Source: an uncultured Acidimicrobiales bacterium
GTDB lineage: Bacteria > Actinomycetota > Acidimicrobiia > Acidimicrobiales > SHLQ01
Direction of reading: 5' to 3'
NCBI GenBank assembly: GCA_937934655.1
Contig: CALGZB010000058.1
Span: 6,579-70,578 of the forward strand
Length of the DNA stretch: 64,000 bases
Below the pieces are notes generated by a model, which saw only the letters and a program-made list of their open reading frames with translations, had not been told where the DNA came from and did not search any database. Shown in pieces: positions 1-64,000 of the stretch (positions are counted from its first letter, which is position 1; every line of letters starts with the position of its first letter). A program made the translations under genes and the position numbers.

Positions 1-801
1 CCCTCTCAAGAGGTCGTGCACGGAACCGACGGCGCCTTTGTACTGGAGTACGACGTCAGTCGGCCGGTGGAGGGCTGGAACGCTCAGATCTCGCTTCTCA
101 CCGGCATCGCCGCCGCAAAGATCATGCTCGATGGCGGCCACGGCCTCCTGCGCACGCTGCCCAAGCCGTACGGCAAGACCGTGCGGTCCATCCGTGAGGC
201 AGGAAAGGCACTCGGAATCGATTGGCCTGCTGAAATGTCCTATGCCGACCGGGTCCGCGAGCTCGATCCCAACATCCCCCGAGAGGCGGCGCTTCTCACA
301 CAGTCGGCCCGGGCCCTACGAGGCGCCGGATATGTGGCCTTCAATGGTGAGCTGCCTGAGCTTCGCACCCACTCGGCCATCGCCTCCGAATACGCTCACG
401 TCACCGCTCCGCTCCGACGGGTAGCCGACCGTTACGCCAACGAGGCCATCCTCGCCCTCTGTGGCGAGTACGAGACCCCCGAATGGGCGCTCAAGGCGAT
501 GCCCGAGATTCCAAGTGCCATGGGCCGTGGCGTTTCCAGAGACCGCCGTCTTGAAAAGGCAATCGTCGACTTCGTTGAGGCCGTCGTGCTCGAGCCCCGG
601 ACCGGCGAAACCTTCGACGCTGTCGTGGTCGATGTCGACGAAGAAGACAACCGGTCGAAGATTCAACTGCGTGACCCCGCCGTGGTGGCCCGAATCGCCA
701 CCAGCGCCGCCGACCTAGGCGCCGAGGTCAAGGTACGCCTCGACAGCGCAATCCCCGACAGGCGCGAAATCACCTTCAGCCTCATTCCAGACAAAAAGTA
801 A
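1..801 (+). CDS. RNB-domain exoribonuclease (RNase II/R family), C-terminal part; 5' end lies outside the window
   Basis: The frame is open back to position 1. HSAIASEYAHVTAPLRRVADRYANE resembles the conserved RNB motif (H-x-T-S/A-P-I/L-R-R-Y/V-x-D). A strong hairpin follows directly after the stop. Confidence 0.75.
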   Translation, partial: PSQEVVHGTDGAFVLEYDVSRPVEGWNAQISLLTGIAAAKIMLDGGHGLLRTLPKPYGKTVRSIREAGKALGIDWPAEMSYADRVRELDPNIPREAALLTQSARALRGAGYVAFNGELPELRTHSAIASEYAHVTAPLRRVADRYANEAILALCGEYETPEWALKAMPEIPSAMGRGVSRDRRLEKAIVDFVEAVVLEPRTGETFDAVVVDVDEEDNRSKIQLRDPAVVARIATSAADLGAEVKVRLDSAIPDRREITFSLIPDKK

Positions 802-835
802 GAACGCTGGGGTCTGACCCCAGCGTTCTTACTTT
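794..835. terminator. Perfect 42-nt palindrome (about 20-bp arms), likely intrinsic terminator; copy A of a duplicated element
   Basis: aaaagtaagaacgctggggtc-t-gaccccagcgttcttacttt overlaps the stop of the RNB gene. The same 42 nt recur at 2847-2888. Confidence 0.7.
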
Positions 836-843
836 GGCGTGGC

Positions 844-1377
844 TTGTCACCCGGATGGCTGGGTGGCGGCGACATATGGTTGATGAGCGTGGGCAGAGAA
901 AGAATCGACTCGGCGTATGACCTGTATGCCCGTGAGCTTCTTTCGTTTGCGACCACCATTGCCGGACCTGCTGATGCGCAAGATGTGGTGTCCAACGCCC
1001 TGCTTCGATTAATCGGCAGTGATATATAGGCCGAGGCGGATAATCCCCGGGCGATTCTTCATCGAGCCGTGTACTTCGAGGGCCTCTCGTGGCTGCGTGC
1101 TGGTCAACGGCGCCGCACTCGCGAGACTCGGTGGTCGTTCCTCGAACTGCCCCACGAGGAAGCGATCGATTCGTTCGCCGATTCGGACCTGGCTGACACG
1201 CTGAATGTGTTGTCGGTGCAGCAACGTGCGGTCATCTATTTGACCTATTGGCGAGATCAATCCATTGCCGAGGTCAGCAAGACACTCGATGTTTCCGACG
1301 GCACGACCCGAAAACAGCTGGCTCGAGCCCGAGCAAAAATTCGGAAGGCCGTTTCAGAGAAGGCGATGTTCACATGA
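844..1377 (+). pseudogene. ECF-type sigma-70 family factor interrupted by an in-frame TAG (1027-1029)
   Basis: The two track ORFs (844-1029 and 1069-1377) are in the same frame. Read-through gives ...ALLRLIGSDI*AEADNPRAILHRAVYFEGLSWLRAGQRRRTRE..., joining a region-2-like N-terminus to a region-4 HTH (LSVQQRAVIYLTYWRDQSIAEVSKTLDVSDGTTRKQLARARAKIRK). The true start is probably ATG 883. Confidence 0.7.
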
Positions 1378-2837
1378 GCGATTACGATGACAACATTCGG
1401 GCTCTGCTGCAACGGGTAGACGAGGAGTCACCTGCCCCGTCGGAACTGAATCGGGAGATCGTCGAACCCGTAACTCTGCACTCGGAACGGAGGCGTTCGT
1501 GGGCGCCGATGGTTGCTGCCGCGGCTGTCGTTGTGATCGTCGGAACGTTCCTTCTGTTCGGAGGCGGCCAGGGAGAATCGGTCAAGGTAAGCGACGACAG
1601 CACCGAGGAGTCTGCCGACGTGACCGCCACGGGCACCATCGACTTTGGGCTTCCAGCTGTCTTCGATCGGCCGAGAACCGAGGCGGATGTGCTTCCGGAA
1701 CGAATCGCAGCATCATTCGACGAGCACACACCTGTTGGAAGGGACGGCACCCTCGAGTTCGATCTGGAGCGGTCGCGGCTCGGTCTGGAGTCAAAGGGAA
1801 TTACCGTGTGGATTGTTCCAGCCGTCGATGATCGAGCGGTCTGCGTGATGCATGAGAAGCCGACCGGTGAACCGGCATCACGAACGTGTCGAGTGTTTAC
1901 GTCGAAGAACGTTTTCGGTGCTCTCACTGCGTCATCTGCTGACTCAGCGCGCACCGTCATTGCCGGAGCCGTGAACTCCGACGAGATCGTGGACGTCGTC
2001 GACGCCGAGTTCCGCGACGGCGTGTTTCTTTCGGTCGGTCCGGGCGTTCCCTCGACCTCGCCGGTTGATCTTGCCGAGCCAACGTTCGTGTTCAGCGATG
2101 GAACAACCGGCACTGCCAGCGAGGCCCGCGAAGCATTCTTTGAGGTGTGTGGAGAGCTGTGGTCGCTGTTCTTCTCCGGAGACCAGTTGATCGAGAGCAG
2201 AGACCTCGAGCGCCTGCAGCCGTTGGCAGCTCTGACCCGAACTCCAGCCGTTCGTCGAACCGTCGATGCGCTTGCTGGCGTAGCAGCGGCTTCAGCGGAA
2301 CCGGTGCCGGTGGCGTCACCACGATGGTCTGAAGCCTGGCCGGAAGGAATCGCGATCTGTGCGCAACCCGGAATGTTCGGCTACGGGTGGTCCGTTGTTG
2401 GCGGTGAGCTTGGCACAGAACCAGGAGTCGACCTGGATCTCATTCCAAACGGCGGACAGATCCAGCTCATCGAACTTGGCCGGTTGTCAGAACAGGGCGG
2501 ATTGGCGGGCTCGCTCGCCACTGCAAGGCGGTCAGCCGACTGTCTCCTGGTCGACCTAGCGCCCGACTTCTTAGGCCGTCCAGAGAACACTGAAGTTGAA
2601 CTGGGCTGTGGAATCGGAATCTACGAAACGACGGTCGCTACCCGATTCGGCGACGAACGCGTGACAGGAGCATTGCTCCCAGACGACGCTTCCTACGTGC
2701 TGATTCGCTTCGATATGAGTGGCCACGCAGTGATGCGCCCGGTCGATGGCGTCGTGCTATTCACGGCTTCCGCCGACATGCAGCCAGTGACCTTCGACGT
2801 CTACCGAGCCGACGGCCAACAACTCACCATGAACTAG
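1374..2837 (+). CDS. Single-pass membrane protein coupled to the ECF sigma gene (putative anti-sigma/regulatory partner); large extracytoplasmic domain of unknown fold
   Basis: ATG 1374 overlaps the sigma stop (ATGA). The sequence begins MSDYDDNIRALLQRV... and has a TM helix WAPMVAAAAVVVIVGTFLLFGG. I see no zinc-finger anti-sigma motif, so the function is inferred from position only. The track ORF start at 1248 is an out-of-context extension. Confidence 0.55.
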   Translation: MSDYDDNIRALLQRVDEESPAPSELNREIVEPVTLHSERRRSWAPMVAAAAVVVIVGTFLLFGGGQGESVKVSDDSTEESADVTATGTIDFGLPAVFDRPRTEADVLPERIAASFDEHTPVGRDGTLEFDLERSRLGLESKGITVWIVPAVDDRAVCVMHEKPTGEPASRTCRVFTSKNVFGALTASSADSARTVIAGAVNSDEIVDVVDAEFRDGVFLSVGPGVPSTSPVDLAEPTFVFSDGTTGTASEAREAFFEVCGELWSLFFSGDQLIESRDLERLQPLAALTRTPAVRRTVDALAGVAAASAEPVPVASPRWSEAWPEGIAICAQPGMFGYGWSVVGGELGTEPGVDLDLIPNGGQIQLIELGRLSEQGGLAGSLATARRSADCLLVDLAPDFLGRPENTEVELGCGIGIYETTVATRFGDERVTGALLPDDASYVLIRFDMSGHAVMRPVDGVVLFTASADMQPVTFDVYRADGQQLTMN

Positions 2838-2846
2838 GTCGAATCC

Positions 2847-2889
2847 AAAAGTAAGAACGCTGGGGTCTGACCCCAGCGTTCTTACTTTT
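2847..2889. terminator. Copy B of the same palindrome; bidirectional terminator between convergent genes
   Basis: The sequence matches 794-835 and has one extra paired T. It lies between the stop at 2837 (+) and the stop at 2892 (-). Confidence 0.7.
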
Positions 2890-2891
2890 GG

Positions 2892-3686
2892 TTAGAGCTC
2901 GAGCGAGAGGGCGAGGGCTTCGACGACGCCGTCGTTCTCTACGTCGGCCACTACATGGTCTGATACAGCCAGCGCATGTTCGTCGGCGTTGCCCATGGCT
3001 ACCGGGTAACCGACTGCTTCCAGGGCCAACACATCGTTATGTCCATCGCCGATCATCATGGTCTGCGCCGCAGTGGTGCCGATCTCGGTCGCCAAACGTT
3101 CGATTGCGGTGCCCTTGTTGGCACCGGCTTTGGTGATCGACACAAAGGCCACGCCGGGCTGGATTGGTGATGTGGCCGACGTGGCTTGGGTACCCTCGGG
3201 TGCCGCCGCCAATGCATCGGCCGAGCGCTCGACCGGCACGATGAGCTGCACCCGCACAATCTCGCCCGTGAGATCCGTGAGCGGTCGACGCTCGAACGGC
3301 ACGCCCATGAGAGCCGCATGAGCGATAGCCGACTGGTGATCGGAATCGACGACGTATTGCCTCGTCTCGTAGAACTCGGCAACCCAATCGTTGCTGGCCG
3401 CAACGGCGGCACATCCAGCAACTTGGTCGTCGGTTAGCGAAAGGTTGCGCTCTTCGCCCGTGCCGGCGTGGAGCAGCGACGCCCCAGCGTGGAAGATGTG
3501 CCAACCGGTGGGATCGAGACGCACCGCATAGTCCCAGGACTTCCCAAACGCCCCGCGAGCGGTACAAAGCGCTAGGTGTTGACCTCGGCGAACCGCAGCG
3601 GCGGTTGCCGCCCAAACGGCGTCGGTGGGTTCACCCGACGGCCCTACAAGAGTCCCGTCGACATCGATACATACAAGTGGAAGCAC
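2892..3686 (-). CDS. HAD-IIB (Cof-type) phosphatase family hydrolase
   Basis: Motif I is CIDVDGTLVG (DxDxT). The C-terminal motif is MIGDGHNDVLALEAVGYPVAMGNA (GDxxND). Start is set at GTG 3686. The longer track ORF reaching 3893 would overlap the divergent oleA. Confidence 0.75.
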   Translation of the reverse strand: MLPLVCIDVDGTLVGPSGEPTDAVWAATAAAVRRGQHLALCTARGAFGKSWDYAVRLDPTGWHIFHAGASLLHAGTGEERNLSLTDDQVAGCAAVAASNDWVAEFYETRQYVVDSDHQSAIAHAALMGVPFERRPLTDLTGEIVRVQLIVPVERSADALAAAPEGTQATSATSPIQPGVAFVSITKAGANKGTAIERLATEIGTTAAQTMMIGDGHNDVLALEAVGYPVAMGNADEHALAVSDHVVADVENDGVVEALALSLEL

Positions 3687-3801
3687 CAGGGCAGCATAGA
3701 TGTAACCAACCGCCCCCAGTTGTGGTCTTAGCGGGGTGCCGGACAAGGCTTTTTGTCCTGCACGTGACAGACTCCATGATCTGTAATTCGGAAGGGGCCT
3801 G

Positions 3802-4818
3802 ATGGCCGGGAATGCAAGCTTCACATTTAGCGATATCGCTGTCGTCTCACTCGCGAACGTGCACGCCCCCGAAGTCATCACTTCCGACGACATCGATACT
3901 CGCCTCGCCGACTTCTACGAGCGGGTCGACGCCAAGCCTGGACTCCTTCAGAACCTTGCGGGAATCAACGAACGCCGCCAGTGGCCTGAAGGCTTCAGCT
4001 TCATGGACGCCGCCGCGGCAGCGGGCGAACTGGCACTCGAACGATCAGGGATCGACCGCGAGAGGGTCGGCCTTCTCGTCGACACCTCGGTGTGCCGTGA
4101 GCGTCTCGAACCATCGAGCGCCGTAACGGTTCACAACAGTCTCGGGCTTCCCTCGAGCTGCATGAACTACGACCTCGGCAACGCCTGCCTCGGATTCCTC
4201 AACGCGATGCATCTCGCCGGCGTACTCATCGAGAGCGGCCAGATCGATTACGCGCTCGTCGTCGATGGCGAAGGCACCCGCGAGATCCACGACAACACCA
4301 TCAACCGGCTCGATACCAGCGACACCATCGAAGACCTCTTCGAAAACTTCGCCTCGCTCACTCTGGGCTCTGGCTCGGCTGCAATGGTGCTGGGCCGTCA
4401 CTCGGAAAACCCCGGAAGCCACAAGATCGTTGGTGGGTTCTTCCGAGCCGCAACCGAATATCACGAACTCTGTGTTGGTTCGCTCGAAAAGATGCGCACC
4501 GATACTGCCGCTCTCCTCGATGCCGGCACCGGCGTGGTCAAGGTCTGCTGGGACGAAGCAGAGCGACCCGACTGGAACGACGCCAACGCGTTCATCCTGC
4601 ATCAAATTTCCGAAGTTCACACCCAAGCGATGATCGACCTGCTGGGCCTCGACGAAGAGCGCGTTGTGCGCACCTTCCCCGAGTTCGGCAACATCGGCCC
4701 AGCGGCGATTCCGTTCACGCTGGCCGAAATCGCCGACAAGCTCGTCGAGGGTGACAAAGTCCTCTGCATGGGTGCCGGCTCCGGCATCAATGCGTCGGTC
4801 ATCGAACTGATCTGGTGA
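3802..4818 (+). CDS. oleA: OleA, FabH-like thiolase for head-to-head Claisen condensation of acyl-CoAs
   Basis: Nucleophile context is DLGNACLGFLNAM. An OleA-type VCRERLEPSSAV segment is present, along with IDYALVVDGE, HQISEVH, FGNIGPAAIP and a C-terminal GAGSGINASVIELIW. The gene is followed by oleBC and oleD. Confidence 0.8.
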   Translation: MAGNASFTFSDIAVVSLANVHAPEVITSDDIDTRLADFYERVDAKPGLLQNLAGINERRQWPEGFSFMDAAAAAGELALERSGIDRERVGLLVDTSVCRERLEPSSAVTVHNSLGLPSSCMNYDLGNACLGFLNAMHLAGVLIESGQIDYALVVDGEGTREIHDNTINRLDTSDTIEDLFENFASLTLGSGSAAMVLGRHSENPGSHKIVGGFFRAATEYHELCVGSLEKMRTDTAALLDAGTGVVKVCWDEAERPDWNDANAFILHQISEVHTQAMIDLLGLDEERVVRTFPEFGNIGPAAIPFTLAEIADKLVEGDKVLCMGAGSGINASVIELIW

Positions 4819-7403
4819 CCAACGGTTCTCTTGCTCCGGCGGAGTTTCCTCCGGCGGGGCTCTTTGAGCTCCGGCGCGAATGGTCGCGGCTCGTTACGTG
4901 TCCCGATCACACCGGCGACCAACGCACCTGGCACGTACTCGACAGCGGCGCCTCCGACTCGACCCGCCTCACGGTGCTCTGCGTGCACGGCAATCCGTCG
5001 TGGTCCTACCTGTGGCGCTCCGTAGTTGCCGGAGCACCCGACGACGTTCGGGTCATTGCCGTCGATCAACTCGATATGGGGTTCTCGGAGCGTTCGGGCG
5101 TTCATCGCCGACTCGCCAATCGGGTCGATGACCTCTGCGCGCTTACCGATCACCTCGAGCTCACTGGCCGGGTGGTTACGCTCGCTCACGACTGGGGCGG
5201 CCCCGTTTCACTCGGTTGGGCGCTACGACACCTCGATCAACTCGACGGTGTGGTGCTCTCGAACACCTCGGTCTGCCAGCCGGAAGGATCGCCCGCACCA
5301 AGCCTGATCCGAGCGGCGCGTGCTCCCGGCCTCTTCCAGGCCACAACTATCAACACGGCCACGTTTGTCCACGGCGCAATCGAGCTATCTCGGCCCCGAC
5401 TCGCCGAGGGCGTGCGCGAAGGCATTCTCGCCCCGTATCGCACGGCCGAACGACGACAAGCCATCGGTGACTTCGTCGAAGATATCCCTCTCGACCCAAG
5501 CCACCCAACGTTCCGACCACTCGAAGCAATCGCCGATGGTCTCGCCGAACTGGGCGATATTCCCGCCCTGCTGCTCTGGGGGCCATCAGATCCGGTCTTC
5601 TCCGATCTGTACCTCCACGACCTCGAAACTCGGCTCCCTCATGCCGATGTGCATCGATTTGTCGGAGCCAGCCACTTTGTACCCGAAGATGCCGACGTGG
5701 CTGGAGCCTTCTTCGCCTGGCTGAACGAGCAGGCCCGACCACCCGGTGCTGCTCCCCAACAACGGGCACAACGACTCCCGCTCTGGCATGAACTCGATCG
5801 GCTTCATGCGAGCCAGAAACCGGCCGTCGTGGAGATGGTCGAGGGTTCCCCAACCTCAATTTCTTTCGCCGCACTGTCGCGACGGGTCGATGCTGTAGCC
5901 ACTGGGCTTGCCCGCCATGGAGTATCCAAGGGCGACCGAGTGGCTTTGATGATTCCTCCGGGCATCGAGCTCAATGTTGCGCTTTATGCCTGCTGGAAGA
6001 TCGGCGCCGTTATCGTCCTGGTCGATTCTGGCCTTGGTCCGAAAAACATGAGCCGAGCACTGAAATCGTCGGCACCGGCGTTTCTCATCGGCATCGACCG
6101 TGCCCTGCGCGGCGCCAAAGCGCTTCGCTGGCCTGGCCGACGCATCAGTGTCGATCCACTACACGCTGTCGAGCGGCGCCTCCTCAACGTCGAAACCTCA
6201 CTTGCCGAACTCCAAGAGTTGGGCCAAGAACCCGCCGACGATCGACCACCTACGCCAGGCGACGACGATGAAGCTGCTGTCGTGTTCACGTCGGGCTCGA
6301 CCGGTCCATCGAAGGGTGTGTTGTATCGCCATCATCAGGTGCAGGCCCAGCGCGACATGCTTCGCCAGCTCTACAACATCGACGCTGATGATCGCCTCGT
6401 GGCGGCCTTTGCGCCATTTGCGCTCTACGGGCCAGCGTTAGGAATCACCAGCGCAGTCCCCGACATGGACATCACCGAACCGGCGACCCTTACCGCTGCC
6501 GCCCTGGGTCAATCCGCTGCCGAGGTTGACGCAACTCTCGTGTTTGCCTCGCCGGCTGCGCTTACCAACGTGCTGGCTACGAAATCCGGTCTCACCCCGG
6601 CCCACCGGACGGCCTTCGATTCCGTGCGACTCTTTCTTTCGGCCGGCGCCCCTATCGGCGAAGCGCTCCTTCAACGCACTGTCGAGATCCTCCCAAACGC
6701 TGCAGCACACACGCCCTATGGCATGACCGAGGTCCTGCCCGTCGCCGATATTTCGGCCCAGCAACTCGCAGAGCGCCGAACCAACCCTCTCGGAGGCGGC
6801 GTCTGCGTCGGTGGAGTCGTACCCGAAACCTGGGTACGGATTTACCCGCTCGACCCCAACGGCGAGCCCTCGCCCGACCCAACCACCGATGCTGGAGTTC
6901 TTGGCGAAGTGGTCGTTCACGCTCCGCACACCAAGGAGCGGTACGACCGACTCTGGTACACCAACCATTTGTCCTCCCAACCCGCTGGCTGGCACCGCAG
7001 CGGCGATATTGGTTTGATCGACAACGACGGGCAACTCTGGATCGCCGGTCGACTCAAGCACGTCATCACCACCGCTGCTGGGCCGCTCGGACCGGTATCG
7101 CTCGAGCTCGCAGCACAAACGGTCGCTGGCGTGTCGCTGGTGGCCGCGGTCGGGGTGGGTCCGGTTGGCGCGCAAATCGTTGTGATCGTTATCCAGCCTG
7201 ACGATCCTCCACGTCGATGGGGCGAAGCATCGTCGCTTCTTCGCAGCCAGATCCGCACGGCAATCGCCGAGCAATGCTCCCCCGATATCGATATTGCCGC
7301 CGTGCTGCTCACGCCGGATATCCCGGTGGATCAACGACACAACTCGAAGATCGACCGGCGGTTCATGGCACAGCAGGCAGCCATTCATCTGGCTGGAAAC
7401 TAG
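4815..7403 (+). CDS. oleBC: OleBC fusion: N-terminal alpha/beta-hydrolase (beta-lactone decarboxylase, haloalkane-dehalogenase-like) plus C-terminal AMP-dependent beta-lactone synthetase
   Basis: N-terminal half: VHGNPSWSYLWRS and LAHDWGGPVS (Asp nucleophile elbow). C-terminal half: AMP-binding motifs VVFTSGSTGPSKGVLYRH, YGMTE and WHRSGDIG. The GTG start overlaps the oleA stop. Confidence 0.8.
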   Translation: MTNGSLAPAEFPPAGLFELRREWSRLVTCPDHTGDQRTWHVLDSGASDSTRLTVLCVHGNPSWSYLWRSVVAGAPDDVRVIAVDQLDMGFSERSGVHRRLANRVDDLCALTDHLELTGRVVTLAHDWGGPVSLGWALRHLDQLDGVVLSNTSVCQPEGSPAPSLIRAARAPGLFQATTINTATFVHGAIELSRPRLAEGVREGILAPYRTAERRQAIGDFVEDIPLDPSHPTFRPLEAIADGLAELGDIPALLLWGPSDPVFSDLYLHDLETRLPHADVHRFVGASHFVPEDADVAGAFFAWLNEQARPPGAAPQQRAQRLPLWHELDRLHASQKPAVVEMVEGSPTSISFAALSRRVDAVATGLARHGVSKGDRVALMIPPGIELNVALYACWKIGAVIVLVDSGLGPKNMSRALKSSAPAFLIGIDRALRGAKALRWPGRRISVDPLHAVERRLLNVETSLAELQELGQEPADDRPPTPGDDDEAAVVFTSGSTGPSKGVLYRHHQVQAQRDMLRQLYNIDADDRLVAAFAPFALYGPALGITSAVPDMDITEPATLTAAALGQSAAEVDATLVFASPAALTNVLATKSGLTPAHRTAFDSVRLFLSAGAPIGEALLQRTVEILPNAAAHTPYGMTEVLPVADISAQQLAERRTNPLGGGVCVGGVVPETWVRIYPLDPNGEPSPDPTTDAGVLGEVVVHAPHTKERYDRLWYTNHLSSQPAGWHRSGDIGLIDNDGQLWIAGRLKHVITTAAGPLGPVSLELAAQTVAGVSLVAAVGVGPVGAQIVVIVIQPDDPPRRWGEASSLLRSQIRTAIAEQCSPDIDIAAVLLTPDIPVDQRHNSKIDRRFMAQQAAIHLAGN

Positions 7404-7405
7404 CC

Positions 7406-8377
7406 ATGCGGGTGCTTGTCACCGGTGGCACCAGTCTGCTCGGCGCCTCGGTCATCGAACGTCTCATCGACCGCGGCGACGACGTGGTCTCGTTCCAGCG
7501 GTCAGCCGGTTCGGTGGCAACGACTGAGGTCTTGGGCGATATCGGTGATCCGTCAGCGTTAGACCGGGCAACCAGCGGCGTCGAAGCCGTCGTCCATCTT
7601 GCGGCCAAGGTTGGGGTTACCGGCTCGGCAGAGTCGTTTCGTTCTATCAACATCGATGGCACCCGCAACGTCATCGAAGCAGCGCAGCGAAACGGCGTCG
7701 CCAGAATGGTGCATGTGTCGTCACCCTCGGTAGCGCATGCAGGTACGGCCCTTGTTGGCGCCGACGCGAGTCCTGCGGATCCAACCACCACCCGCGGGCA
7801 CTACTCCACCACCAAGGCTGAAGCCGAGCTTTTGGCGCTCGACTACAACAGCGACACGTTTCCGGTTGTTGCTATTCGCCCCCACCTCGTGTGGGGTCCG
7901 GGCGATACACAACTCGTCGGCCGGATCATCGAGCGGGCCAACCAGGGGCGGCTCGTGTTGATCGGCAACGGCAGCGCACTTATCGACAGCACCTACATCG
8001 ACAACGCCGGCGACGCGTTGGTAGCGGCGGTTGACCGCGTAGCGGACCTTGGTGGCCAGGCGTTTGTGGTCTCCAACAACCAGCCCCGGACGGTGCGCGA
8101 GCTACTCGAGCGGATCGTCGGGGCGGCTGGCTTACCAGAGCCATCACGCTCGGTTCCTGCCGCGGCGGCTTTTCGTGGTGGCCAGCTCATTGAGTCGGTG
8201 TGGAATCGGTCGGGTTCCGACAACGATCCGCCGCTCACGAGTTTCCTGGCCGAGCAACTCTCGACCGCCCACTGGTTCGACCAGCGGCGGACACAACACG
8301 CGCTTGACTGGCAGCCGACGGTCTCCCTCGATGAGGGATTCCGTCGACTACAAGCCTGGTTTCGTTCTTCGAGCTAG
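7406..8377 (+). CDS. oleD: OleD, NAD(P)H-dependent 2-alkyl-3-ketoalkanoate reductase (3-beta-HSD/epimerase-type SDR)
   Basis: MRVLVTGGTSLLGASV is a Rossmann motif and YSTTK is a YxxxK motif. ATG 7406 lies 2 nt after the oleBC stop. The track ORF start at 7217 is an overlap extension. Confidence 0.75.
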   Translation: MRVLVTGGTSLLGASVIERLIDRGDDVVSFQRSAGSVATTEVLGDIGDPSALDRATSGVEAVVHLAAKVGVTGSAESFRSINIDGTRNVIEAAQRNGVARMVHVSSPSVAHAGTALVGADASPADPTTTRGHYSTTKAEAELLALDYNSDTFPVVAIRPHLVWGPGDTQLVGRIIERANQGRLVLIGNGSALIDSTYIDNAGDALVAAVDRVADLGGQAFVVSNNQPRTVRELLERIVGAAGLPEPSRSVPAAAAFRGGQLIESVWNRSGSDNDPPLTSFLAEQLSTAHWFDQRRTQHALDWQPTVSLDEGFRRLQAWFRSSS

Positions 8378-8382
8378 CAGCG

Positions 8383-8787
8383 TTAGTAGGTAACCGCTGG
8401 CTTGAGCTTCTTCGCATGGGCAACCCAGCGCTTGACCTCGGGTAGCGACGGAGGACGACGAACAGCTTTCTTTTTGGCGTTGACCTCGAGCATCTTGGCG
8501 TGGAGGTTGTCGACGTTGCGGGTACGAAGTTCCTTCACGGTGTCGACACCGGCGAGCTCCAGGAGGTCGCTGTATTCTTCGCCGACACCCTTGACACGCA
8601 TCAGGTCGGCACGGTTTACCCAGCCGAGGATCTGCTTCTCGGTGCAGCCGGATTCCTTGGCGGCGGCCTTACGACCCGGCTTGGTGCCGCAGTCTTTCAG
8701 CAGACCCTGAGTGGTCTTGATTCCGCATTTGGCCATGGCCTTTGCGTACTTGGGGCCGATGCCCTCGATGGTTGCGAGACTAGTCAT
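8383..8787 (-). CDS. DUF4332 domain-containing protein (helix-hairpin-helix type)
   Basis: IEGIGPKYAKAMAKCGIKTTQGLL ... ILGWVNRADLMRVKGVGEEYSDLLELAGVDTVKELRTRN shows the typical two-HhH DUF4332 layout, and the protein is about 130 aa. Confidence 0.7.
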   Translation of the reverse strand: MTSLATIEGIGPKYAKAMAKCGIKTTQGLLKDCGTKPGRKAAAKESGCTEKQILGWVNRADLMRVKGVGEEYSDLLELAGVDTVKELRTRNVDNLHAKMLEVNAKKKAVRRPPSLPEVKRWVAHAKKLKPAVTY

Positions 8788-8925
8788 GGTGGTGGACCTT
8801 CCGGGCCGATTGGAGAAGTAGAACAGGCCCTCTTTTGAGGACGTTATCTCTATCGGCCGCTATTCGTCCACGCTGAGATGTTGCGCTTGGTGTACAAATC
8901 GCCCGGTCACAGCGTTTCACTAAGT

Positions 8926-8942
8926 ACTTTACAAAGTAAAGT
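8926..8942. promoter_or_regulatory. AT-rich 7-3-7 palindrome ACTTTAC-AAA-GTAAAGT, candidate TetR operator
   Basis: A perfect inverted repeat sits just upstream of the membrane-protein/TetR operon start (8955) in an otherwise GC-rich sequence. Confidence 0.4.
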
Positions 8943-8954
8943 TCCTTCTGTACG

Positions 8955-9371
8955 GTGATCCCTATGGACTCCCAAAACTCTGCTTCCACCGCCTCCCCAT
9001 CTTCGCCCTCGCTCGCACAAGCCGGCCTCGCCCTCAACGCCGTCTTCTCAATCGGCACCGGCTTACTCCTAACAATTGCGCCCGGAACCGTTGGCGGCTG
9101 GCTCGGTGTCGACATCGATATCTGGCTCCGACTCCTCGGCATCGGACTTATTGGTCACGCGGCAGTCCTCTCTTGGGCAACCCAGCAATCGAGCATCATG
9201 ACGTGGACGAAGATCAACCTCCTGATGATCGCCCCCTACCCGCTAATGATGCTCGGTGTCGCTATCTTCCTGATCGACAAAGGACAGGGCATCGTCCTCG
9301 CCGACGGAGTCATCGTTGGACTCGCTGCCCTCATCCAGTTCGCCGGCCTGCGTAAAATGACGCCCGCATGA
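8955..9371 (+). CDS. Small integral membrane protein (about 4 TM), unknown function
   Basis: Hydrophobic segments include LALNAVFSIGTGLLLTIA, LLGIGLIGHAAVL, LLMIAPYPLMMLGVAIFLI and VIVGLAALIQFAGL. Its stop overlaps the TetR start. ATG 8964 is an alternative start. Confidence 0.6.
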   Translation: MIPMDSQNSASTASPSSPSLAQAGLALNAVFSIGTGLLLTIAPGTVGGWLGVDIDIWLRLLGIGLIGHAAVLSWATQQSSIMTWTKINLLMIAPYPLMMLGVAIFLIDKGQGIVLADGVIVGLAALIQFAGLRKMTPA

Positions 9372-9958
9372 CAAGTACTGCCGAACAGCTCCTGGATGCC
9401 GTCGACGACGTCATCATCGAACATGGCCCATCGGGGGTCACGCTTCGACGAGTGGGTTCGCAACTCGGCCTCTCCCATACCGCAGCAGCGCACTACTACA
9501 AAGACAAACCAGGACTCATGACGGCGTACATCGCCCGGGCCTGGGAGCGGGTAGCCGATGGCATCGACAAGGCCTCGACCATCGACGACGATAGAGACGC
9601 AATTCTCGCAGTCGGCGAGGCCTATGCGACCTTTGCCCTCGACAACCCGTCGGCGTTTGCCGTGATGAGCCGGTTGGATCAGACCAACGTCGATGCCCCC
9701 GAGCTCTGGGCCGCCAGAGAACGCGGCTTCTTTGGGCTCAGCGGCATCATCGTGAGAGCCCAGGAAAATGGCTGGGCCTCAGACCGCGACACACTGGACA
9801 TCGTTGCCACGGGTTGGAGCTTTGTGCACGGCTTCGTCGACCTCTGGGTCGGTGGACCGCTTTGGGCACCCTACGACGGCAACGAACTCGTACCGACTCT
9901 TCGTCGAGTGCTCAACGACCTCTTGGACGGCTTGGCCGAACCAGTCCGGGGTTTCTAG
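9368..9958 (+). CDS. TetR/AcrR family transcriptional regulator
   Basis: N-terminal HTH: LLDAVDDVIIEHGPSGVTLRRVGSQLGLSHTAAAHYYKDKPGL. Confidence 0.8.
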   Translation: MTSTAEQLLDAVDDVIIEHGPSGVTLRRVGSQLGLSHTAAAHYYKDKPGLMTAYIARAWERVADGIDKASTIDDDRDAILAVGEAYATFALDNPSAFAVMSRLDQTNVDAPELWAARERGFFGLSGIIVRAQENGWASDRDTLDIVATGWSFVHGFVDLWVGGPLWAPYDGNELVPTLRRVLNDLLDGLAEPVRGF

Positions 9959-10614
9959 CCCTCTGAGATATTCGTGGCAGTAGGCAGCCCAGCCAGATGG
10001 CCGGCGTCGTTGTAGCGCACCAAGGTCCAACGATCGCGATCGTCGTCGCGTTTCAGTTCGGTGATCGATGTATTCAGCGTGTGCAGATCGAAAGTTGGGC
10101 GCAGGCCCCACCCGAGAAAGCTCCGGAGCGCCACATCGACCACCCCGGCATGACAAGCAACCAGCGAGGTTTGCCCCGAATGGGCGTCGACCACGCGGTG
10201 AAGCGCTGCACCTGCCCGATGATGAAAATCGGTCAATGACTCAGCGTTTGGGGCCATGGGACGAAAGGGCTCGTCGACAAAGTCGAACATCTCAAACACG
10301 TCGCCGAACTCGGCGAAAGGGAGCCCATCGGCGTCACCAGGGCGATGTTCCTCGAGATCGGCATCGATCTGGAGTTCGAGATCGCCGATCGCCGGAAGAA
10401 TAATCTGGGCGGTCTCGATGGCCCGAGGCATCGTGCTTGCCCACACATTGTCGATCGCGACGGGAGCGTTGACGAGGCGCTGGCGGAGAGCCTCGGCCTG
10501 TTGATTGCCTAGGGTCGAGAGACCGCTACAGGTCTTTGGCCCACCAATAACCCGATCGACGGTTACTTGCGATTCGCCATGGCGAACCAAGAGAAGTCTG
10601 GTGGTTTCGGCCAT
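9955..10614 (-). CDS. Histidine phosphatase (phosphoglycerate-mutase-like) family protein
   Basis: Contains LLLVRHGESQ (RHG motif) and a later CHAGV. Start is set at ATG 10614, which overlaps the map stop (TAATG). Confidence 0.75.
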   Translation of the reverse strand: MAETTRLLLVRHGESQVTVDRVIGGPKTCSGLSTLGNQQAEALRQRLVNAPVAIDNVWASTMPRAIETAQIILPAIGDLELQIDADLEEHRPGDADGLPFAEFGDVFEMFDFVDEPFRPMAPNAESLTDFHHRAGAALHRVVDAHSGQTSLVACHAGVVDVALRSFLGWGLRPTFDLHTLNTSITELKRDDDRDRWTLVRYNDAGHLAGLPTATNISEG

Positions 10615-11546
10615 TAGCGGTACATGTCGTGGGCACAATCGCCCGCAGGCGTCACGGTCATCACATCGACGCCGTCCTCGGCCATGATCATGGTGTGCTC
10701 AAACTGAGCGGTACGGCGGCCATCGACGGTAAGCGCAGTCCAGTCGTCGTCCCACATGTACATATCGGGGGCGCCAAGGGTGAGCATTGGCTCGATCGTG
10801 AAGCTCATACCCAACTCGATACGGGTGCTGGCTCGCCGGTCGTAGTAGTGCGGGATCTGCAATCCGCCGTGGAAGTCGGTGCCGACGCCGTGACCAATGA
10901 ACTCGCGAACCACACCGAGGTCGTGGATCTTTGCGTGCGACTCGATTGCTCGCCCGATTGAGCTAACCGGCGAACCGGGTCGCAGCGCATCCATTCCGGC
11001 GTAGAGCGCGTGACGGGTTTCGGTCACCAACGTTTGCGAGAACGCATCGGTCTCGCCAGCGATAAACGTGGTGGAGGTATCGCCGTGCACGCCTTCGCAG
11101 AACACGGTGACATCGACGTTGATGATGTCGCCCTCGGCCAACGGCCGACTATCGGGGATGCCGTGGCAAATCACTTCGTTGATCGACGTACAGACCGACT
11201 TGGGGAATCCGCGGTAGTTCAGCGGGCTTGGGTAGCAGTTGCGCTTGAGCGCCTCTTCGTGGGTAATGCGATCGAGTTCGTCGGTGGTGACACCAGGAGC
11301 CACATGGCTACCCACGATCATCAGAATCTCAGCCGCCTTGGCGCCGGTCCTGCGCATGCGAGCGATCTCATCGTCGGTCCGCACAAGCGGCGACCGCGAT
11401 GGGCCGGGCTCGCCGGTCTTGGCGTACGGCGGGAGTTCTACGGAAGCCGGCACCGAACGTCGGAGCGACTGGACGCCCGGAAGAATCGGCGGATCGGACG
11501 GAGGTGCAAGGGTGGCGGTTCCGCCACGACGCTTTCTTTTTGCCAC
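10614..11546 (-). CDS. map: Type I methionine aminopeptidase with Pro-rich N-terminal extension
   Basis: Contains CHGIPDSRPLAEGDIINVDVT, HGDTS, FIGHGVG and the FTIEP/EHT metal-ligand context. Confidence 0.9.
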   Translation of the reverse strand: MAKRKRRGGTATLAPPSDPPILPGVQSLRRSVPASVELPPYAKTGEPGPSRSPLVRTDDEIARMRRTGAKAAEILMIVGSHVAPGVTTDELDRITHEEALKRNCYPSPLNYRGFPKSVCTSINEVICHGIPDSRPLAEGDIINVDVTVFCEGVHGDTSTTFIAGETDAFSQTLVTETRHALYAGMDALRPGSPVSSIGRAIESHAKIHDLGVVREFIGHGVGTDFHGGLQIPHYYDRRASTRIELGMSFTIEPMLTLGAPDMYMWDDDWTALTVDGRRTAQFEHTMIMAEDGVDVMTVTPAGDCAHDMYR

Positions 11547-11604
11547 GGCACCATCGTACCGCCCCTACCCCTCACCTGCCCTGCCAAGGGCCTGCAAGCT
11601 AGCG

Positions 11605-12060
11605 CTAGTCGAGGAAGCGCGAGACTGTCTCGACGATCGCAGCGGGCTTCGGAGCTCCCTCGATCTCGATCACAACCGTTACGACGGCCTGCACACCGCC
11701 GGCGACTTCGGTTACTTCGCTGACGGTTCCGGTGGCCCTGATCTGGGAGTCAACCGGCACTGGCGAGGGGAATCGCACCTTGTTGACGCCGTAGTTGATG
11801 CCCATTGAGATGTTCTGGACCTCGAGGAGCTGCGGCAAGAAGTGATTGACCAGCGACATCGTGAGATACCCATGAGCGATGGTCGTACCGAACGGTCCAT
11901 CCGCTGCGGCCGCCGGATCGACGTGGATCCATTGGTGATCGAGAGTCGCGTCAGCGAACGCATCGATCCGACCTTGATCGATGGTGAACCACTCCGTCGG
12001 GCCAAGCGTGGCCCCTTCTGCCTCATTGAGCGCTGCCGTACCGTTGAACGTTTCTGCCAT
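11605..12060 (-). CDS. MaoC-like (R)-hydratase/dehydratase family protein
   Basis: Contains FADATLDHQWIHVDPAAAADGPFGTTIAHGYLTMSL (hot-dog fold hydratase motif). Confidence 0.8.
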   Translation of the reverse strand: MAETFNGTAALNEAEGATLGPTEWFTIDQGRIDAFADATLDHQWIHVDPAAAADGPFGTTIAHGYLTMSLVNHFLPQLLEVQNISMGINYGVNKVRFPSPVPVDSQIRATGTVSEVTEVAGGVQAVVTVVIEIEGAPKPAAIVETVSRFLD

Positions 12061-12083
12061 GGCGTCACAGTAGCCTTAGCCGC

Positions 12084-12758
12084 ATGCGTCTTGAAGTTAG
12101 CGATGTCGGTGAAGGACCGCTCGTCATCTGTCTGCACGGAATGGGACATAGTTCTGCCATTTGGGCCGATGTTGCGACCCGACTTTCTGTTGCCTACCGG
12201 GTCGTCTGCCCCGACCTCCTCGGACATGGCGCATCCCCCACTCCCCCGGATCCCGCCGCCTACCGCCGCGAACGATCCCTCGAGGACATCGACGAGCTCA
12301 TCGCCGAACATCGACAGGTCGGCGAAACCCCGTTCCTCATCGGGCACGGATTCGGCGGCTACCTTGCGCTCAGCTATGTGATCGAACGCGCAGACTCGGT
12401 TCGCGGACTCGGGCTTCTTGGCGCCACCGCCGGATTTGAAAACTTGGTGGCGCAGGTGCAATGGAACGACGCCACGCTCAACAACGCCGACGACTTGGGA
12501 ATCGCCCCTGTCGCCTGCAACCTCGGCCTGATTCCCGACACGATAGTGATCGACCGACTCGAGGAAATCGACGTGCCAACACTGATCATGATCGGTGAAG
12601 ATGATGCTGCCTTCAACGGCGCATCGCTCATTCTGGAGGCTCGCATCGCCGAAAACACGTTGGCGGTGGTGGAGGGGGCCCGGCACAACGCGCACCAGAC
12701 CCATCCTGACGAAGTTGCTCGCCAGCTCCACCCCTTTCTTCGCGAAACCCTGCTCTAA
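12084..12758 (+). CDS. Alpha/beta-hydrolase fold protein with the nucleophile serine replaced by glycine
   Basis: VICLHGMGHSS is the oxyanion region. The elbow reads FLIGHGFGGYLAL (G-H-G-F-G instead of G-x-S-x-G). The distal GEDD and GARHNAH are retained. Confidence 0.7.
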   Translation: MRLEVSDVGEGPLVICLHGMGHSSAIWADVATRLSVAYRVVCPDLLGHGASPTPPDPAAYRRERSLEDIDELIAEHRQVGETPFLIGHGFGGYLALSYVIERADSVRGLGLLGATAGFENLVAQVQWNDATLNNADDLGIAPVACNLGLIPDTIVIDRLEEIDVPTLIMIGEDDAAFNGASLILEARIAENTLAVVEGARHNAHQTHPDEVARQLHPFLRETLL

Positions 12759-12761
12759 GGG

Positions 12762-13394
12762 TTACTTCCCACCGCCGAGAACACTGCCAAGGATTGACCC
12801 GAGGCCACTGGTGTTGCCACCAAGCAAGCCACCAATCTCGCCCATGATGTTTCCGTCGCCATCGGCGTCGAGCAGGCCGAGCAGGCCGCCGAGCTCTGGT
12901 TCTTTCTCAACAACGACTGACTTTTCCTGAGCGAGCGACTGCGACACGGCGCCCTGGTCAAGTGAGTTCTCGTTGCGCATCTTGCCGATGAAGCCCATGA
13001 CGATTGGCGCCAGGATAGGCAGCAAACGCATCACGGTTGCGATATCGAGGCCGCTCTTTTGTGACACGGCGGTCGCAACGTTGTCGTTTCGACCCCCGAA
13101 GATGTGACCGAGGATCTTCGCACCGTCGGCGAGACCGCCTCCACTGCCGCCGCCGCCGAGGAGACCGGCGAGGTCGCCGAGCACGGAACCATCATGGCCA
13201 TCGAGTGCACCGAACAGCGCTGAGGCTCCTTGCGGCGACTGTGCGTTGTTCGCAAGACCACCGAGGAGCAAAGGAAGGGCTGCTGCGATGCCTCGTTGTG
13301 TCGCGCTCTGATCGCCGCCGATGGCGTTTGAGATCGAGGTCAGCTCGTTGCCAGTGCCAACCATTCCGAGCAGTTGTTCAAAAATTCCAGACAT
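12762..13394 (-). CDS. Gly/Leu-rich DUF937-like protein
   Basis: Begins MSGIFEQLLGMVG..., with ALPLLLGGLANN and repeated GGLLG segments. Start is set at the internal ATG 13394. The family call is tentative. Confidence 0.5.
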   Translation of the reverse strand: MSGIFEQLLGMVGTGNELTSISNAIGGDQSATQRGIAAALPLLLGGLANNAQSPQGASALFGALDGHDGSVLGDLAGLLGGGGSGGGLADGAKILGHIFGGRNDNVATAVSQKSGLDIATVMRLLPILAPIVMGFIGKMRNENSLDQGAVSQSLAQEKSVVVEKEPELGGLLGLLDADGDGNIMGEIGGLLGGNTSGLGSILGSVLGGGK

Positions 13395-13510
13395 ATGGGG
13401 GTCTCCTAGGAGATGGGGGTGCATTCCCACTTTGAGAAGCGATGCGATCGTACTGCATTTGGGCAGGTCGCCGCCCGAAACCCTATGGGCGATACGGCTA
13501 CGCTGCCTCC

Positions 13511-14152
13511 ATGTCCCCGGTCGTCCCTCGCCTCGGCGCGCTCATCGTCGCCATTCTGGTGCTGACGTCATGTGCGACACTGCGACCCGAACCCCCGCTC
13601 CAGGTCACCATGATCGCCCCCGGCGAGCCAGTTCTCGCCATCGTCGACAACTGCCCGGCGCTGCGGGAAGTTTCGCTGCGCGACGCCGATGGTGTGGTTT
13701 GGGGAGTCCTCCGTCGCAGCGCGTCACCCAACGCGGCTCAAATCGAGATGCGGATCGGCGGCACCCCGAATGGCTGGGATGCCATCACGCCGCTCGCAAC
13801 GCCGATGCTTCCGTCGACCAGCTATACCCTTCGCACCAGCCCCGGCGGTAACGAGCTGACCTTTCAGATCGATCAGCTCGAGATCGGCCAAGCGTTCAGC
13901 GCAGACGGCAACCGAACGCTTGAACGAGCCGAAGCATCGGAGGGGTGCAACGCCGACGTGGCGTGGGGCAATCTCTGGCGCCAGGGGGCCGTGTTCTTCA
14001 TCCTTGGGCTGCTCGCCCTTCTCCTAGTCGGCACCGTGCTCGCAAAGCTGTTGAGCGTCTTTGTTCCGACTCGCACCGACGCGTATTTCGAAGAGGAGAC
14101 CGAGTACGGCGAGTGGGAAGAAGAACCCTGGCAAGAGGAGCCTTGGGAATAG
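13511..14152 (+). CDS. Putative lipoprotein with a C-terminal TM helix and an acidic Trp-rich tail
   Basis: Signal/lipobox: MSPVVPRLGALIVAILVLTSCAT. C-terminal helix: VFFILGLLALLLVGTVLAKLL. Tail: EEETEYGEWEEEPWQEEPWE. Confidence 0.6.
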   Translation: MSPVVPRLGALIVAILVLTSCATLRPEPPLQVTMIAPGEPVLAIVDNCPALREVSLRDADGVVWGVLRRSASPNAAQIEMRIGGTPNGWDAITPLATPMLPSTSYTLRTSPGGNELTFQIDQLEIGQAFSADGNRTLERAEASEGCNADVAWGNLWRQGAVFFILGLLALLLVGTVLAKLLSVFVPTRTDAYFEEETEYGEWEEEPWQEEPWE

Positions 14153-14189
14153 CACTCTGTCAAGAGGAGCCTTGGGAATAGCGCTCTGG
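14132..14189. repeat. Two tandem copies of a 29-bp unit spanning the lipoprotein stop codon
   Basis: caagaggagccttgggaatagcactctgt and caagaggagccttgggaatagcgctctgg are identical at 27 of 29 positions. Confidence 0.8.
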
Positions 14190-14244
14190 GAGTAACTCCG
14201 GCCTGAGCACACGCTCCCAAATCGATGCTGATATCATCAGCCGC

Positions 14245-14341
14245 ACAAACCATCCGGGGAGCCCAAGAGCAGTTGGGCTGAGAGGACGAGCACGCTCGTC
14301 GACCCGCACACCTGAACTGGGTAATGCCAGCGGAGGAAGCC
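14245..14341 (+). promoter_or_regulatory. TPP (THI-box) riboswitch
   Basis: The core elements appear in order: GGGGAGCC...GGGCTGAGAG...ACCC...ACCTGAACTGGGTAATGCCAGCGGAGGAAG. It lies immediately 5' of a thiamine-type ABC binding protein, and the SD GGAGGAAG lies in the 3' part of the element. Confidence 0.85.
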
Positions 14342-15376
14342 ATGACCATCCTTTCAACCCTCTCTCGACCTTTTGCGATCCTCGTGATCGCCCTTGCGGT
14401 CTTCGCAAGTGCGTGCGGATCAGATGAGGCGTCGAGCATCACGCTGATCACTCATGATTCGTTCGCGATTTCGCCCGAAACGCTCGAAGCGTTCACCGCC
14501 GAAACCGGCATCGTCGTGGAACAACTGGCGTCGGGCGACGCTGGCCAGATGGTGAGCGAAGCCATCCTCACCGCGGGGAACCCCATTGGTGATGTCATGT
14601 TCGGCATCGACAACACATTCCTCCAACGGGGCCTCGACGCCGGTATCTTCACCTCCTACGAGTCGCCGAACCTCGTGAACGTTCCTGACGAGTTTCAACT
14701 CGACCCGACGCATCAGGTCACCCCGGTCGACTACGGCGACGTCTGTGCCAACTACTGGATCTCGGAGCTCGACGGCCCGGCTCCCACCAGCCTCGACGAC
14801 CTGATCGACCCGGCGTATAGCGGCCAATTCGTCACGCCGAACCCCGAAACCTCTTCCCCGGGCCTAGCGTTCCTTCTCGCAACCATCGCCAAGTACGGCG
14901 ACGGCTGGGAGGACTACTGGACATCGCTACGCACAAACGACGTGGCCATTACCGCCGGCTGGGACGACGCGTACTACGGCGAGTTCATCGCCGGCGGCGG
15001 CACACGCCCGATCGTGACGTCCTATGCGTCGAGCCCACCCGCCGAGGTGCTGTTTGCCGATCCGCCCGTCGATACGGCGCCAACTGGCGTGCTCCTCGAC
15101 AGCTGCTTCCGCCAAATCGAGTTTGCCGGGGTACTCGACGGAAGCGAGAACACCGACGAGGCGCAGCAACTTATCGACTTTATGCTCACCCCGACCTTCC
15201 AAGAAGACGTCCCGCTCAACATGTTTGTCTTCCCGGTTCATGAGGGAGCGCAACTCCCGCCCGAATTCGTCGAGCACGCCCAAATCGCCGAGAACCCACT
15301 CACTATCGACCCGGCCACCATCGAAGCCAACCGCAACGCATGGACCGAGCGGTGGGTAGAACTCGTCCTGCGTTGA
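14342..15376 (+). CDS. thiB: Thiamine ABC transporter substrate-binding protein (ThiB/TbpA-like)
   Basis: Signal/lipobox-like N-terminus MTILSTLSRPFAILVIALAVFASACGS. Periplasmic-binding-protein length and layout. Preceded by the TPP riboswitch. Confidence 0.75.
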   Translation: MTILSTLSRPFAILVIALAVFASACGSDEASSITLITHDSFAISPETLEAFTAETGIVVEQLASGDAGQMVSEAILTAGNPIGDVMFGIDNTFLQRGLDAGIFTSYESPNLVNVPDEFQLDPTHQVTPVDYGDVCANYWISELDGPAPTSLDDLIDPAYSGQFVTPNPETSSPGLAFLLATIAKYGDGWEDYWTSLRTNDVAITAGWDDAYYGEFIAGGGTRPIVTSYASSPPAEVLFADPPVDTAPTGVLLDSCFRQIEFAGVLDGSENTDEAQQLIDFMLTPTFQEDVPLNMFVFPVHEGAQLPPEFVEHAQIAENPLTIDPATIEANRNAWTERWVELVLR

Positions 15377-16989
15377 TCTCGCATCGTCTCCTTCGTGGGA
15401 CGGCACTCGCCATACCAATCGCGTTTGGCGCAATCTTTTTTGCCCTGCCAGTTGGGTCAATACTGCTCCGCGGTCTTCGCTCGGCAACGGGCGACCGAGT
15501 TCAGGAGGTTCTCACTGGCAGTTCATTTGCCGGGATCGTGTGGTTTTCTGTTTGGCAGGCGGTTGCGTCCACCATTTTGACCATCATCGTCGCGCTTCCC
15601 GCGGCCTACGTTCTGGCCCGCTACGACGTGGTTGGTCGAAGGGTCGTACGAGCGCTATTGGTGGTGCCCTTTGTTCTGCCTACCGTCGTTGTGGCCGGAG
15701 CGTTTGAGGCAGTGTTTACCCGTTTTGGGCTCGACGACGGCGCCGTTGTTCTCCGCCACACCCCCTGGGCGATCCTCCTTGCTCATGTCTTCTTCAACTA
15801 CGCCGTGGTCGTGCGCATCGTGGGTACCTTTTGGGATCAGCTCGACCCAAGGCCCGAAGAAGCCGCCCGTGTCCTCGGCGCTTCGGCGCTCCAGACCGCA
15901 GTGCAGGTAACCCTCCCGCGACTTCGACCTGCGCTGGGCTCGGCAGCAGCGATCGTCTTCTTGTTTTCGTTTACCTCGTTTGGCGTCATCCTTCTGCTGG
16001 GCGGACCCGGCCTAGCGACCGTCGAAACCGAGATTTGGCGCTATGCCGTGAACCGCACCGAGTTCGACGTCGCCGCCGCATTAGCGCTCCTTCAGCTCCT
16101 GGCCGTGGTACTGCTTGTGATCCTCACCACCCGCACCGAAAAGACCCGCAGCGTCGATGCCGCAACCGTGGCTGGCCGAGGGCTCCGGAAACCCCAGGGC
16201 CGTCAATGGGCGCTCATCGCCTTCGTCGCCGCCAGCGCAGCCGTTCTGTTAGGCATCCCGATCCTGACGTTGATCGAACGGTCACTGGCCACCGGCGACG
16301 GCTACGGACTCGCCAACTACACGGCGCTCACCGAGCAAGTAAACCTCCTCCCCGCCTCGGCCGCGAAGGCCCTCGCCAACTCGCTTCTGTATGCGGCAAT
16401 CGCGGCAGGAATCGCCGTCGTCATCGGTGGCCTCGCAGCTCTTTCGACCGGCGGAACCAATCGACTCGGCTCGATCCTCGATGTTGGCCTCACGCTGCCC
16501 CTCGGAACCTCGGCCGTCACCCTGGGACTCGGGATTCTCATCAGCCTCGATACTCCACCTTTGGACTTTCGAACTCGGTGGTGGATCGTGCCTGTCGCCC
16601 ACGCGATGATCGGAATTCCCTTCGTGCTGCGGGGTGTTGTGCCAGCGGTGCGAGGCATCGGTCCACAGCTGCGCGAGGCGGCAGCAACACTCGGTGCGTC
16701 ACCAACGAAGGTCATCCGCGAAGTCGACCTCCCGCTCGTGGCTCGCGCTTTGGTGGTAGGTGCGGCGTTTGCGTTTGCGGTGTCACTTGGCGAGTTCGGC
16801 GCGACATCGTTTGTGCCCCGAAGGCCCGAGACCATTACTGCCCCCATCGCCATCTTTCGGCTTCTCGGCCAACCTGGTGATGTCATTCGCGGGCAGGCCA
16901 TGGCCCTTAGTGTGATCCTTATGGTGATCACCGGGCTCTCCGCCCTCCTCATCGAGCGGTTCTCAGGCACCTCGCGGGGACTGCTGTGA
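15340..16989 (+). CDS. thiP: Thiamine/iron-type ABC transporter permease with duplicated transmembrane domain (ThiP-like)
   Basis: About 12 hydrophobic helices in two repeated halves. In-frame TTG 15373 is an alternative start overlapping the thiB stop. Confidence 0.75.
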   Translation: MDRAVGRTRPALISHRLLRGTALAIPIAFGAIFFALPVGSILLRGLRSATGDRVQEVLTGSSFAGIVWFSVWQAVASTILTIIVALPAAYVLARYDVVGRRVVRALLVVPFVLPTVVVAGAFEAVFTRFGLDDGAVVLRHTPWAILLAHVFFNYAVVVRIVGTFWDQLDPRPEEAARVLGASALQTAVQVTLPRLRPALGSAAAIVFLFSFTSFGVILLLGGPGLATVETEIWRYAVNRTEFDVAAALALLQLLAVVLLVILTTRTEKTRSVDAATVAGRGLRKPQGRQWALIAFVAASAAVLLGIPILTLIERSLATGDGYGLANYTALTEQVNLLPASAAKALANSLLYAAIAAGIAVVIGGLAALSTGGTNRLGSILDVGLTLPLGTSAVTLGLGILISLDTPPLDFRTRWWIVPVAHAMIGIPFVLRGVVPAVRGIGPQLREAAATLGASPTKVIREVDLPLVARALVVGAAFAFAVSLGEFGATSFVPRRPETITAPIAIFRLLGQPGDVIRGQAMALSVILMVITGLSALLIERFSGTSRGLL

Positions 16990-17963
16990 CCGGACTCGCG
17001 ATCGACAACGTGACGGTTACCTTTGGGGCAACCGTGGCGGTCGACGATGTGTCACTGCGAGTCGCTCCTGGTGAGATCGTTGCTCTGCTCGGCCCAAGCG
17101 GCTGCGGAAAGAGCACGCTTCTTCGGGTGATCGCAGGTCTCGAGCAACCCGCATCCGGCACGGTCGAATGGGACGGCGTCGACATCGGGGCACGGCCGCC
17201 GGAGGATCGAGGCTTTGGTTTGATGTTCCAAGATCATGCGCTCTTCCCCCATCGCAATGTGGCCGACAACGTCGCCTTCGGGCTCAAGATGCAAGGCAAG
17301 GGCCGCGCCGAACGCGAAGCTCGAGTAGCCCAGATACTCGAACTGGTCGACCTCGCTGGCTTTGGGAGCCGTCAGGTCGATTCGCTGTCGGGAGGTGAAG
17401 CGCAACGGGTTGCGCTTGCCCGAGCGCTTGCACCGTCGCCGCAACTCCTCATGCTCGATGAGCCGCTCGGCTCACTCGACCGCTCGCTCCGAGACCGCCT
17501 CGCCATCGACATTCGGGCCGTACTGAACGAGCTTGGCCAATCGGCAGTTCACGTCACCCACGACCAGGACGAGGCGTTCACGGTGGCCGACACCGTGGTG
17601 CTGATGCGAGACGGGAGCGTCCTGCGCCACGGAAGTCCCCAAGAGCTCTGGAACGATCCGCAAACCGCCTTTGCGGCCGACTTTCTCGGCCATCCGAACA
17701 TCTTCGACGACGGCGCCGAGCTAGGAGGTCCGGCTGGACCAGCCGTCTTGCGAACCGAAGCGATCACATTCGTTGCTCCTGAAACAGCCGACTCCGTGAC
17801 CGGCCATGTCTCGGCTGTCTGGTTTCGAGGCGATCACTTCCGAGTCCAGATCACGCTCGCCGGAGGCCAACAAGTGCTGGCTCTCTCGCCAGCGGCCGCC
17901 ACAACTGGCGACCAGGTGCACATCCGTATCCGGCCAGATGGATTCTCTCACCTGTCGGACTAG
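16986..17963 (+). CDS. thiQ: ABC transporter ATP-binding protein (ThiQ/FbpC-like)
   Basis: Walker A GPSGCGKST, signature LSGGEAQRVALARAL and Walker B LLMLDEP. The start overlaps the permease stop. Confidence 0.8.
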   Translation: MTGLAIDNVTVTFGATVAVDDVSLRVAPGEIVALLGPSGCGKSTLLRVIAGLEQPASGTVEWDGVDIGARPPEDRGFGLMFQDHALFPHRNVADNVAFGLKMQGKGRAEREARVAQILELVDLAGFGSRQVDSLSGGEAQRVALARALAPSPQLLMLDEPLGSLDRSLRDRLAIDIRAVLNELGQSAVHVTHDQDEAFTVADTVVLMRDGSVLRHGSPQELWNDPQTAFAADFLGHPNIFDDGAELGGPAGPAVLRTEAITFVAPETADSVTGHVSAVWFRGDHFRVQITLAGGQQVLALSPAAATTGDQVHIRIRPDGFSHLSD

Positions 17964-17987
17964 AACCCTTTCGGTGTTCTCTCTGCG

Positions 17988-18728
17988 TTAACCGGGTTGT
18001 TCCCAGTGCATTTGATCGATCGGGCTTGGACCCGCTCCCAGCTGCCAGTCGACCGCCCCAGCAATGCTTAGCGTGACCCAGGCCTTTGCTTTGGCAAGAG
18101 CCTCATCAAGCGAATCCCCATGAGCGAGCCGGGCCGTTACCCCGGCCGAGAAGGTGTCGCCAGTCCCACGGGTATTGCTTGTCTCGATGTGTTCGGCCCG
18201 TAGTTCGCTGCCGTCACTCACGACGTCATGGCCCCGGTTTGTCACTACCGACAGCTGAGGCAACGCCAGATCGATGAGATCAGCCTCGAAACGATTTGGC
18301 GTGGCAAGAACCGCAAACGGCAACAAACGTTGGTACGCCTCGATGGTGCTGATTTGGACGAACGGCTTTCCCGTGCGGTTCACGAGCACCGGGTCGACCA
18401 CCAGGTTCGGCAAACGACCTTGCGACGCATAGCTCGTGACGACATCGACCAGTCCGGCACTCGGGAGGAGTCCCGTCTTTACGGCGACCACGTCGAGATC
18501 ACCGAGGATCCCATCGAGCTGCGCCTGGAGCTGTGCGGGTTCGACCGGCCAGAACGCGTTGACGGCTTCGGTGGTCTGGGCAGTGACTGCGGTAAGCGCC
18601 GTAGCACCATGCACGCCAAACGCAGCGAAGGTACGCAAGTCGGCCTGCATCCCGGCCCCGCCAATAGGATCGGAGCCTGCGATGGTGAGCACAACCGGTG
18701 GCGTCATAGGGGACAAAGGGTACGGCAA
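17988..18728 (-). CDS. thiD: Hydroxymethylpyrimidine/phosphomethylpyrimidine kinase
   Basis: VLTIAGSDPIGGAGMQADLRTFAAFGVHGATALTAVTAQTT is the typical ThiD N-terminus. A C-terminal GTGDTFSA is present. Confidence 0.8.
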   Translation of the reverse strand: MPYPLSPMTPPVVLTIAGSDPIGGAGMQADLRTFAAFGVHGATALTAVTAQTTEAVNAFWPVEPAQLQAQLDGILGDLDVVAVKTGLLPSAGLVDVVTSYASQGRLPNLVVDPVLVNRTGKPFVQISTIEAYQRLLPFAVLATPNRFEADLIDLALPQLSVVTNRGHDVVSDGSELRAEHIETSNTRGTGDTFSAGVTARLAHGDSLDEALAKAKAWVTLSIAGAVDWQLGAGPSPIDQMHWEQPG

Positions 18729-18737
18729 CCGAAACGA

Positions 18738-21617
18738 TTACCGTTGTTTGGCTCGGACCGAGATTCCCTCGGGCAACAGGTTGGCCTTCGCCCGCCCGTC
18801 CCAAACGGTCTCCTCAAGTTGTTCCGGGTCCATAGGCCGAGCGATCACATAGCCCTGGATCTGTTCACAACCGATCTCCCGGAGCTTCTCGAACTGGGGT
18901 GCGGTCTCAACACCTTCGGCCACGATCGTGACGCCGAGCGAACTACACATGGTGACGACCATGTCGACGATAGAGGTATCGGTTTTGTGTTCGATGCCAT
19001 CGACGAGCATCCGGTCCATCTTCAGAACATCGAGCGGAAGTTCCTGCAGGTAACCGAGCGATGAGTAACCCGAACCAAAGTCGTCGACCGCAACAACAAC
19101 ACCGAGGCGACGGGAACCTTCAAGGTTGTCGCGAACGATGTCGAGATCTCGGACCACAGCGGTTTCGGTCATTTCGAGAATCAGGCTCGAGGGGTCGATA
19201 CCCGACTCGTCGAGGAGCACCTTCAGCTCATCGACAAAGTCGAGTTTGGTGAGCTGCTGCGACGACACGTTGACCGACATCGATAGCGGAGCGTCACTAT
19301 GGTCGGTGTTCCAAACCCTGAGTTGCTCGACGGCCATGCGCAAGAGCTTCGGGCCGAGTTTGCTGATGAGGCCAGATTGCTCGGCCATCTCGATGAACTG
19401 GTCGGGAGCGACCGGACCGTACCCTGGGCGATCCCACCGGGCGAGTGCTTCGACAAAGGCAACTTCGCCGGTATCGACATCGATAACCGGCTGGTAGGCG
19501 AACCGAAGTTCGTCGTTGCCGGTGGCCTTACGCAGCGCCATATCAAGGTCATGGCTCTGCGCTACCTCTTCACGCATGCCGGCGTCGAAGATCTCGATAC
19601 GGTTTCGGCCGGTCTCTTTGGCCCGGTACATGGCGTTGTCGGCGTCGGCCAGAAGTTCTTCGGCATTGAGATCGACACCCGACGCCACAACGATGCCCAC
19701 GCTGACCGAGGTAAACACCTCCTGGCCACCGATGATGAACGGTTCGTCGAGCGCTTCTCGAACCCGCTCACCCAAAGCCAAGGCGTCTGCTTCGCCACGG
19801 AGGCCTTCGGCGAGAATGACGAACTCGTCGCCACCGAATCGCGACAGGAGATCCGAGGGACGCAGCGCGATACGCGATCGCGACGTCACCTGACACAAAA
19901 GGTCATCACCTGCTTGGTGGCCAAGCGTGTCGTTGACTTGTTTAAATCGGTCAAGGTCGAGGAAGAGCAACGCCAGCGGGGCAAGGGTTTCCGCCGAGCG
20001 AAGGAGCGCCCGGTCGAGCTCTTCAGAAAGTACGTTTCGGTTTGGGAGGCCGGTCAAGGCGTCGTGATTGGCCTGATAGGCGAGCTCCTGTTCGAACGCG
20101 ACCCGTTCGGAGATATCTCGGATCAAACCGGTGTAGGCGACCTCACTGTCAACACTGAGCCGGCTGACGGTGAGGTGGGTGGGCACCAAGGTCCCGTCAA
20201 ACCGCTTTACCGAGATCTCAAGCCCCGAGCCACCAACTTCTTCGGCCGCCATGAAGGCGTGCCCCAACACGCTCGATGGTGGCATCACGAGGAACTCGTT
20301 CACCGACTCGCCGACCAGCTTCCGGGCATCGCCGCCAAAGATCTGCTCGGCCGCTGCGTTGACCGAAGTGACCACACCGAGCCGGTCGGTCTCGATGATG
20401 CCTTCCGCAGCGGTTTCGAGAATCGTCTGGGTTCGGGTCTCGGTTTCGACAAGTCGCTGGTTCGAATGCTCGAGAGCAACGGTTCTGCTGGCTTCCTGCT
20501 CAGCGTTGGCGACCAACTCGTTGGTCATGACGTTGAAGGCTCGGGAGAGTTGTCCAATCTCATCGTCACGGTGCACCTTTGCGCGCTGGCTGAGGTCTCC
20601 AGCTGCGACGGCATTCGCCACGTCGCGGAGTTCAGCAAGCGGACGAGTCACTCGTTGACCAACCCACCAACCAATGATCAGGATCAGCGCCAATCCAAGT
20701 CCAAGGCCGACAAGCAGGGCCAGGCGGAAGTCCTCAGACACATCCAATGCCTCGCCAATGTCCTGCTGCACCACAACACCCCAGTTGGACTCGCCAAGCG
20801 ACTGGGTGGATGCGACGACCTCGATGCCTCGGTGATCCTCAAGACCAAAACTCGTTGTCGCCCGGCCATCGGCGGCGCGCGCAACCGGTGAGGTACTTTG
20901 TGAGAACCCCGACCATGTCTCGCCCCGCTCCGATGTGCGACTATCGAAAAGAAGCGCAACCGAACCTTCAGCCGTCGGCTCGACCAGCAGGGTTTCGCCG
21001 GTCCCGGCCAGCGCGGTGTAGTCGTTGATGATCTTGCGGAACGGAGCGGTTTCGTATTCGGCGAGAAGCCAACCAACGACTTGCCCGCCCACGATCACCC
21101 GGTCGACGATTTGGTGAACCGGCCGCCCGGCCCGGTCCCGAATCCGACCGATTGCTTGGGCACGGCCAGAGTCGTCGTCGAGACGAAAATCGAGTCCGTC
21201 GATCCGAGCCGCCATCGAGGAGTCCGTCGATACGCGGAGCTTTCCGTCGACCTGGAAGAGGGTAAGGGAAACCAGTTCGTCACCGTACAAGTCGATGACT
21301 TCCCGGAGATCGTTGGCGACCAACGCCGGATCGGTGAGCGACGGGTCATCGAGCACCCGACCAAAGGCCCGCTCCTGAGCGCCGAGTTCGATTTGCAGAC
21401 GACTTAGTTGGTTGGCTGCCAACGCTTCGATGCGTTGCGTTGCATCGAGCTTTTGCGCCTCTTGCAACCGCTGCCAGCCAATGCCGCCGCCAACCATCAA
21501 TGGCACAAAGGTCAGGAGAAAGAACGCAGAGGTCAGCAGCGGACGGAGCGGGAGCCGCGACACGCGGTCCAGCGCCGTGCGCAGAAGAAGGAGCTCTGAT
21601 CGTTCAAACACCACCAT
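18738..21617 (-). CDS. Membrane sensor with extracytoplasmic domain, HAMP, PAS, GGDEF and EAL (both catalytic motifs intact)
   Basis: Two TM helices flank a periplasmic region of about 270 aa. HAMP: PLAELRDVANAVAAGDLSQR. Also RFGGDEFVIL, EALARWDRPG, EMTE and DDFGSGYSSL. Confidence 0.85.
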   Translation of the reverse strand: MVVFERSELLLLRTALDRVSRLPLRPLLTSAFFLLTFVPLMVGGGIGWQRLQEAQKLDATQRIEALAANQLSRLQIELGAQERAFGRVLDDPSLTDPALVANDLREVIDLYGDELVSLTLFQVDGKLRVSTDSSMAARIDGLDFRLDDDSGRAQAIGRIRDRAGRPVHQIVDRVIVGGQVVGWLLAEYETAPFRKIINDYTALAGTGETLLVEPTAEGSVALLFDSRTSERGETWSGFSQSTSPVARAADGRATTSFGLEDHRGIEVVASTQSLGESNWGVVVQQDIGEALDVSEDFRLALLVGLGLGLALILIIGWWVGQRVTRPLAELRDVANAVAAGDLSQRAKVHRDDEIGQLSRAFNVMTNELVANAEQEASRTVALEHSNQRLVETETRTQTILETAAEGIIETDRLGVVTSVNAAAEQIFGGDARKLVGESVNEFLVMPPSSVLGHAFMAAEEVGGSGLEISVKRFDGTLVPTHLTVSRLSVDSEVAYTGLIRDISERVAFEQELAYQANHDALTGLPNRNVLSEELDRALLRSAETLAPLALLFLDLDRFKQVNDTLGHQAGDDLLCQVTSRSRIALRPSDLLSRFGGDEFVILAEGLRGEADALALGERVREALDEPFIIGGQEVFTSVSVGIVVASGVDLNAEELLADADNAMYRAKETGRNRIEIFDAGMREEVAQSHDLDMALRKATGNDELRFAYQPVIDVDTGEVAFVEALARWDRPGYGPVAPDQFIEMAEQSGLISKLGPKLLRMAVEQLRVWNTDHSDAPLSMSVNVSSQQLTKLDFVDELKVLLDESGIDPSSLILEMTETAVVRDLDIVRDNLEGSRRLGVVVAVDDFGSGYSSLGYLQELPLDVLKMDRMLVDGIEHKTDTSIVDMVVTMCSSLGVTIVAEGVETAPQFEKLREIGCEQIQGYVIARPMDPEQLEETVWDGRAKANLLPEGISVRAKQR

Positions 21618-21682
21618 CCCATCGGCACGGTGGGCGTTATCTCAACAATCCCCGGAAAGACGCTCTCTCTGAGGAGCTGCTG

Positions 21683-23119
21683 CTAGAAGCCTGATGCCAA
21701 GCGCGGTCGAACCGATTGCGCTGCCTTGGTGACGTCGGCGGGCATACGAAGTGTCGGCGCACCACCATCGCGCGTGAGTTCTTCGTCGCCTCCACCCGTC
21801 GTCGTGTCGGGGAGCACCGGCGCTTGCGGGGCGTCGCTTGGTTTGGCGAACAAATTCAGCGTGGAGAATGACCCGGCGAGTACTTCGGCGTGATCGGCCC
21901 TTAGCCACTGATCGAGCACGGTTGCGTAGACCTCGCGAAAGTCGACGGTGTGTTTCAGGTCGCCTCGATCATCAAGATTGTTGAGCGAGGGGGCCGAACC
22001 GTGAAAACCGGCTTTCACCGAGGGGCCAATCATGATCATTGGTCCGGCGGTTCCGTGGTCGGTTCCACGCGAATCGTTCGCCGCAACCCGTCGCCCGAAT
22101 TCGGAGAAGGTCATCAAGACCACCCGGTTGCGAAACTTCGGCTTCAGGTTCGTGTAGAACCGAGTTACGGCATCGTCGAACTCTTTGAGTCGAGCAGCGT
22201 GGTCGCCTGCTTGATCATCATGGGTATCAAAGGTCTGAAAGCTTGTGCCGATTACTCGGGTGCCTACGTCGAGGTTGATGAGGTTGGCGGCAAGTCCAAG
22301 CTTGCGAATCAAGTTTCGTTCTTCTTGGTTGTCGGCATAGATCGGGTTGACCTTCTCGGCGACCCCGATTGCCGAACCGAGCTGGTTTGCCCATGCGGTT
22401 CCCATCGCCGAGTCGCCAGCGTCAGCTCGCGACATTTTGGAAAAGACGTTCACCAAGTCGTGTTCCCACTGGTCGGTGACGTCGGCGCCAAACAGGTTGC
22501 CGTCGGATGGGAGTCCGGTGGCGATGGAGCGTTGGCCAACCATAAGAAGCGGCACGCCGCTGTCGCCGATGTTGACGGCTCCGAGATCGCCGAGGCCGGC
22601 GCGTTCCATATACCGACCAAGCCAGCCGCTTGAACCGGGCCCATGGTTGCGGTTGGCAGACATCCAGGTTTTGATCGAGCTGAAATGACTGTGGTCGTCA
22701 TCGGGGAAGCCGACGCCCTCAACAATGGCGACTTCGCCGTCGCGATAACGCTTTGCGAGTCCGCCGAGCATCGGGTGCAGGTACCGGTTCGGGGCAATTT
22801 TGTGCGACGTTGCCTCGTCGTTTGCGAGGGTCCTGCGGGCATCGTGGTATCGACCGCTATCGAGCGGGGCAATGGTGTTGAGACCATCATTCCCGCCTGC
22901 CATTTGGATGCAGACGAGAATACGGTCGTCGGCGCCAAGCGCCTGAGCGCTATCAGCAAACAAGGTTGGCCCAAGCGCCGCAGCGCCACCGAGGGCAAGT
23001 GATCCTTGAAGAAAACGGCGACGACGGATCGCGCCAGGTTGCGTATCGGCAACACTGAGTGATCGGAGGATGTCGCCGAGTTCGGCGTCGTGGGTTGGTA
23101 GAGGTCGCATAGCTGGCAT
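21683..23119 (-). CDS. DUF1501 domain protein (sulfatase-like fold) with twin-arginine signal
   Basis: Tat motif RRRFLQGSLALGGAAALG, plus GGNDGLNT and FDTHD. Start is set at ATG 23119, preceded by GGGGAG. Confidence 0.75.
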   Translation of the reverse strand: MPAMRPLPTHDAELGDILRSLSVADTQPGAIRRRRFLQGSLALGGAAALGPTLFADSAQALGADDRILVCIQMAGGNDGLNTIAPLDSGRYHDARRTLANDEATSHKIAPNRYLHPMLGGLAKRYRDGEVAIVEGVGFPDDDHSHFSSIKTWMSANRNHGPGSSGWLGRYMERAGLGDLGAVNIGDSGVPLLMVGQRSIATGLPSDGNLFGADVTDQWEHDLVNVFSKMSRADAGDSAMGTAWANQLGSAIGVAEKVNPIYADNQEERNLIRKLGLAANLINLDVGTRVIGTSFQTFDTHDDQAGDHAARLKEFDDAVTRFYTNLKPKFRNRVVLMTFSEFGRRVAANDSRGTDHGTAGPMIMIGPSVKAGFHGSAPSLNNLDDRGDLKHTVDFREVYATVLDQWLRADHAEVLAGSFSTLNLFAKPSDAPQAPVLPDTTTGGGDEELTRDGGAPTLRMPADVTKAAQSVRPRLASGF

Positions 23120-23130
23120 GGTTGTCTCCC

Positions 23131-24450
23131 CTACGCCATCTGGAACTCGGGGCACAGGGCACCGAGAACAAAGCTGTTGGGCTGGATCGACCAGCTGTGT
23201 TTGTTGGCGTGTGCCGCGTTAACCCACGCTTCAATGCCCGCTCGCGTCTCGGCGCTGGGTTCATTGATGTCAAAGCTCGAGAAGATCAGATCAGCGGCTT
23301 CGCTTGCCGGGAGGTCCTCGATGCCGGCGAGCAGAGGAGTATCGCGGATCTTCCATTGCCATTCGGTCACGAAACGAGCTCGTGCCCAAGCGGTTGCGGT
23401 TGAGAGCCAGTACTCGTTTGTTCCCCAACCTGCGACGTCGGGTGGGTTGAACAAGATTTGCCCCATTGGCTCCATGTACCACCGCACTGGGATGTCATCG
23501 GTGGTCCAGCCGGTGACCTTCATGAGGGCAACGACGTACTCGACGGGGCTGCGCATGAGTGCATAGCGGGCATCGGGAGACCAGAAGTCATCTTCGAGAA
23601 GCACGGCCTTGACGAGTGCCTTCCCCTTCATGCCGGAGGCGATATAGGAGCGGGTCAGCCGGTTGAGGACCGCCTCTGATGGCGTGCCGGTTGCCAGGAA
23701 CTTCCAAAGTTTCTCGGCGATGTAGCGGGCCGTCAGCTGTTGTTGGGATCCGTGGACGAGTTCTTGGATGGTGTCGGGACCATTCCAACGCTTCCGAATA
23801 CCCCACAGCGTCTTGAAACCGCCATCGTGTTCGGACTTGTTGTACACGTAGGTCGGGTCGTACACCCAGCTGCCATTGCGGTTCACAAAACCTCGGGTGT
23901 TGTGACCCGTCCAGGCCTTGGCCATCGCGACAACATCGGCCTCGGAGAAGTTTCCAACGCCAACGGTAAACAGCTCCATGAGCTCCCGAGCGAAGTTCTC
24001 TTGCTCGGCCCCCGCAACATTGGTTTCGTTGTCGAGGTAGATAAGCATTGCTGGACCGAGCGAAACGTCGGTACAAAGTTCGGCGAGATCACCCATGCCC
24101 TTGGTACGAAACAGGTGGTTCTGGTCGTTCATGAGCTTCTGGTCATCGACCTTGTCCCATGAGGTTGCGAAGTGGCCGTGCCAGAACAGCGTCATCTTTT
24201 CGCGAAGTGGATCAGCACCCGTCGCCATTTCGGTGAGCCACCACTCTTGGGCGCGCAGGTTCTGCTGCCATTCGCTTTCGTTTGGGTGCTCGGGGGGCCG
24301 CGGCGCGTTGCCAAAGTCCATGACCGAGGCGACCGCCTCAGCGCGTGTGAGACCCTTGAGGTCTCGAGCCTGCCGTTTGGAACCGCCAAATCCTGCGCGA
24401 CGAAGGAGATGGGCAGCGTCGTGAAACGACACGATGTCTGTTGCTGGCAT
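23131..24450 (-). CDS. DUF1800 domain protein
   Basis: AAHLLRRAGFGGS, MTLFWHGHFATS and LIYLDN are typical of DUF1800, and the gene is paired with DUF1501 as usual. Confidence 0.75.
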   Translation of the reverse strand: MPATDIVSFHDAAHLLRRAGFGGSKRQARDLKGLTRAEAVASVMDFGNAPRPPEHPNESEWQQNLRAQEWWLTEMATGADPLREKMTLFWHGHFATSWDKVDDQKLMNDQNHLFRTKGMGDLAELCTDVSLGPAMLIYLDNETNVAGAEQENFARELMELFTVGVGNFSEADVVAMAKAWTGHNTRGFVNRNGSWVYDPTYVYNKSEHDGGFKTLWGIRKRWNGPDTIQELVHGSQQQLTARYIAEKLWKFLATGTPSEAVLNRLTRSYIASGMKGKALVKAVLLEDDFWSPDARYALMRSPVEYVVALMKVTGWTTDDIPVRWYMEPMGQILFNPPDVAGWGTNEYWLSTATAWARARFVTEWQWKIRDTPLLAGIEDLPASEAADLIFSSFDINEPSAETRAGIEAWVNAAHANKHSWSIQPNSFVLGALCPEFQMA

Positions 24451-24577
24451 TCGTTGTGTCCTTCTCCTGGCTTGATTGCCTGGAAAAGGCTTCGACCGAA
24501 GAACGACACAACTTGAAGGAATGATCAGACGAACAATTCGCCCGCCCGGGCGGTCTTTACCCGTTTACCGAGTGCTT

Positions 24578-25270
24578 TTAGCGGTTTGCTGGCTCAGCCA
24601 GCAGGCGTTCGACCTGGGCGATGAGGGCATCGACTCGCAGCGAAAGTTCGCCGACCCGAAGCTCAAGCGCATCTGGCGCGCCAAGTACACCGGGGGAAGG
24701 AGCGCTTGCGCCAACGCTGCCAGGAAGCGTAATCGCCGGCCGGGCGACCGCTGGTCGCAAATCGATCACGTCCGGCGCCGGCGAAGGCGGAGGAGCGGCA
24801 TCGATACGTTGCACCGCGGTCCGCCGACGAGGGCGGGCCGAGCTCTGCCGCGCTTCGGTCTGTTGCACCGCCGCACGAAGGTGTGAACGGCTCACCCCAA
24901 GTTTCAACAGAAGCCGCTCGAGTGCCGGCGCTGCCACCGACAACACGCCAATGAGAAGATCGCTGTGCTGTACCGGTTGATCTTCGGCGTATCGTTCGGC
25001 AATCTCATACGCCCGCTCGGTGGCAACCGCTACCGGCAGCGCACCTCGCAGCGGCTCGCCACCCCACGTGGCCATCTCATGCATCGCTACCCGAGCCCGC
25101 TGCACGGTGATGCCATAGGCCGACAACACCGTGGGCCCCGACGATGCCTCGGGCCAAAGCAACGCCAAGAAAAGGTGTTCGGGTAAAACGAGTTTGCTCG
25201 CCAACAGACGCGCCTCTTGTTCAGAGGCAGCTCGTGCAAAATTGAGGACGGGGCTCGAGGGGAAAGCCAT
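24578..25270 (-). CDS. Clp N-terminal (Clp_R repeat) domain protein with Pro-rich linker and C-terminal coiled segment
   Basis: Two Clp_N-like repeats (...PEHLFLALLW... and ...HSDLLIGVLS...). Confidence 0.55.
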   Translation of the reverse strand: MAFPSSPVLNFARAASEQEARLLASKLVLPEHLFLALLWPEASSGPTVLSAYGITVQRARVAMHEMATWGGEPLRGALPVAVATERAYEIAERYAEDQPVQHSDLLIGVLSVAAPALERLLLKLGVSRSHLRAAVQQTEARQSSARPRRRTAVQRIDAAPPPSPAPDVIDLRPAVARPAITLPGSVGASAPSPGVLGAPDALELRVGELSLRVDALIAQVERLLAEPANR

Positions 25271-25342
25271 AGCGCAATGACCATATGCGCGTTTGGGAGC
25301 TAAGGGAAACTAACCGAAAGACACAAGCACGAATATCGCCTA

Positions 25343-26137
25343 CTACTGAGCGATTATGACGCCCGCCTGATCGGTGGCGCCATCGGCAACCTCGCACTGC
25401 ACATCGTTGTTCCGTACCTCAAAGTCGACACCGTCGAGATCCGTGAGCGGCGGATTCTGGTCGAAGGAAGGTGTGCCCACGATCTCGACCTCGACTCGGT
25501 CCGGGTTCGTGCCGGTAATTCGCGCATGTTCGGCGTAGGCATCGAGCAATACCTGTTCGGTAACCGTGTACGCCTGGCTCATACATTCGCTGCCACCGAT
25601 AACCGTCTGCGCAAAGGCATACGCCGACGGCGTGAGACCCTCGCTATCGCTCACCCAAGGGAACGCATCGGTGATCTTGCCGATCAGGCCTTTGTCGAAC
25701 GTCACGCTGTCGCGGGTAGCAACAGCATCGACTCGGGGCCGCACGAACTCGATCGCCTCAGCGGGGATAGTGACCTTTGTACGGCCATCCTCAAGTTGTT
25801 CGATCTGCACGAGTTCGGCGTTGACACAGGTGTCGACATCGCCGAACGCCTCCATCTCGACGGTGTCGGTCCGGTACACCCGACCGGCAAGTTCGTGTTC
25901 CTTTTTGCCTTCGATGGGCACAACCGCAGAGATTCGAGCTCGACAATCGAGGGCCAGTGGTTCGATGCGATAAATCTGGGCAGGGGCATCGGGGGCGATG
26001 ACTGTCTTCGACGAGGCGACGTCGAGACTGATGTTGTTCCACGGCCAATTCACGCTGAAGACACCAGACGTAAGCAGGAGAGCAACGAGGAGGACCGCAA
26101 CGACGACGGCCAACGACAAGATCTGGGGGACTTTCAC
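25343..26137 (-). CDS. Membrane-anchored hypothetical protein
   Basis: N-terminal helix ILSLAVVVAVLLVALLLTSGVF. I recognise no other motif. Confidence 0.5.
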   Translation of the reverse strand: MKVPQILSLAVVVAVLLVALLLTSGVFSVNWPWNNISLDVASSKTVIAPDAPAQIYRIEPLALDCRARISAVVPIEGKKEHELAGRVYRTDTVEMEAFGDVDTCVNAELVQIEQLEDGRTKVTIPAEAIEFVRPRVDAVATRDSVTFDKGLIGKITDAFPWVSDSEGLTPSAYAFAQTVIGGSECMSQAYTVTEQVLLDAYAEHARITGTNPDRVEVEIVGTPSFDQNPPLTDLDGVDFEVRNNDVQCEVADGATDQAGVIIAQ

Positions 26138-26174
26138 GGCAAAGCCTTACGGGTAAGAAAGCTGGGGGGCGGTA

Positions 26175-26227
26175 GTACAACTATCTTTGCGTACAACCTC
26201 TTTACCTACAACACCTCTACCTACAAC
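26175..26227. repeat. Four TACAAC boxes at 15-16-nt spacing in an intergenic region
   Basis: gTACAACtatctttgcgTACAACctctttaccTACAACacctctaccTACAAC lies between the 26227-26811 and 25343-26137 genes. Confidence 0.7.
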
Positions 26228-26811
26228 TAGGTCAGGCGGGGCCGAAATTCCCGAAACATCCGCCACACGAGGGTGACCGCCAAAACAGCCGCACCGGCAA
26301 GACCGGCCGCTTGCACCGCTTGGGTGAGCGTTTCGCCCGCCGTCTCGCCAAGTGTGCCGCTCGACGATGACCCGGGATCGATCGAATCGCCGCTGGCGTA
26401 GAGCGTGTAGCCGCAGGTAAGCGACGACTCGGCGCGAGCGGTTTCCAGATCGTAAGAAAGCACGATGTGGATCTCGGAATCGGCGGCGATCTCGGGCAAC
26501 TCTTCACCCGGGTAGAACACGGCAAGAGGATTCTGAGCTCCACCCTTTTCGATGCCCAGGACCTCGACGATGACCGAATCATCGCCGCTCTCGTTCCCAG
26601 CCGTCGAACTTCCACCAGTACGAACATCGATGACCTTGCCGAGGACGATGGCGCTGGCGTCACCAATAAGGTCCTCCTGGGTCGGACACTCATCGTCGTC
26701 TTGGGCGAGAGCAGCCGGAGCAATGAAAACCGATCCGAAGACCACCCCGAAAACAACAAACAGAGCCGCGACACATGCGACGAAACTCCGAACGATGCGA
26801 TTGATGCCCAT
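26227..26811 (-). CDS. Secreted/anchored hypothetical protein (N-terminal signal peptide, C-terminal TM anchor)
   Basis: N-terminus: MGINRIVRSFVACVAALFVVFGVVFGSVFIAPAALAQ. C-terminus: AAGLAGAAVLAVTLVWRMF followed by basic residues. Confidence 0.5.
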   Translation of the reverse strand: MGINRIVRSFVACVAALFVVFGVVFGSVFIAPAALAQDDDECPTQEDLIGDASAIVLGKVIDVRTGGSSTAGNESGDDSVIVEVLGIEKGGAQNPLAVFYPGEELPEIAADSEIHIVLSYDLETARAESSLTCGYTLYASGDSIDPGSSSSGTLGETAGETLTQAVQAAGLAGAAVLAVTLVWRMFREFRPRLT

Positions 26812-26888
26812 ATGACCCCCGACACAGCCTAGGGGATTCAGGCGCGCCGAGGACGGAACTCCGCTACTTCGTAGCTCTCTTCCCGGCG

Positions 26889-27440
26889 CTACTTCGTAGC
26901 TTTGGCTATTGCTGTCGCTAGCTGGGCTTTCGTCATTCCCGAACGGCCGGCGATCTCCAGCTTGCTGGCCTGGGCGTACAACTCATCGCGCGTCGGACCT
27001 GACGGAGCCGCTGACTTCTTTGCTGCCGGCTTCTTTGCTGCGGCCTTTTTCGCGGCGGGTTTCTTCGGAGCCGCTTTCTTCTTTGCCGCAGGCTTCTTTG
27101 CTGCTGGTTTCTTTGCGGACTTCGCCTTTACCGCCGGCTTGCTGGGTTTCGCTGACTTCTTTGCCGACGACTTCGCTGACGACTTGGCCTTACTCGCCTT
27201 GTCGGTCTTAGCCGCCTTGTCGGTCTTAGCGGCCTTGTCGGTCTTGTCGGCCTTGTCGGTCTTTGCTCCGGGGGCAGGTGTCCCGATCGTGGTGCGCAGC
27301 TGCTCCTCGACCTTTTGTTCGATTTGTTCCGCGAGTGACTGCAATTTGCTCACGACTTCGGTGAGCCCTGCAGCAACCGCTTCAAAGACTTGCTGACCGA
27401 CTTCTTCGGCCTTTGCGAGTGGATCGTTGTTCTTTGCCAT
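26889..27440 (-). CDS. Lys/Ala-rich histone-H1-like repeat protein with C-terminal Rho_N/SAP-like helix-extended-helix motif
   Basis: KTDKADKTDKAAKTDKAAKTDKASK and AAKKPAAKK repeats. C-terminus: TRDELYAQASKLEIAGRSGMTKAQLATAIAKA. Confidence 0.65.
   Translation of the reverse strand: MAKNNDPLAKAEEVGQQVFEAVAAGLTEVVSKLQSLAEQIEQKVEEQLRTTIGTPAPGAKTDKADKTDKAAKTDKAAKTDKASKAKSSAKSSAKKSAKPSKPAVKAKSAKKPAAKKPAAKKKAAPKKPAAKKAAAKKPAAKKSAAPSGPTRDELYAQASKLEIAGRSGMTKAQLATAIAKATK
27196..27264. repeat. Coding tandem repeat (18-nt and shorter units) inside the Lys-rich gene
   Basis: gccttgtcggtcttagc[c/g] is reiterated and encodes (KTDKAA)n on the minus strand. Confidence 0.8.
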
Positions 27441-27504
27441 AGATCGACACTACCGGAAACCACATCGATTTCGTCAGAACGTGCAGGTCCTAGACCCGAG
27501 CGAC

Positions 27505-28263
27505 CTATCTTCGATCAGCAAGAAAGGGAAAAGTCGTCCGGGTCTGGGCAACAATCTGCGGGTCGACGGTGGCCCGCAAAATCGCCTCATCAGTGCCGGC
27601 CTGAGCCAGTACTTCTCCCAAAGGCGAGAAGATACGGCTATCGCCGCTATACCGGAGCCCCCCACCGGCGCCCACTCGATTGATGCCCACAACGTACGCC
27701 TGGTTCTCAATAGCTCGGGCCGCCAACAACCCCAGCCAGTGCTCGCGGCGCGCTTCGGGCCAGTTCGCCACGACCAGATACAGATCGGTCTGTGTGGCAA
27801 CGTCCCAGAATTCGGGGGCGAACCGAAGGTCGTAACAAATAAATGGCGACACGCGCACGTCTCCAACCAAAAGAGGCGTTGTCCCCGAACCGGCGTCATA
27901 GAACTCGTGTTCGCCGGCAAACGAGAACGGATGGGTCTTGGTGTATCGATCAACCGATCCGTCCGGCGAGACCATCATGAACTGGTTGACCGGTCGCTCG
28001 AAGTCGGCATCGACCGCCGGCCGCGACGCTGCAATACGAACCCCATGCTCCGCCGCCTGAGACCGGAGAAACGATTCGGTAGGGCCGTCGGCGGGTTCCG
28101 CCAACCGGCTCGCCTCCATCGAAAAACCGGTGGCAAACATTTCGCTGAGGACAACCAGGTCAGCGTCGACAGCTGCTTCAGCAATAAGCGGACCCAGCCG
28201 GGCGAAGTTCTGCTCCGGATCTTCCCAAAAGATGTCGTGCTGCACACCGGCGATTCGAAGCAT
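27505..28263 (-). CDS. Carbon-nitrogen hydrolase (nitrilase/omega-amidase superfamily)
   Basis: LVVLSEMFATGF (catalytic Glu), a Lys region, and PFICYDLRFAPEF (catalytic Cys). Confidence 0.8.
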   Translation of the reverse strand: MLRIAGVQHDIFWEDPEQNFARLGPLIAEAAVDADLVVLSEMFATGFSMEASRLAEPADGPTESFLRSQAAEHGVRIAASRPAVDADFERPVNQFMMVSPDGSVDRYTKTHPFSFAGEHEFYDAGSGTTPLLVGDVRVSPFICYDLRFAPEFWDVATQTDLYLVVANWPEARREHWLGLLAARAIENQAYVVGINRVGAGGGLRYSGDSRIFSPLGEVLAQAGTDEAILRATVDPQIVAQTRTTFPFLADRR

Positions 28264-28368
28264 GAGACAACCCTACAAAACGACGACCGCCGAACCCGGA
28301 CTGGATGTACCAGCGCGGATCCGGCGGATCGCTTGCATGTGTTTTCGGTGCGTACCGGTCGGTGACGC

Positions 28369-30384
28369 TTAACGCTTGAGCTTGCAGCTCTTCATCGTGC
28401 CCTTGTCCTTGCTGAGACCAAAGGCATTGGAGAAGCAAATGTCTCGGTTGCCCTTCCCGCCGATAAGCGTGTCCTTGCCACCGTTGCCGCAGAGGATGTC
28501 GTTGCCACCCAGGCCTTCGATGCGGTCGTTGCCGTTGAAGCCGACGATGACATCGGAGCGGTTGGTGCCCTTCAATTTGTCAGCCTTGTTGGTACCCATG
28601 ATTGTGGCGAGTCGCCCACCGCATGGTGCGCTCGGAGCAATTGCCTCACCGTAACCAAAGGTCGAATCAGGGCCCTTCGTTCCACGGTCGACCGCATAGC
28701 GGGTGAGGAACGCCTCGAGCTGGGCTGGGGTGGTAGCGAGTCGAGCCGACAAGACCAGGGCTGCGTAACCGGCAACCGCTGGCGTCGCTGCGCTCGTCCC
28801 ATTGAAACAGGTATTGCCGTACGCCACGGTCTGTACGCAAGATGCGCCCGAGATTCGAGGAGTGATCCGACCATCGTTGGTTGGACCCTGCGAGCTGTAG
28901 GCAGCAATCGCCTTGCCGCGAGCAGGATCGATAGCACCGACACCCATCACGCCAGGGATCTTGCTATCGACGATCGGCACTGCGGCTGAGTATGCATCCT
29001 GCCAGTACTCGAGAACGCCATTGCCGACCATGATCTCGATGATGTCGCCATTCGAGCCGTTCCCGACTGCCGACCGCTGGAGAAACAGGAAGCCCGGTTC
29101 GCCGGTGTTGCAGTTGGAACCCTGAGCATATTCGAGCGGAAGTTGGCCGTTTGCGCCCTGTGGATCTTCGCCGGTGCTCACGAGCTGGTTGTTGAGGTTC
29201 ACCACGGCGATGTCGTAGTCGGTGGCGTTGGTTGCCGAGAACTGGAACTTGTTCGACGTGGTCGTGAAGTCGTTCCAGCGGGTCGAAATGACTCCGGCCG
29301 AGCAGGAGAAGAAGCCCAACGACTCATCGCCGGGAGCGAACTCGTGGAAGCCGTTGCCATCGGTGTCGGTGAAGACGCCGCGGTAGTAGATGCCATCGCG
29401 TTGCTGGGCTTCATTGCCGCCCGAGTTACCTGCGGCGGCGAAGAATGCCACGCCATTTGCTGCTGCTTTGGCCGCAATAGCGTTTTCGACACCCCGACCA
29501 TCGCCGGGCGAACGGAAGGCAATGCCACCCTGGGACATCGAGATGATGTCGGCGCCTTGGGCAATGGCCCAGTTGGTAGCGGCGATGACGTCGTTGGTGC
29601 GTCGAGCGGTTGCCAGGTAGAGCTCAGCGGAAGGCGCAAGTTCGTGGATGATCTCGGCAACGCCGACTCCGTGTTGGGCCGTCGCTCCGTTCACGGTCCA
29701 GATCTTGCAGGCTTGGCCGCCGTCGCGACAGAAGGTCTTCTTTGGCTTCGGCACGTCTTTCGAGCGTTGCGACTTGGTCCACGTGGTTCCGCCGAACGCA
29801 TCGATGATGACGATCTTGACGCCTTTGCCCGTGGTGCCAGCTTGATGCCAACGGGTGGCCCCGATCTTGGCGATCTGTTCGCCCTTGACCTGACCCTTGT
29901 TGGCGTTCGTCGAAAGCGACGGAATAACCCCAAGGACACCATCGATGTTGTTGATATCCGCGAGGATGAGCTGGTTGACCTTGGCGTGAACAGCGAGTCC
30001 TTCGCTGATGCCTTCAACCGAGCCGCCCAAGGCTTCGACCTGCGCAGCGACACCTTCGGTGTCGGTTGTTAGCACTTCGACCAGAAGCGAGCCGTCGGCC
30101 GCTTGGAGCCCACTGAATTGTGATGCCGCCACACCTGGTGCAGCTGCTGACGCTGCCGAGATGTCAAAGTCGCCGGCCAGGTCGGCTGAGTTGATTCCCG
30201 AGAAGTCCGGTTCGACCTCCCCTGATGCCGTGGCGGTGGATGGCGAGACCGAAAGCATCGCTGCCACCATCGCCAAAACCGTTACTAGTAGCACGGCAGC
30301 TTTCGCTGCACCCGCCGTTGCCAGCCGTTCACTCATCGTTCGCCCACGCTTTCTGTTGGTATGCGCCGTCGCCAACGGTCGCAT
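28369..30384 (-). CDS. Secreted S8 (subtilisin-like) serine peptidase with C-terminal RTX-type calcium-binding repeats
   Basis: Triad contexts: KIVIIDAFGG, HGVGVAEIIHE and NGTSAATPAVAGYAAL. C-terminus: GTNRSDVIVGFNGNDRIEGLGGNDILCGNGGKDTLIGGKGNRD. Start is set at ATG 30384, preceded by GGGGGAG (alternative ATG 30336). The 974-aa track ORF is an over-extension. Confidence 0.8.
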   Translation of the reverse strand: MRPLATAHTNRKRGRTMSERLATAGAAKAAVLLVTVLAMVAAMLSVSPSTATASGEVEPDFSGINSADLAGDFDISAASAAAPGVAASQFSGLQAADGSLLVEVLTTDTEGVAAQVEALGGSVEGISEGLAVHAKVNQLILADINNIDGVLGVIPSLSTNANKGQVKGEQIAKIGATRWHQAGTTGKGVKIVIIDAFGGTTWTKSQRSKDVPKPKKTFCRDGGQACKIWTVNGATAQHGVGVAEIIHELAPSAELYLATARRTNDVIAATNWAIAQGADIISMSQGGIAFRSPGDGRGVENAIAAKAAANGVAFFAAAGNSGGNEAQQRDGIYYRGVFTDTDGNGFHEFAPGDESLGFFSCSAGVISTRWNDFTTTSNKFQFSATNATDYDIAVVNLNNQLVSTGEDPQGANGQLPLEYAQGSNCNTGEPGFLFLQRSAVGNGSNGDIIEIMVGNGVLEYWQDAYSAAVPIVDSKIPGVMGVGAIDPARGKAIAAYSSQGPTNDGRITPRISGASCVQTVAYGNTCFNGTSAATPAVAGYAALVLSARLATTPAQLEAFLTRYAVDRGTKGPDSTFGYGEAIAPSAPCGGRLATIMGTNKADKLKGTNRSDVIVGFNGNDRIEGLGGNDILCGNGGKDTLIGGKGNRDICFSNAFGLSKDKGTMKSCKLKR

Positions 30385-30714
30385 TTTCTCCCCCACCGGT
30401 GGCTGCCAGCTTGGCAGCTTCTGTCCGGTGACGCCATCTCGACTTCTTTCCACAGCGGCTGCGGAACGAGTGTCAAACTCGAGACAGGTATCACTTTTCC
30501 AAGCATTTGGAGGAAAAACAAACGCGGACAGTGTTTTTTCTCCGTCGTTTGGTTGACTCCCCTTCGGAAATCCACTCGTGTTCTCTTGTTCGCCCATGAC
30601 GTCCTCGCTCGCATTTGGTTGGTGTGTTCGGATTGCTCCACCTCTGAGATGCGCCCACTTGTCGGGAAAGTTTCGGCGTCGCCAAGTTTCTTTTCCGCAA
30701 ACTAGAGTGCTGCT

Positions 30715-31566
30715 GTGAGTGAACTTTCTTGGAGTAACGACGCCGCGAGCAGCGCCCGCCGACCCATCGTTGTGGCCGCATTCGCCGGCTATTTCAACGC
30801 CGGTGGGGCCGCAACGGCAGCCATCGACTGGCTCCATGAGCAACACGACCCGGACGAACTGGCCATTATCGACCCCGAGACCTTCTTCGACTTCCAACAA
30901 GAACGGCCGCAGGTCCGGTTGGTCGAGGGAAAGCGCATCATCGACTGGCCCGACACTCGTTGTTATGCCCTTAGCCCCGGTGAAGAACACGATGTTCTTA
31001 CGATTACCGGCGTCGAACCCCATCTCCGCTGGCGCACCTTCGCCGAACAAGTCGTCGAGATCGGCCGAGAAACCGGCGCCGAGCTCTTCGTAACCCTCGG
31101 AGCAGCCCCGGGCGTTGTGCCCCACACCAGGCCTATCGAAGTGGTGGGCAGCGCCACCGATGCCGAACTCGCGTTGCGTCTTGGTCTTGGTCGGCCGAGC
31201 TACGAGGGGCCAAGCGGCGTCATGGGCGTTCTCCACGACGCCATCGACTCGGCCGGAATGCCGGTGATATCGCTTCGCGTCTCGGTACCGCACTACGTCA
31301 TGGGCGAGCCCAGCCCGAAAGCCACCCAGGCGCTACTTCGGAAGCTCGAGCAGGTCACGGGCGTGCCAACCAACGGCGACGGACTCGACCAGCAGGCCAA
31401 GAGCTGGCAATCGATGGTCGATGCTGCCGTGGTCAATGATCCCGAAGTTCTGTCCTATGTGGGCGAACTCGAAGCGACATTCGACGCGAAAGACTCCCTC
31501 GACATCACCGTCGACTTGGCCGCCGAGGTCGAGAACTTTCTGCGCGAACGCAACGAAGGCAACTAA
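30715..31566 (+). CDS. PAC2 (proteasome assembly chaperone 2-like) family protein
   Basis: PIVVAAFAGYFNAGGAATAAIDWL, a later GVEPHLRW, and an acidic C-terminal tail are typical of the actinobacterial PAC2 family. Confidence 0.7.
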   Translation: MSELSWSNDAASSARRPIVVAAFAGYFNAGGAATAAIDWLHEQHDPDELAIIDPETFFDFQQERPQVRLVEGKRIIDWPDTRCYALSPGEEHDVLTITGVEPHLRWRTFAEQVVEIGRETGAELFVTLGAAPGVVPHTRPIEVVGSATDAELALRLGLGRPSYEGPSGVMGVLHDAIDSAGMPVISLRVSVPHYVMGEPSPKATQALLRKLEQVTGVPTNGDGLDQQAKSWQSMVDAAVVNDPEVLSYVGELEATFDAKDSLDITVDLAAEVENFLRERNEGN

Positions 31567-34500
31567 CGAGCCAGTTGCAGTTCGTCAACGTCGCCGTTCT
31601 GGACCAGCACTCCCCTCCCGGGAATCGCTGGCGTCGTGGTTCGGCTTGGCAGGTCGATACCCACCACGTCGCCGTCGAGAATGTCGGGCCACAACAACAC
31701 ACCACGTCGAGTCTGTTTGAACTCGTTCGTCCAGTGGCCGTACGCCGAACGAAGAAGATCGACCCGCCCCGCTGCGATGAGATGGACCGGGCTGTCTCGC
31801 TGGGCCAAGAGTTGCATGAACACTTCATGGTCGGAGATCGTCTCGACATCGTCGATGAGCACAACCACACGGCCCGAATGACCCCTGAACGCAGCGAGCG
31901 CCTCGATCGACACCGTCTCGATGCTGCCCGCTGGGCTCTGATCGCCCAACCACCGCACCACACAATCGGCCGAGTCCATCAGCTGCCACGCAATGCTCAA
32001 CAGCGCCGAGGTTTTGCCACTGCGGCCAGGTCCAACGACGAGTGCATGGTCGCCTCTGGCAAGCGAAAACCCTGCCGTCACCAGATCGGCGCTCCGTAAT
32101 CCAAGCGGGATCCAAAGGCGGTCGCCGTCGAGCGAAGCCTTTGGGGTCAGTGTCGTTCGGGAGAGTTCGTTCTCGAGAATCCCAACCACCAGTGGTGGAT
32201 GTTTGGCCGGCTCATGGGAGGCCGCCACTTCGACGTCAGCGTCATCGCAGAGCGCCACCTGCACCTCGAGGCCGTGCGGAGCAAGGTAGCCACGTCCGGC
32301 CGGCGGGTCGGGGTCGACGGCCCCCAGCACGCCGATCTCCCGCAGTTCTATCGTGTCGCTGGTTCGGAGGTACAGCCGAAACCTAGTGGCCGCCGCAAAG
32401 TGTCGAAGCTCAGTTGGCGTCGAGGCTGACACGAGTGAGTACACCCCGACCGAAGGCCCATCGAGATAGATGGTGTCGAGAAGGTCGAGCAGGTCGTACC
32501 GGTCGTCGTTTTCTCGACGGAACGTGTCGAGCCCGTCGAGCACTAAGAGGATTGGCGGGCCCGGTGCTTCGGTACCGGCTTTGCGCACCTTGATCTCGCG
32601 AGCCAGCAGGTCCAAGAGCCGTCGTTGTCGTTCGAATTCGACCGGGCCGACCACCGCTCCTACGTGCGGGATCGCGGCCAGGTCGCCAAACTCGCCCCGA
32701 CCAAGATCGAGCACGTAGAGATGCAGTTGGTCGGGGGTGAACTTTTGACACGCCGCAATGACCAAGGTGCGAAGCGTGCTGGTTCGGCCGCTCTTGGCGG
32801 TGCCAGCGACAAACCCGTTGCCAGCGGTGGGATTCCACTGCGCCGCAATCTTCTGCTGATTGCCGGGATCATCGACTTCGCCAAAGAGCGCACCGATTTC
32901 GTCGAACGGTGCGTATCGACGACGGACCTCGCCGAGCAACAGCGTGGTGTCGAGAGGCGCAGGCCACGGACAGCGAGGGTCGGTGAACCCTTGCGCACGA
33001 TGCACCTCGGCGATCGACTCGACAAGCACGTCAAGGTCGGTGCGCGGTTCGGGCTCATTCATCTCAGCCGTTGGTGACAGCGCTGGCACTAGAACCGGCA
33101 GAGTCGGCAGAACCGGCAGAACCGGCAGAGCCGCTAGTGGCAACTGGCCAAAGCCCACCGGCGACACGAAAGCGACGTCGGCTTCCGAGACCGGTCCCGT
33201 GGCGAGGGCAGACTGAAAGTTCACCAACTGGCCAGGCCCTAAGCGGAGGCACGCCCGCCCCGGGGCATCTCTGCCAATCGAGGCGGCGGCGTCGGTGCCG
33301 ATCACGTCGACCGAATCCACCGAATCCAGCATGCGCAGCGCAATCCGCAGGTTGGTATTGGTTCGAATGTTGTCGTTGATCGACCCGCTCGGACGTTGTG
33401 TTGCGAGCACCAAATGCACACCGAGACTTCGGCCCCGCTGGGCCACTCCCACCAACGAATCGACAAACTCTGGAAGCTCACTGACCAAGGTCGCAAACTC
33501 ATCGATGACCACGACCAGACGCGGAAGAGGTTCGAGTGCGGCATTGCCATCGCGGCGGCGTCGATACGACTCGATCGAGTCGGCGCCCGACTTCCGCAGG
33601 AGCCGCTCGCGGTACTCGAGTTCGGCATTGAGACACCGCAAGGCGCGCTCGCTCAGTTGCGGATCGAGATCGGTAACGACGCCGACGGTGTGCGGCAGAT
33701 CGGCGCATCGATCGAAGGCGCTTCCGCCCTTGTAGTCGATAAGAAGAAAGGCCAGATGTTCGGCATCCGCCGACGCCGACATCGAGGCGATCATCGATCG
33801 GAGGAGTTCGCTCTTTCCCGAACCGGTCGTTCCGCCGATGAGCGCGTGCGGTCCATCGGTGACGAGGTCGACGACAACCGGCCCGTGTTCGTCGCTGCCG
33901 ATCGGGGTCGGCAAACCAGGGTTGTTTCGACACATGGCCCAGCGGCGGGCGATGGTGTTTGGGTCAATCGGCCCGCCAAGCACCGACCCGAGCGAGACTC
34001 GGTTGGGAATTCCGGCTCCGGCCGCACTGACCTCGGGGTCGTCGAACCGGGCGAGTGCCGATGCCAAGGCCCAACCGGTGGCGCTCGACATTCCATCGAG
34101 GACTACCTCGACAGGTGACTTCACTTTGCTCGGGTCGACGAGAAGGCCGATGCCGTCGTCGCCGGCCGTTTCGATGACCACCGAGGTTTGAGACGGGAAC
34201 CAATCGAGACTCTCGGCAATGACGACAAGTGCACAACCATCGAGACCGGCCAGCGCTCGAACCGCGGCATGGCGTCCAGCGTGGAACTCGGGGCCATCGA
34301 CGATCACGACGGTACGAAACGACGACTCGGTCCCATGTTGCCGGGCCACGATGTCGGCTGCCGCAGCCACGGTTGTGGCGATGAGGGGTTTGTTGGTCGC
34401 CGATCGCCGGTCGGCCACATGGGGAAGTAGCCCAACCCAGCCCCAAGCCTCGGATTGATCAGCAGAGCACAGCACGACGAGTTCGACATCGGCGGGACCT

Positions 34501-35777
34501 TGGTTACAAACGACGTTGCCAACAAAGGACCGCACCACCGACTGGGCCACACTGCGCCGTCCGGTGACGCCGGTGACCGATCCCGACTCGAGGGAGACTT
34601 CAACCGGCACGTTTTGAAGCATGCCGACTCGATCGAGTAGCTCGACCACCTCGGGTTCGGCCGGCGCTTTGGGCGTTGACTGGACCTCCGGCGGCTGCGT
34701 CACGGCCGTGTCGAGGCGAAGATGGCCATGGCCGACCGTTACCTCGAGGAAGTCGGCGTGGCCGGGACGGCGCTCCCAAAGGTGGACACTTGGAGCGCTT
34801 GCCCGGCGACGCAGCTCGGCAAGATCGACGTGGCGGTCCTCGCGTCGCTGCCGCTCATGAACAAGACGGCTGCGGAGATCCGCCTCGAAGCGCTCGAGGT
34901 TTTGGGCAAAGGCCTTCTCGATCTGTTTGTGCTCGCGCCGAAGCCGATGTTTGTCCTCCCAGAGGTTCATCAGAGACATGATCGGACTCAAAATCATGAA
35001 CAACGCATAGAGCGGATTCCACAACAATGCCATCGCCACACCCATGATGAGCGGCGCCACAATCACCGCCCACGAGAACCGTGGCCGGTAGTGCTCGGGG
35101 CTTTTCCGAACGGGCAGTTCCAGCGGCACCGGAGACTCCGGCAACTCCTGACGGGGCATTCGGTTGAACACCAAGAGTGTTCCCGTTCCCGCATGCGTGC
35201 GCTGGGCGGCCAAGTGATGTGGAGCGTCCAACGATGGCCGGCGGGCCCGCACCGTGGCCGATCCGAGGCGCACTGCTTGGCCCCATGCCAGCGGCTCGAT
35301 CTGGTCGACCTTGCGGTCGTCAACCCGTACACCGTTGACAGATCCGACGTCGGCAATCGCCAGCGCTCCGGCGTTGGACACCTCAAGGCGGGCATGACGC
35401 CGAGAGACCGTTGGCAGACCCACGACCACGTCGGCGAACTCCGACCGTCCAACCAAATACCGACCCGGCTGGATCATCTGACGAATTCCCGAGTCGAGGC
35501 CGGCAACCACGTCGATGGATCCCAACGATGCACGTTGTCGGAAGGCTTCGGACAGCTCCGCGAGCCGCGAGCCCGGGTGGAGAGGCAGAGAAGCGAGGCG
35601 ATCGTCACGCCGAACCGGCACCCCGTCGACGCTGACGACATCCCCGAACCCCGCCGTTGCAGGCAGGGCGTCCAGGACATCACCGACGGTCTCGCCGGAC
35701 TGGGTACGACCATCGTCGGTTGCCAGCGATAGCGCCACAATCAGCGGACCGTCTCTGGTATCGACAACGATCTTCAT
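31563..35777 (-). CDS. EssC/EccC-like type VII secretion ATPase: beta-grasp-like N-terminus, FHA domain, 2 TM helices, three FtsK/SpoIIIE P-loop domains
   Basis: FHA: GRYLVGRSEFADVVVGLPTVSRRHARLEV...VNGVRV. TM: FSWAVIVAPLIMGVAMALLWNPLYALFMILSPIMSL. Walker A motifs: GGTTGSGKSE, GTAKSGRTS and GPGRSGKTS. Walker B-like motifs: VVVIDEF, LLVLDGLD and VVLIDDVE. Confidence 0.85.
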   Translation of the reverse strand: MKIVVDTRDGPLIVALSLATDDGRTQSGETVGDVLDALPATAGFGDVVSVDGVPVRRDDRLASLPLHPGSRLAELSEAFRQRASLGSIDVVAGLDSGIRQMIQPGRYLVGRSEFADVVVGLPTVSRRHARLEVSNAGALAIADVGSVNGVRVDDRKVDQIEPLAWGQAVRLGSATVRARRPSLDAPHHLAAQRTHAGTGTLLVFNRMPRQELPESPVPLELPVRKSPEHYRPRFSWAVIVAPLIMGVAMALLWNPLYALFMILSPIMSLMNLWEDKHRLRREHKQIEKAFAQNLERFEADLRSRLVHERQRREDRHVDLAELRRRASAPSVHLWERRPGHADFLEVTVGHGHLRLDTAVTQPPEVQSTPKAPAEPEVVELLDRVGMLQNVPVEVSLESGSVTGVTGRRSVAQSVVRSFVGNVVCNQGPADVELVVLCSADQSEAWGWVGLLPHVADRRSATNKPLIATTVAAAADIVARQHGTESSFRTVVIVDGPEFHAGRHAAVRALAGLDGCALVVIAESLDWFPSQTSVVIETAGDDGIGLLVDPSKVKSPVEVVLDGMSSATGWALASALARFDDPEVSAAGAGIPNRVSLGSVLGGPIDPNTIARRWAMCRNNPGLPTPIGSDEHGPVVVDLVTDGPHALIGGTTGSGKSELLRSMIASMSASADAEHLAFLLIDYKGGSAFDRCADLPHTVGVVTDLDPQLSERALRCLNAELEYRERLLRKSGADSIESYRRRRDGNAALEPLPRLVVVIDEFATLVSELPEFVDSLVGVAQRGRSLGVHLVLATQRPSGSINDNIRTNTNLRIALRMLDSVDSVDVIGTDAAASIGRDAPGRACLRLGPGQLVNFQSALATGPVSEADVAFVSPVGFGQLPLAALPVLPVLPTLPVLVPALSPTAEMNEPEPRTDLDVLVESIAEVHRAQGFTDPRCPWPAPLDTTLLLGEVRRRYAPFDEIGALFGEVDDPGNQQKIAAQWNPTAGNGFVAGTAKSGRTSTLRTLVIAACQKFTPDQLHLYVLDLGRGEFGDLAAIPHVGAVVGPVEFERQRRLLDLLAREIKVRKAGTEAPGPPILLVLDGLDTFRRENDDRYDLLDLLDTIYLDGPSVGVYSLVSASTPTELRHFAAATRFRLYLRTSDTIELREIGVLGAVDPDPPAGRGYLAPHGLEVQVALCDDADVEVAASHEPAKHPPLVVGILENELSRTTLTPKASLDGDRLWIPLGLRSADLVTAGFSLARGDHALVVGPGRSGKTSALLSIAWQLMDSADCVVRWLGDQSPAGSIETVSIEALAAFRGHSGRVVVLIDDVETISDHEVFMQLLAQRDSPVHLIAAGRVDLLRSAYGHWTNEFKQTRRGVLLWPDILDGDVVGIDLPSRTTTPAIPGRGVLVQNGDVDELQLAR

Positions 35778-35843
35778 GCCGGTACCTCATCGAGATGATT
35801 GCGCCTCGTTCTCTGTACCTCTCCCATGCCGAGCTCTCCCCCC

Positions 35844-36116
35844 TTAGGAATCCATTGCCGTTACGGCATTGGCTCGCTCCTTGCCGATAAACGCCCCGTT
35901 CTCCCGGAGCGCGGCTTGGAGTTTGATGAGGTTGGGAGCGAACTCTGACTCCCAAAGTTGACGAAACTGGCGAGCCCGCCGCCCATCCCAAGTCGTGCCA
36001 GCGAGCAGGCTGTTTAGCGATGTTTGGAGTTGTTCCACCTCGCTGCTGCGAGCCATGAATTCCTTCTTGAGGTTGACCATGTCGGCCTTGTTCATAATCA
36101 GAACTTCGTTACTCAT
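35844..36116 (-). CDS. WXG100 family type VII secretion target
   Basis: About 90 aa and helical, with the central motif TTWDGRRARQFRQLW (W-x-G). Start is set at ATG 36116 (MSNEVLIMNKADM...), preceded by GGAAAGAG. The track start at 36167 is possible. Confidence 0.75.
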   Translation of the reverse strand: MSNEVLIMNKADMVNLKKEFMARSSEVEQLQTSLNSLLAGTTWDGRRARQFRQLWESEFAPNLIKLQAALRENGAFIGKERANAVTAMDS

Positions 36117-36218
36117 TTTTGATGCTCTTTCCGTTTGGTTTGTTATCGATGACTTTTCATCAGTCACGGCATTTCGAGGGGAAGTCGAAAGGCTTTGGTT
36201 GCCGACCTGACCAGCTGG

Positions 36219-38156
36219 TCACGAGGTATGCACCTCAACCTCTTGCACCCCTTTGGTCGCCCATTCGGTGATGAGGTCCCAGAGCCGGAGGTAATGGCGG
36301 GCAAGGTCGGAGTCGCTGGTGGTCGCTTCGGCGAAGCCCTCGAGGAAGTCGCCGTAGCCCGGGTCGGAGATTGGCGGCGGAATGAGATTTCCGTCGATAA
36401 CGAACTCGCGAAGCCCAGCCACGTTGTCGACGGCCCCTGGGTGGTAGCCGAGGAGCTGGGCAAAGAGCGCAATCTGTAGCGGACGCACATCTTCAATGTC
36501 GTTGGAGCCACCGAACCCATCGATCGTGAAGAACAACTCGGCTAGCACGTCGGCAATCGAGTCGACATCGATTGGCGAAACCACGCCGCCAGCGTCGGCA
36601 ATGAACGCGAATGAGCTGTTGGCGAACCGGCGAAACATCAACCGAAGGAGCTGGAGATTCATGGTCGTGCCGGGGATCAAAACTCCGGGCGCAATCGTCA
36701 TCGCCGCTGACCACACCAGGTCGATGAGCGCTCGCCACTCCGACACCTTTTTCGGACCAGCCGGGCTTTCGCTTACGGCAAAGGTGAGGAACGCCAACAC
36801 CGTCTTGAGTTGATCCAGCGGTATCGCGGCATTCAACTCACCCGCAACTGGGTTGGCTTCGAAGCGGGCTACCAAGGTGGGGACCACCGACGCTAGGAAC
36901 CCGCTGGCGCCAACGATCAATGCCGCCATGGCATCGTCGCTAACCGCCATCCACCGAGCGAAGGCGCCCGAAGACTCGCCGAGTGGCCACCCACCTCCGG
37001 CCATCTCGGTGAAATGCCAAGAAGTAAGCCGAGCGGCGGCATCGCGGACTGGATCGCCGTTGATCGTCGCGTCAGGAGCGGTATCACGAAGCGCCAACAA
37101 CATGTCGTAGCTCTCGGCAAGCGCCTTCGTGAATCCGGCGATCGCTTTCGGGTCGCCGCTTGTCGCTCGATCGAAGAGCGCCGCAAGATGCTGGTCGGCG
37201 AGGGCGAGGAGGTTGCCGACCACTCGATTCGCTTCGGAAAGCGATTCGGCCGCGCTCTGACCGTTCGCGAGTTCGGTGGGCACGTCGAGGAGAAGCTCGA
37301 CCATTCCAGACATCTGTGCGAGCTCGAACGCTACCGCCGGATCGGTGACCGACCCGAGGACGCTGACGACTGGGTTCTCAAACCGAAAGAGCCACGCCCG
37401 TGCGGCGCTGTCGCTCTCGGCAAGGACTGTTGGGAGGGTCGCATAGCGCCAGGCGAAGGTCGGGTCCGACATCAGCGCGGCAACGCTGTCGAGCACCTCG
37501 GCGACCAATGCTGCTGGATAGCCGCCTGATCGCAGCAACATCACCATGCGGAGCACATCGAGCGGCTCGTCGCCTTGAAAAAGGTGGGCGGCATCGAGCG
37601 GCTGTGCTGAGTGAGCGTAGGCAACGAGCAACCCGAGCGGTGTCACGAGATCCTCGACACCAGCGATGAGGTCGGGGTGGGTGAGGAGGCGGTCGACATC
37701 GGCGGCGGTAAGTCGGCGGATGACATCGATCGCCACCCCGGTGTGGCCGGCCGAGCGGGCGAGCAGCTCCTCGAGGGTTTCGCGAATGGCCTGCAGATCG
37801 TTGCCGGTGCGAAGTCGGCTTACGAGTTCGGTCGTGGCGATCCGTTGCAAAGCCGGAAGGCGCCGAGGCAATTCGAGAACTTGTAAGCGGTGCCCACCAC
37901 GATCCGGATACCGGGCGCGAATGTAGTTGAGACGCCACTCGAGGTCTCGGGCTCCAGCCTCGGTGCGCTCGATCAACCCTCGCAGCACGTCGGGCACCGA
38001 CCCGTAACCCGGGCCCATATGGGCTTGCGCACTCGACCAGGGTGGGGCCAGCTTGCGTCGGACTTCGTCGAGAGCCCGGCTGGTGGACCGGTAGGTGTCG
38101 ACAAGGATGTCTGCGGCCTCGAGGTCGATGGCGAGCTTTTCGGTTCCGCCGCTCAC
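36219..38156 (-). CDS. Large (645 aa) predominantly helical hypothetical protein in the T7SS-like operon
   Basis: No motif recognised. The N-terminal 90 aa or so look like a helical hairpin. The gene is translationally coupled to the upstream 137-aa gene and lies directly upstream of the WXG100 gene. Confidence 0.55.
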   Translation of the reverse strand: MSGGTEKLAIDLEAADILVDTYRSTSRALDEVRRKLAPPWSSAQAHMGPGYGSVPDVLRGLIERTEAGARDLEWRLNYIRARYPDRGGHRLQVLELPRRLPALQRIATTELVSRLRTGNDLQAIRETLEELLARSAGHTGVAIDVIRRLTAADVDRLLTHPDLIAGVEDLVTPLGLLVAYAHSAQPLDAAHLFQGDEPLDVLRMVMLLRSGGYPAALVAEVLDSVAALMSDPTFAWRYATLPTVLAESDSAARAWLFRFENPVVSVLGSVTDPAVAFELAQMSGMVELLLDVPTELANGQSAAESLSEANRVVGNLLALADQHLAALFDRATSGDPKAIAGFTKALAESYDMLLALRDTAPDATINGDPVRDAAARLTSWHFTEMAGGGWPLGESSGAFARWMAVSDDAMAALIVGASGFLASVVPTLVARFEANPVAGELNAAIPLDQLKTVLAFLTFAVSESPAGPKKVSEWRALIDLVWSAAMTIAPGVLIPGTTMNLQLLRLMFRRFANSSFAFIADAGGVVSPIDVDSIADVLAELFFTIDGFGGSNDIEDVRPLQIALFAQLLGYHPGAVDNVAGLREFVIDGNLIPPPISDPGYGDFLEGFAEATTSDSDLARHYLRLWDLITEWATKGVQEVEVHTS

Positions 38157-38566
38157 GAGTCGCCTGCCTCCCGCTCTGCTTTTGCTGCTGCTTCTTTGGC
38201 TGCTGCTTCTTCTTTGGCTGCAGCTTCCTCATCGCGAAGCGTCCGTGCGTGACGACTGGCCGAACGGGCATCGGCATCGGCGCCGAGCGCAGCCCGCTCG
38301 AGAGCGGCCGCCATGAGCGCGGTGGCCTCGCTCGCCGACCCGCAGCTCGCTCGTATCGACGCCAGTTCTTGACGCGACCGGTGAGCAGCAGCGCTTATCC
38401 AGATTCCTTCGAGGTGACGGCTGCTGGCGAGGTCGTACGCCGAGGTGAGGGGCGCCGAAATCGAGCGGATCGAACGAGCGAGTTCGCGAAATTCGCGCGC
38501 CAGCCCCGAGGCCTCCTTTGCCTGCCGCTCATACTCGCGAATCGAAAATCCTGTTGCCGACGGCAC
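38153..38566 (-). CDS. Small (137 aa) helical hypothetical protein with Glu/Ala/Lys-rich tail; first gene of the T7SS-like operon
   Basis: The sequence is coiled/helical (REYERQAKEASGLAREFRELARSI ... EEAAAKEEAAAKEAAAKAEREAG). Its stop overlaps the start of the next gene. Confidence 0.5.
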   Translation of the reverse strand: MPSATGFSIREYERQAKEASGLAREFRELARSIRSISAPLTSAYDLASSRHLEGIWISAAAHRSRQELASIRASCGSASEATALMAAALERAALGADADARSASRHARTLRDEEAAAKEEAAAKEAAAKAEREAGDS

Positions 38567-38733
38567 GACAAGCGCCTTCCCAAACCAACATCCGCTCCAT
38601 CACCAAGGATGCGCGGACGGAAATCGCTTGCGTCTACCGAAAGCGTTTCTGAAGTTGTCGGGGGAAGTGGACAACAGTCGCCGATAAGCGGGGCAGGAAC
38701 GCCCTCAGCCGTAACACGTCATCGGCTTGTGCT

Positions 38734-38771
38734 TGATATATATTGAAATTACATGAAAAGCACTATAGTGC
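38734..38771. promoter_or_regulatory. AT-rich island with the 12-bp palindrome GCACTATAGTGC; candidate promoter/operator of the T7SS-like operon
   Basis: gatatatattgaaattacatgaaaagcactatagtgc is very atypical for this GC-rich DNA. It lies about 170-200 nt upstream of the 38566 start and contains TATAGT / TATATA -10-like hexamers on the minus strand. Confidence 0.4.
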
Positions 38772-38785
38772 CAAACCGAAGATTC

Positions 38786-39496
38786 CTAGTCGGTATCGGA
38801 ACGCAGAACCGCTAGCGGCGTGCGGAACAAGATCTTCAGGTCGGTGAAGAGACTCACGGTCTGCACGTATTCGAGATCGAGCATGACGCCGTCGATGATG
38901 TCGCCACGGCGTTCGGGCGAAATCTGCCAAAGTCCCGTCATACCGGGCTTTACCTGGTTACGAGGATGGTCGACCAGCCCGTGCTGGGCAGCCTTGCCCC
39001 ACACCTCAGGCCGGGGACCGACCAAGCTCATCTTGCCCGAAAGCACGTTGAAGATCTGGGGAAGCTCGTCGAGGCTCAGCGCACGGAGCAAACGACTTCC
39101 AAGAGTGGTTCGGTCGTACACGTCGACCACGAGACCAACAGCGTTACCGTCGGTCAGATCGATGATCGGCTCAGGCCGCATCGTGCGGTACTTGAGAATC
39201 CGAAACGGACGGCCATCCTCGCCAACGCGAAGCTGCCGGTAGAACAGCGGGCGACCAATCGATAGCACGACCACCAAAGCAGCGAACGCCAGCAATGGCA
39301 CCATGGCAACCGCGATCAGCGAACCGACCACAAGGTCGAAGGCGCGTTTGCCTGTGGTGGCGTACCACGTAGGTATCAGCGCCGGAGTGGCGAGGCTACG
39401 CGGGGATGTAAGTACCCGTCCGTTGAATGGGGGGAACTCTGTTGTTGAAGCTTGTACGAGCTCGGAGTCCGAGGGCTCGGTAACAGCCATTTTCAC
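38786..39496 (-). CDS. Bacterial sugar transferase (polyprenyl-phosphate hexose-1-phosphate transferase, WbaP/EpsL C-terminal type)
   Basis: KRAFDLVVGSLIAVAMVPLL..., PLFYRQLRVGEDGRPFRILKYRTM and DELPQIFNVLSGKMSLVGPRP. Confidence 0.85.
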   Translation of the reverse strand: MKMAVTEPSDSELVQASTTEFPPFNGRVLTSPRSLATPALIPTWYATTGKRAFDLVVGSLIAVAMVPLLAFAALVVVLSIGRPLFYRQLRVGEDGRPFRILKYRTMRPEPIIDLTDGNAVGLVVDVYDRTTLGSRLLRALSLDELPQIFNVLSGKMSLVGPRPEVWGKAAQHGLVDHPRNQVKPGMTGLWQISPERRGDIIDGVMLDLEYVQTVSLFTDLKILFRTPLAVLRSDTD

Positions 39497-39626
39497 TTCC
39501 GGTGGTTGGGTTCTCCGCCCTTACACCAGTACGAACATGTCGAGAGGACTCGACCACGCAACGCTACCGGGCGAATTCGCCGGAACAACCTTCCCGCAGA
39601 ATTTCCCCAGCGCGTGCGCAACACGT

Positions 39627-40268
39627 TCAGCTCGGACGAACAAGCGCGTCACGCTCCGCTGCGACCTGTGCCCGGGCGTCGCAACCTTCGAGGTGATCGT
39701 TGACCAATCCCATCGCCTGCATGAGGGCGTACATCGTCGTCGGACCAACAAACTTCCACCCTCGTTTCTTCAGATCCTTGCTCAGTGCCGTCGACTCGGG
39801 CGTTACCGCCAGAGGCGCAAGCGACGTGTAGTCGGCCCTGACCGGCCGGGCCTCGGGTCCAGGTTCGAATTGCCAGAAATAGGCGGCGATACTCGAGAAC
39901 TCGTCGAGCATCTCCGAGGCCCGTTGGGCGTTGTTGATCGTGGCCTCGATCTTGCCACGATGCCGAATAATTCCGGCATCAGTCAGAAGGCGGTCGACAT
40001 CAGCAGATGTGAACGACGCCACCGTTTCGGGATCAAAACCAGCGAACCCTGCTCGAAAGTTCTCGCGTTTGCGAAGGATCGTGAGCCAGCTCAGACCCGC
40101 TTGAAAGCCTTCGAGACATACCTTTTCGAACAGCTGCACATCATTGGTTGTTGGCCGACCCCACTCGGTGTCGTGGTAGTGACGGTAGAGGCCATCGTCG
40201 CCCGCCCACCAACATCCGGTAGCGCCATCTTCGTAGGCGAGAAGCCCCTCGGGCAGGTCGTTGGTCAT
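39627..40268 (-). CDS. tag: DNA-3-methyladenine glycosylase I
   Basis: YHDTEWGRP, LFEKVCLEGFQAGLSWLTILRKRENFR and GIIRHRGKIEA. Confidence 0.9.
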   Translation of the reverse strand: MTNDLPEGLLAYEDGATGCWWAGDDGLYRHYHDTEWGRPTTNDVQLFEKVCLEGFQAGLSWLTILRKRENFRAGFAGFDPETVASFTSADVDRLLTDAGIIRHRGKIEATINNAQRASEMLDEFSSIAAYFWQFEPGPEARPVRADYTSLAPLAVTPESTALSKDLKKRGWKFVGPTTMYALMQAMGLVNDHLEGCDARAQVAAERDALVRPS

Positions 40269-40355
40269 CGCCTAACAGTATCCGGCCCTAGGACTGGCTC
40301 CTTAACGGCTGACTCTCCTAAGGCTTCTCACCGTTTTTGCCGATGTTAGGACTAC

Positions 40356-43300
40356 ATGGCGACGCATCTCCCACCTCCGATTCCCCCGTCAGCAGACCTG
40401 CTGGCACTTGTGCGCGCCTCGTTTCGCGGAGCGCCGCACCCGATCGTCCTCTTCAACGAGAACCTTCGGGTCCTCACGGCCAACCCCGCAGCGGCCGAAT
40501 TGCTTGGCTGCACCGTGGCTGGAGCGGTTGGAAAACCCGTCTTCGCCAACCTCAAAGACATCGACCCCGACGACCTCAACGCATTGAGCGAGCTCCTTCG
40601 CCACGAACGACAAACCGTTGAAATCGACCTCGCTGCAGGAGCGTTAGCGGTCGTGACCGGGTTCGAAGACCCCGACGCTGCTGGACACCTCCTCCTGCAA
40701 CACGTCGAACACGCCGACAAAAACCTCTTTGCGCTTCACGTCACCACAACAAGCGAACAGCGGGGGGCCGAGCTGGCCTACCAGCGATCGCTTCGACTCG
40801 AATCGCTCCTCAGCTCGATCAGCGCCGACTTCCTCGACACTCGATGGGAATCGGTCAACGACGACGTTCGACGAGCCATGGGCCGCCTCGGTCGGGTCCT
40901 CGACCTCGTGCGACTCCAAGTCCGCGAGACATCGCTGGCTTCCAAGACCTCTCGCCTCATCGTCGAGTGGGCCGCCCCCGGCTTCCCCGAAAGCGATGCC
41001 GTCAACCACTCGATCTCATTCTCGAGCCTCTCCCCTCTCTCCCCCCTCTCTCCGGGTGCAGAGAGCCCCGACGCAAACCATCCTGGCTCAGACAGGTCTG
41101 AAACGTTCTCGACCGTCACCCCCATCTCTGGTTCGGTCGCAAACCTCGGCCTCGGCCTCGCCCTCTGCGCCGCCGACCCGGACGACTCAGCAATCGTTAC
41201 CCCCATCGCCATTGGTCGCCACCAAGTCGGTGCCGTCGTCGCTCAGCGAAGCTCGGGACAGGAATGGACCGACGACGAGACTCACGCACTCTCGACCTTT
41301 GCCAACCTCGTCATGCAGCTGCGAAGCCGCAGCACCGTCGAGGCCGCAAGCCGTCAACGCCTGAGCGTCGAGGATCTGGTTCGCCAGGTCGCAACCGACC
41401 TCATCGACGTCACCCCCGAAGATGCCCGCGAAACAACCGAGGCCGCGCTTGCCCGACTCGGTGTCTTCTTCGATGTGCGCCGAGTGATGCGCTGGCGTTT
41501 CGAAGCCGACGGCAGCAAACTCACCGCTACCGAAGCCTGGAGCGGCGACGCCGTCGAAGGTCTCGGCCTCCGACCGCGAGAACTCACCGTCAAGCGCCAC
41601 CCCGAACTTCATGAAGTGATCGGCCTTTCCGAGCCCGTGGGCCACCTCTTCGATACCGAACACCTCTTCGGCGGCCGCACTGGCGAAGGCAACCCCGAAC
41701 GACTTCCGGAAGGGTCCTACCTTCTCGTCCCGCTTGTCAACGGCGGAGTCACCAGCGGCGCATTGGTTTTTGAACGCCAACGAAATGTGGCGTGGCACGA
41801 ACTCGAAATCCGGGCCCTCGAAACCATCGCGACGCTCGTCGGACAGCTCGACGCCCGAGTCGAAGCCGAGCGCTACCTCAGCTCGTCATTTACCCAAGCG
41901 CCCGTTGGCATTCTGCTCACCGACGAAAGCAACCAGATCGTTGCGTCAAACCCAGCGTTCGCCAAGTTCCTCGGCGTTGCCGAAGACGAACTCATCGGCA
42001 ACGAGGTCGACGATTACCTCAAACGCGGCGGGTCCTGGCTCGATCGTCCAACCGAAGGCCACCAGGGCGAAATCTCGTTCTACCGGCCTGATCATCGCAC
42101 CGTCTGGGGTCGGGTCAACTCGGTACGGATCCCTGGACCCGAGGGCCTGTCGGACAACGTGCTTTCCTACGTCGAAGACGTCACCCGCGCTCGCCGCAAC
42201 CGGGAACGGCTCGAGTTCCAGGCCAACCACGACGAGCTCACCGGTCTGGCGAATCGCCGAGTACTGGTCGATGAACTCACCTCGTGTGTCGGAGTCCCAA
42301 GCTCTCCCGACGATGCCGCCGTGCTCATGATCGACCTCGACCGGTTCAAGGTCGTCAACGACTCACTCGGCCACAGCGTCGGCGACGAAATTCTCTGCAC
42401 CGTCGCCGACCGTATTCAAACTGCGGTCCGCGAATCGGACCTGGTGTCTCGCCTCGGCGGCGATGAATTCGTCGTCTTGCTCCGTGGACCTGTCGGCATC
42501 CTCGAAGCGGTCTCGGTTGCCCAACGGATCATCGAACTCATCAAAGAACCAATCCGATGCGGCATCCATGAGGTCTTCGTCACCGGCAGTGTCGGCATCG
42601 CCTTCCCGAACCACGACGATCGCAACGTCGAAGACGTTCTCAGTCACGCTGACGCTGCGATGTACGACGCGAAGAGCAAAGGCCGCAACCGCTACGAGAC
42701 CTTCGACGAACGCAGCCGCGAGATGGTGGCTAACCGAATCGAAACCGAAAGCCATCTTCGACGGGCCATCGAAAACCACGAGCTCGAGGTGTACTACCAG
42801 CCCGAATTCGACCTCGTGAAGAACGAGATCGTCGGCGCCGAAGCCCTCGTCCGATGGAATCACCCCGAAAAGGGCGTGCTTACCGCCGGCGTCTTTATCG
42901 AGATCGCCGAAGACACCGGCCTTGTTGTCGATATCGGCAGCTTCGTGTTGAAGGAAGCCTGCCGGCAGGGAGTCGAGTGGAACGCCCGGCGCGACGTGCC
43001 ACTCATCATCCGGGTGAACCTTTCGGCCCGACAGCTCGAACGGCGAACCATCGTCGAAGAAGTGCTGAGCGTCTTGCACGAAACCGGTCTTCCGGCCGAA
43101 CACCTCTGTCTCGAGATCACCGAGACTGCCCTCATGACCGACGTCGAAGAGTCCATGCGGCTCCTAACCCAGTTGCGTGACACCGGCGTGCACCTCGCCG
43201 TGGACGACTTCGGTACCGGCTTTAGCTCGCTGGCCTACCTCAAACGTTTCCCCGTCGACATCCTCAAGATCGACCAGGCATTCATCCGGAACCTCGACAG

Positions 43301-43523
43301 TGATGCCACCGACGAAGCAATCGTGCTGTCGATCATCAAACTCGCCGAAGCTCTGGACCTCGAAGTGGTCGCTGAAGGCATCGAAGAAAACGCTCACCAC
43401 ACCAAACTGGTAGAGATGGGTTGTCAACGAGGTCAAGGCTTTGGTTTGGCCCGACCTGCCCCTGCCAACAAGGTCGCAGAGCTCCTGTCGCTCAAACCAG
43501 CTCATTCACCGATAACCTCCTGA
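40356..43523 (+). CDS. Cytoplasmic multi-sensor (PAS/GAF) GGDEF-EAL protein, both catalytic motifs intact
   Basis: RLGGDEFVVLL, EALVRWNHPEKG, EITE and DDFGTGFSSLAYL, preceded by about 600 aa of PAS/GAF-like sensor region. Confidence 0.85.
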   Translation: MATHLPPPIPPSADLLALVRASFRGAPHPIVLFNENLRVLTANPAAAELLGCTVAGAVGKPVFANLKDIDPDDLNALSELLRHERQTVEIDLAAGALAVVTGFEDPDAAGHLLLQHVEHADKNLFALHVTTTSEQRGAELAYQRSLRLESLLSSISADFLDTRWESVNDDVRRAMGRLGRVLDLVRLQVRETSLASKTSRLIVEWAAPGFPESDAVNHSISFSSLSPLSPLSPGAESPDANHPGSDRSETFSTVTPISGSVANLGLGLALCAADPDDSAIVTPIAIGRHQVGAVVAQRSSGQEWTDDETHALSTFANLVMQLRSRSTVEAASRQRLSVEDLVRQVATDLIDVTPEDARETTEAALARLGVFFDVRRVMRWRFEADGSKLTATEAWSGDAVEGLGLRPRELTVKRHPELHEVIGLSEPVGHLFDTEHLFGGRTGEGNPERLPEGSYLLVPLVNGGVTSGALVFERQRNVAWHELEIRALETIATLVGQLDARVEAERYLSSSFTQAPVGILLTDESNQIVASNPAFAKFLGVAEDELIGNEVDDYLKRGGSWLDRPTEGHQGEISFYRPDHRTVWGRVNSVRIPGPEGLSDNVLSYVEDVTRARRNRERLEFQANHDELTGLANRRVLVDELTSCVGVPSSPDDAAVLMIDLDRFKVVNDSLGHSVGDEILCTVADRIQTAVRESDLVSRLGGDEFVVLLRGPVGILEAVSVAQRIIELIKEPIRCGIHEVFVTGSVGIAFPNHDDRNVEDVLSHADAAMYDAKSKGRNRYETFDERSREMVANRIETESHLRRAIENHELEVYYQPEFDLVKNEIVGAEALVRWNHPEKGVLTAGVFIEIAEDTGLVVDIGSFVLKEACRQGVEWNARRDVPLIIRVNLSARQLERRTIVEEVLSVLHETGLPAEHLCLEITETALMTDVEESMRLLTQLRDTGVHLAVDDFGTGFSSLAYLKRFPVDILKIDQAFIRNLDSDATDEAIVLSIIKLAEALDLEVVAEGIEENAHHTKLVEMGCQRGQGFGLARPAPANKVAELLSLKPAHSPITS

Positions 43524-43580
43524 TGGCCCTTTGACCTGTTGGTCATCACCCCAAGGTCCAGAAATCAGGAGTAACTAGCT

Positions 43581-45134
43581 ATGCGACTCGGACGATCGGG
43601 CGGCGCGCCCCGCGGAACCTCTTCTCGACCACGGTCTACCGGCACGAGAACCCAGCGGCGCACGACAAGCACTGGCGGAACCGGGATGCCTAGCGGCGGC
43701 GTTCCGAAGGGCGGCTGTGGCGGAATACTGCTTATGGGCGTCATCCTTCTTGCCGTGATGTTCCTCGGGGGCGGACTCCCCGGAGGCGACGGCGGCGGAG
43801 GCACGAGTGGCGGGACCGCTGAGCGGACCGACCTCGTCGGCGCTGAAGCCATCACTGCAGACGATCTGGATCCAACCGACCGCGCCGAACTGCAACGCTT
43901 CACCGACGATCTCGCCAATGACGTAAACGACTACTGGGGAGCGCAATACCCAGCCACCTACGGCGGCAGCTACGAACCACCCGAGTACTTTCCCTTTAAC
44001 CCGGTGAACCCCCAACGCGACCTCTCGTGCGGACAGCGGCTTTCGCCGCAAGTACTCGCCAGCAACGCCATCTACTGTCCCGCCGGCGACTACATCACGT
44101 GGGACGAGTACTACCTGTTCCCCAAGCTGCGGGTGAACTTTGGTCAAGCTGCCGTGGGTGTTGTGCTTGCCCACGAGTGGGGCCACGCCATCCAAGGTCC
44201 CGTGCGGGCTCGAGTCGAAGGCAGCACCACGATCTTCAAAGAACTCCAAGCCGACTGTTTCGCTGGCGCCTGGGTCAAGAACGTCCAGGATGACAAGAGT
44301 TCGCTCCTTAACCCCTTCGACCAGAACGACCTCGATGGCGCCGTCGCCGGGTTCCTCTTGCTTCGTGACCCTCCAGGAACCGATCCCAACGCTCGCGGGG
44401 CTCACGGCTCGGCGTTCGACCGCATTGGATCATTCGAGGACGGGCTGATCAACGGCCCCGACTACTGCGCCGCGTATCGCGAAGGCAGCGGCGACCGCCC
44501 CAGAATCACGCCGCTGAGCTTCACCGCTGACGACGAGTCGGGCGGAAACCTCGACTACGACACATCGGTCGACGTTGTCGTCAATGCTCTCAACGAGTTC
44601 TACAGCGAAACGCTTATCGACGTTCTCGGCGAAGCGCAGCTCGGTCTCGACGAGTACCGCTCGAGCCTCAACGGTGTTACCGCCTGTCCCGATGCCATCG
44701 ACGGCATCATCTTTTACTGCGAGGCAACCACCACCGTCAGCTGGGATGCCGATCAGCTCCAGGCCATCCACAATGACATCGGCGACTTTGCGGTCTCGCA
44801 GCTCTTCGCCCACGAGTACGGCCACGCCATCATGGACCTCATTGGTTTCCAAGGAACCGGCGAGGAGATCGAGTTGGCTGCCGATTGTCTGGCTGGAGCC
44901 TGGAGCGCCGCGGTGAACTCTGGCCAGCTTGAAGTTCCCGATCCGCTCAACCAGTCGGCGTCGGTTCCGCTCGAAATGTCGCCTGGCGACCTCGACGAAG
45001 GTTTGGCCACCATGCTTCGATTCCGTCATCCCGATGGCGGCGGAAATCGCAGCAGCGACGAAGCCGACCTGTTCGAACGGTCCCGCTCCTTCCAAGTCGG
45101 ATTCTTCGGAAACGCGAACACCTGTGTCCAATAG
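43581..45134 (+). CDS. Membrane-anchored neutral zinc metallopeptidase-like protein with two HExxH modules
   Basis: Basic N-terminus plus TM GGILLMGVILLAVMFLGG. First module has VLAHEWGHAIQG with ELQADCFAGAW. Second module has LFAHEYGHAIMD with ELAADCLAGAW. Confidence 0.7.
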   Translation: MRLGRSGGAPRGTSSRPRSTGTRTQRRTTSTGGTGMPSGGVPKGGCGGILLMGVILLAVMFLGGGLPGGDGGGGTSGGTAERTDLVGAEAITADDLDPTDRAELQRFTDDLANDVNDYWGAQYPATYGGSYEPPEYFPFNPVNPQRDLSCGQRLSPQVLASNAIYCPAGDYITWDEYYLFPKLRVNFGQAAVGVVLAHEWGHAIQGPVRARVEGSTTIFKELQADCFAGAWVKNVQDDKSSLLNPFDQNDLDGAVAGFLLLRDPPGTDPNARGAHGSAFDRIGSFEDGLINGPDYCAAYREGSGDRPRITPLSFTADDESGGNLDYDTSVDVVVNALNEFYSETLIDVLGEAQLGLDEYRSSLNGVTACPDAIDGIIFYCEATTTVSWDADQLQAIHNDIGDFAVSQLFAHEYGHAIMDLIGFQGTGEEIELAADCLAGAWSAAVNSGQLEVPDPLNQSASVPLEMSPGDLDEGLATMLRFRHPDGGGNRSSDEADLFERSRSFQVGFFGNANTCVQ

Positions 45135-45150
45135 GACCTGACGTACCGGT

Positions 45151-46170
45151 TTGAGAATCCAGGCTCATCCTCCAACGCTTCTTCGAGCGCTTCACTTTGC
45201 ACTTCTGCTGGCGCTGGGCGTTGTGGCCACCGCCTGCTCGTCTGCGGATAGGCCGGCCGCAGTGGTGACCGAACCGGTGATTCAAACGCGTCTGGTCGCT
45301 GCTCCCGAAGGGCTCCCCGACAAGCTCGGCCCACTCACCATTCATGCAGTGGGCGATCTACTGGCCCATGGCTCGCTGGCGATCGACGGAAGACTCCCGC
45401 TCGGCGCGGTCGGTGAGCTCTTCGGCGCCGATCAACTCACCATCGGCAACCTGGAATGCCCCGCATCGACGGCGGGACCCGAACCAACGGCAGACCGCCT
45501 TACCTGCGATCCAGCGCTGCTCGCCGATCTCACCGCGAACGGGATCGATGTGGTGTCGCTGGCAAACGATCGATCCGTCGATCGGGGCCGTGTGGCGCTC
45601 GCCGAGACGATTTCGGCAAGCGAGCAAGCTGGTCTCCAGGTCGTTGGAGCTGGAGCGAACGAGTCCGAGGCATTTCGCGCGACGATCGTCGAGACCGACG
45701 GTTGGCGGATTGGCGTCGTTGGAACCACGGCGGTTGGCCGAAACTTTGCCACCGCCGATCGACCCGGCACCGCCCCTATCGAACGAACCAAAGCGATCAC
45801 CGATGCGATTGCCGAGGTGCGCGACGACGTCGACCTCGTACTCGTGACCGTCCATTGGGGCCGACCACTCGACCGCGACCCGGAACCCCGCGATCGTGCC
45901 TACGCAGGGACCCTCATCGATGCCGGCGCCGACATCGTGTTTGGTCACGGTCCCCACCGCCTCCAGTCGTTCGCTCTCGTCGACGACAAGCCAGTGTTCT
46001 GGAGCTTGGGCCACTTTCTCTGGCCTCAGGCCGATCCTGCCGATGCTGACTCGGCCATTGGCCGGGTAGAGATCGATGCCGACGGCAACACCGTGGTGTG
46101 CCTGGTACCTGTCACCTTGACCGAGCAGGGACGACCAGAACTCGATCGACCGACCGTGTCCTGCCAATAG
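45151..46170 (+). CDS. CapA family (PGA_cap metallophosphatase-like) lipoprotein
   Basis: Lipobox LALGVVATACSS, plus HAVGDLL, VSLANDRSVD, TVHWG and FGHGPH. Confidence 0.75.
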   Translation: MRIQAHPPTLLRALHFALLLALGVVATACSSADRPAAVVTEPVIQTRLVAAPEGLPDKLGPLTIHAVGDLLAHGSLAIDGRLPLGAVGELFGADQLTIGNLECPASTAGPEPTADRLTCDPALLADLTANGIDVVSLANDRSVDRGRVALAETISASEQAGLQVVGAGANESEAFRATIVETDGWRIGVVGTTAVGRNFATADRPGTAPIERTKAITDAIAEVRDDVDLVLVTVHWGRPLDRDPEPRDRAYAGTLIDAGADIVFGHGPHRLQSFALVDDKPVFWSLGHFLWPQADPADADSAIGRVEIDADGNTVVCLVPVTLTEQGRPELDRPTVSCQ

Positions 46171-46191
46171 GCATCGCACGAGTCGCCGGCA

Positions 46192-47337
46192 TCAGCCGAA
46201 GGCGGCTCGGTCGCTTCCCGCCAGGGTGAGCTGCATCGCTCGGCTGCCCACTTCGGCTGCGAGCACCTGGTCGCGTACCAAACCAAACATACGCGACCGG
46301 AAGACCGGCCCACCGAAACCAGCGCGCTCTAGCTCTTCGCGATTGTTCTCAAGGTTCTCGACTCGGGCAGCGAGAGTCCGTTGATGGTCATCGACCAGTT
46401 CGGTCGTAGAAACCAGGCGGGAGCGAAGGGATGCAAGCGACCCGGTGATAGCTGACAACGTTGGGCGTTGCGGCACGGTGAAGAACGATCGGTCGATGGA
46501 TGCGTTCTCCCGGACGCTGGTTTGAACCACTGCGAGCCCGGCCGGATCGAGTAGCCGATCGATAGCAACGGTGACCATCGGCGACCGACGCCAGACATCG
46601 GCGTCGAGCGAAACAACCGCATCGAACATCCCGTGAACCATCGTTGGTGACCCGACCTTCACCTCTACCGACTCGCTCAGGCCAGCATTGGCCAAGCGTT
46701 TCCGCGCAAAGTCGGCGGCGGTTTCGGAGTCGGTAACGGTGACGACTGAACAACCGCGGGTACGCGCTGCGTAGAGAGCAAACGCTCCCCACCCGGTGCC
46801 CAACTCGCAGACCCGAGAGTCACCATCGAGTTCGAGCCGTTCACAAACTTGCGAGAACCGGGCCAGCGACGCCAGGTACAGGTCGGTGTCGTCGGCCAAA
46901 AATCGACCCGTTCCGTGGAACATCGTCTTGTCGAGGACATGTGCCTGCACGTGCGGGTCGTCGCCACCGATTCCAACCCATTGATCTCGCGACGAGCGAA
47001 TTCGTCGAGTGATGGGATCGATGTTGGGGGCCGCCGGAAGCACCGACAGAAGCGACACAAAGAACGAGAGGACACCGGTCAGATCGTCGGTAGACCACCA
47101 GCCATCCTCGTAGGTGCTTCCAAGAGAACTGATTCCTCCCTTACCAATGGCTCGCCAAACCGCCGGGTGGTTGATCTGAAACTCCGGGACGGGTTCGTCA
47201 GCCGCCGGTCCGAGCACAACAGCGATGCCTTCGTCGACCACGCTCAACGGCTTTGTCGCAAAGCGATCGAGAACGGGAACTACCACTCGCATCGCCGCAC
47301 GATCTATGGCGCGGAGAGGGGGGAAGATCTCACTCAC
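46192..47337 (-). CDS. Cyclopropane-fatty-acyl-phospholipid synthase-like SAM-dependent methyltransferase
   Basis: SAM motif VCELGTGWGAFALYAA with downstream layout and length typical of the CMAS family. Confidence 0.7.
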   Translation of the reverse strand: MSEIFPPLRAIDRAAMRVVVPVLDRFATKPLSVVDEGIAVVLGPAADEPVPEFQINHPAVWRAIGKGGISSLGSTYEDGWWSTDDLTGVLSFFVSLLSVLPAAPNIDPITRRIRSSRDQWVGIGGDDPHVQAHVLDKTMFHGTGRFLADDTDLYLASLARFSQVCERLELDGDSRVCELGTGWGAFALYAARTRGCSVVTVTDSETAADFARKRLANAGLSESVEVKVGSPTMVHGMFDAVVSLDADVWRRSPMVTVAIDRLLDPAGLAVVQTSVRENASIDRSFFTVPQRPTLSAITGSLASLRSRLVSTTELVDDHQRTLAARVENLENNREELERAGFGGPVFRSRMFGLVRDQVLAAEVGSRAMQLTLAGSDRAAFG

Positions 47338-47405
47338 CGTGAAATTGTGGACCCATCATTGCTTGAACTGGTGGATGCCCCCGAAGTTGCGGGCATGATA
47401 CGGCC

Positions 47406-47714
47406 ATGTCCGATAATGCGCACTGCGAGCTTTGCGAGGCGGCAAAGCTCACCGAATGGTTCCACGAAGACGATCGTTGTTGGATCGCCGAGTGCGAAGC
47501 CTGCTCGGTCCCGATGGTTGTGTGGCGCTCGCACGGTACCGAGCCACCTGTCGATGATGTCGCGCACATGCACGCGTGCCTTGCGAAGGTTGGGGACCAG
47601 GTCTTTGGAGCCAATGATTGGTTTCTCGACGACAACATGCGCCAGATCCCCGACCACTACCACGCCCACGTTCGCAAGAAGCTCCCCTGGATGAAAGAGA
47701 CGCGACAACCGTGA
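47406..47714 (+). CDS. Small HIT-like (histidine triad) Cys-rich protein
   Basis: N-terminal CELCEA and CWIAECEAC motifs. C-terminal DHYHAHV matches the H-phi-H-phi-H-phi triad pattern. Confidence 0.5.
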   Translation: MSDNAHCELCEAAKLTEWFHEDDRCWIAECEACSVPMVVWRSHGTEPPVDDVAHMHACLAKVGDQVFGANDWFLDDNMRQIPDHYHAHVRKKLPWMKETRQP

Positions 47715-47715
47715 C

Positions 47716-50700
47716 TCAGGCGACGCCGTGTTCTTCATCGGGCTGGCCGACGTCGGTGTCGGCGGCGATGACTCGCCGGTTCTGGTCGTGTGCGGCGGAC
47801 TGCTTCTGGCCAGAGAAATCGTGATCGTTTGCGGCATGAGGGCGCCCAAGCAGGAAGCCTTGGAACCAGGAACAACCGAGTTCGCTTAGCAAGTCGAGTT
47901 GACGTCCGGTTGCCACCCCAACCGCGGTAACCGGCAGACCGCGTTCGTGTGCCCGAGCCAGAATTCCGGCGACCTGGGCCGTATCGGCCGCATGGCGCCC
48001 GACGCCTTCGACGAGTCGGCGGTTGATCTTCAGTTCGGTGATTCCCTCGAAGTGGCTACGGAAAAGTCGACCGGTGACGTCATCGACGACCAAGCGAACC
48101 CCCAAGCTCCCCAAGTTTTCCAGCGCTGCGAGGAGCGCATCGTCGGCCGCAAGGAGAACAGGCTCGGCGAGTTCGATGCCGAGTTGGGCTGGGTCCACCT
48201 CGTAGAGACGCAGGAGCGCATCGAGTCGCGAAGCAAACCCGCGCTCGACCGCCTGGGCGGCCGAGATATTGACATCGACCTGTACAGAGACACCGTGCTT
48301 GCGTTCGGTAGAAGAAAGGAACTCGAGCGCTCGGTCGAGCACCCGGTGTCCGGCCGCTGATGACATTCCGAGATCGTCGGCGAGCTCGATAACTTCGCTC
48401 GCACCAACCACCCCGCGACTGGGGCTGTGCCAACGGACCAATGCTTCAAAGCGGTAGCTCAGGTCAGGAGATATGGCCGCCTTGTCGGTGCGATCTGCAT
48501 CGTCATCGGCAGGCTCTTTGGCGGCGACATGGATCCTTGCGAGATCGCCCGGAAGGACTGCTTGATACGCATTCTCAAGCTGGTTTCCGAGTTGATCGCT
48601 CGAGAGAGCTGCTCGGAACTCCTCTTCCAGCGACCGTCGCTGCGAGATTTCGAGCTGCCCGTTCTCACCGACCGATGCCGTGCGGACACGGCCGCGAGTG
48701 CGCGCCCGCTGCACCGCAAGATCGGCGTTGTCGAAGAGTTCATCGGCGGAGAGCGAGCGGTCGCCGGTATGTGCGACGCCCAAACTGAACTGGACGTTGA
48801 GGTACCGCTGAGACTCACCCGAATCGATGATGAATGTTGGAGACAGCTCATCGACGAGGCGCGACGTGAGGTGCTCGAGGTCGATGTCGTCGCCGAGTCG
48901 TTGCGAAAGGACACCGAATGTTTGTTGATCGATGCGGGCAGCCGATTCGTCGTGACGGCACGCCAGAGCAAGGCGGTCGGCGATGGCAACCGCAAGGGTG
49001 TCGTGTTCGACGTCGGTCATCGAAAAACCTTCGTCGGCGTTCGAAATAACGTCGGCGATGCTGTCGATCTCGACGAGAGCGACAGCAACCTTCGCCCGGT
49101 TTCCCACGTTTCTTGCGATGGCTCGGACGGCGCGGCGTTTCAGTCCGGCACCGCTGCTCAACAACGTCAGTGGATCGACAGCGAGCTGATCCTCATGCTC
49201 CCAATCCGGCACCGACTCGAGCGGGGTCAAGATGACCGATGCCAACGGCTCACCCGCATCGAGGTCGGCCTCGTTGTGAAACTGGGCGTGGAAGGGAACC
49301 GCAGGACCGTCGGTGCTTCGAAGCCAAAGCTGGCCTGACCATAAGCCGGTCTCGAGTACCGCAGGCCAAACATCAGACCGAACAAGTACCGCCGACTTGG
49401 GTGTAAAGAATTCGTGCAGCTCGGTCGAAACTTCAGCGCCGGTAAGCGCCGCGAGGTCGGCAGAGAGGTACTTGATTCCGACTCCTCGTTCGACCACGAG
49501 GACCGACCCCTCTGTGCCATCAGCGACGCGATCGGGAAGGTCGCCGCTCTCGACAAGGCGGGTGATGTCTTCGACGACGGCGACATCGCCGCTGCGTTCA
49601 CCGTCTGCGCCGATGATGGGACTCATTCGGCTTCGGAGGAACCGAACCGATCCATCGCCAGCATCGAGCTCGATGGTCTCACTAACACCGTCGTCTCCGA
49701 CCCGGACAAGGCTCGACCGCTCCGCTGCGAATTCGGTGGCGTCAACGTTGCCGAGCATCTCAAGCAATAGGTCGTTGATGAACGAGACATTGCCGTCGCG
49801 ATCGCGGGTGAATGTGCCAAGCCGTTCGGGCTGAGGAACGTCAGCTACCTGGCGAGCGGAGTCATCGGTGACGGCGGTGAGCTGGAGAGCGATTTGGGCG
49901 ACGGTTGGATCATCGAGGTAGTTCCGACCAATGACTTCAATCCACTGCCAGGTGGGAGCGGACGGCTCTGAACCGTCGTCGGCCGCCAACGCAACGCGAA
50001 GAAAGCCATGAATCTGGCCCTCGAGCCCGGGTTGACGTAACCGTTGCTCGGCGTATGAGCGGTCCGACGGGTGCACCGCTGCGAGCAGTTCCATACCGAC
50101 GGCGGTTGTTGCGGGCCGGCCAACCAGCGCGGGAAAGCTCGCGCTGGCGTAGGTCACGTTGTATGAGTCGTCGAGGAAGACCACGGCCGAGTCGGCCTGG
50201 GCGACCTCGGTTGGTTGCACCTGTCCGACGTTGGAGTCACGGGCTCGAACGATGAGGCCGTTGGGCCGACGGATCACGGCGGTATCGAAGGTTCGTTCCG
50301 TGCCTTCGCTGTTTACGAACCGGAGCGGGCCGAACGAAAGAAACTCGCCGTCAGCCTTGGCTTCCATGGAGTCAAGCGCTTCGGTGAATTCGACCTCATC
50401 GTCGCGGTGAAGAAGCTCCCAAAGGTGGAGGCCCGCCAAACTGTCGGGGTGGCAGCCAAGCTTGCCTTGCACCGGACCGGTGACAACATCGATGATGCTC
50501 GAGCCGGGCCGAAGCAGGATACCGATGTCGGTGGCTTCGGGTGGGTCGTAGGAGGCGCTGACAGGCAGAGGTGCGGGGCGCTGGTCGTCGGTAGCGTCCT
50601 GGTCAAACGGACCGAACGACTGGACGCCTGTCGTTGCGTGGGACGGATCAGAACTGGTCGCCGAAGAGCCGTTCGAGGAAGAGCCGTTCGAGAGAGAGCC

Positions 50701-51141
50701 AGCCGTGGAAGAGAGAACGAGGTCGCTGTCGACCGGTGTCGGAAGCAGCGCAGGATTCGGCCCCGTCGCCGCCACATCGGTCAATTCGACGTTCACATGT
50801 AAGCCGGGGGTCTCGACGTCGTCGAAGGCGTTGGCCGCCGAAACCGTCGCCGGAATCCACGAATCGTCGGACTGTCCGGAAACAAGTCGAATCTCAAGCG
50901 ATGCGTCTGCTTCAGGCTGCGACCGAAGGAATTTGAGCATGGCGCCGAAAGCCAACCGGTCGCTTGGGTGCAATAAGCCCATGCCAGAAGCCTGCGCTGC
51001 CTCGATATCCCAGCCGAGTAACTGCTCGGCTTCGGAATCGATGTGTTGCACCGTCGCCTCGGCAGAAAACACCATACGGAAGCTTGCGTTCTGGCCCATA
51101 GGACTTCGTCGGCATTCTGACCCGATCGCTGAAGGGAACAA
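47716..51141 (-). CDS. Large multi-PAS signalling protein with degenerate GGDEF-like and partly degenerate EAL domains
   Basis: The GGDEF position reads DQQTFG. The EAL domain keeps FEALVRWHSP and VNIS but has DDVTG (for DDFGTG) and AVGVAT (for EGVE). Start is uncertain (51141, 51099 or 51075). Confidence 0.7.
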   Translation of the reverse strand: MFPSAIGSECRRSPMGQNASFRMVFSAEATVQHIDSEAEQLLGWDIEAAQASGMGLLHPSDRLAFGAMLKFLRSQPEADASLEIRLVSGQSDDSWIPATVSAANAFDDVETPGLHVNVELTDVAATGPNPALLPTPVDSDLVLSSTAGSLSNGSSSNGSSATSSDPSHATTGVQSFGPFDQDATDDQRPAPLPVSASYDPPEATDIGILLRPGSSIIDVVTGPVQGKLGCHPDSLAGLHLWELLHRDDEVEFTEALDSMEAKADGEFLSFGPLRFVNSEGTERTFDTAVIRRPNGLIVRARDSNVGQVQPTEVAQADSAVVFLDDSYNVTYASASFPALVGRPATTAVGMELLAAVHPSDRSYAEQRLRQPGLEGQIHGFLRVALAADDGSEPSAPTWQWIEVIGRNYLDDPTVAQIALQLTAVTDDSARQVADVPQPERLGTFTRDRDGNVSFINDLLLEMLGNVDATEFAAERSSLVRVGDDGVSETIELDAGDGSVRFLRSRMSPIIGADGERSGDVAVVEDITRLVESGDLPDRVADGTEGSVLVVERGVGIKYLSADLAALTGAEVSTELHEFFTPKSAVLVRSDVWPAVLETGLWSGQLWLRSTDGPAVPFHAQFHNEADLDAGEPLASVILTPLESVPDWEHEDQLAVDPLTLLSSGAGLKRRAVRAIARNVGNRAKVAVALVEIDSIADVISNADEGFSMTDVEHDTLAVAIADRLALACRHDESAARIDQQTFGVLSQRLGDDIDLEHLTSRLVDELSPTFIIDSGESQRYLNVQFSLGVAHTGDRSLSADELFDNADLAVQRARTRGRVRTASVGENGQLEISQRRSLEEEFRAALSSDQLGNQLENAYQAVLPGDLARIHVAAKEPADDDADRTDKAAISPDLSYRFEALVRWHSPSRGVVGASEVIELADDLGMSSAAGHRVLDRALEFLSSTERKHGVSVQVDVNISAAQAVERGFASRLDALLRLYEVDPAQLGIELAEPVLLAADDALLAALENLGSLGVRLVVDDVTGRLFRSHFEGITELKINRRLVEGVGRHAADTAQVAGILARAHERGLPVTAVGVATGRQLDLLSELGCSWFQGFLLGRPHAANDHDFSGQKQSAAHDQNRRVIAADTDVGQPDEEHGVA

Positions 51142-51151
51142 CCAATGAAAG

Positions 51152-52426
51152 TTGGGGTATTGGCGTCCTTTCCTCGATGAAGCTCATGATCGGCCCGCGA
51201 GTGCCGATCGTCTCTCTATGGGTTCAGGAACCGCGCCTCACGGGGACAATCAACGTCTCGGTGACAATGGCTCGAACAACAACGAAAGCGACGCACGCAC
51301 AACGTGGCCACTTGCCGCTGGGCTTGTTGTCGTCGCTGGGCTGGTCGGCGTCCTTCTGCTGACCCAAGGAACCCGCGGCCGGGTGCAGACCATCGGCGAA
51401 GGCCTCCTCACCGCAGCACTTGTCGCTGGACCGTTCCTTTGGGCCGAGTGGATGGTGAATCGGCACGAGAAGAAGCCGGCGAAACCCGAGTCCGATCGAC
51501 GCATGGCGTTGGTAGGCCGCGATCTTCGCCACCAAGAACTCGATGGGCGCGACCTTGGCGGACGCGTTTTTGTTGGCTGCAATCTTTCTCATAGTCGGCT
51601 GAGCGAATCCGGTCTGGTTGAAGCGGTGTTTGACCGTGCCGATCTTCGCTATGTCGTGGCTCGCGGCGCCGACATGACCCGCGCTTCGCTCCGTCGTTCG
51701 AACGCCGCACATATCGATCTGCGGTCAGCGCAACTCGTTGGTGCACAACTCAACGATGCCGACCTTCGATGTGCCGACCTTCGCCAAGCCCTTCTCTGCG
51801 ACGCTGACCTTCGCGGCGCCGATCTACGCGGTGCGGACCTTCGCGGCGCCGATCTCGACGGTGCACAACTTCGCTCGGCGCTCTATAGCTCGACCACATT
51901 GTGGCAGGGCGACATGAACCTCGAGGCCGAGCGCGACCGTCACGGCATGGTCGACCAAGCCGACGATTCGCTTCCTTTCGAAGAGATCTCAAAGAGCCCT
52001 GAAACAGCCACCAAACGCACGATCGATCTTCGCCACGGCCCGCGAGCCATGGTCGCCGCCGCTGTCATCGTGGCGGCAATCGGAGCCATCGCTGTTCCGC
52101 GTCTCTCCAACACCAACGTTGCCCAAACTCAGGTATCGGGTGTTCGCCTCGACCAACCGTTCCTCAAAGTCGACGGCGAATCCGACCAGGTCCGAGTTCT
52201 CATCGAGGTCAACGACGAAATGGTGCAACAGTTCAAGACTCGAGACCTGCCGCTCACCGTCTCGCTCGACAACCTCGAACAAAACGACAACGTGATCGTC
52301 ACCATCGAAAACCTTGCCGCCGACGGCGACGTCAGCTGTGAGCTTGGACTCGGAACCGACACATGGGTGAAAGAGACCGCCGAAGGCGAAGGCTCATCAA
52401 CCATCTGCGGTGCTCGAGTCCGTTAG
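51152..52426 (+). CDS. Membrane-anchored pentapeptide-repeat protein
   Basis: TM helix WPLAAGLVVVAGLVGVLLL is followed by a long run of A(D/N)Lxx pentapeptides (ADLRCADLRQALLCDADLRGADLRGADLRGADLDGAQL). Start may be ATG 51218. Confidence 0.7.
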   Translation: MGYWRPFLDEAHDRPASADRLSMGSGTAPHGDNQRLGDNGSNNNESDARTTWPLAAGLVVVAGLVGVLLLTQGTRGRVQTIGEGLLTAALVAGPFLWAEWMVNRHEKKPAKPESDRRMALVGRDLRHQELDGRDLGGRVFVGCNLSHSRLSESGLVEAVFDRADLRYVVARGADMTRASLRRSNAAHIDLRSAQLVGAQLNDADLRCADLRQALLCDADLRGADLRGADLRGADLDGAQLRSALYSSTTLWQGDMNLEAERDRHGMVDQADDSLPFEEISKSPETATKRTIDLRHGPRAMVAAAVIVAAIGAIAVPRLSNTNVAQTQVSGVRLDQPFLKVDGESDQVRVLIEVNDEMVQQFKTRDLPLTVSLDNLEQNDNVIVTIENLAADGDVSCELGLGTDTWVKETAEGEGSSTICGARVR

Positions 52427-52430
52427 CCCG

Positions 52431-53441
52431 CTAGGCCTGCGCAAGCTCGGCGAGTGTTGCCAGAAGTTCTGGATCGCGCGACGAAATATTCAACATCGTC
52501 ACCGGGCTGTCGCGCCAGACCTCAAGGCGCTCGGCGATCCGCTCCTTCGGACCGACCAGGCTGATCTCATCGGCGAACTCGTCGGGCACGGCTAACACCG
52601 CTTCATCGCGCTTGCCTGCGAGGAACAAGTCTTGGATGCGGTGAGCTTCTTCTTCGAAGCCCATACGCGCCATCAACTTGGTGTGGTAGTTCTGCCCCTT
52701 CGCACCCATGCCCCCGATATAGAACGCGAGAAAACCCTTCACCGGCAACAACGCTTCTTCGACCGAGTCGTTGATATGCACGGCGATATTGACAGCAATT
52801 TCGAAGTCAGATCCTGCCGCTGCAAGCTGATCGGCGTACACCTCGGGACGATACGGCGAGTAGTACAGCGGCAGCCAGCCATCGGCGATCTCGGCGGTTT
52901 GGGTGACGTTTTTCGGCCCTTCCGCCCCGATAAAGATTGGGATCTCGTTGCGCAACGGATGGGTCATGATCTTCAACGGCTTGCCGATTCCGCTACTCCC
53001 CTCTCCGGTATAGGGATGCTGGTAGTGGTCGCCATCGAACGACAGATGATCCTCGCGCCGAAAGGCGCGTCGGAGAATCTCCACGTACTCCCTGGTGCGG
53101 GCCAGCGGCCGGTTGGATGGTTGTCCGTACCAACCTTCAACAACCTGCGGTCCCGACACTCCAAGGCCCAGAACCATTCGGCCACCCGACAGATGATCGA
53201 GCGTCATAGCCTGCATTGCGGTTGCCGTAGGCGTTCGAGCAGCGAGCTGCACAATCGATGTTCCCAGTTTGATGCGTTCGGTGAACCCGGCCAAGTAGGC
53301 CAGCGGGGTGAAACAATCCGACCCCCAACTTTCGGCGGTCCAGACCGTGTCGTATCCAAGGTCCTCAGCGGTCTTTGTGATTTCCACCAGGTCGGTCGGT
53401 GGTTTGGCCGACCAGTAACCCCACATCAATCCAAGCTTCAT
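52431..53441 (-). CDS. LLM-class F420-dependent oxidoreductase
   Basis: MKLGLMWGYW..., TAESWGSD, LGTSIVQLAARTP and LDHLSGGRMVLGLGVSGPQVVEGWYG. Confidence 0.8.
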   Translation of the reverse strand: MKLGLMWGYWSAKPPTDLVEITKTAEDLGYDTVWTAESWGSDCFTPLAYLAGFTERIKLGTSIVQLAARTPTATAMQAMTLDHLSGGRMVLGLGVSGPQVVEGWYGQPSNRPLARTREYVEILRRAFRREDHLSFDGDHYQHPYTGEGSSGIGKPLKIMTHPLRNEIPIFIGAEGPKNVTQTAEIADGWLPLYYSPYRPEVYADQLAAAGSDFEIAVNIAVHINDSVEEALLPVKGFLAFYIGGMGAKGQNYHTKLMARMGFEEEAHRIQDLFLAGKRDEAVLAVPDEFADEISLVGPKERIAERLEVWRDSPVTMLNISSRDPELLATLAELAQA

Positions 53442-53566
53442 CGTTCAAACCCCCAAAGAGAAAGACCCACTCTCCCCTACTCATCTGGACGAGACAAGAC
53501 CGAGCGAGAAAACAGCAGTGGATTCCCCGACCAATCGGCCCTGAACCACCGATAGCGTTTCAACCC

Positions 53567-54391
53567 ATGGCCAACCGCGGAATCCTCAGCGAACCACTCG
53601 ACGTCGACGCTCCCCAGAAGAAGGGTCGGGTCTATAAAAAAATTCAGGCCGTCACCGGCCTGACCCTGACCCATCAATCGTCAAACACCACCGGATCGAT
53701 CATTCGTTACGCTCCACCGATGATTCAGCTCCGCGATGCCAGCGGCCGCGATCACTCATTCCGGCTTCGCGACGGCGCTTTCCTTCTCGACGGCGAACCA
53801 ATCGCACTCGTCGACCCGCCGAAAGTCGTCAAAAAGGCCGCCACCAGCTTTACCGCATCGGGTTCGGTCGACCTCGGCGACGTCCCGGCGCGCATGGCAC
53901 GAGCCAGTCGGATCTACGTCGAGGGAATCCACGACGCCGAACTCATCGAGCACGTGTGGGGCGATGACCTGCGGGTTGAAGGGATCGTGGTGCAAGCAAT
54001 GGACGGGGCCGACGACCTCAGCGAGATTGTGCGCACCTTTGGTCCGGGGCCGCGACGCCGTCTTGGGATTCTCCTCGATCACTTGGTCGACGGGTCAAAG
54101 GAGTCGAGAATCGCTGCGACCGTCGACCATCCCGACGTCCTCATCTGCGGCCATCCTTTTGTTGATGTGTGGCAGGGAATCAAACCGTCGTGTGCCGGCA
54201 TCGAACGGTGGCCAGAGATCCCCAAAGGCCAACCGTGGAAGGAAGGGATCATGGCCGAACTGGGCTTCCATGGCCCGTCGGGAGCCTTCTGGAAGCAGCT
54301 TCGAAACCGGGTAACGACGTATCGCGATCTCGAACCCTCGCTCATCGGCGCCGTCGAGCAACTCATCGACTTCGTTGCCCCGCCCGAGTAG
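53567..54391 (+). CDS. DUF3097 domain protein
   Basis: RIYVEGIHDAELIEHVWGDDLRVEGIVVQAMDGADDL, RRLGILLDHLVDGSKESRIA and LICGHPFVDVWQGIKP. Start is set at ATG 53567 (MANRGIL). Confidence 0.7.
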   Translation: MANRGILSEPLDVDAPQKKGRVYKKIQAVTGLTLTHQSSNTTGSIIRYAPPMIQLRDASGRDHSFRLRDGAFLLDGEPIALVDPPKVVKKAATSFTASGSVDLGDVPARMARASRIYVEGIHDAELIEHVWGDDLRVEGIVVQAMDGADDLSEIVRTFGPGPRRRLGILLDHLVDGSKESRIAATVDHPDVLICGHPFVDVWQGIKPSCAGIERWPEIPKGQPWKEGIMAELGFHGPSGAFWKQLRNRVTTYRDLEPSLIGAVEQLIDFVAPPE

Positions 54392-54417
54392 TTCTGCGCT
54401 TCCGGGCCGGACGCTAG

Positions 54418-56130
54418 TTAGGCCGCCCGAGGGGCCTGACGGGCGGCATCTTGTTCGGCCTGAGCGGTAAGCCCGCGGCGGAACTGATCGGCGGTAACGG
54501 TCGGGGCCAAGTGGTCGCCGGCAGCAAAGCCGACTCCAAGAGACTCCAGTTCGACCAGGTGTTCTGGATGGTCGACTCCGTCGGCCAAGATCGTGAGCTT
54601 CGCCGTGCGGGCGAGGTCGAGCAGAGCAACCGCTGCCGGCCGCGAGAGTGGGTTGCGGCCGAAGTCGCTGATCCGACGTTCGGGGATCATGGCGAGCCCC
54701 ATATCGAGCAGACCAATGCGGTCATCTTGCAGGGCGAGTAGGCCGATGTCATCGACCACCATCCGAACACCGATTTGACGCAAGGCTCGAAGCCCAGCCG
54801 GATCGTTGTCGATCGCTGACTTTCCGATCGTCAACTGAAGCATCGATGCCGGAAGACCCCGTTTGATCAGAACGGCCTGCAGCCACTGCGGAAAGCTCGG
54901 CTCGCTGAGCGTTGCGATCGTGGGGCGAAACAGGATGAGGAAGTTCTCTGGCAGCACGTGGTTGTAGGCAAACACGTGAACATGCGACAGCATTTCGCCG
55001 ATCGCTGCCTGGTCGAACGCAACACCCTGAGGGGTTTCGTCGAGCATGGAATGGAATTGGCTCGGCTCGAGGATCCCACCGGTCGTGTTCACCCAGTGTG
55101 GCTGGGCAATCGTGCCCACAACCCGACCGTTACTGGTCTGGAAGATCGGCTGAAAGCGCATATCGAGGCGACCATCACCGAGCACATCGATGACATCGTC
55201 GTCGGCTGAGATCTTTGCCTGATCTCGGAGGCGGCGATTGCGTTCTTTGTCTTGATACATCGCAATATCGACCTCGCGGAGGAGGAACTCCGAGTCGACA
55301 CCGTGGCCGATTTGGGCCGTTCCGATACTGAAGAGCAGTTTGTGACGCCGGCCAAGGATCGTGGCTTCACGACCCATGCTCGCCCGCAGACGGGCAACAA
55401 CTTCGGCGACTTCGGCTGGGGTAACCCCATGCAACAGAACAAGGAATTCGTCGCCACCCATTCGAGCAACAACATCGGTCGCTTTGACCGCACTGCGCAG
55501 ACGTTCGGTGACGACCTTGAGTGCTTCGTCGCCGGCCTGGTGACCAAACGTATCGTTCAATTCCTTGAACTTGTCGAGGTCGATACTCAGCAGCGCGGAG
55601 TGGTCTGCGGCCTCTTTGTCGGCGAGAGTTTTGTTGAGCGACATCATCAGCGATGCGCGGTTTGCGGCACCGGTGAGTTCATCGAATGTTGCTTGACGAC
55701 GAAGTGCATCATCGCTCGTCTGGCGACTGGCCAGGTCGACGGTAATCGCCTGAGCAAGCGCATCGATGCTGTTTGCTACGTCGGCGATTTCATCGTCGCC
55801 CGCATCGCCAATCGGCGGAAGAACTTGACCGTCGGCTAAGGCATCTGCCGCACGCACAATCGAGCGAAGTCGACCGGAAAGGGGGCGAACGAGAAACGCC
55901 CACACCACGATCGCCGTCACGCCTACAACAGCCGAGACCGAAAGGAAGGCAAGGCGAAGGAAGCTGAGCCGAGAGGTGAGGTCCTCTAGATCAGCGAATC
56001 GGACCAGGTCGGGCAATTGCGAGCCCACGAGGAGGGAACCAAGTACGCCGATCGCGACCAACCCGCCGATGGCGAGGGTAAGTCGTTTCGCAAGCACAGG
56101 TCCCTGCTTGGTGGCTTGTTCCTTGGTCAC
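54418..56130 (-). CDS. TM-HAMP-GGDEF protein with degenerate EAL-like C-terminal domain
   Basis: Two TM helices, then RMGGDEFLVLL (intact GGDEF). The EAL position reads AQPHW, DDIG replaces DDFGTG, and ADGVD replaces EGVE. Confidence 0.8.
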   Translation of the reverse strand: MTKEQATKQGPVLAKRLTLAIGGLVAIGVLGSLLVGSQLPDLVRFADLEDLTSRLSFLRLAFLSVSAVVGVTAIVVWAFLVRPLSGRLRSIVRAADALADGQVLPPIGDAGDDEIADVANSIDALAQAITVDLASRQTSDDALRRQATFDELTGAANRASLMMSLNKTLADKEAADHSALLSIDLDKFKELNDTFGHQAGDEALKVVTERLRSAVKATDVVARMGGDEFLVLLHGVTPAEVAEVVARLRASMGREATILGRRHKLLFSIGTAQIGHGVDSEFLLREVDIAMYQDKERNRRLRDQAKISADDDVIDVLGDGRLDMRFQPIFQTSNGRVVGTIAQPHWVNTTGGILEPSQFHSMLDETPQGVAFDQAAIGEMLSHVHVFAYNHVLPENFLILFRPTIATLSEPSFPQWLQAVLIKRGLPASMLQLTIGKSAIDNDPAGLRALRQIGVRMVVDDIGLLALQDDRIGLLDMGLAMIPERRISDFGRNPLSRPAAVALLDLARTAKLTILADGVDHPEHLVELESLGVGFAAGDHLAPTVTADQFRRGLTAQAEQDAARQAPRAA

Positions 56131-56219
56131 ACTGAATTTATCGACCGGCGATCACGTTGGCCTAAGGAACTTTTTGAAGACTTCTTTGGCTTCGAACGGC
56201 TCGCAACTAGTGTCGGCCT

Positions 56220-57239
56220 ATGTCCGACTCCCAGAATGCTCAATCGATGTGTGCCCTCATCGCCGGCGGCCCGTTCATCGATGCCAATCAGCTTCCTGAG
56301 GCGCTTGGTTGGGAACTCAAGCCCCAAGGCCTCTGCCAGGACGACGTTTGTGTACCGGTAGCCGATGTTGCCGCACTGAAAGAGGACTCGGGAGATCGTC
56401 TCGATGTCCTTGCGGTAGCGGCAACGCTCGATCGACCCGCCGTGCATGACGATGTTGCCAACATCGTGGCAGTCGGCGCCCCGCGTGCGTCACGTCGACA
56501 AGCCATTAACGATCTCGTCGCTCCGGACTTCGCCTTGCCGGACCTGGCCGGCTCGTTGGTTGCTCTCAACGACTTCCGCGGCAAGAAGAAGCTCCTCGTC
56601 GCATTCTCGAGTTGGTGAGGATGCCTCCTTGACCTGCCCGGGTGGCAGGAACTTCACGACGAACTCGCCGACCAGAACTTCACGGTCGTCGCCGTCGCCA
56701 TCGACGAAAACGTCGAGGCGATTGCAAAGGCCGCTGAGGGCATCACCTATCCGATCTTGATCGATGCCGAGCATCTCGTTACCGAGCTGTACGCGATCTC
56801 GAATGTCCCGACCGTGATCTGGATCGATGAGAACAACCAAATCATCCAGCCCAACTGGACTGCCTTCGGAACCGATACCTTCGTCGAATTCACCGGTGTC
56901 GAGTCGGGCCCGCAAAAGGACCTCATTCGTCGATGGGTTACCAACGGCGACGTGATGATGACCGCCGACGCTGCCACCGACGCGGTCCATGACCTGAGTC
57001 CCGAAGAGGAACAGGCCCGCCTCTACTTCCGGATCGGCGCCCATCTGCGTCGTGCCGGCGACGAACCTGGCGCCGAGCGAAACTTTGCCATGGCGGTCGA
57101 GCTCGCCCCCTATGACTGGACCGTGCGCCGAGCCGCCATGCCGTTGCGGGGCGCAGATCCCTTCGGCGAGGAGTTCTTCACCATGTATGGCGAATGGCAG
57201 GAAGCTGGTTCCCCGTATCACGGGGTCCCCTCCCGTTAG
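56220..57239 (+). CDS. TlpA/ResA-like thioredoxin-fold oxidoreductase with in-frame TGA (56616-56618) at the redox-motif position: candidate selenoprotein, or a recently disrupted gene
   Basis: Track ORFs 56220-56618 and 56757-57239 share one frame, and no other stop lies between them. Read-through gives APDFALPDLAGSLVALNDFRGKKKLLVAFSSW-[TGA]-GCLLDLPGWQELHDELADQNFTVVAVAIDEN...NVPTVIWIDENNQI, i.e. W-U-G-C where this family normally has W-C-x-x-C. Confidence 0.55.
56633..56649 (+). promoter_or_regulatory. Short GC hairpin 15 nt 3' of the in-frame TGA (possible bacterial SECIS apical stem-loop)
   Basis: CCUGCC-CGGGU-GGCAGG forms a 6-bp stem with a 5-nt G/U-containing loop. Confidence 0.3.
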
Positions 57240-57279
57240 CCAGCTCGTGCGGTACCCGATGTCCAACTAGCTTCAGGCG

Positions 57280-58701
57280 GTGGCATTGGGGAATCTCGAG
57301 TACAAGACGATCGTCAAGATCATCTACATCATGGCTGTGTTTATGCAGATCATCGATGGGACCATCGTCAACGTTGCCATCCCAACGCTTGCCGACGAGT
57401 TCGGTGTCGAAGATACCGACATCGACTTGGCGATCGTCAGCTTTCTCGTTGCGCTGGCCGTCTTTTTGCCGGCCTCTGGGTGGCTCGGCGACCGATTTGG
57501 CTCGAAAGGTGTGTTCCTCGGTGCACTCTCACTCTTCACGCTTGCCTCGGCGTTGGCTGGCACCTCGTCGACGCTCAACCAGCTGGTGGCGTGGCGAATC
57601 CTCCAGGGCGCATCGTCAGGGATCATGACGCCGCTGGGTTCCGCCATGTTGTTCCGGGCATTCCCGCAGAATGAGCGAGCAAAGGCCGCCACCGCCATCA
57701 TCGGCGTCGCGGTTATTGGGCCAGCGCTTGGGCCGGTTCTCGGAGGTTTTCTCATCGAGTTTCTCAATTGGCGATGGATCTTCTACGTGAACATCCCGAT
57801 GGGTGTGACTGCCTTGCTGCTCGGTGTCACCCAGCTACGCGACGAAAAAAGTCCGACCAAAGAGCGCTTCGATGTCGTCGGTTTCTTCCTCTCCGGAGTC
57901 GGACTTGCCGTACTGCTCTTCGCAATCGATCGGGCCAAGGACGATGGCCTCACCTCTGGGGGCGTGCTTGCCGGATTGGCGATTGGCGTTGGCCTGCTCG
58001 TCACGCTCATCGTCCATCAACTTCGGGTCGACCAGCCGCTCCTTCAGCTCCGTTTGCTCTCGAGCGGAATCTTTCGGGCAAGCAGCCTGGTGAGCTTTCC
58101 CACGTATATGGGATTCATGAGCCTGATCTTTGTGCTCCCCGTCTACTTACAATCGCTTCTCGGCAACGGTCCGCTTGAAACAGGGCTGGCGATGATGCCT
58201 CAACCAATCGGGGTCATGATCTCGTCGCAGATCGTTGGCCGAAGCCTGTACAAAAGATATGGCCCCCGTCGTATTCTTCGGTTTGGAACCATTGCAGGTC
58301 TTCTCATTGGTCTGGCCTTCGCTGCGATACTCGACCTCAACACTTCGTTACTCACGGTTGCGTTCCTCTCCTTTATCCGGGGTCTCGCGATGGGCTGCGT
58401 TTTTGTGCCGCTCCAAACCGCCACCTACGCACAAACCACCTATGCCGATACCGCCAAAGCCACCACTCTGTACGGCATGCAACGCCAGCTTGGCCCGGCA
58501 GTCGGTATCGCCACGGCAGCCACGATTCTTGGTTCGATGAACAACGATCTTCCCGAGTCGGCATTGGCGGACCGACTCGACGGATTCAAGGTGGCCATGC
58601 TCGTGAGTGCGGCATTCTTTGCCATCGCAGCCTTGTTCACGCAGACCATTCGCGACGAGGACGCCGCCAGCACGCTGACCGAGGCAACGACATCGTCTTG
58701 A
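57280..58701 (+). CDS. MFS transporter, DHA2 (14-TMS EmrB/QacA-like) family
   Basis: FMQIIDGTIVNVAIPTLADEFGV, GWLGDRFGSK, and about 14 hydrophobic segments. Confidence 0.8.
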   Translation: MALGNLEYKTIVKIIYIMAVFMQIIDGTIVNVAIPTLADEFGVEDTDIDLAIVSFLVALAVFLPASGWLGDRFGSKGVFLGALSLFTLASALAGTSSTLNQLVAWRILQGASSGIMTPLGSAMLFRAFPQNERAKAATAIIGVAVIGPALGPVLGGFLIEFLNWRWIFYVNIPMGVTALLLGVTQLRDEKSPTKERFDVVGFFLSGVGLAVLLFAIDRAKDDGLTSGGVLAGLAIGVGLLVTLIVHQLRVDQPLLQLRLLSSGIFRASSLVSFPTYMGFMSLIFVLPVYLQSLLGNGPLETGLAMMPQPIGVMISSQIVGRSLYKRYGPRRILRFGTIAGLLIGLAFAAILDLNTSLLTVAFLSFIRGLAMGCVFVPLQTATYAQTTYADTAKATTLYGMQRQLGPAVGIATAATILGSMNNDLPESALADRLDGFKVAMLVSAAFFAIAALFTQTIRDEDAASTLTEATTSS

Positions 58702-58740
58702 CACGCAAACCGGGTTGGTTACGATAACTAGAACACGTTT

Positions 58741-58774
58741 CAGTATTGCTCTCAGTATCTGCTCTGAGTATCTG
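58741..58774. promoter_or_regulatory. Three tandem 12-13-bp units [C/G]AGTAT(T/C)(T)GCTCT upstream of the LLM/TetR pair; candidate operator array
   Basis: cagtattgctct cagtatctgctct gagtatctg lies 24 nt upstream of ATG 58798. Confidence 0.35.
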
Positions 58775-58797
58775 TTTCCCAGGGGGAATCGTTCGAC

Positions 58798-60009
58798 ATG
58801 GAATTTGGCGTCTTTAGCAACGGCTACACACCCGGTCCGGCAGCACACGACACCGAGTCGGAACACACCGAGCTCATGCGTGAAGCCGGATATGCGGTAC
58901 TCGCCGACAAACACAACTGGAAATATGCGTGGTTTGGCGAACACCACGGGCTCGTCGAGTACAGCCATATGGCGGCTCCTGCCCCGGTCATGGGATGGGT
59001 CGCGGCCCAAACCGAACAAATCCACGTCGGCTCAGCCATCACCAGTTTTCCGGTTACCAAAGAACATCCGGTTCGGTTCGCCGAACGCGCCGCGATGCTC
59101 GATCACATCACGAACCAACGATTCGAGTTCGGCACCGGCCGAGGCGCAGGCAGCCACGAACTCGCCACCTTTAGCGGCACCGAACTCAGCCAAACCAAGG
59201 CCATGTGGAACGAGGTCATTCGCGAGATTCCCCGCATGTGGGAAGTGAAGGACTACCAGTTCGAAGGCAACGGTTGGTCGGTACCCGCTCCGCACAATAT
59301 TCTCCCAAAGCCCTACGGCAAAGGTCATCCACCCCTCTGGGTTGCCTGCGGAAACCCACAAACATTCGCTATCGCCGGATCTCTTGGAATCGGCGCTATC
59401 GCCTTTAACTTCGAACCGATTCACAACCTGAAGGGGCGAGTCGATTCCTATAAGGAAGGCGCGGAAAACGTTGTCGAACAAGTGGGCCAGTTCCAAAACA
59501 ACAACGTGATGATGACCAACGCGGTGATCTGTTTGGAGGATCGCGAACGGGCCCGAGAGATCGCCAAGGCCAAAGGCCGGGGTTACCTCGTGACCATGGT
59601 CAACCTTTACCACGACTCGATGCCCCAATCCCCCGACGCCATCGTCTGGCCGGATCCGCCACGCGACGTTCCTTGGACCGACGAACTTCTCGACATGGCC
59701 ATCGCCGGTGGCTACATGTTGTGCGGCGATCCCGAAGAGGTGACCGAACAGCTTGCCGCCTACCAAGACGTTGGCTGCGACCAGGTGGCATTCGGGCTGC
59801 CCATCGAGGGAATGCAGCACGAAGAGATCGAAGAAATGATCGAGCTGTTCGGGGATCAGGTCATTCCCGAATACGACACCGATCCAGTGCACTCGACCAC
59901 AAAGTTCCGCCAGGCGGCAATCCGTCAGTACCCGGACTTCGAACATCCCATTCCCGACGGGATCGATGTCTCAATTATCCCCGATACCGCAATCTTGCCG
60001 CTCGGGTAA
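58798..60009 (+). CDS. LLM-class flavin-dependent oxidoreductase (luciferase-like monooxygenase)
   Basis: MEFGVFSNG..., AWFGEHH, FGTGRGAG and the C-terminal layout of about 400-aa LLM enzymes. Confidence 0.75.
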   Translation: MEFGVFSNGYTPGPAAHDTESEHTELMREAGYAVLADKHNWKYAWFGEHHGLVEYSHMAAPAPVMGWVAAQTEQIHVGSAITSFPVTKEHPVRFAERAAMLDHITNQRFEFGTGRGAGSHELATFSGTELSQTKAMWNEVIREIPRMWEVKDYQFEGNGWSVPAPHNILPKPYGKGHPPLWVACGNPQTFAIAGSLGIGAIAFNFEPIHNLKGRVDSYKEGAENVVEQVGQFQNNNVMMTNAVICLEDRERAREIAKAKGRGYLVTMVNLYHDSMPQSPDAIVWPDPPRDVPWTDELLDMAIAGGYMLCGDPEEVTEQLAAYQDVGCDQVAFGLPIEGMQHEEIEEMIELFGDQVIPEYDTDPVHSTTKFRQAAIRQYPDFEHPIPDGIDVSIIPDTAILPLG

Positions 60010-60025
60010 CGCTAAGTTCGTCGCT

Positions 60026-60649
60026 ATGTCGAGCGACGGCGAGGACACAAAACAGCAGCTCATTGCCCATGCCGTGCGCCTTATGGCCGATGGCGGCATC
60101 TTCCGTCTCACCAACCGCGAGATCATCGAAGCTGCCGGGCAACGCAATGCGTCTGCGGTCAGTTACCACTTTGGTTCGCGCTCGGATCTGCTCGATGCGA
60201 TCATCGATCAATTCGAAGAAGGGCTCGATGCCCACCGCGAGTCCCTTGCCCCAAACTGCAACGAAGAGACCCCAACTGGGGTGCTCATCGACGCCTTGGT
60301 TTTCTCCTACGGCACGTACCTCGAAACGACCGAGGGTCGCAGCTATGTCAAGGTCATCGACCAGCTCCGAGCCGAGACGCCGGAACCCGAACGCGAGATG
60401 GAAAGCAACGCGTATCTCCGACGGATTCTCGAGGTCCTTGGGAAACGCCCGGCGGAACTCGATCCTCTGCTTCGCTACGAACGACTCAAGGCCATGACGC
60501 TTCTCCTCACGTCAGCGGTCGCCAACCGAGCCAGAGCAGTTGATGCCGGTAAACCACAAGGGCTCACCGACGCAGAATTTCTCGCAAGTCTCAGCGACAT
60601 GCTCACCGCAATGATCGAAGCGCCCATCATTGGCAGGAAACACCCATAA
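60026..60649 (+). CDS. TetR family transcriptional regulator
   Basis: HTH: LIAHAVRLMADGGIFRLTNREIIEAAGQRNASAVSYHFGSRSDLL. Start is set at ATG 60026. Confidence 0.8.
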   Translation: MSSDGEDTKQQLIAHAVRLMADGGIFRLTNREIIEAAGQRNASAVSYHFGSRSDLLDAIIDQFEEGLDAHRESLAPNCNEETPTGVLIDALVFSYGTYLETTEGRSYVKVIDQLRAETPEPEREMESNAYLRRILEVLGKRPAELDPLLRYERLKAMTLLLTSAVANRARAVDAGKPQGLTDAEFLASLSDMLTAMIEAPIIGRKHP

Positions 60650-60656
60650 CAACCAG

Positions 60657-60705
60657 AATCTCGTGACCCAGAGCGACAGAATTTGTCGCGTGGTGTCACG
60701 AGATT
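60657..60705. terminator. Nested inverted repeats between convergent genes (bidirectional terminator candidate)
   Basis: The outer 11-bp arms aatctcgtgac / gtcacgagatt enclose an inner gcgaca...tgtcgc hairpin. T/A runs flank the structure. Confidence 0.6.
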
Positions 60706-60711
60706 TCGATT

Positions 60712-62271
60712 TTAGTTGTCTTTGTCGCGGAGGAAGCGGCGGAGGATCTTGCCGGAGGCTGACTTGGGGATCTCGTCGATGAACTCGACCAGGCGGATCT
60801 GCTTGTAGCTGGCCACCTGTTCCTTCACGAAGCTCTTGATGTCGTCTTCGGATGCCTCAGCACCGGGTTTGAGGGTAACGAACGCCTTTGGAAGCTCGCC
60901 GGCTTCGACCTCGGGGATACCGATGACAGCAACGTCGGCAACGGCCGGGTGGGTGATGATGAGCGCCTCGAGCTCGGCAGGCGGCACCTGGAAGCCCTTG
61001 TACTTGATGAGCTCTTTGACTCGGTCGACGATGAACACGTTGCCGTGCTCGTCGATGCGGGCAACATCGCCGGTGTGGAGCCAACCGTCGGCATCGATGG
61101 TGTTGGCGGTGGCCTCATCGTTGTTGAGATAGCCCTTCATAACCTGCGGTCCACGAACCCACATCTCGCCCGGCGAGCCAACGTCTTGATCATTGCCCTC
61201 TTCGTCAACGAAGCGACATTCGGTATTGGAGATTGTGAGACCCGACGAGCCCGGCATGTCTTTGTCGGCCGGTGTGGCGTGGCTGACCGGCGAGAGTTCG
61301 GTCATTCCATAGGCCTGCACCACAGGTGCGTTGATTCGAGCGGACGCTTCTTGAGCGAGTTCGGCACCTAGGGGCGCTGCGCCGCAGACCACGAGGTCGA
61401 GCGATGAGATGTCGTAGTCGTCGATGATGGGTTGCTTGGCGAGCGCCAGAACCATCGGTGGCACCGCGAAGAACTTGGCGACCTTGAACTCGCCGATGAG
61501 CTCGAGAGAACGAACGAGGTCGAACCGAGGCAGGCTGACAACCGTCGAGCCGTTCGCGAGCCCGTAATTCATCAGAACCTGCATGCCATAGATATGAAAG
61601 AAGGGCAGGACTGCAAGCAGGGCATCGCCGTCGTTGAGGACCACGGCATGTTGAACTTGAGCGAGGTTGGCTACCAGGTTCTTGTGGGTGAGCATGACAC
61701 CCTTGGCCAGGCCGGTCGTGCCTGAGGAATACGGGAGAACCACGGTCTGGTCGTCGACGTCGATCGCAACCTGGCTGATCGGGTCGCCGAAGCAGTCGTC
61801 GAGCGGCGTCGCCACCGAACCTTCGGGGGCGTCGCCAATCGAAATGATCTCGGTGACCGCAGTGCCTTCGATAGCGGCGGCGGCGAGTGGCACGGTAGCG
61901 CCATAGGCAACCATGAGCTTGGCGCCAGAGTCGTTGAGCTGATGACGAAGTTCGTCGGGTGTATAGGTGGGGTTCAGCGTCGTGACGACAACACCGGCCA
62001 CTGCTGCGCCATGAAAGACCACAGCAAACTCAGGCGTGTTCGGAGCCATCAAAGCCAGCACGTCACCGAGGCCGAGACCGCGGGCCGCGAGCCCACCAGC
62101 GAATGCGTGAATCGCGTCGCTGAGTTCTTGGTAGGTGTACTGCTTGCCGGTAGCGCCACAGTGCATTGCTATGCGATCGGGACTGGTGGCGACCGGTCGC
62201 AAAACATAGGAGGTGATCGAGACGTCTGGGATCTCAACCTCGGGCAGGGGGCTCTGATGAATGATTGCCAT
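60712..62271 (-). CDS. AMP-binding acyl-CoA synthetase (4-coumarate/long-chain fatty-acid-CoA ligase family)
   Basis: LPYSSGTTGLAKGVMLTHKNL, QAYGMTE, GWLHTGDVARIDEHGNVFIVDRVKELIKYKGFQVPPAELE and SASGKILRR. Confidence 0.85.
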   Translation of the reverse strand: MAIIHQSPLPEVEIPDVSITSYVLRPVATSPDRIAMHCGATGKQYTYQELSDAIHAFAGGLAARGLGLGDVLALMAPNTPEFAVVFHGAAVAGVVVTTLNPTYTPDELRHQLNDSGAKLMVAYGATVPLAAAAIEGTAVTEIISIGDAPEGSVATPLDDCFGDPISQVAIDVDDQTVVLPYSSGTTGLAKGVMLTHKNLVANLAQVQHAVVLNDGDALLAVLPFFHIYGMQVLMNYGLANGSTVVSLPRFDLVRSLELIGEFKVAKFFAVPPMVLALAKQPIIDDYDISSLDLVVCGAAPLGAELAQEASARINAPVVQAYGMTELSPVSHATPADKDMPGSSGLTISNTECRFVDEEGNDQDVGSPGEMWVRGPQVMKGYLNNDEATANTIDADGWLHTGDVARIDEHGNVFIVDRVKELIKYKGFQVPPAELEALIITHPAVADVAVIGIPEVEAGELPKAFVTLKPGAEASEDDIKSFVKEQVASYKQIRLVEFIDEIPKSASGKILRRFLRDKDN

Positions 62272-62378
62272 AGTGGAGGCACATTACCGAACTCGCACGA
62301 ACCGTGCTGCACGCCAACCACAAGATCTGATCGCGCTTAACCACCGTCGAGGTGGTGAAGCGCGAAAATTTCGGGTGG

Positions 62379-64000
62379 TTAGGCGGTGTCGGTGATTTCG
62401 GACTGGAGTCCGAGGTCGGCGATGGATTTCTCGCGCATTTCGAGTTTGCGAACCTTGCCGGTGACCGTCATCGGGAAATCGTCGACAAAGGCCACGTAGC
62501 GAGGCACCTTGAAGTGGGCGATCTTGCCCCGACAGAACTCGATGAGTTCATCGGTGGTGAGGCGGGCGCCTGGGGCGAGTTGGACCCAAGCCATTACCTG
62601 TTCGCCGTACTTTGCGTCGGGGACACCGATGACCTGCGCGTCGGCGATAAGCGGGTGGGTGTACAAGAACTCTTCGATTTCGCGCGGGTAGATATTCTCG
62701 CCGCCCCGAATGATGAGGTCCTTGATACGGCCGACGATGTTCACGTACCCGTCGTCGTCCATCGTTGCGAGATCGCCGGAGTGCATCCAGCCGTCGGCAT
62801 CGATGGCTTCAGCGGTTTTTTCGGCGTCTTCCCAGTAGCCGAGCATCACGTGGAAACCGCGGGTGCAGTACTCACCGTCGGTACCCCGCTCGACCGTCTC
62901 GCCGGTCTCCGGATCGATGATCTTCGCTTCGACATGGGGAAGTACCCGGCCGACGGTGGTGACCCGGTGTTCGACCGAGTCGGTGGTGCTGGTTTGGGTT
63001 GAAACCGGCGACGTTTCGGTCTGGCCATAGGCAATCGTGACCTCGGACATGTTCATCTTGTCGATGACGTTGCGCATGACCTCGATCGGGCAGGGCGACC
63101 CGGCCATGATGCCCGTACGAAGCGAAGAGAGGTCGAATGCGTCGAGGTCTTCGTGGCCGAGTTGTGCCACAAACATTGTCGGCACCCCATAGAGCGAGGT
63201 GCAGGACTCATCCTGAACGGTTTGCAGTACGGCTTGCGGATCGAACGTGGGGCAAGGAATGACCATGGTGGCGCCGAAGATCGAGCACGCGAGGTTTCCC
63301 ATGACCATGCCGAAGCAGTGGTAGAAGGGCACCGGAATACATACCCGATCGGTATTTGAGTATCCGCACGCCTGGCCAACGAACTGCGCATCGTTGAGGA
63401 TGCTGCGGTGACTGAGGGTGGCCCCTTTCGGAAATCCGGTTGTTCCCGATGTGTACTGAATGTTGATGGCGTCGCTGGCCAGCAGGTTCGAGCTTCGTTC
63501 GGCGAGCTGCTCGTCGGTGATCGACGCTCCGGCGGCCTTCAGCTCGGCCCAGTCATCGGTGTCGAAGTAGATGACGTCGGTGAGTGTGGGCACGTTTGGG
63601 GCCACGGTCTCAACCATGTCTTGGTACATCGACGTGAGGTAGCTGGTGCAGGTGACCAGCATCTTGCATCCCGATTGCTGGAGCGCGTACTCGAGTTCGG
63701 TGGTGCGGTACGCCGGGTTCACATTGACCTGGATCGCACCGATCTTTGCGGTGGCGTATTGGATGTACACCCATTCGGCGAAGTTGGGGCTCCACATGCC
63801 GACGCGGTCGCCATTCGCGATGCCTCGGGCCATGAGCCCTTTGGCGACAACATCGACGGTCGCCGCAAACTCCGCCCAGGTTTGGCGAATGTTCTGGTAC
63901 GGCACCACCAAAGCTTCGTGGTCACCGAAGCGAGCAACGGTTGCCGCCAGGTTATCGCCGATAGTTTCTTCGAGAAGCGGCGTGTCGGTAGCTCCGCGAT
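62379..64000 (-). CDS. AMP-binding acyl-CoA synthetase (FadD-like); N-terminus lies outside the window
   Basis: [73 protein letters not shown] and TVTGKVRK. The frame stays open upstream of the track start (63911) to the window edge. Confidence 0.85.

Follow-up and report, generated by a model that had tools for sequence, protein, structure and literature searches.

A compact type VII-like secretion locus with a Ubl-FHA-EssC ATPase and an orphan gene pair in an uncultured Acidimicrobiales bacterium

How might a type VII-like secretion module be organized when its WXG100 protein and EssC-type ATPase are accompanied by two helical proteins of no recognizable family and by no recognizable membrane core? 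The question is raised by a 64-kb stretch of DNA (the window) from an uncultured Acidimicrobiales bacterium, for which the first-pass annotation had suggested that the two uncharacterized proteins could be substrates, chaperones or a replacement membrane or adaptor component. The four tightly packed minus-strand ORFs described there were confirmed, and the features of the locus are listed below.

38567-38785, minus strand: AT-rich intergenic region 5' of the 137-aa gene, probable promoter region
38153-38566, minus strand: small helical gene, 137 aa
36219-38156, minus strand: large orphan gene, 645 aa, GTG start
35844-36167, minus strand: WXG100 ORF, 107 aa; probable gene 35844-36116, 90 aa, encoding a WXG100 (EsxA-like) protein with the motif T-W-D-G (orthologue profile, motif, position 5' of EssC)
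31563-35777, minus strand: EssC/EccC-type ATPase gene, 1404 aa
35547-35777, minus strand: ubiquitin-like (YukD-like) beta-grasp domain, EssC residues 1-77 (profile, Pfam, AF2)
35241-35522, minus strand: single FHA domain, EssC residues 86-179 (Pfam, alignment, Foldseek)
34971-35084, minus strand: two transmembrane helices, EssC residues 232-269 (Kyte-Doolittle maximum 2.27)

All four genes were co-oriented and closely spaced. The GTG of the 645-aa gene overlapped the TGA of the 137-aa gene as GTGA, in agreement with the translational coupling proposed earlier. The stop codon of the 645-aa gene was 52 nt from the upstream GTG of the WXG ORF and 103 nt from its probable ATG, and the WXG100 and EssC genes were separated by 66 nt. 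The ATG at 36116, preceded by GGAAAGAG, gives a protein of 90 aa and is probably the real start rather than that of the 107-aa ORF; the orthologues were 88-91 aa long. The AT-rich patch noted earlier at the start of the WXG100 gene was found again (GC 0.46 at 36000-36224 vs ~0.62 around it), and a second one lay 5' of the 137-aa gene (GC 0.49-0.50 at 38625-38850 vs ~0.62 nearby). The intergenic region 38567-38785, which includes TTTTCATGTAATTTCAATATATATCAAG, is the likely promoter region of the four-gene unit, a role that we only infer since a sigma-70 consensus scan gave no match. This set of four genes recurred in unchanged order in the related loci L001-L008, L012 and L015-L018, and the order was retained across about ten related metagenomic lineages. 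The cluster is therefore not a chance arrangement.

Analysis of the ATPase revealed an N-terminal ubiquitin-like (Ubl) domain followed by an FHA domain, two transmembrane helices, a DUF/stalk region and three FtsK/SpoIIIE P-loop domains, with Walker A motifs at residues 649, 992 and 1249 (Pfam FtsK_SpoIIIE, E=1.5e-53; FHA, E=9e-11). The FHA domain, the two helices and the three P-loops had been recognized in the first-pass annotation, whereas the fused Ubl domain had been overlooked. The features of EssC membership were present in their order, from the two helices through the stalk to the three P-loop domains. Its best NCBIfam match was TIGR03928 (EssC), at 461 bits vs a cut-off of 778 over residues 514-1268, followed by TIGR03924 (EccCa), at 385 vs 509 over residues 222-862; a third EssC/EccC comparison gave 272 vs 347. 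Because these scores fall under the equivalog cut-offs, the ATPase is a relative of both the EssC and EccC families and an equivalog of neither.

A profile of 32 N-termini compared with the PDB retrieved ISG15 (2e-5), SAMP2 (5e-5) and other ubiquitin-like proteins (~1e-4), and Pfam YukD was matched by 3 of the 32 (best E=8e-4). The AF2 model, built from a 41-sequence alignment, had a pLDDT of 86, showed a b-b-a-b-b-b topology and contained one beta-grasp domain and one FHA domain. The Ubl HMM matched 61 of 120 EssC relatives, at the N-terminus in every case. No separate YukD-like ORF was found; the fused domain supplies the YukD/EsaB-type component in cis. It is a plausible functional equivalent of YukD, since the free YukD of B. 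subtilis clamps the FHA and DUF domains of EssC and is needed for assembly (PMC12637312).

The phosphothreonine-binding residues of the FHA domain (G110-R111, S125-x-x-H128 and N148-G149) were intact. In the 41-sequence alignment G110, S125 and H128 were invariant and R111 and G149 nearly so, while N148 was taken from the window sequence alone. Foldseek matched the AF2 model to the pThr-binding domains of CT664, GarA and OdhI (TM 0.8-0.9, rmsd 1.2-2 Å), and the domain is phosphothreonine-competent. An N-terminal FHA domain had been regarded earlier as a hallmark of firmicute EssC at odds with an actinobacterial host. This view did not hold, since FHA-EssC relatives of ~1400 aa and 30-38% identity are widespread in Actinomycetota (Cellulomonas, Actinomadura, Geodermatophilus, Frankia, Rothia, Solirubrobacteraceae and others), and an actinobacterial FHA-type system, T7SSd, has already been published (PMC11217815). 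The EssC of locus L017 had no FHA domain, yet the 137-aa/645-aa pair was retained there.

The assignment of the 90-aa protein to the WXG100 family was weak from the single sequence, which matched Pfam PF06013 at E=1.7e-3 and 19 bits, under the gathering score of 27.3 bits (the L003 orthologue reached E=5e-4), and is supported by the T-W-D-G motif and the orthologue profile. The best PDB match of the profile was Geobacillus EsxA (3zbh), full-length at E=4.6e-4, and further ESAT-6-like chains came next. Residues W43 and G45 were invariant in 8 orthologues, and the length was of the ~100-residue class with a W-x-G turn. The protein was 83-94% identical across lineages where EssC was 51-70% identical, and its gene lay directly 5' of an EssC homologue in every related locus with a long enough contig (L013, L017-L025, L030 and L031; the contigs of L026-L029 were too short or ambiguous). 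These features are those of a divergent yet highly conserved WXG100 protein, which is a core component.

Pfam searches of every long ORF in the 64-kb window found no ESX/Ess core component, kinase or true mycosin, and no gene for EccB, EccD, EccE, MycP, EssA, EssB (a pseudokinase) or EsaA was recognized there. The earlier remark that no ESX/Ess membrane core is recognizable was thus borne out, and no full canonical set lay just outside the module within the window. A downstream protease of the S8/RTX type at 28369-30303 was considered as a mycosin and rejected: TIGR03921 scored 54 bits vs a cut-off of 279, RTX repeats took the place of a C-terminal TM anchor, and a convergent PAC2 gene separates it from the operon. 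Genes for membrane partners could lie beyond the window, and the module might be the visible part of a canonical or T7SSd-type system whose TsdD, TsdH, TsdI or Ecc-like proteins are encoded elsewhere in the genome, a reading that we consider possible though not probable. The visible genome amounts to 64 kb, and the FHA domain retains every phosphothreonine-binding residue, which implies a kinase partner outside the window. T7SSd is likewise actinobacterial, with a pThr-competent FHA domain on TsdC and no free ubiquitin-like protein (PMC11217815). However, no TsdD, TsdH, TsdI or Ecc-like partner was linked to EssC in the ~25 loci examined (8-10 kb flanks where contigs allowed, with some contigs of 0.4-4 Mb), and neither a Pkinase match nor a large Sec-signal protein lay beside the module in the window or the related loci, whereas the published T7SS subtypes are defined by conserved linkage of such genes.

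A comparison of the related loci separated the core from the pair. A two-gene unit of WXG100 and Ubl-FHA-EssC without the pair was found in at least 14 loci (L013 and L019-L031), and in the nine whose neighbors were looked at (L013, L019-L025 and L028) the unit was flanked by metabolic genes (ECH, acyl-CoA dehydrogenase, luciferase-like, S9 peptidase). Cellulomonas wangsupingiae carried FHA-EssC with two WXG100 genes and without an Ecc/Ess core. The pair was located 5' of WXG100 in every locus whose WXG protein was at least 49% identical to that of the window, namely the window itself and the four-gene loci named above; it was absent in 14 of 14 loci at 43% identity or less. In L009 and L010 the coupled small and large genes had no WXG or EssC gene beside them, and in L011 the large protein stood by itself. 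The conserved unit consists of WXG100 and Ubl-FHA-EssC only.

The 137-aa protein had no match in Pfam or NCBIfam, and nine members of its family gave none in a Pfam WXG100 search. An alignment of nine orthologues showed an invariant Trp56 within G-x-W-x-[S/G] at the predicted hairpin turn, and the turn motif was W-T-G in L010 and W-A-G in L017. The orthologue profile gave marginal full-length PDB matches to ESAT-6-like proteins, namely MAB_3112 (E=0.048) and EsxB and EsxA (E=0.05-0.12), and hhalign of the family against a WXG100 alignment gave a probability below 1%. In every case the gene lay directly 5' of the large gene; the two overlapped in the window, L001, L002, L005-L007, L010 and L012, abutted in L009 and were ~60 nt apart in L008. 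The 137-aa protein probably serves the 645-aa protein as a WXG100-like hairpin partner or as a targeting factor.

The pair might instead be unrelated to secretion, an independent cytoplasmic cassette merely syntenic with WXG/EssC in one Acidimicrobiales lineage. The copies apart from T7SS genes in L009, L010 and L011 would fit such a cassette, as would the lack of detected WXG100, LXG or PPE homology. Since PAC2 and Bac_transf are syntenic as well, the constant position of the pair in the four-gene clade could be plain synteny, and linkage alone is weak evidence because the entire neighborhood (Bac_transf, PAC2, GGDEF-EAL, Zn_peptidase) is syntenic. However, the adjacency of pair and WXG persisted while the large protein diverged to ~25% identity or less, and L008 kept it on a short (5.5-kb) contig on which none of the flanking genes of the window was detected. 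The shared orientation, the short gaps and the Trp motif of WXG type that the 137-aa protein carries at its hairpin turn also speak against independence, and it is normal for T7SS to have orphan substrate pairs encoded at a distance from the machine (PMC13622651). We regard an unrelated cassette as quite improbable.

The 645-aa protein had no homologue in Pfam, NCBIfam or PDB sequences, and its family was rare (5 clusters in 5.8 billion proteins; 9 clusters in 1.84 billion representatives). It is an orphan family without a known domain, and the two proteins of the pair indeed had no characterized homologues, by Pfam and NCBIfam for both and by PDB sequence search for the larger. The fold search proposed earlier gave an all-helical AF2 model with helices at 12-47 and 54-82; a confident fold was not obtained, the mean pLDDT being only 55 and the Foldseek matches generic alpha-solenoids with TM of at most 0.26. 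The N-terminal helical hairpin was conserved with a DLxWR motif. For the N-terminal domain no similarity to the WXG100, LXG or PPE families was detected: twelve N-terminal domains had no Pfam match, an hhalign comparison was not significant, and a PDB profile search returned apolipoprotein-type helical noise only. Conservation extended beyond the N-terminal part along the full length, and no immunity-type gene was found 3' of the gene; for these two reasons the protein is unlikely to be a polymorphic antibacterial toxin of the classical kind. No signal peptide-like segment was found in the pair, and no TM-like segment was conserved across the 645-aa family. Close relatives had hydrophobic helices, one or two each (KD 1.8-2.2), that were not conserved in the distant P0008-P0013; the helix near residues 410-430, fairly hydrophobic at KD 2.0-2.2, might span the membrane in this subclade.

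These segments bear on the possibility that the two proteins serve as structural parts or adaptors of the machine, replacing EssB/EsaA or EccB/D/E in this clade and tethering or gating EssC. Such a role would also account for a pair that is always present in fixed position and orientation where WXG is at least 49% identical, for a large protein conserved over its whole length rather than in an N-terminal targeting domain only, and for the lack of an immunity-like gene and of any other core gene in the window. However, the fourteen WXG+EssC loci had neither the pair nor an analogue alongside, the pair had no EssC beside it in L009 and L010, and the hydrophobic segments were not conserved in P0008-P0013. 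The pair also evolved faster than its surroundings, being 36-65% identical, and the 645-aa protein 41-65%, where the flanking genes were 77-92% and WXG100 83-94% identical, and it is not tied to the FHA head, since L017 keeps it with an FHA-less EssC. A structural role is thus unlikely. Because the pair is absent from 14 WXG+EssC loci, occurs without EssC, has no conserved TM segment and evolves fast, it is probably a substrate with its WXG-like partner and not a replacement membrane core. Among the roles suggested at first, substrate or chaperone fits best and the membrane or adaptor core is disfavored; the 645-aa protein is a probable T7SS cargo.

We therefore lean, with moderate confidence, toward a minimal, chromosomally inherited T7SS-like export unit that carries a lineage-specific cargo cassette in Acidimicrobiales. 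Gene content, domain architecture, conservation, linkage and the absence of core genes in the 64-kb window were observed; that anything is exported, that the small and large proteins pair, that EssC is the channel and that phosphorylation regulates the system is added by this reading by inference. As in T7SSa and T7SSb, EssC would act as a hexameric membrane motor and channel, and the WXG100 protein, probably by way of its conserved C-terminus ...A-[ML]-D, as a co-secreted substrate and activator. The assembly or activity state would be set by the Ubl-FHA head, possibly on a signal from a Ser/Thr kinase encoded elsewhere. A four-helix-bundle secretion signal like those of PE-PPE, EsxA-EsxB and LXG-Lap would arise when the WXG-like hairpin of the 137-aa protein pairs with the helical hairpin at the N-terminus of the 645-aa protein, which would be the exported cargo. 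A bolder form, which we hold to be doubtful, is that WXG100 and Ubl-FHA-EssC make up a self-sufficient T7SS, the simplest known, in which the EssC hexamer alone is the channel, the fused Ubl replaces YukD/EccD, phosphothreonine gates the system, and the 645-aa family is a new cargo class exported via a divergent WXG-like partner.

Among known systems, T7SSd (TsdA/TsdC/TsdD/TsdH/TsdI) of Olsenella and Bifidobacterium (Garrett, Higginson & Palmer 2024; PMC11217815) is similarly actinobacterial, with one WXG100 gene beside an EssC-type ATPase with a pThr-motif FHA domain (G-R, S-x-x-H and N-G intact in the window) and no free YukD/EsaB-like protein. Unlike T7SSd, the window and ~25 related loci lack the kinase TsdD, the single-TM TsdH and the giant Ig-repeat TsdI, and the 137-aa/645-aa pair is not described there; the window EssC has a fused Ubl, which TsdC, compared by description only, may share. 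The T7SSb/Ess system of Bacillota (EsxA, EsaA, EssA, EsaB/YukD, EssB/YukC, EssC/YukB) shares the single EsxA-like WXG100 (closest in the PDB to Geobacillus EsxA 3zbh), an N-terminal FHA on EssC, a ubiquitin-like module associated with the FHA/DUF region, and TIGR03928 as best NCBIfam match. It differs in having two tandem, degenerate FHA domains where the window has one pThr-competent domain, and a free YukD/EsaB where the Ubl is fused here; EssA, EssB and EsaA are not in the window, TIGR03928 stays at 461 vs 778, and the host is an actinobacterium. T7SSa/ESX (EccB, EccC, EccD, EccE, MycP, EsxA/B, PE/PPE) belongs to the same phylum and has the three-domain ATPase layout in EccC, but EccC has no FHA and Ubl domains, and EccB, EccD, EccE and mycosin are not in the window. 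The coupled small and large helical pair resembles PE-PPE or EsxB-EsxA pairs, including their orphan copies, although no PE or PPE homology was found and a YxxxD/E motif after the hairpins was not recognized by eye. The LXG toxin/Lap modules of T7SSb have two or three partners where the pair has one, polymorphic C-terminal regions where that of the 645-aa protein is conserved, and immunity genes, which the pair does not; the 645-aa protein also has no LXG match. Like the pair, they set a large protein with a helical N-terminus beside a small hairpin partner, in cassettes placed next to the machine or elsewhere in the genome, and T7SS substrate candidates beside small WXG100-like hairpin genes have been described in new T7SS subtypes (PMC11217815) and in Actinomycetaceae (PMC13622651).

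The four minus-strand ORFs claimed in the first-pass annotation were all present exactly as described:

38153-38566, minus strand: 137-aa gene, encoding a predicted helical hairpin
36219-38156, minus strand: 645-aa gene, with a GTG start
35844-36167, minus strand: WXG gene as a 107-aa ORF, with a likely ATG start at 36116 giving 90 aa
31563-35777, minus strand: EssC-type ATPase gene, 1404 aa, with Pfam FHA and FtsK_SpoIIIE domains

The TGA stop codon of the 137-aa gene overlapped the GTG start codon of the 645-aa gene as GTGA, and the two genes are therefore translationally coupled, as had been proposed. The ATG at 36116, which was preceded by the Shine-Dalgarno-like GGAAAGAG, was the most likely start of the WXG gene, and the lengths of the WXG orthologues were 88-91 aa. 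The AT-rich patch noted earlier at the 5' end of this gene was found at 36000-36224, with a GC content of 0.46. Only two matches were found among 185,579 species genomes, both of them uncultured Acidimicrobiales MAGs, and the window contained actinobacterial markers such as DUF3097, luciferase-like oxidoreductases, and PAC2.

The EssC-type ATPase carried an FHA domain (Pfam FHA, E=9e-11) and FtsK/SpoIIIE domains (Pfam FtsK_SpoIIIE, E=1.5e-53). The two TM helices assigned previously corresponded to two hydrophobic helices within residues 232-269, and the three P-loops to Walker A motifs at 649, 992, and 1249. The protein scored 461 against the EssC equivalog model, for which the cut-off was 778, and was also under the EccCa/b equivalog cut-offs. 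The tension that the first-pass annotation saw between an FHA domain and an actinobacterial background was not real, because FHA-bearing FtsK/SpoIIIE relatives of approximately 1400 aa with 30-38% identity spanned Actinomycetota, with examples in Cellulomonas, Actinomadura, Geodermatophilus, Frankia, Rothia, Nocardioides, Streptomyces, and Solirubrobacteraceae. An FHA-type T7SSd of actinobacteria has already been published (PMC11217815).

Residues 1-77 of EssC formed a ubiquitin-like (Ubl) beta-grasp domain, which had been overlooked. Searched against the PDB, a profile of 32 EssC N-termini found ISG15, SAMP2, and ubiquitin, with E values from 2e-5 to 1e-4, and Pfam YukD was matched by three of the N-termini (best E=8e-4). 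The AF2 model of the EssC head, computed from a 41-sequence alignment (pLDDT 86), comprised a b-b-a-b-b-b domain and, after it, a single FHA sandwich; the latter superposed on the FHA domains of CT664, GarA, and OdhI, which bind pThr, with TM scores of 0.8-0.9. The G-R and S-x-x-H residues of the FHA domain and the Gly of the N-G motif were kept family-wide, and N148 was read from the window sequence. An HMM of the Ubl domain matched 61 of 120 EssC relatives, N-terminally in every case, and many of the remaining relatives showed the same N-terminal pattern by eye. In B. subtilis, assembly requires free YukD, which is clamped between the FHA and DUF domains of EssC (PMC12637312), so by analogy the cis-fused Ubl domain is a plausible functional equivalent of free YukD. 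A YukD-like gene was reported missing from actinobacterial T7SSd (PMC11217815); the Ubl-EssC fusion may explain this absence, which is a testable proposal.

Several other features of the ATPase were observed. EssC diverged far more quickly than the housekeeping genes beside it (51% vs ~80% identity to the related locus L005); D1, one of the three P-loop ATPase domains, was most conserved, and the Ubl domain, D3, and the D1-D2 linker (residues 866-925, with proline-rich LPVLP repeats) were least conserved. In a divergent, pair-bearing lineage (L017, with EssC at 8239-11859, and L018), the EssC proteins of approximately 1200 aa kept the N-terminal Ubl domain without the FHA domain, the FNRxPR/TM region followed directly after the Ubl domain, and only one canonical Walker A motif was detected by regex. 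The FHA domain therefore appears to be dispensable in evolution, with the Ubl domain retained.

As a single sequence, the WXG protein matched Pfam weakly (19 bits), and the profile of its orthologues found Geobacillus EsxA as the best match in the PDB (E=4.6e-4), followed by other ESAT-6-like chains. It was encoded by the slowest-evolving gene of the module, with 83-94% identity at loci where EssC was 51-70% identical and the flanking PAC2 and Bac_transf genes were 77-92% identical; such slow evolution fits a core component.

The 645-aa protein had no relative in Pfam, NCBIfam, or the PDB, in agreement with the earlier failure to recognise any motif in it. Its family was tiny, with 5 clusters in a search of 5.8 billion proteins and 9 in one of 1.84 billion representatives; a repeat homologue search with a 12-sequence alignment returned the same 5 proteins, and nothing was found when metagenome contigs were scanned with the large-protein alignments. 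AF2 with a 5-sequence alignment predicted an entirely alpha-helical protein in which helices 12-47 and 54-82 form an N-terminal hairpin, but confidence was low (pLDDT 55), and Foldseek of this model against the PDB gave only generic, uninformative alpha-solenoid matches (TM<=0.26). Conservation within the family was highest in a DLxWR motif, located where the second helix ends. A membrane protein was considered and rejected because the hydrophobic helices of close relatives were not kept in distant members. The predicted hairpin of the 137-aa protein contained an invariant Trp at the turn in the motif G-x-W-x-[S/G] (W-T-G in L010 and W-A-G in L017). The small-protein profile gave marginal full-length matches to five ESAT-6-like chains in the PDB (E=0.05-0.12); hhalign and Pfam did not confirm a WXG100 assignment, profile comparisons of the hhalign type between the WXG alignment and the small protein or the large N-terminal domain were not significant, and Pfam scans of all pair members gave no consistent family. 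The WXG100-like character of the 137-aa protein is thus a lead, not a demonstration. Both genes diverged quickly, with 36-65% identity where the flanking genes were 77-92% identical.

A total of 31 loci was gathered by looking up the encoding contigs and by scanning metagenomes with the WXG alignment, and screened using HMMs, blastp, and tblastn. Wherever the WXG protein was at least 49% identical to that of the window (the window, L001-L008, L012, and L015-L018), the small and large genes were directly upstream in every locus. In L009 and L010, by contrast, the coupled cassette had neither a WXG nor an EssC gene next to it. That the pair is unrelated to secretion is the least probable of the readings considered. 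All 14 loci with a WXG protein at most 43% identical (L013 and L019-L031) contained WXG and EssC alone, without the pair. Of the roles offered earlier for the two proteins, that of substrate and partner or chaperone fits best, and that of a replacement membrane core is disfavoured. The constant presence of the pair within the closer group would also be expected of clade-specific core machinery, which we consider unlikely. From the pair-free WXG+EssC loci, the EssC-free pairs, the fast divergence of the pair, and its unconserved hydrophobic helices, we infer that the conserved machine unit is two genes, WXG100 and EssC. The pair would then be a clade-specific accessory, whose behaviour matches that of T7SS substrate/partner cassettes such as PE-PPE, LXG-Lap, and the published pairings of an effector with a small hairpin protein (PMC11217815; PMC13622651). 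We slightly favour an exported 645-aa cargo with its partner. Two features speak against this putative cargo being a polymorphic toxin of the classical type: the 645-aa protein is conserved along its entire length, and no immunity-type gene accompanies it.

None of EccB/D/E, EssA/B, EsaA, free YukD, or a Ser/Thr kinase was found in the 64-kb window when every long ORF was scanned with Pfam, and the absence of an ESX/Ess membrane core noted previously was borne out. The neighbours of WXG+EssC in nine of the 14 pair-free loci, which were checked, were enoyl-CoA hydratase, acyl-CoA dehydrogenase, luciferase-like, and S9 peptidase genes, and Cellulomonas wangsupingiae carried an FHA-EssC and two WXG100 genes with no known core genes. 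Further machine components outside the window are a tentative possibility, compatible with an exported cargo and its partner. The Cellulomonas locus (L014, CP101989) represents another minimal actinobacterial arrangement with its own inserts: at 14542-16198, downstream of the FHA-EssC gene and adjoining a sortase gene, two identical 98-aa WXG100 genes flanked 48-aa and 276-aa ORFs without Pfam matches. Other features of the window were as follows:

14245-14357, plus strand: TPP riboswitch (Rfam RF00059, 59 bits), directly upstream of the ABC transporter operon
14324-15376, 15340-16989, and 16986-17963: SBP, permease, and ATPase of the ABC transporter operon
17988-18728: phosphomethylpyrimidine kinase gene
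18738-21617 (minus), 40356-43523 (plus), 47716-51141 (minus), and 54418-56130 (minus): four GGDEF-EAL proteins
21683-24450, minus strand: gene pair encoding DUF1800 and DUF1501 proteins, the latter with a Tat signal
28369-30303, minus strand: S8 subtilase of ~644 aa, carrying a signal peptide and, at its C terminus, RTX calcium-binding repeats
30715-31566, plus strand: PAC2-family gene (proteasome assembly chaperone-like), converging on EssC

The S8 subtilase, encoded a short way downstream of the module, was rejected as a mycosin because it scored 54 bits against a cut-off of 279 and PAC2 lay between it and EssC; it was also absent at the corresponding position in L012, and on this evidence it is placed outside the module. 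A 974-aa ORF at 28369-31293 (minus strand) was an artefact, a 5' extension of the S8 gene running antisense through PAC2. The end of PAC2 overlapped the EssC stop codon by 4 nt, and the convergent arrangement was kept in L003, L005, L012, L017, and L018. The riboswitch, ABC operon, and kinase are probably a thiamine or HMP uptake locus. The secretion module was surrounded by an unusual density of c-di-GMP signalling genes, namely those of the four large GGDEF-EAL proteins, whose sensor domains were of the PAS, GAF, or HAMP type; the gene at 40356-43523 also kept its synteny with the module in L001, L005, and L012. The DUF1800/DUF1501 pair was kept near the module in relatives, with DUF1800 in L012 too.

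In the proposed mechanism, an EssC hexamer would serve as motor and channel, and a WXG100 dimer would engage the C-terminal ATPase domain via its conserved tail. Assembly would be under the control of the Ubl-FHA head, possibly in response to Thr phosphorylation by a kinase encoded elsewhere. The 137-aa protein would present the 645-aa protein for export, its hairpin pairing with the one at the N-terminus of the larger protein.

The T7SS field is now cataloguing architectures beyond ESX and Ess and asking which parts are essential, and a ubiquitin-like component is otherwise near-universal in T7SS. This locus and ~25 related loci point to a widespread actinobacterial arrangement in which only an ATPase and one WXG100 gene are linked and this component is fused to the ATPase; if two genes suffice for export, mechanistic and structural studies would gain an appealing minimal system. 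As a fast-evolving orphan family of candidate cargo in uncultured Acidimicrobiales, the pair gives a concrete hypothesis on secretion by such environmental actinobacteria; no literature linking WXG100 proteins with Acidimicrobiia was found, and the supplements of PMC11217815 contained no matches to related taxa. Of interest are the fusion of Ubl and FHA domains with EssC, the recurrence of a minimal arrangement of two genes, and the orphan candidate cargo family. Judged from its sequences, the module is plainly a T7SS-type system, one that by gene content is not a member of T7SSa, T7SSb, or T7SSd.

Follow-up and report, generated by a model that had tools for sequence, protein, structure and literature searches.

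A probable selenocysteine codon in a UGC-containing TlpA/Prx-like gene of an uncultured Acidimicrobiales bacterium

Results and discussion

A reading frame divided by a single TGA codon

The stretch of DNA analysed here, referred to as the window, is 64 kb long and comes from an uncultured Acidimicrobiales bacterium. On its plus strand, positions 56220-57239 translate as one frame of 339 codons whose sole internal stop is TGA 56616-56618. In the list of open reading frames (ORFs) this frame appears as two pieces, an ORF at 56220-56618 (132 aa, ending in KKKLLVAFSSW before the TGA) and a second ORF, in the same frame, at 56757-57239. The translation bears out the initial annotation, according to which only this TGA splits the two. 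The features of the locus are as follows.

56220..57239, plus strand: predicted complete selenoprotein coding sequence, with an ATG start, selenocysteine (Sec) at codon 133 and a TAG stop at 57237-57239
56334..56351, plus strand: conserved Cys pair of the N-terminal domain, C39-x4-C44 (G-L-C-Q-D-D-V-C-V-P), recognized by family conservation
56490..57266, minus strand: antisense ORF of 258 aa over the post-UGA part, from the mechanical ORF list
56508..56864, plus strand: thioredoxin-fold (TlpA/ResA/redoxin-like) domain, residues ~97-215, with the cis-Pro loop N195-V196-P197, from Pfam, PDB and Foldseek matches
56616..56618, plus strand: UGA predicted to be read as Sec, residue 133, the N-terminal redox residue of W-U-G-C, from the Cys column of the homologues
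56622..56624, plus strand: Cys135 (TGC), probable resolving partner of Sec133 in U-G-C, invariant in 26 homologues
56633..56649, plus strand: SECIS-type hairpin with a 6-bp stem and the 5-nt loop CGGGU, from the bSECIS constraints and covariation
56883..57209, plus strand: C-terminal all-helical domain, residues ~222-330, from the AlphaFold helices 229-328

The U-G-C motif is encoded by TGA-GGA-TGC (56616-56624). The identical TGA is present in ENA assembly ERZ6864290 and in Logan assemblies ERR9287619 and ERR9287623, where the surrounding sequence is 99.9-100% identical to that of the window. Because these three further independent assemblies carry the same TGA, a base-call error, which the initial annotation had named as a point to check, is excluded. 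ERZ6864290 contains contigs of two related species and is therefore a metagenome assembly, not a single bin. TGA also serves as the normal stop codon in 3 of the 11 neighbouring genes supported by Pfam, including the MFS gene directly downstream, so the genetic code is not reassigned.

The antisense ORF is most likely not a gene. In ERZ6864290 (contig L124, 10271-11002), an antisense gene call of 243 aa with no Pfam match takes the place of the last two thirds of the predicted selenoprotein. A scan of the window for other in-frame TGA codons flanked by long ORFs of high GC3 returned many spurious candidates, as its GC content is 61%, and none besides 56616 was convincing. The neighbourhood comprises genes of GGDEF-EAL, MFS, luciferase-like, TetR and acyl-CoA-ligase types, which give no functional clue.

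Domain architecture of the predicted product

The read-through product matches AhpC-TSA (pfam00578, 57.7 bits) and Redoxin (55.2 bits) in Pfam, both over the cut-off. Sequence matches to ResA and TlpA in the PDB span query residues 97-212 (phmmer E-values of 1e-10 to 1e-13), and Foldseek matched the central domain to ResA, DsbE and related proteins, with a TM-score of ~0.8 over the target. The AlphaFold model has a pLDDT of 86.7 and a pTM of 0.84, and its helices at residues 229-328 show pLDDT values of 77-94 in 10-residue blocks. No solved-structure counterpart of this C-terminal helical domain was found among the PDB matches, which cover ~130-145 of the 339 residues.

Conservation extends over all three domains. 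Of 194 family members, 192 have C39 and 191 have C44, irrespective of phylum and of whether the form is Sec or Cys, and R304 and P297 are kept in at least 95% of the 194. The positions conserved in the family are thus C39, C44, W132-U/C133-G134-C135, DLPGWQ, N195-V196-P197 and R304. Residues 1-50 contain no hydrophobic stretch by inspection. Because neither a signal peptide nor a membrane anchor is visible, the predicted product probably works in the cytoplasm.

The TGA occupies a cysteine column in homologues

A protein search returned 780 homologues. The best 120 of these 780, from Acidimicrobiales and Acidimicrobiia MAGs, are 52-60% identical to the query and all full-length, with 336-375 aa (mostly 345-351 aa). 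Full-length homologues (345-351 aa) can be aligned with the 339-residue read-through product end to end. All 26 full-length homologues that were aligned (53-60% identity) have Cys in the column of the TGA, within SW-C-G-C-(R)Y-DLPGWQ, and none has an ordinary non-Cys sense codon there. Cys135 is invariant in 26 homologues from the protein search, made without use of any DNA pattern; its presence in all 241 sequences collected by DNA pattern follows from the pattern itself, of which it is the required TGY.

The initial annotation had placed the TGA at the first Cys of a W-C-x-x-C motif. Alignment with solved ResA structures does put it on the first Cys of that motif, with a one-residue deletion before the second Cys; the motif of the present family is therefore W-C/U-G-C, not W-C-x-x-C.

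The DNA pattern W-TGA-G-C-x-x-D-L-P-G-W-Q was then scanned against GTDB representatives, one genome per species. As a result, at least 120 species-representative genomes were found to carry it, against an estimated ~0.004 expected by chance. The TGA-form taxa among the matches listed include Acidimicrobiales, Ilumatobacter, Microthrixaceae, many Acidobacteriota, Chloroflexota, Alpha- and Deltaproteobacteria, Planctomycetia and others, and nearly all listed matches that are not ended by a contig edge continue for ~200-240 family-like in-frame codons beyond the TGA.

Among the matches listed, the ten closest relatives of the window protein are all TGA forms. The nearest are L089 (75.8% aa identity) and L062 (69%), followed by seven Ilumatobacter-type sequences (58-63%), and the first Cys form appears only at rank 11, with 59% aa identity. 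When 194 members were placed in a neighbour-joining tree, the window sequence fell inside a clade of 18 tips, all of them TGA forms. Compared with L089, the window gene has a pairwise dN/dS of 0.21 before the TGA and 0.09 after it; compared with L062, the value is 0.14 on both sides, all four values being approximate since dS exceeds 1 and is saturated. The substitution pattern indicates that the post-TGA part has clearly been translated for a long time. The end-to-end alignment and these ratios uphold the initial view that the translation is family-like on both sides of the TGA. The all-TGA clade, the ten nearest relatives and the purifying selection downstream agree with its further view that the TGA is not a recent nonsense mutation.

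A short hairpin downstream of the TGA is constrained in TGA forms

Downstream of the TGA, CCTGCC (56633-56638) pairs with GGCAGG (56644-56649) around the loop CGGGT (56639-56643), giving a hairpin with a free energy of -10.4 kcal/mol. It starts at the 15th nucleotide after the TGA, and the distance from UGA to loop is 20 nt. The hairpin is encoded by GA[C CUG CC]C GGG U[GG CAG G]AA (stem halves in brackets), the codons of D-L-P-G-W-Q-E. The bSECIS model, as quoted in PMC13188914, calls for a loop of 3-9 nt, a stem of at least 4 bp, a G in the first two loop positions, a distance of 16-37 nt from the UGA and an MFE not above -7.5 kcal/mol. All four constraints of the model in that quoted form hold for the window hairpin, with its 5-nt loop, 6-bp stem, 20-nt distance and -10.4 kcal/mol, and its loop has G at position 2, followed by another G. 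It thus resembles the fdhF-type SECIS of E. coli and the bSECIS consensus (bSECISearch) in being an in-coding stem-loop just after the UGA, with 20-nt spacing, a loop G at position 2 followed by G and an MFE below -7.5 kcal/mol. It differs from them in being very short, with only a 6-bp stem and no Rfam match, and in being wholly superimposed on an invariant peptide motif.

The location and spacing of the hairpin are as the initial annotation gave them. Its mere presence, which was offered there as support, is nevertheless weak evidence, because it lies over an invariant peptide and uses two codons, CUG and CAG, that are common anyway; through codon usage, the stem is present in about half of the Cys forms as well. 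The 65 nt after the UGA showed no extra single-sequence stability relative to shuffles (z-score -0.06). No SECIS or tRNA-Sec match was obtained with Rfam over the whole window at the gathering threshold, nor a SECIS match when 56560-56720 was scanned by E-value; Rfam is reported to cover bacterial SECIS elements poorly (2026 preprint). The significance of the hairpin comes only from comparison with other sequences, namely from the pattern at synonymous sites.

As a control for this comparison, 120 Cys forms were collected from metagenomes with the same DNA pattern, TGY replacing TGA, and TGA and Cys forms were compared at the positions that the pattern leaves free. The third base of the Leu codon is G in 119 of 119 TGA forms versus 60 of 102 Cys forms (Fisher 2.6e-17). 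The Pro codon is CCA in 71 of 119 TGA forms versus 2 of 102 Cys forms, and CCC is followed by GGG in 39 of 39 TGA forms versus 7 of 41 Cys forms.

Base pairing was also maintained by covariation. The pair between the first base of the Leu codon and the third base of the Gln codon (L1:Q3) is CG in 100 TGA forms, UA in 16, UG in 2 and mismatched in 1, and that between the third base of the Asp codon and the base after the Gln codon (D3:+33) is CG in 62, UA in 45, UG in 6 and mismatched in 6. When 117 TGA forms were aligned without gaps, pairing held in 99.0% of cells and 61 cells, at two pairs, were compensatory, counts that ignore shared ancestry and include four of six pairs dictated in whole or in part by the peptide and the search pattern. 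Neither the 99.0% pairing nor the 61 compensatory cells was attained in any of 500 shuffles, and slid registers all scored far lower. Moreover, RNAalifold predicted the 6-bp hairpin from the TGA forms and gave no such prediction from the Cys forms, and it found no extended lower stem within the 60-nt alignment. Cys forms thus show neither the compensatory changes nor the synonymous-site constraint of the TGA forms.

Selenocysteine machinery in related genomes

No match to E. coli SelA, SelB or SelD was found by tblastn within the 64-kb window, which also contains no tRNA and hence no tRNA-Sec. On contig L083 of an Acidimicrobiia MAG, a minus-strand family gene with its TGA at 213-215 is separated by ~170 bp from a tRNA-Sec (731-826), which is followed by selD (848-1873), selB and selA (3825-5093). 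SelA is widespread among Acidimicrobiales MAGs, and selA or selA-selB loci are present in several Acidimicrobiales contigs from other samples. In addition, the Sec machinery is reported to be universal in Actinomarinales, another order of Acidimicrobiia (2026 preprint). One selA-selB contig from the same ENA project (P0210, in ERZ6864144) could not be assigned to the window organism by composition, its GC content being 64.9% versus 61.0% and the tetranucleotide correlation between the two being 0.948, under the within-window range.

Relationship to known families

The best NCBIfam match of the window protein is NF041054 (WAxxUGC_long), with an E-value of 1.4e-61 and 208.8 bits against a curated cut-off of 300. 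This model is the catalogued ResA-like WAxxUGC family that the initial annotation had mentioned. The relationship proposed there is supported by the E-value; the score falls short of the cut-off and the motif lacks W-A, being F-S-S-W-U-G-C in the window, while W-A-S-W-U-G-C is found in Acidobacteria-type members. The window protein shares with this equivalog its length, the N-terminal CX4C region, UGC, DLPGWQ and the C-terminal domain. All Acidimicrobiia forms tested, whether Sec or Cys, score 189-230 with the model (L089, 194; L003, 189), and three forms of Acidobacteria and deltaproteobacteria type score 296-329 (L009, 321; L036, 329). By its sequence, the window protein is best placed in the broader UGC selenoprotein family, outside NF041054 as currently delimited. 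The split gene calls in public records arise because the Acidimicrobiia branch scores under the NF041054 cut-off.

The window gene belongs to a selenoprotein family that has been catalogued since 2008. In the part of the GOS survey that concerns it (PMC2398784), the family is listed as "Prx-like (UGC-containing)", with 46 Sec and 855 Cys sequences, and the corresponding section of a 2026 review names the same family "UGC-containing TlpA family". As far as those entries describe it, the family has a thioredoxin-fold/AhpC-TSA-type domain, a U-G-C motif, a bacterial SECIS just downstream and abundant Cys homologues, as here. The entries give motif and domain only and provide no defining difference from the window protein; the passages on the family contain no description of the three-domain architecture, the Acidimicrobiales branch or a SECIS within DLPGWQ. 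A full-text literature search for "WAxxUGC" found no paper.

Two better-known groups were considered and rejected. With ResA, TlpA and CcmG (DsbE), the window protein shares the central ~120-residue fold, a Trp before the nucleophile and the cis-Pro loop. It differs from them in having U-G-C instead of C-x-x-C, two extra domains and, by inspection, no visible membrane anchor or signal peptide. With no CxxC, low scores with the ResA/TlpA models of NCBIfam (60.6 versus a cut-off of 170 for NF002854; 39.1 versus 230 for NF047696) and no visible anchor, membership among these cytochrome-maturation proteins was discarded, and they were kept as fold analogues. A peroxiredoxin of the AhpC/TSA type was rejected as well: the motif P-x-x-x-T/S-x-x-C is absent, since L-V-A-F-S-S-W-U has Ser at position -3 and Leu, not Pro, at position -7 relative to the Sec. 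In most of the UGC family, position -3 to the Sec/Cys is Ala.

We consider it evenly balanced whether the F-[SA]-S-W-U-G-C proteins of Acidimicrobiales and Ilumatobacter constitute a distinct three-domain UGC branch (CX4C, UGC thioredoxin fold, helical) that is systematically unannotated. Gene callers render this gene and its relatives from Acidimicrobiales and Ilumatobacter as a 132-residue fragment, in some cases with a spurious antisense ORF as well, and a lower NF041054 cut-off or an added sister model would correct many genomes. The family also illustrates clearly how a SECIS hairpin can lie on top of an invariant peptide motif, and its matched Sec and Cys forms expose constraint at synonymous sites acting at the RNA level. 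Two points are modestly new: the gap in annotation for the Acidimicrobiales branch, and a synonymous constraint, specific to Sec forms, on a peptide-embedded SECIS. Selenocysteine decoding as currently understood is unaffected by either.

Proposed decoding of the UGA and alternative explanations

Taken on comparative grounds, UGA 56616-56618 very probably encodes Sec, and 56220-57239 would then be one gene for a 339-residue UGC-containing TlpA/Prx-like selenoprotein. The UGA would be decoded by Sec-tRNA(Sec) delivered by SelB, which may be recruited by the small hairpin (6-bp stem, loop C-GGG-U) that lies 20 nt further downstream. This putative SECIS would be made up of the codons for the invariant D-L-P-G-W-Q, with which the predicted active-site helix begins. 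In the modelled fold, Sec133-Gly-Cys135 takes the place of the Cys-x-x-Cys of ResA and TlpA. The most likely activity of the product would be that of a thiol/selenol-disulfide oxidoreductase in which U133 and C135 form a selenenylsulfide, possibly with a relay from these two residues to the C39/C44 pair.

Three other explanations of the TGA were weighed against Sec insertion. If the gene were a pseudogene, a nonsense mutation would have turned the TGC or TGT of a Cys-type TlpA-like gene into TGA, and either the 132-residue fragment or nothing would be made. Such a change takes a single third base, gene callers do treat the locus as a truncated ORF, and selA, selB, selD and tRNA-Sec are all missing from the 64-kb window. 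However, the TGA is common to 18 species-level lineages that have diverged to ~55-60% aa identity with no other disruption, and the close relatives show neither frameshifts or further stops nor a downstream dN/dS near 1. The disabling mutations that the initial annotation thought might mark decay in related lineages are thus absent across the 18-tip TGA clade. With a downstream dN/dS of 0.09-0.14, a constraint at least as strong as that upstream, and with synonymous sites of the hairpin constrained in TGA forms only, we regard loss of function as very improbable. Even less weight can be given to a sequencing or assembly error at 56616-56618 that hides a true TGC or TGT. The source is a metagenome assembly and one wrong base would be sufficient, but the error would have to recur in the three assemblies from different runs, and TGA stands at the same codon in at least 120 other genomes; this explanation is extremely improbable.

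The third alternative accepts the full-length product, which is clearly under selection, and has the UGA read through without selenium, either by a near-cognate Trp- or Cys-tRNA or, at low selenium, by Cys insertion via the Sec pathway, so that residue 133 would be Trp or Cys. It draws on the fact that the identity of residue 133 is deduced from comparison. Against it, the column is strictly Cys in the non-TGA homologues, the classic Sec/Cys signature; the hairpin fits the bSECIS model for SelB-type decoding, in agreement with the SECIS check foreseen in the initial annotation; one family member adjoins tRNA-Sec, selD, selB and selA (L083); and neighbouring genes use TGA as a normal stop. Selenium-free read-through is accordingly judged improbable, if slightly less so than a pseudogene, and decoding as Sec is preferred.

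Under decoding as Sec, exchange between the two forms may be simple at the DNA level: one third-base change (TGY to TGA) together with a few synonymous changes could switch a gene between Cys and Sec. Since about half of the Cys forms already have the stem, such switching could take few steps, which would explain why at least five Sec/Cys switches are required across the whole 194-member neighbour-joining tree.

Loop codons and Sec/Cys switching in the selenoprotein family

Among the matches listed for the TGA-form family loci L001-L120, the hairpin loop codons for Pro and Gly are coupled: Pro CCC is followed by Gly GGG in 39 of 39 cases and Pro CCG by Gly GGC in 8 of 8, while Pro CCA tolerates any Gly codon. 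This coupling is absent from the Cys forms, where CCC-GGG occurs in only 7 of 41. The stem model does not account for the coupling, which in the window falls in loop 56639-56643 and could reflect either a SelB loop requirement or common ancestry.

A neighbour-joining tree of 194 family members, drawn from L001-L246 and the window, requires at least five Sec/Cys switches, and TGA and Cys forms are intermixed in its Acidimicrobiales part. The N-terminal domain holds a CX4C pair (C39/C44, window 56334-56351) that is kept in ~99% of the 194 members, Sec and Cys forms alike, and is a possible second redox or metal site. Across assemblies of the window's strain, the selenoprotein gene differs at just two positions, 56976 and 56981, both nonsynonymous (T253A and D254E) and located where the C-terminal domain has a variable linker.

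Contig L124 of the public assembly ERZ6864290 has a gene called on the strand opposite the selenoprotein gene, over the stretch that follows the UGA:
L124 10271-11002 (window ORF 56490-57266, minus strand): 243 aa, no Pfam match
This antisense call looks like an annotation artefact, arising because the UGA was treated as a stop.

Sec machinery loci in other contigs

An Acidimicrobiia MAG contig (L083, JBFWQW010000124.1) carries a compact Sec island at 1-5100:
Minus strand: UGC-family gene, incomplete, extending past the contig end
731-826: tRNA-Sec
848-1873: selD
Listed between selD and selA: selB
3825-5093: selA

Contig c_000001185950 (L263, ENA ERZ6864144), which shares its ENA project with the window, has the arrangement FxsA-selA-selB, and this synteny recurs in other Acidimicrobiales contigs, L249, L253 and L257.

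Other features of the window

14245-14357, plus strand: TPP riboswitch RF00059 (59 bits vs gathering score 54.3)
47716-51141, minus strand: large GGDEF-EAL signalling protein
51152-52426: pentapeptide-repeat protein
54418-56130, minus strand: large GGDEF-EAL signalling protein

Both GGDEF-EAL genes are found in the 9 kb upstream of the selenoprotein gene, one encoding PAS domains and the other HAMP, with the pentapeptide-repeat gene between them. The riboswitch overlaps the start of ORF 14324-15376 and presumably controls a thiamine-related gene.
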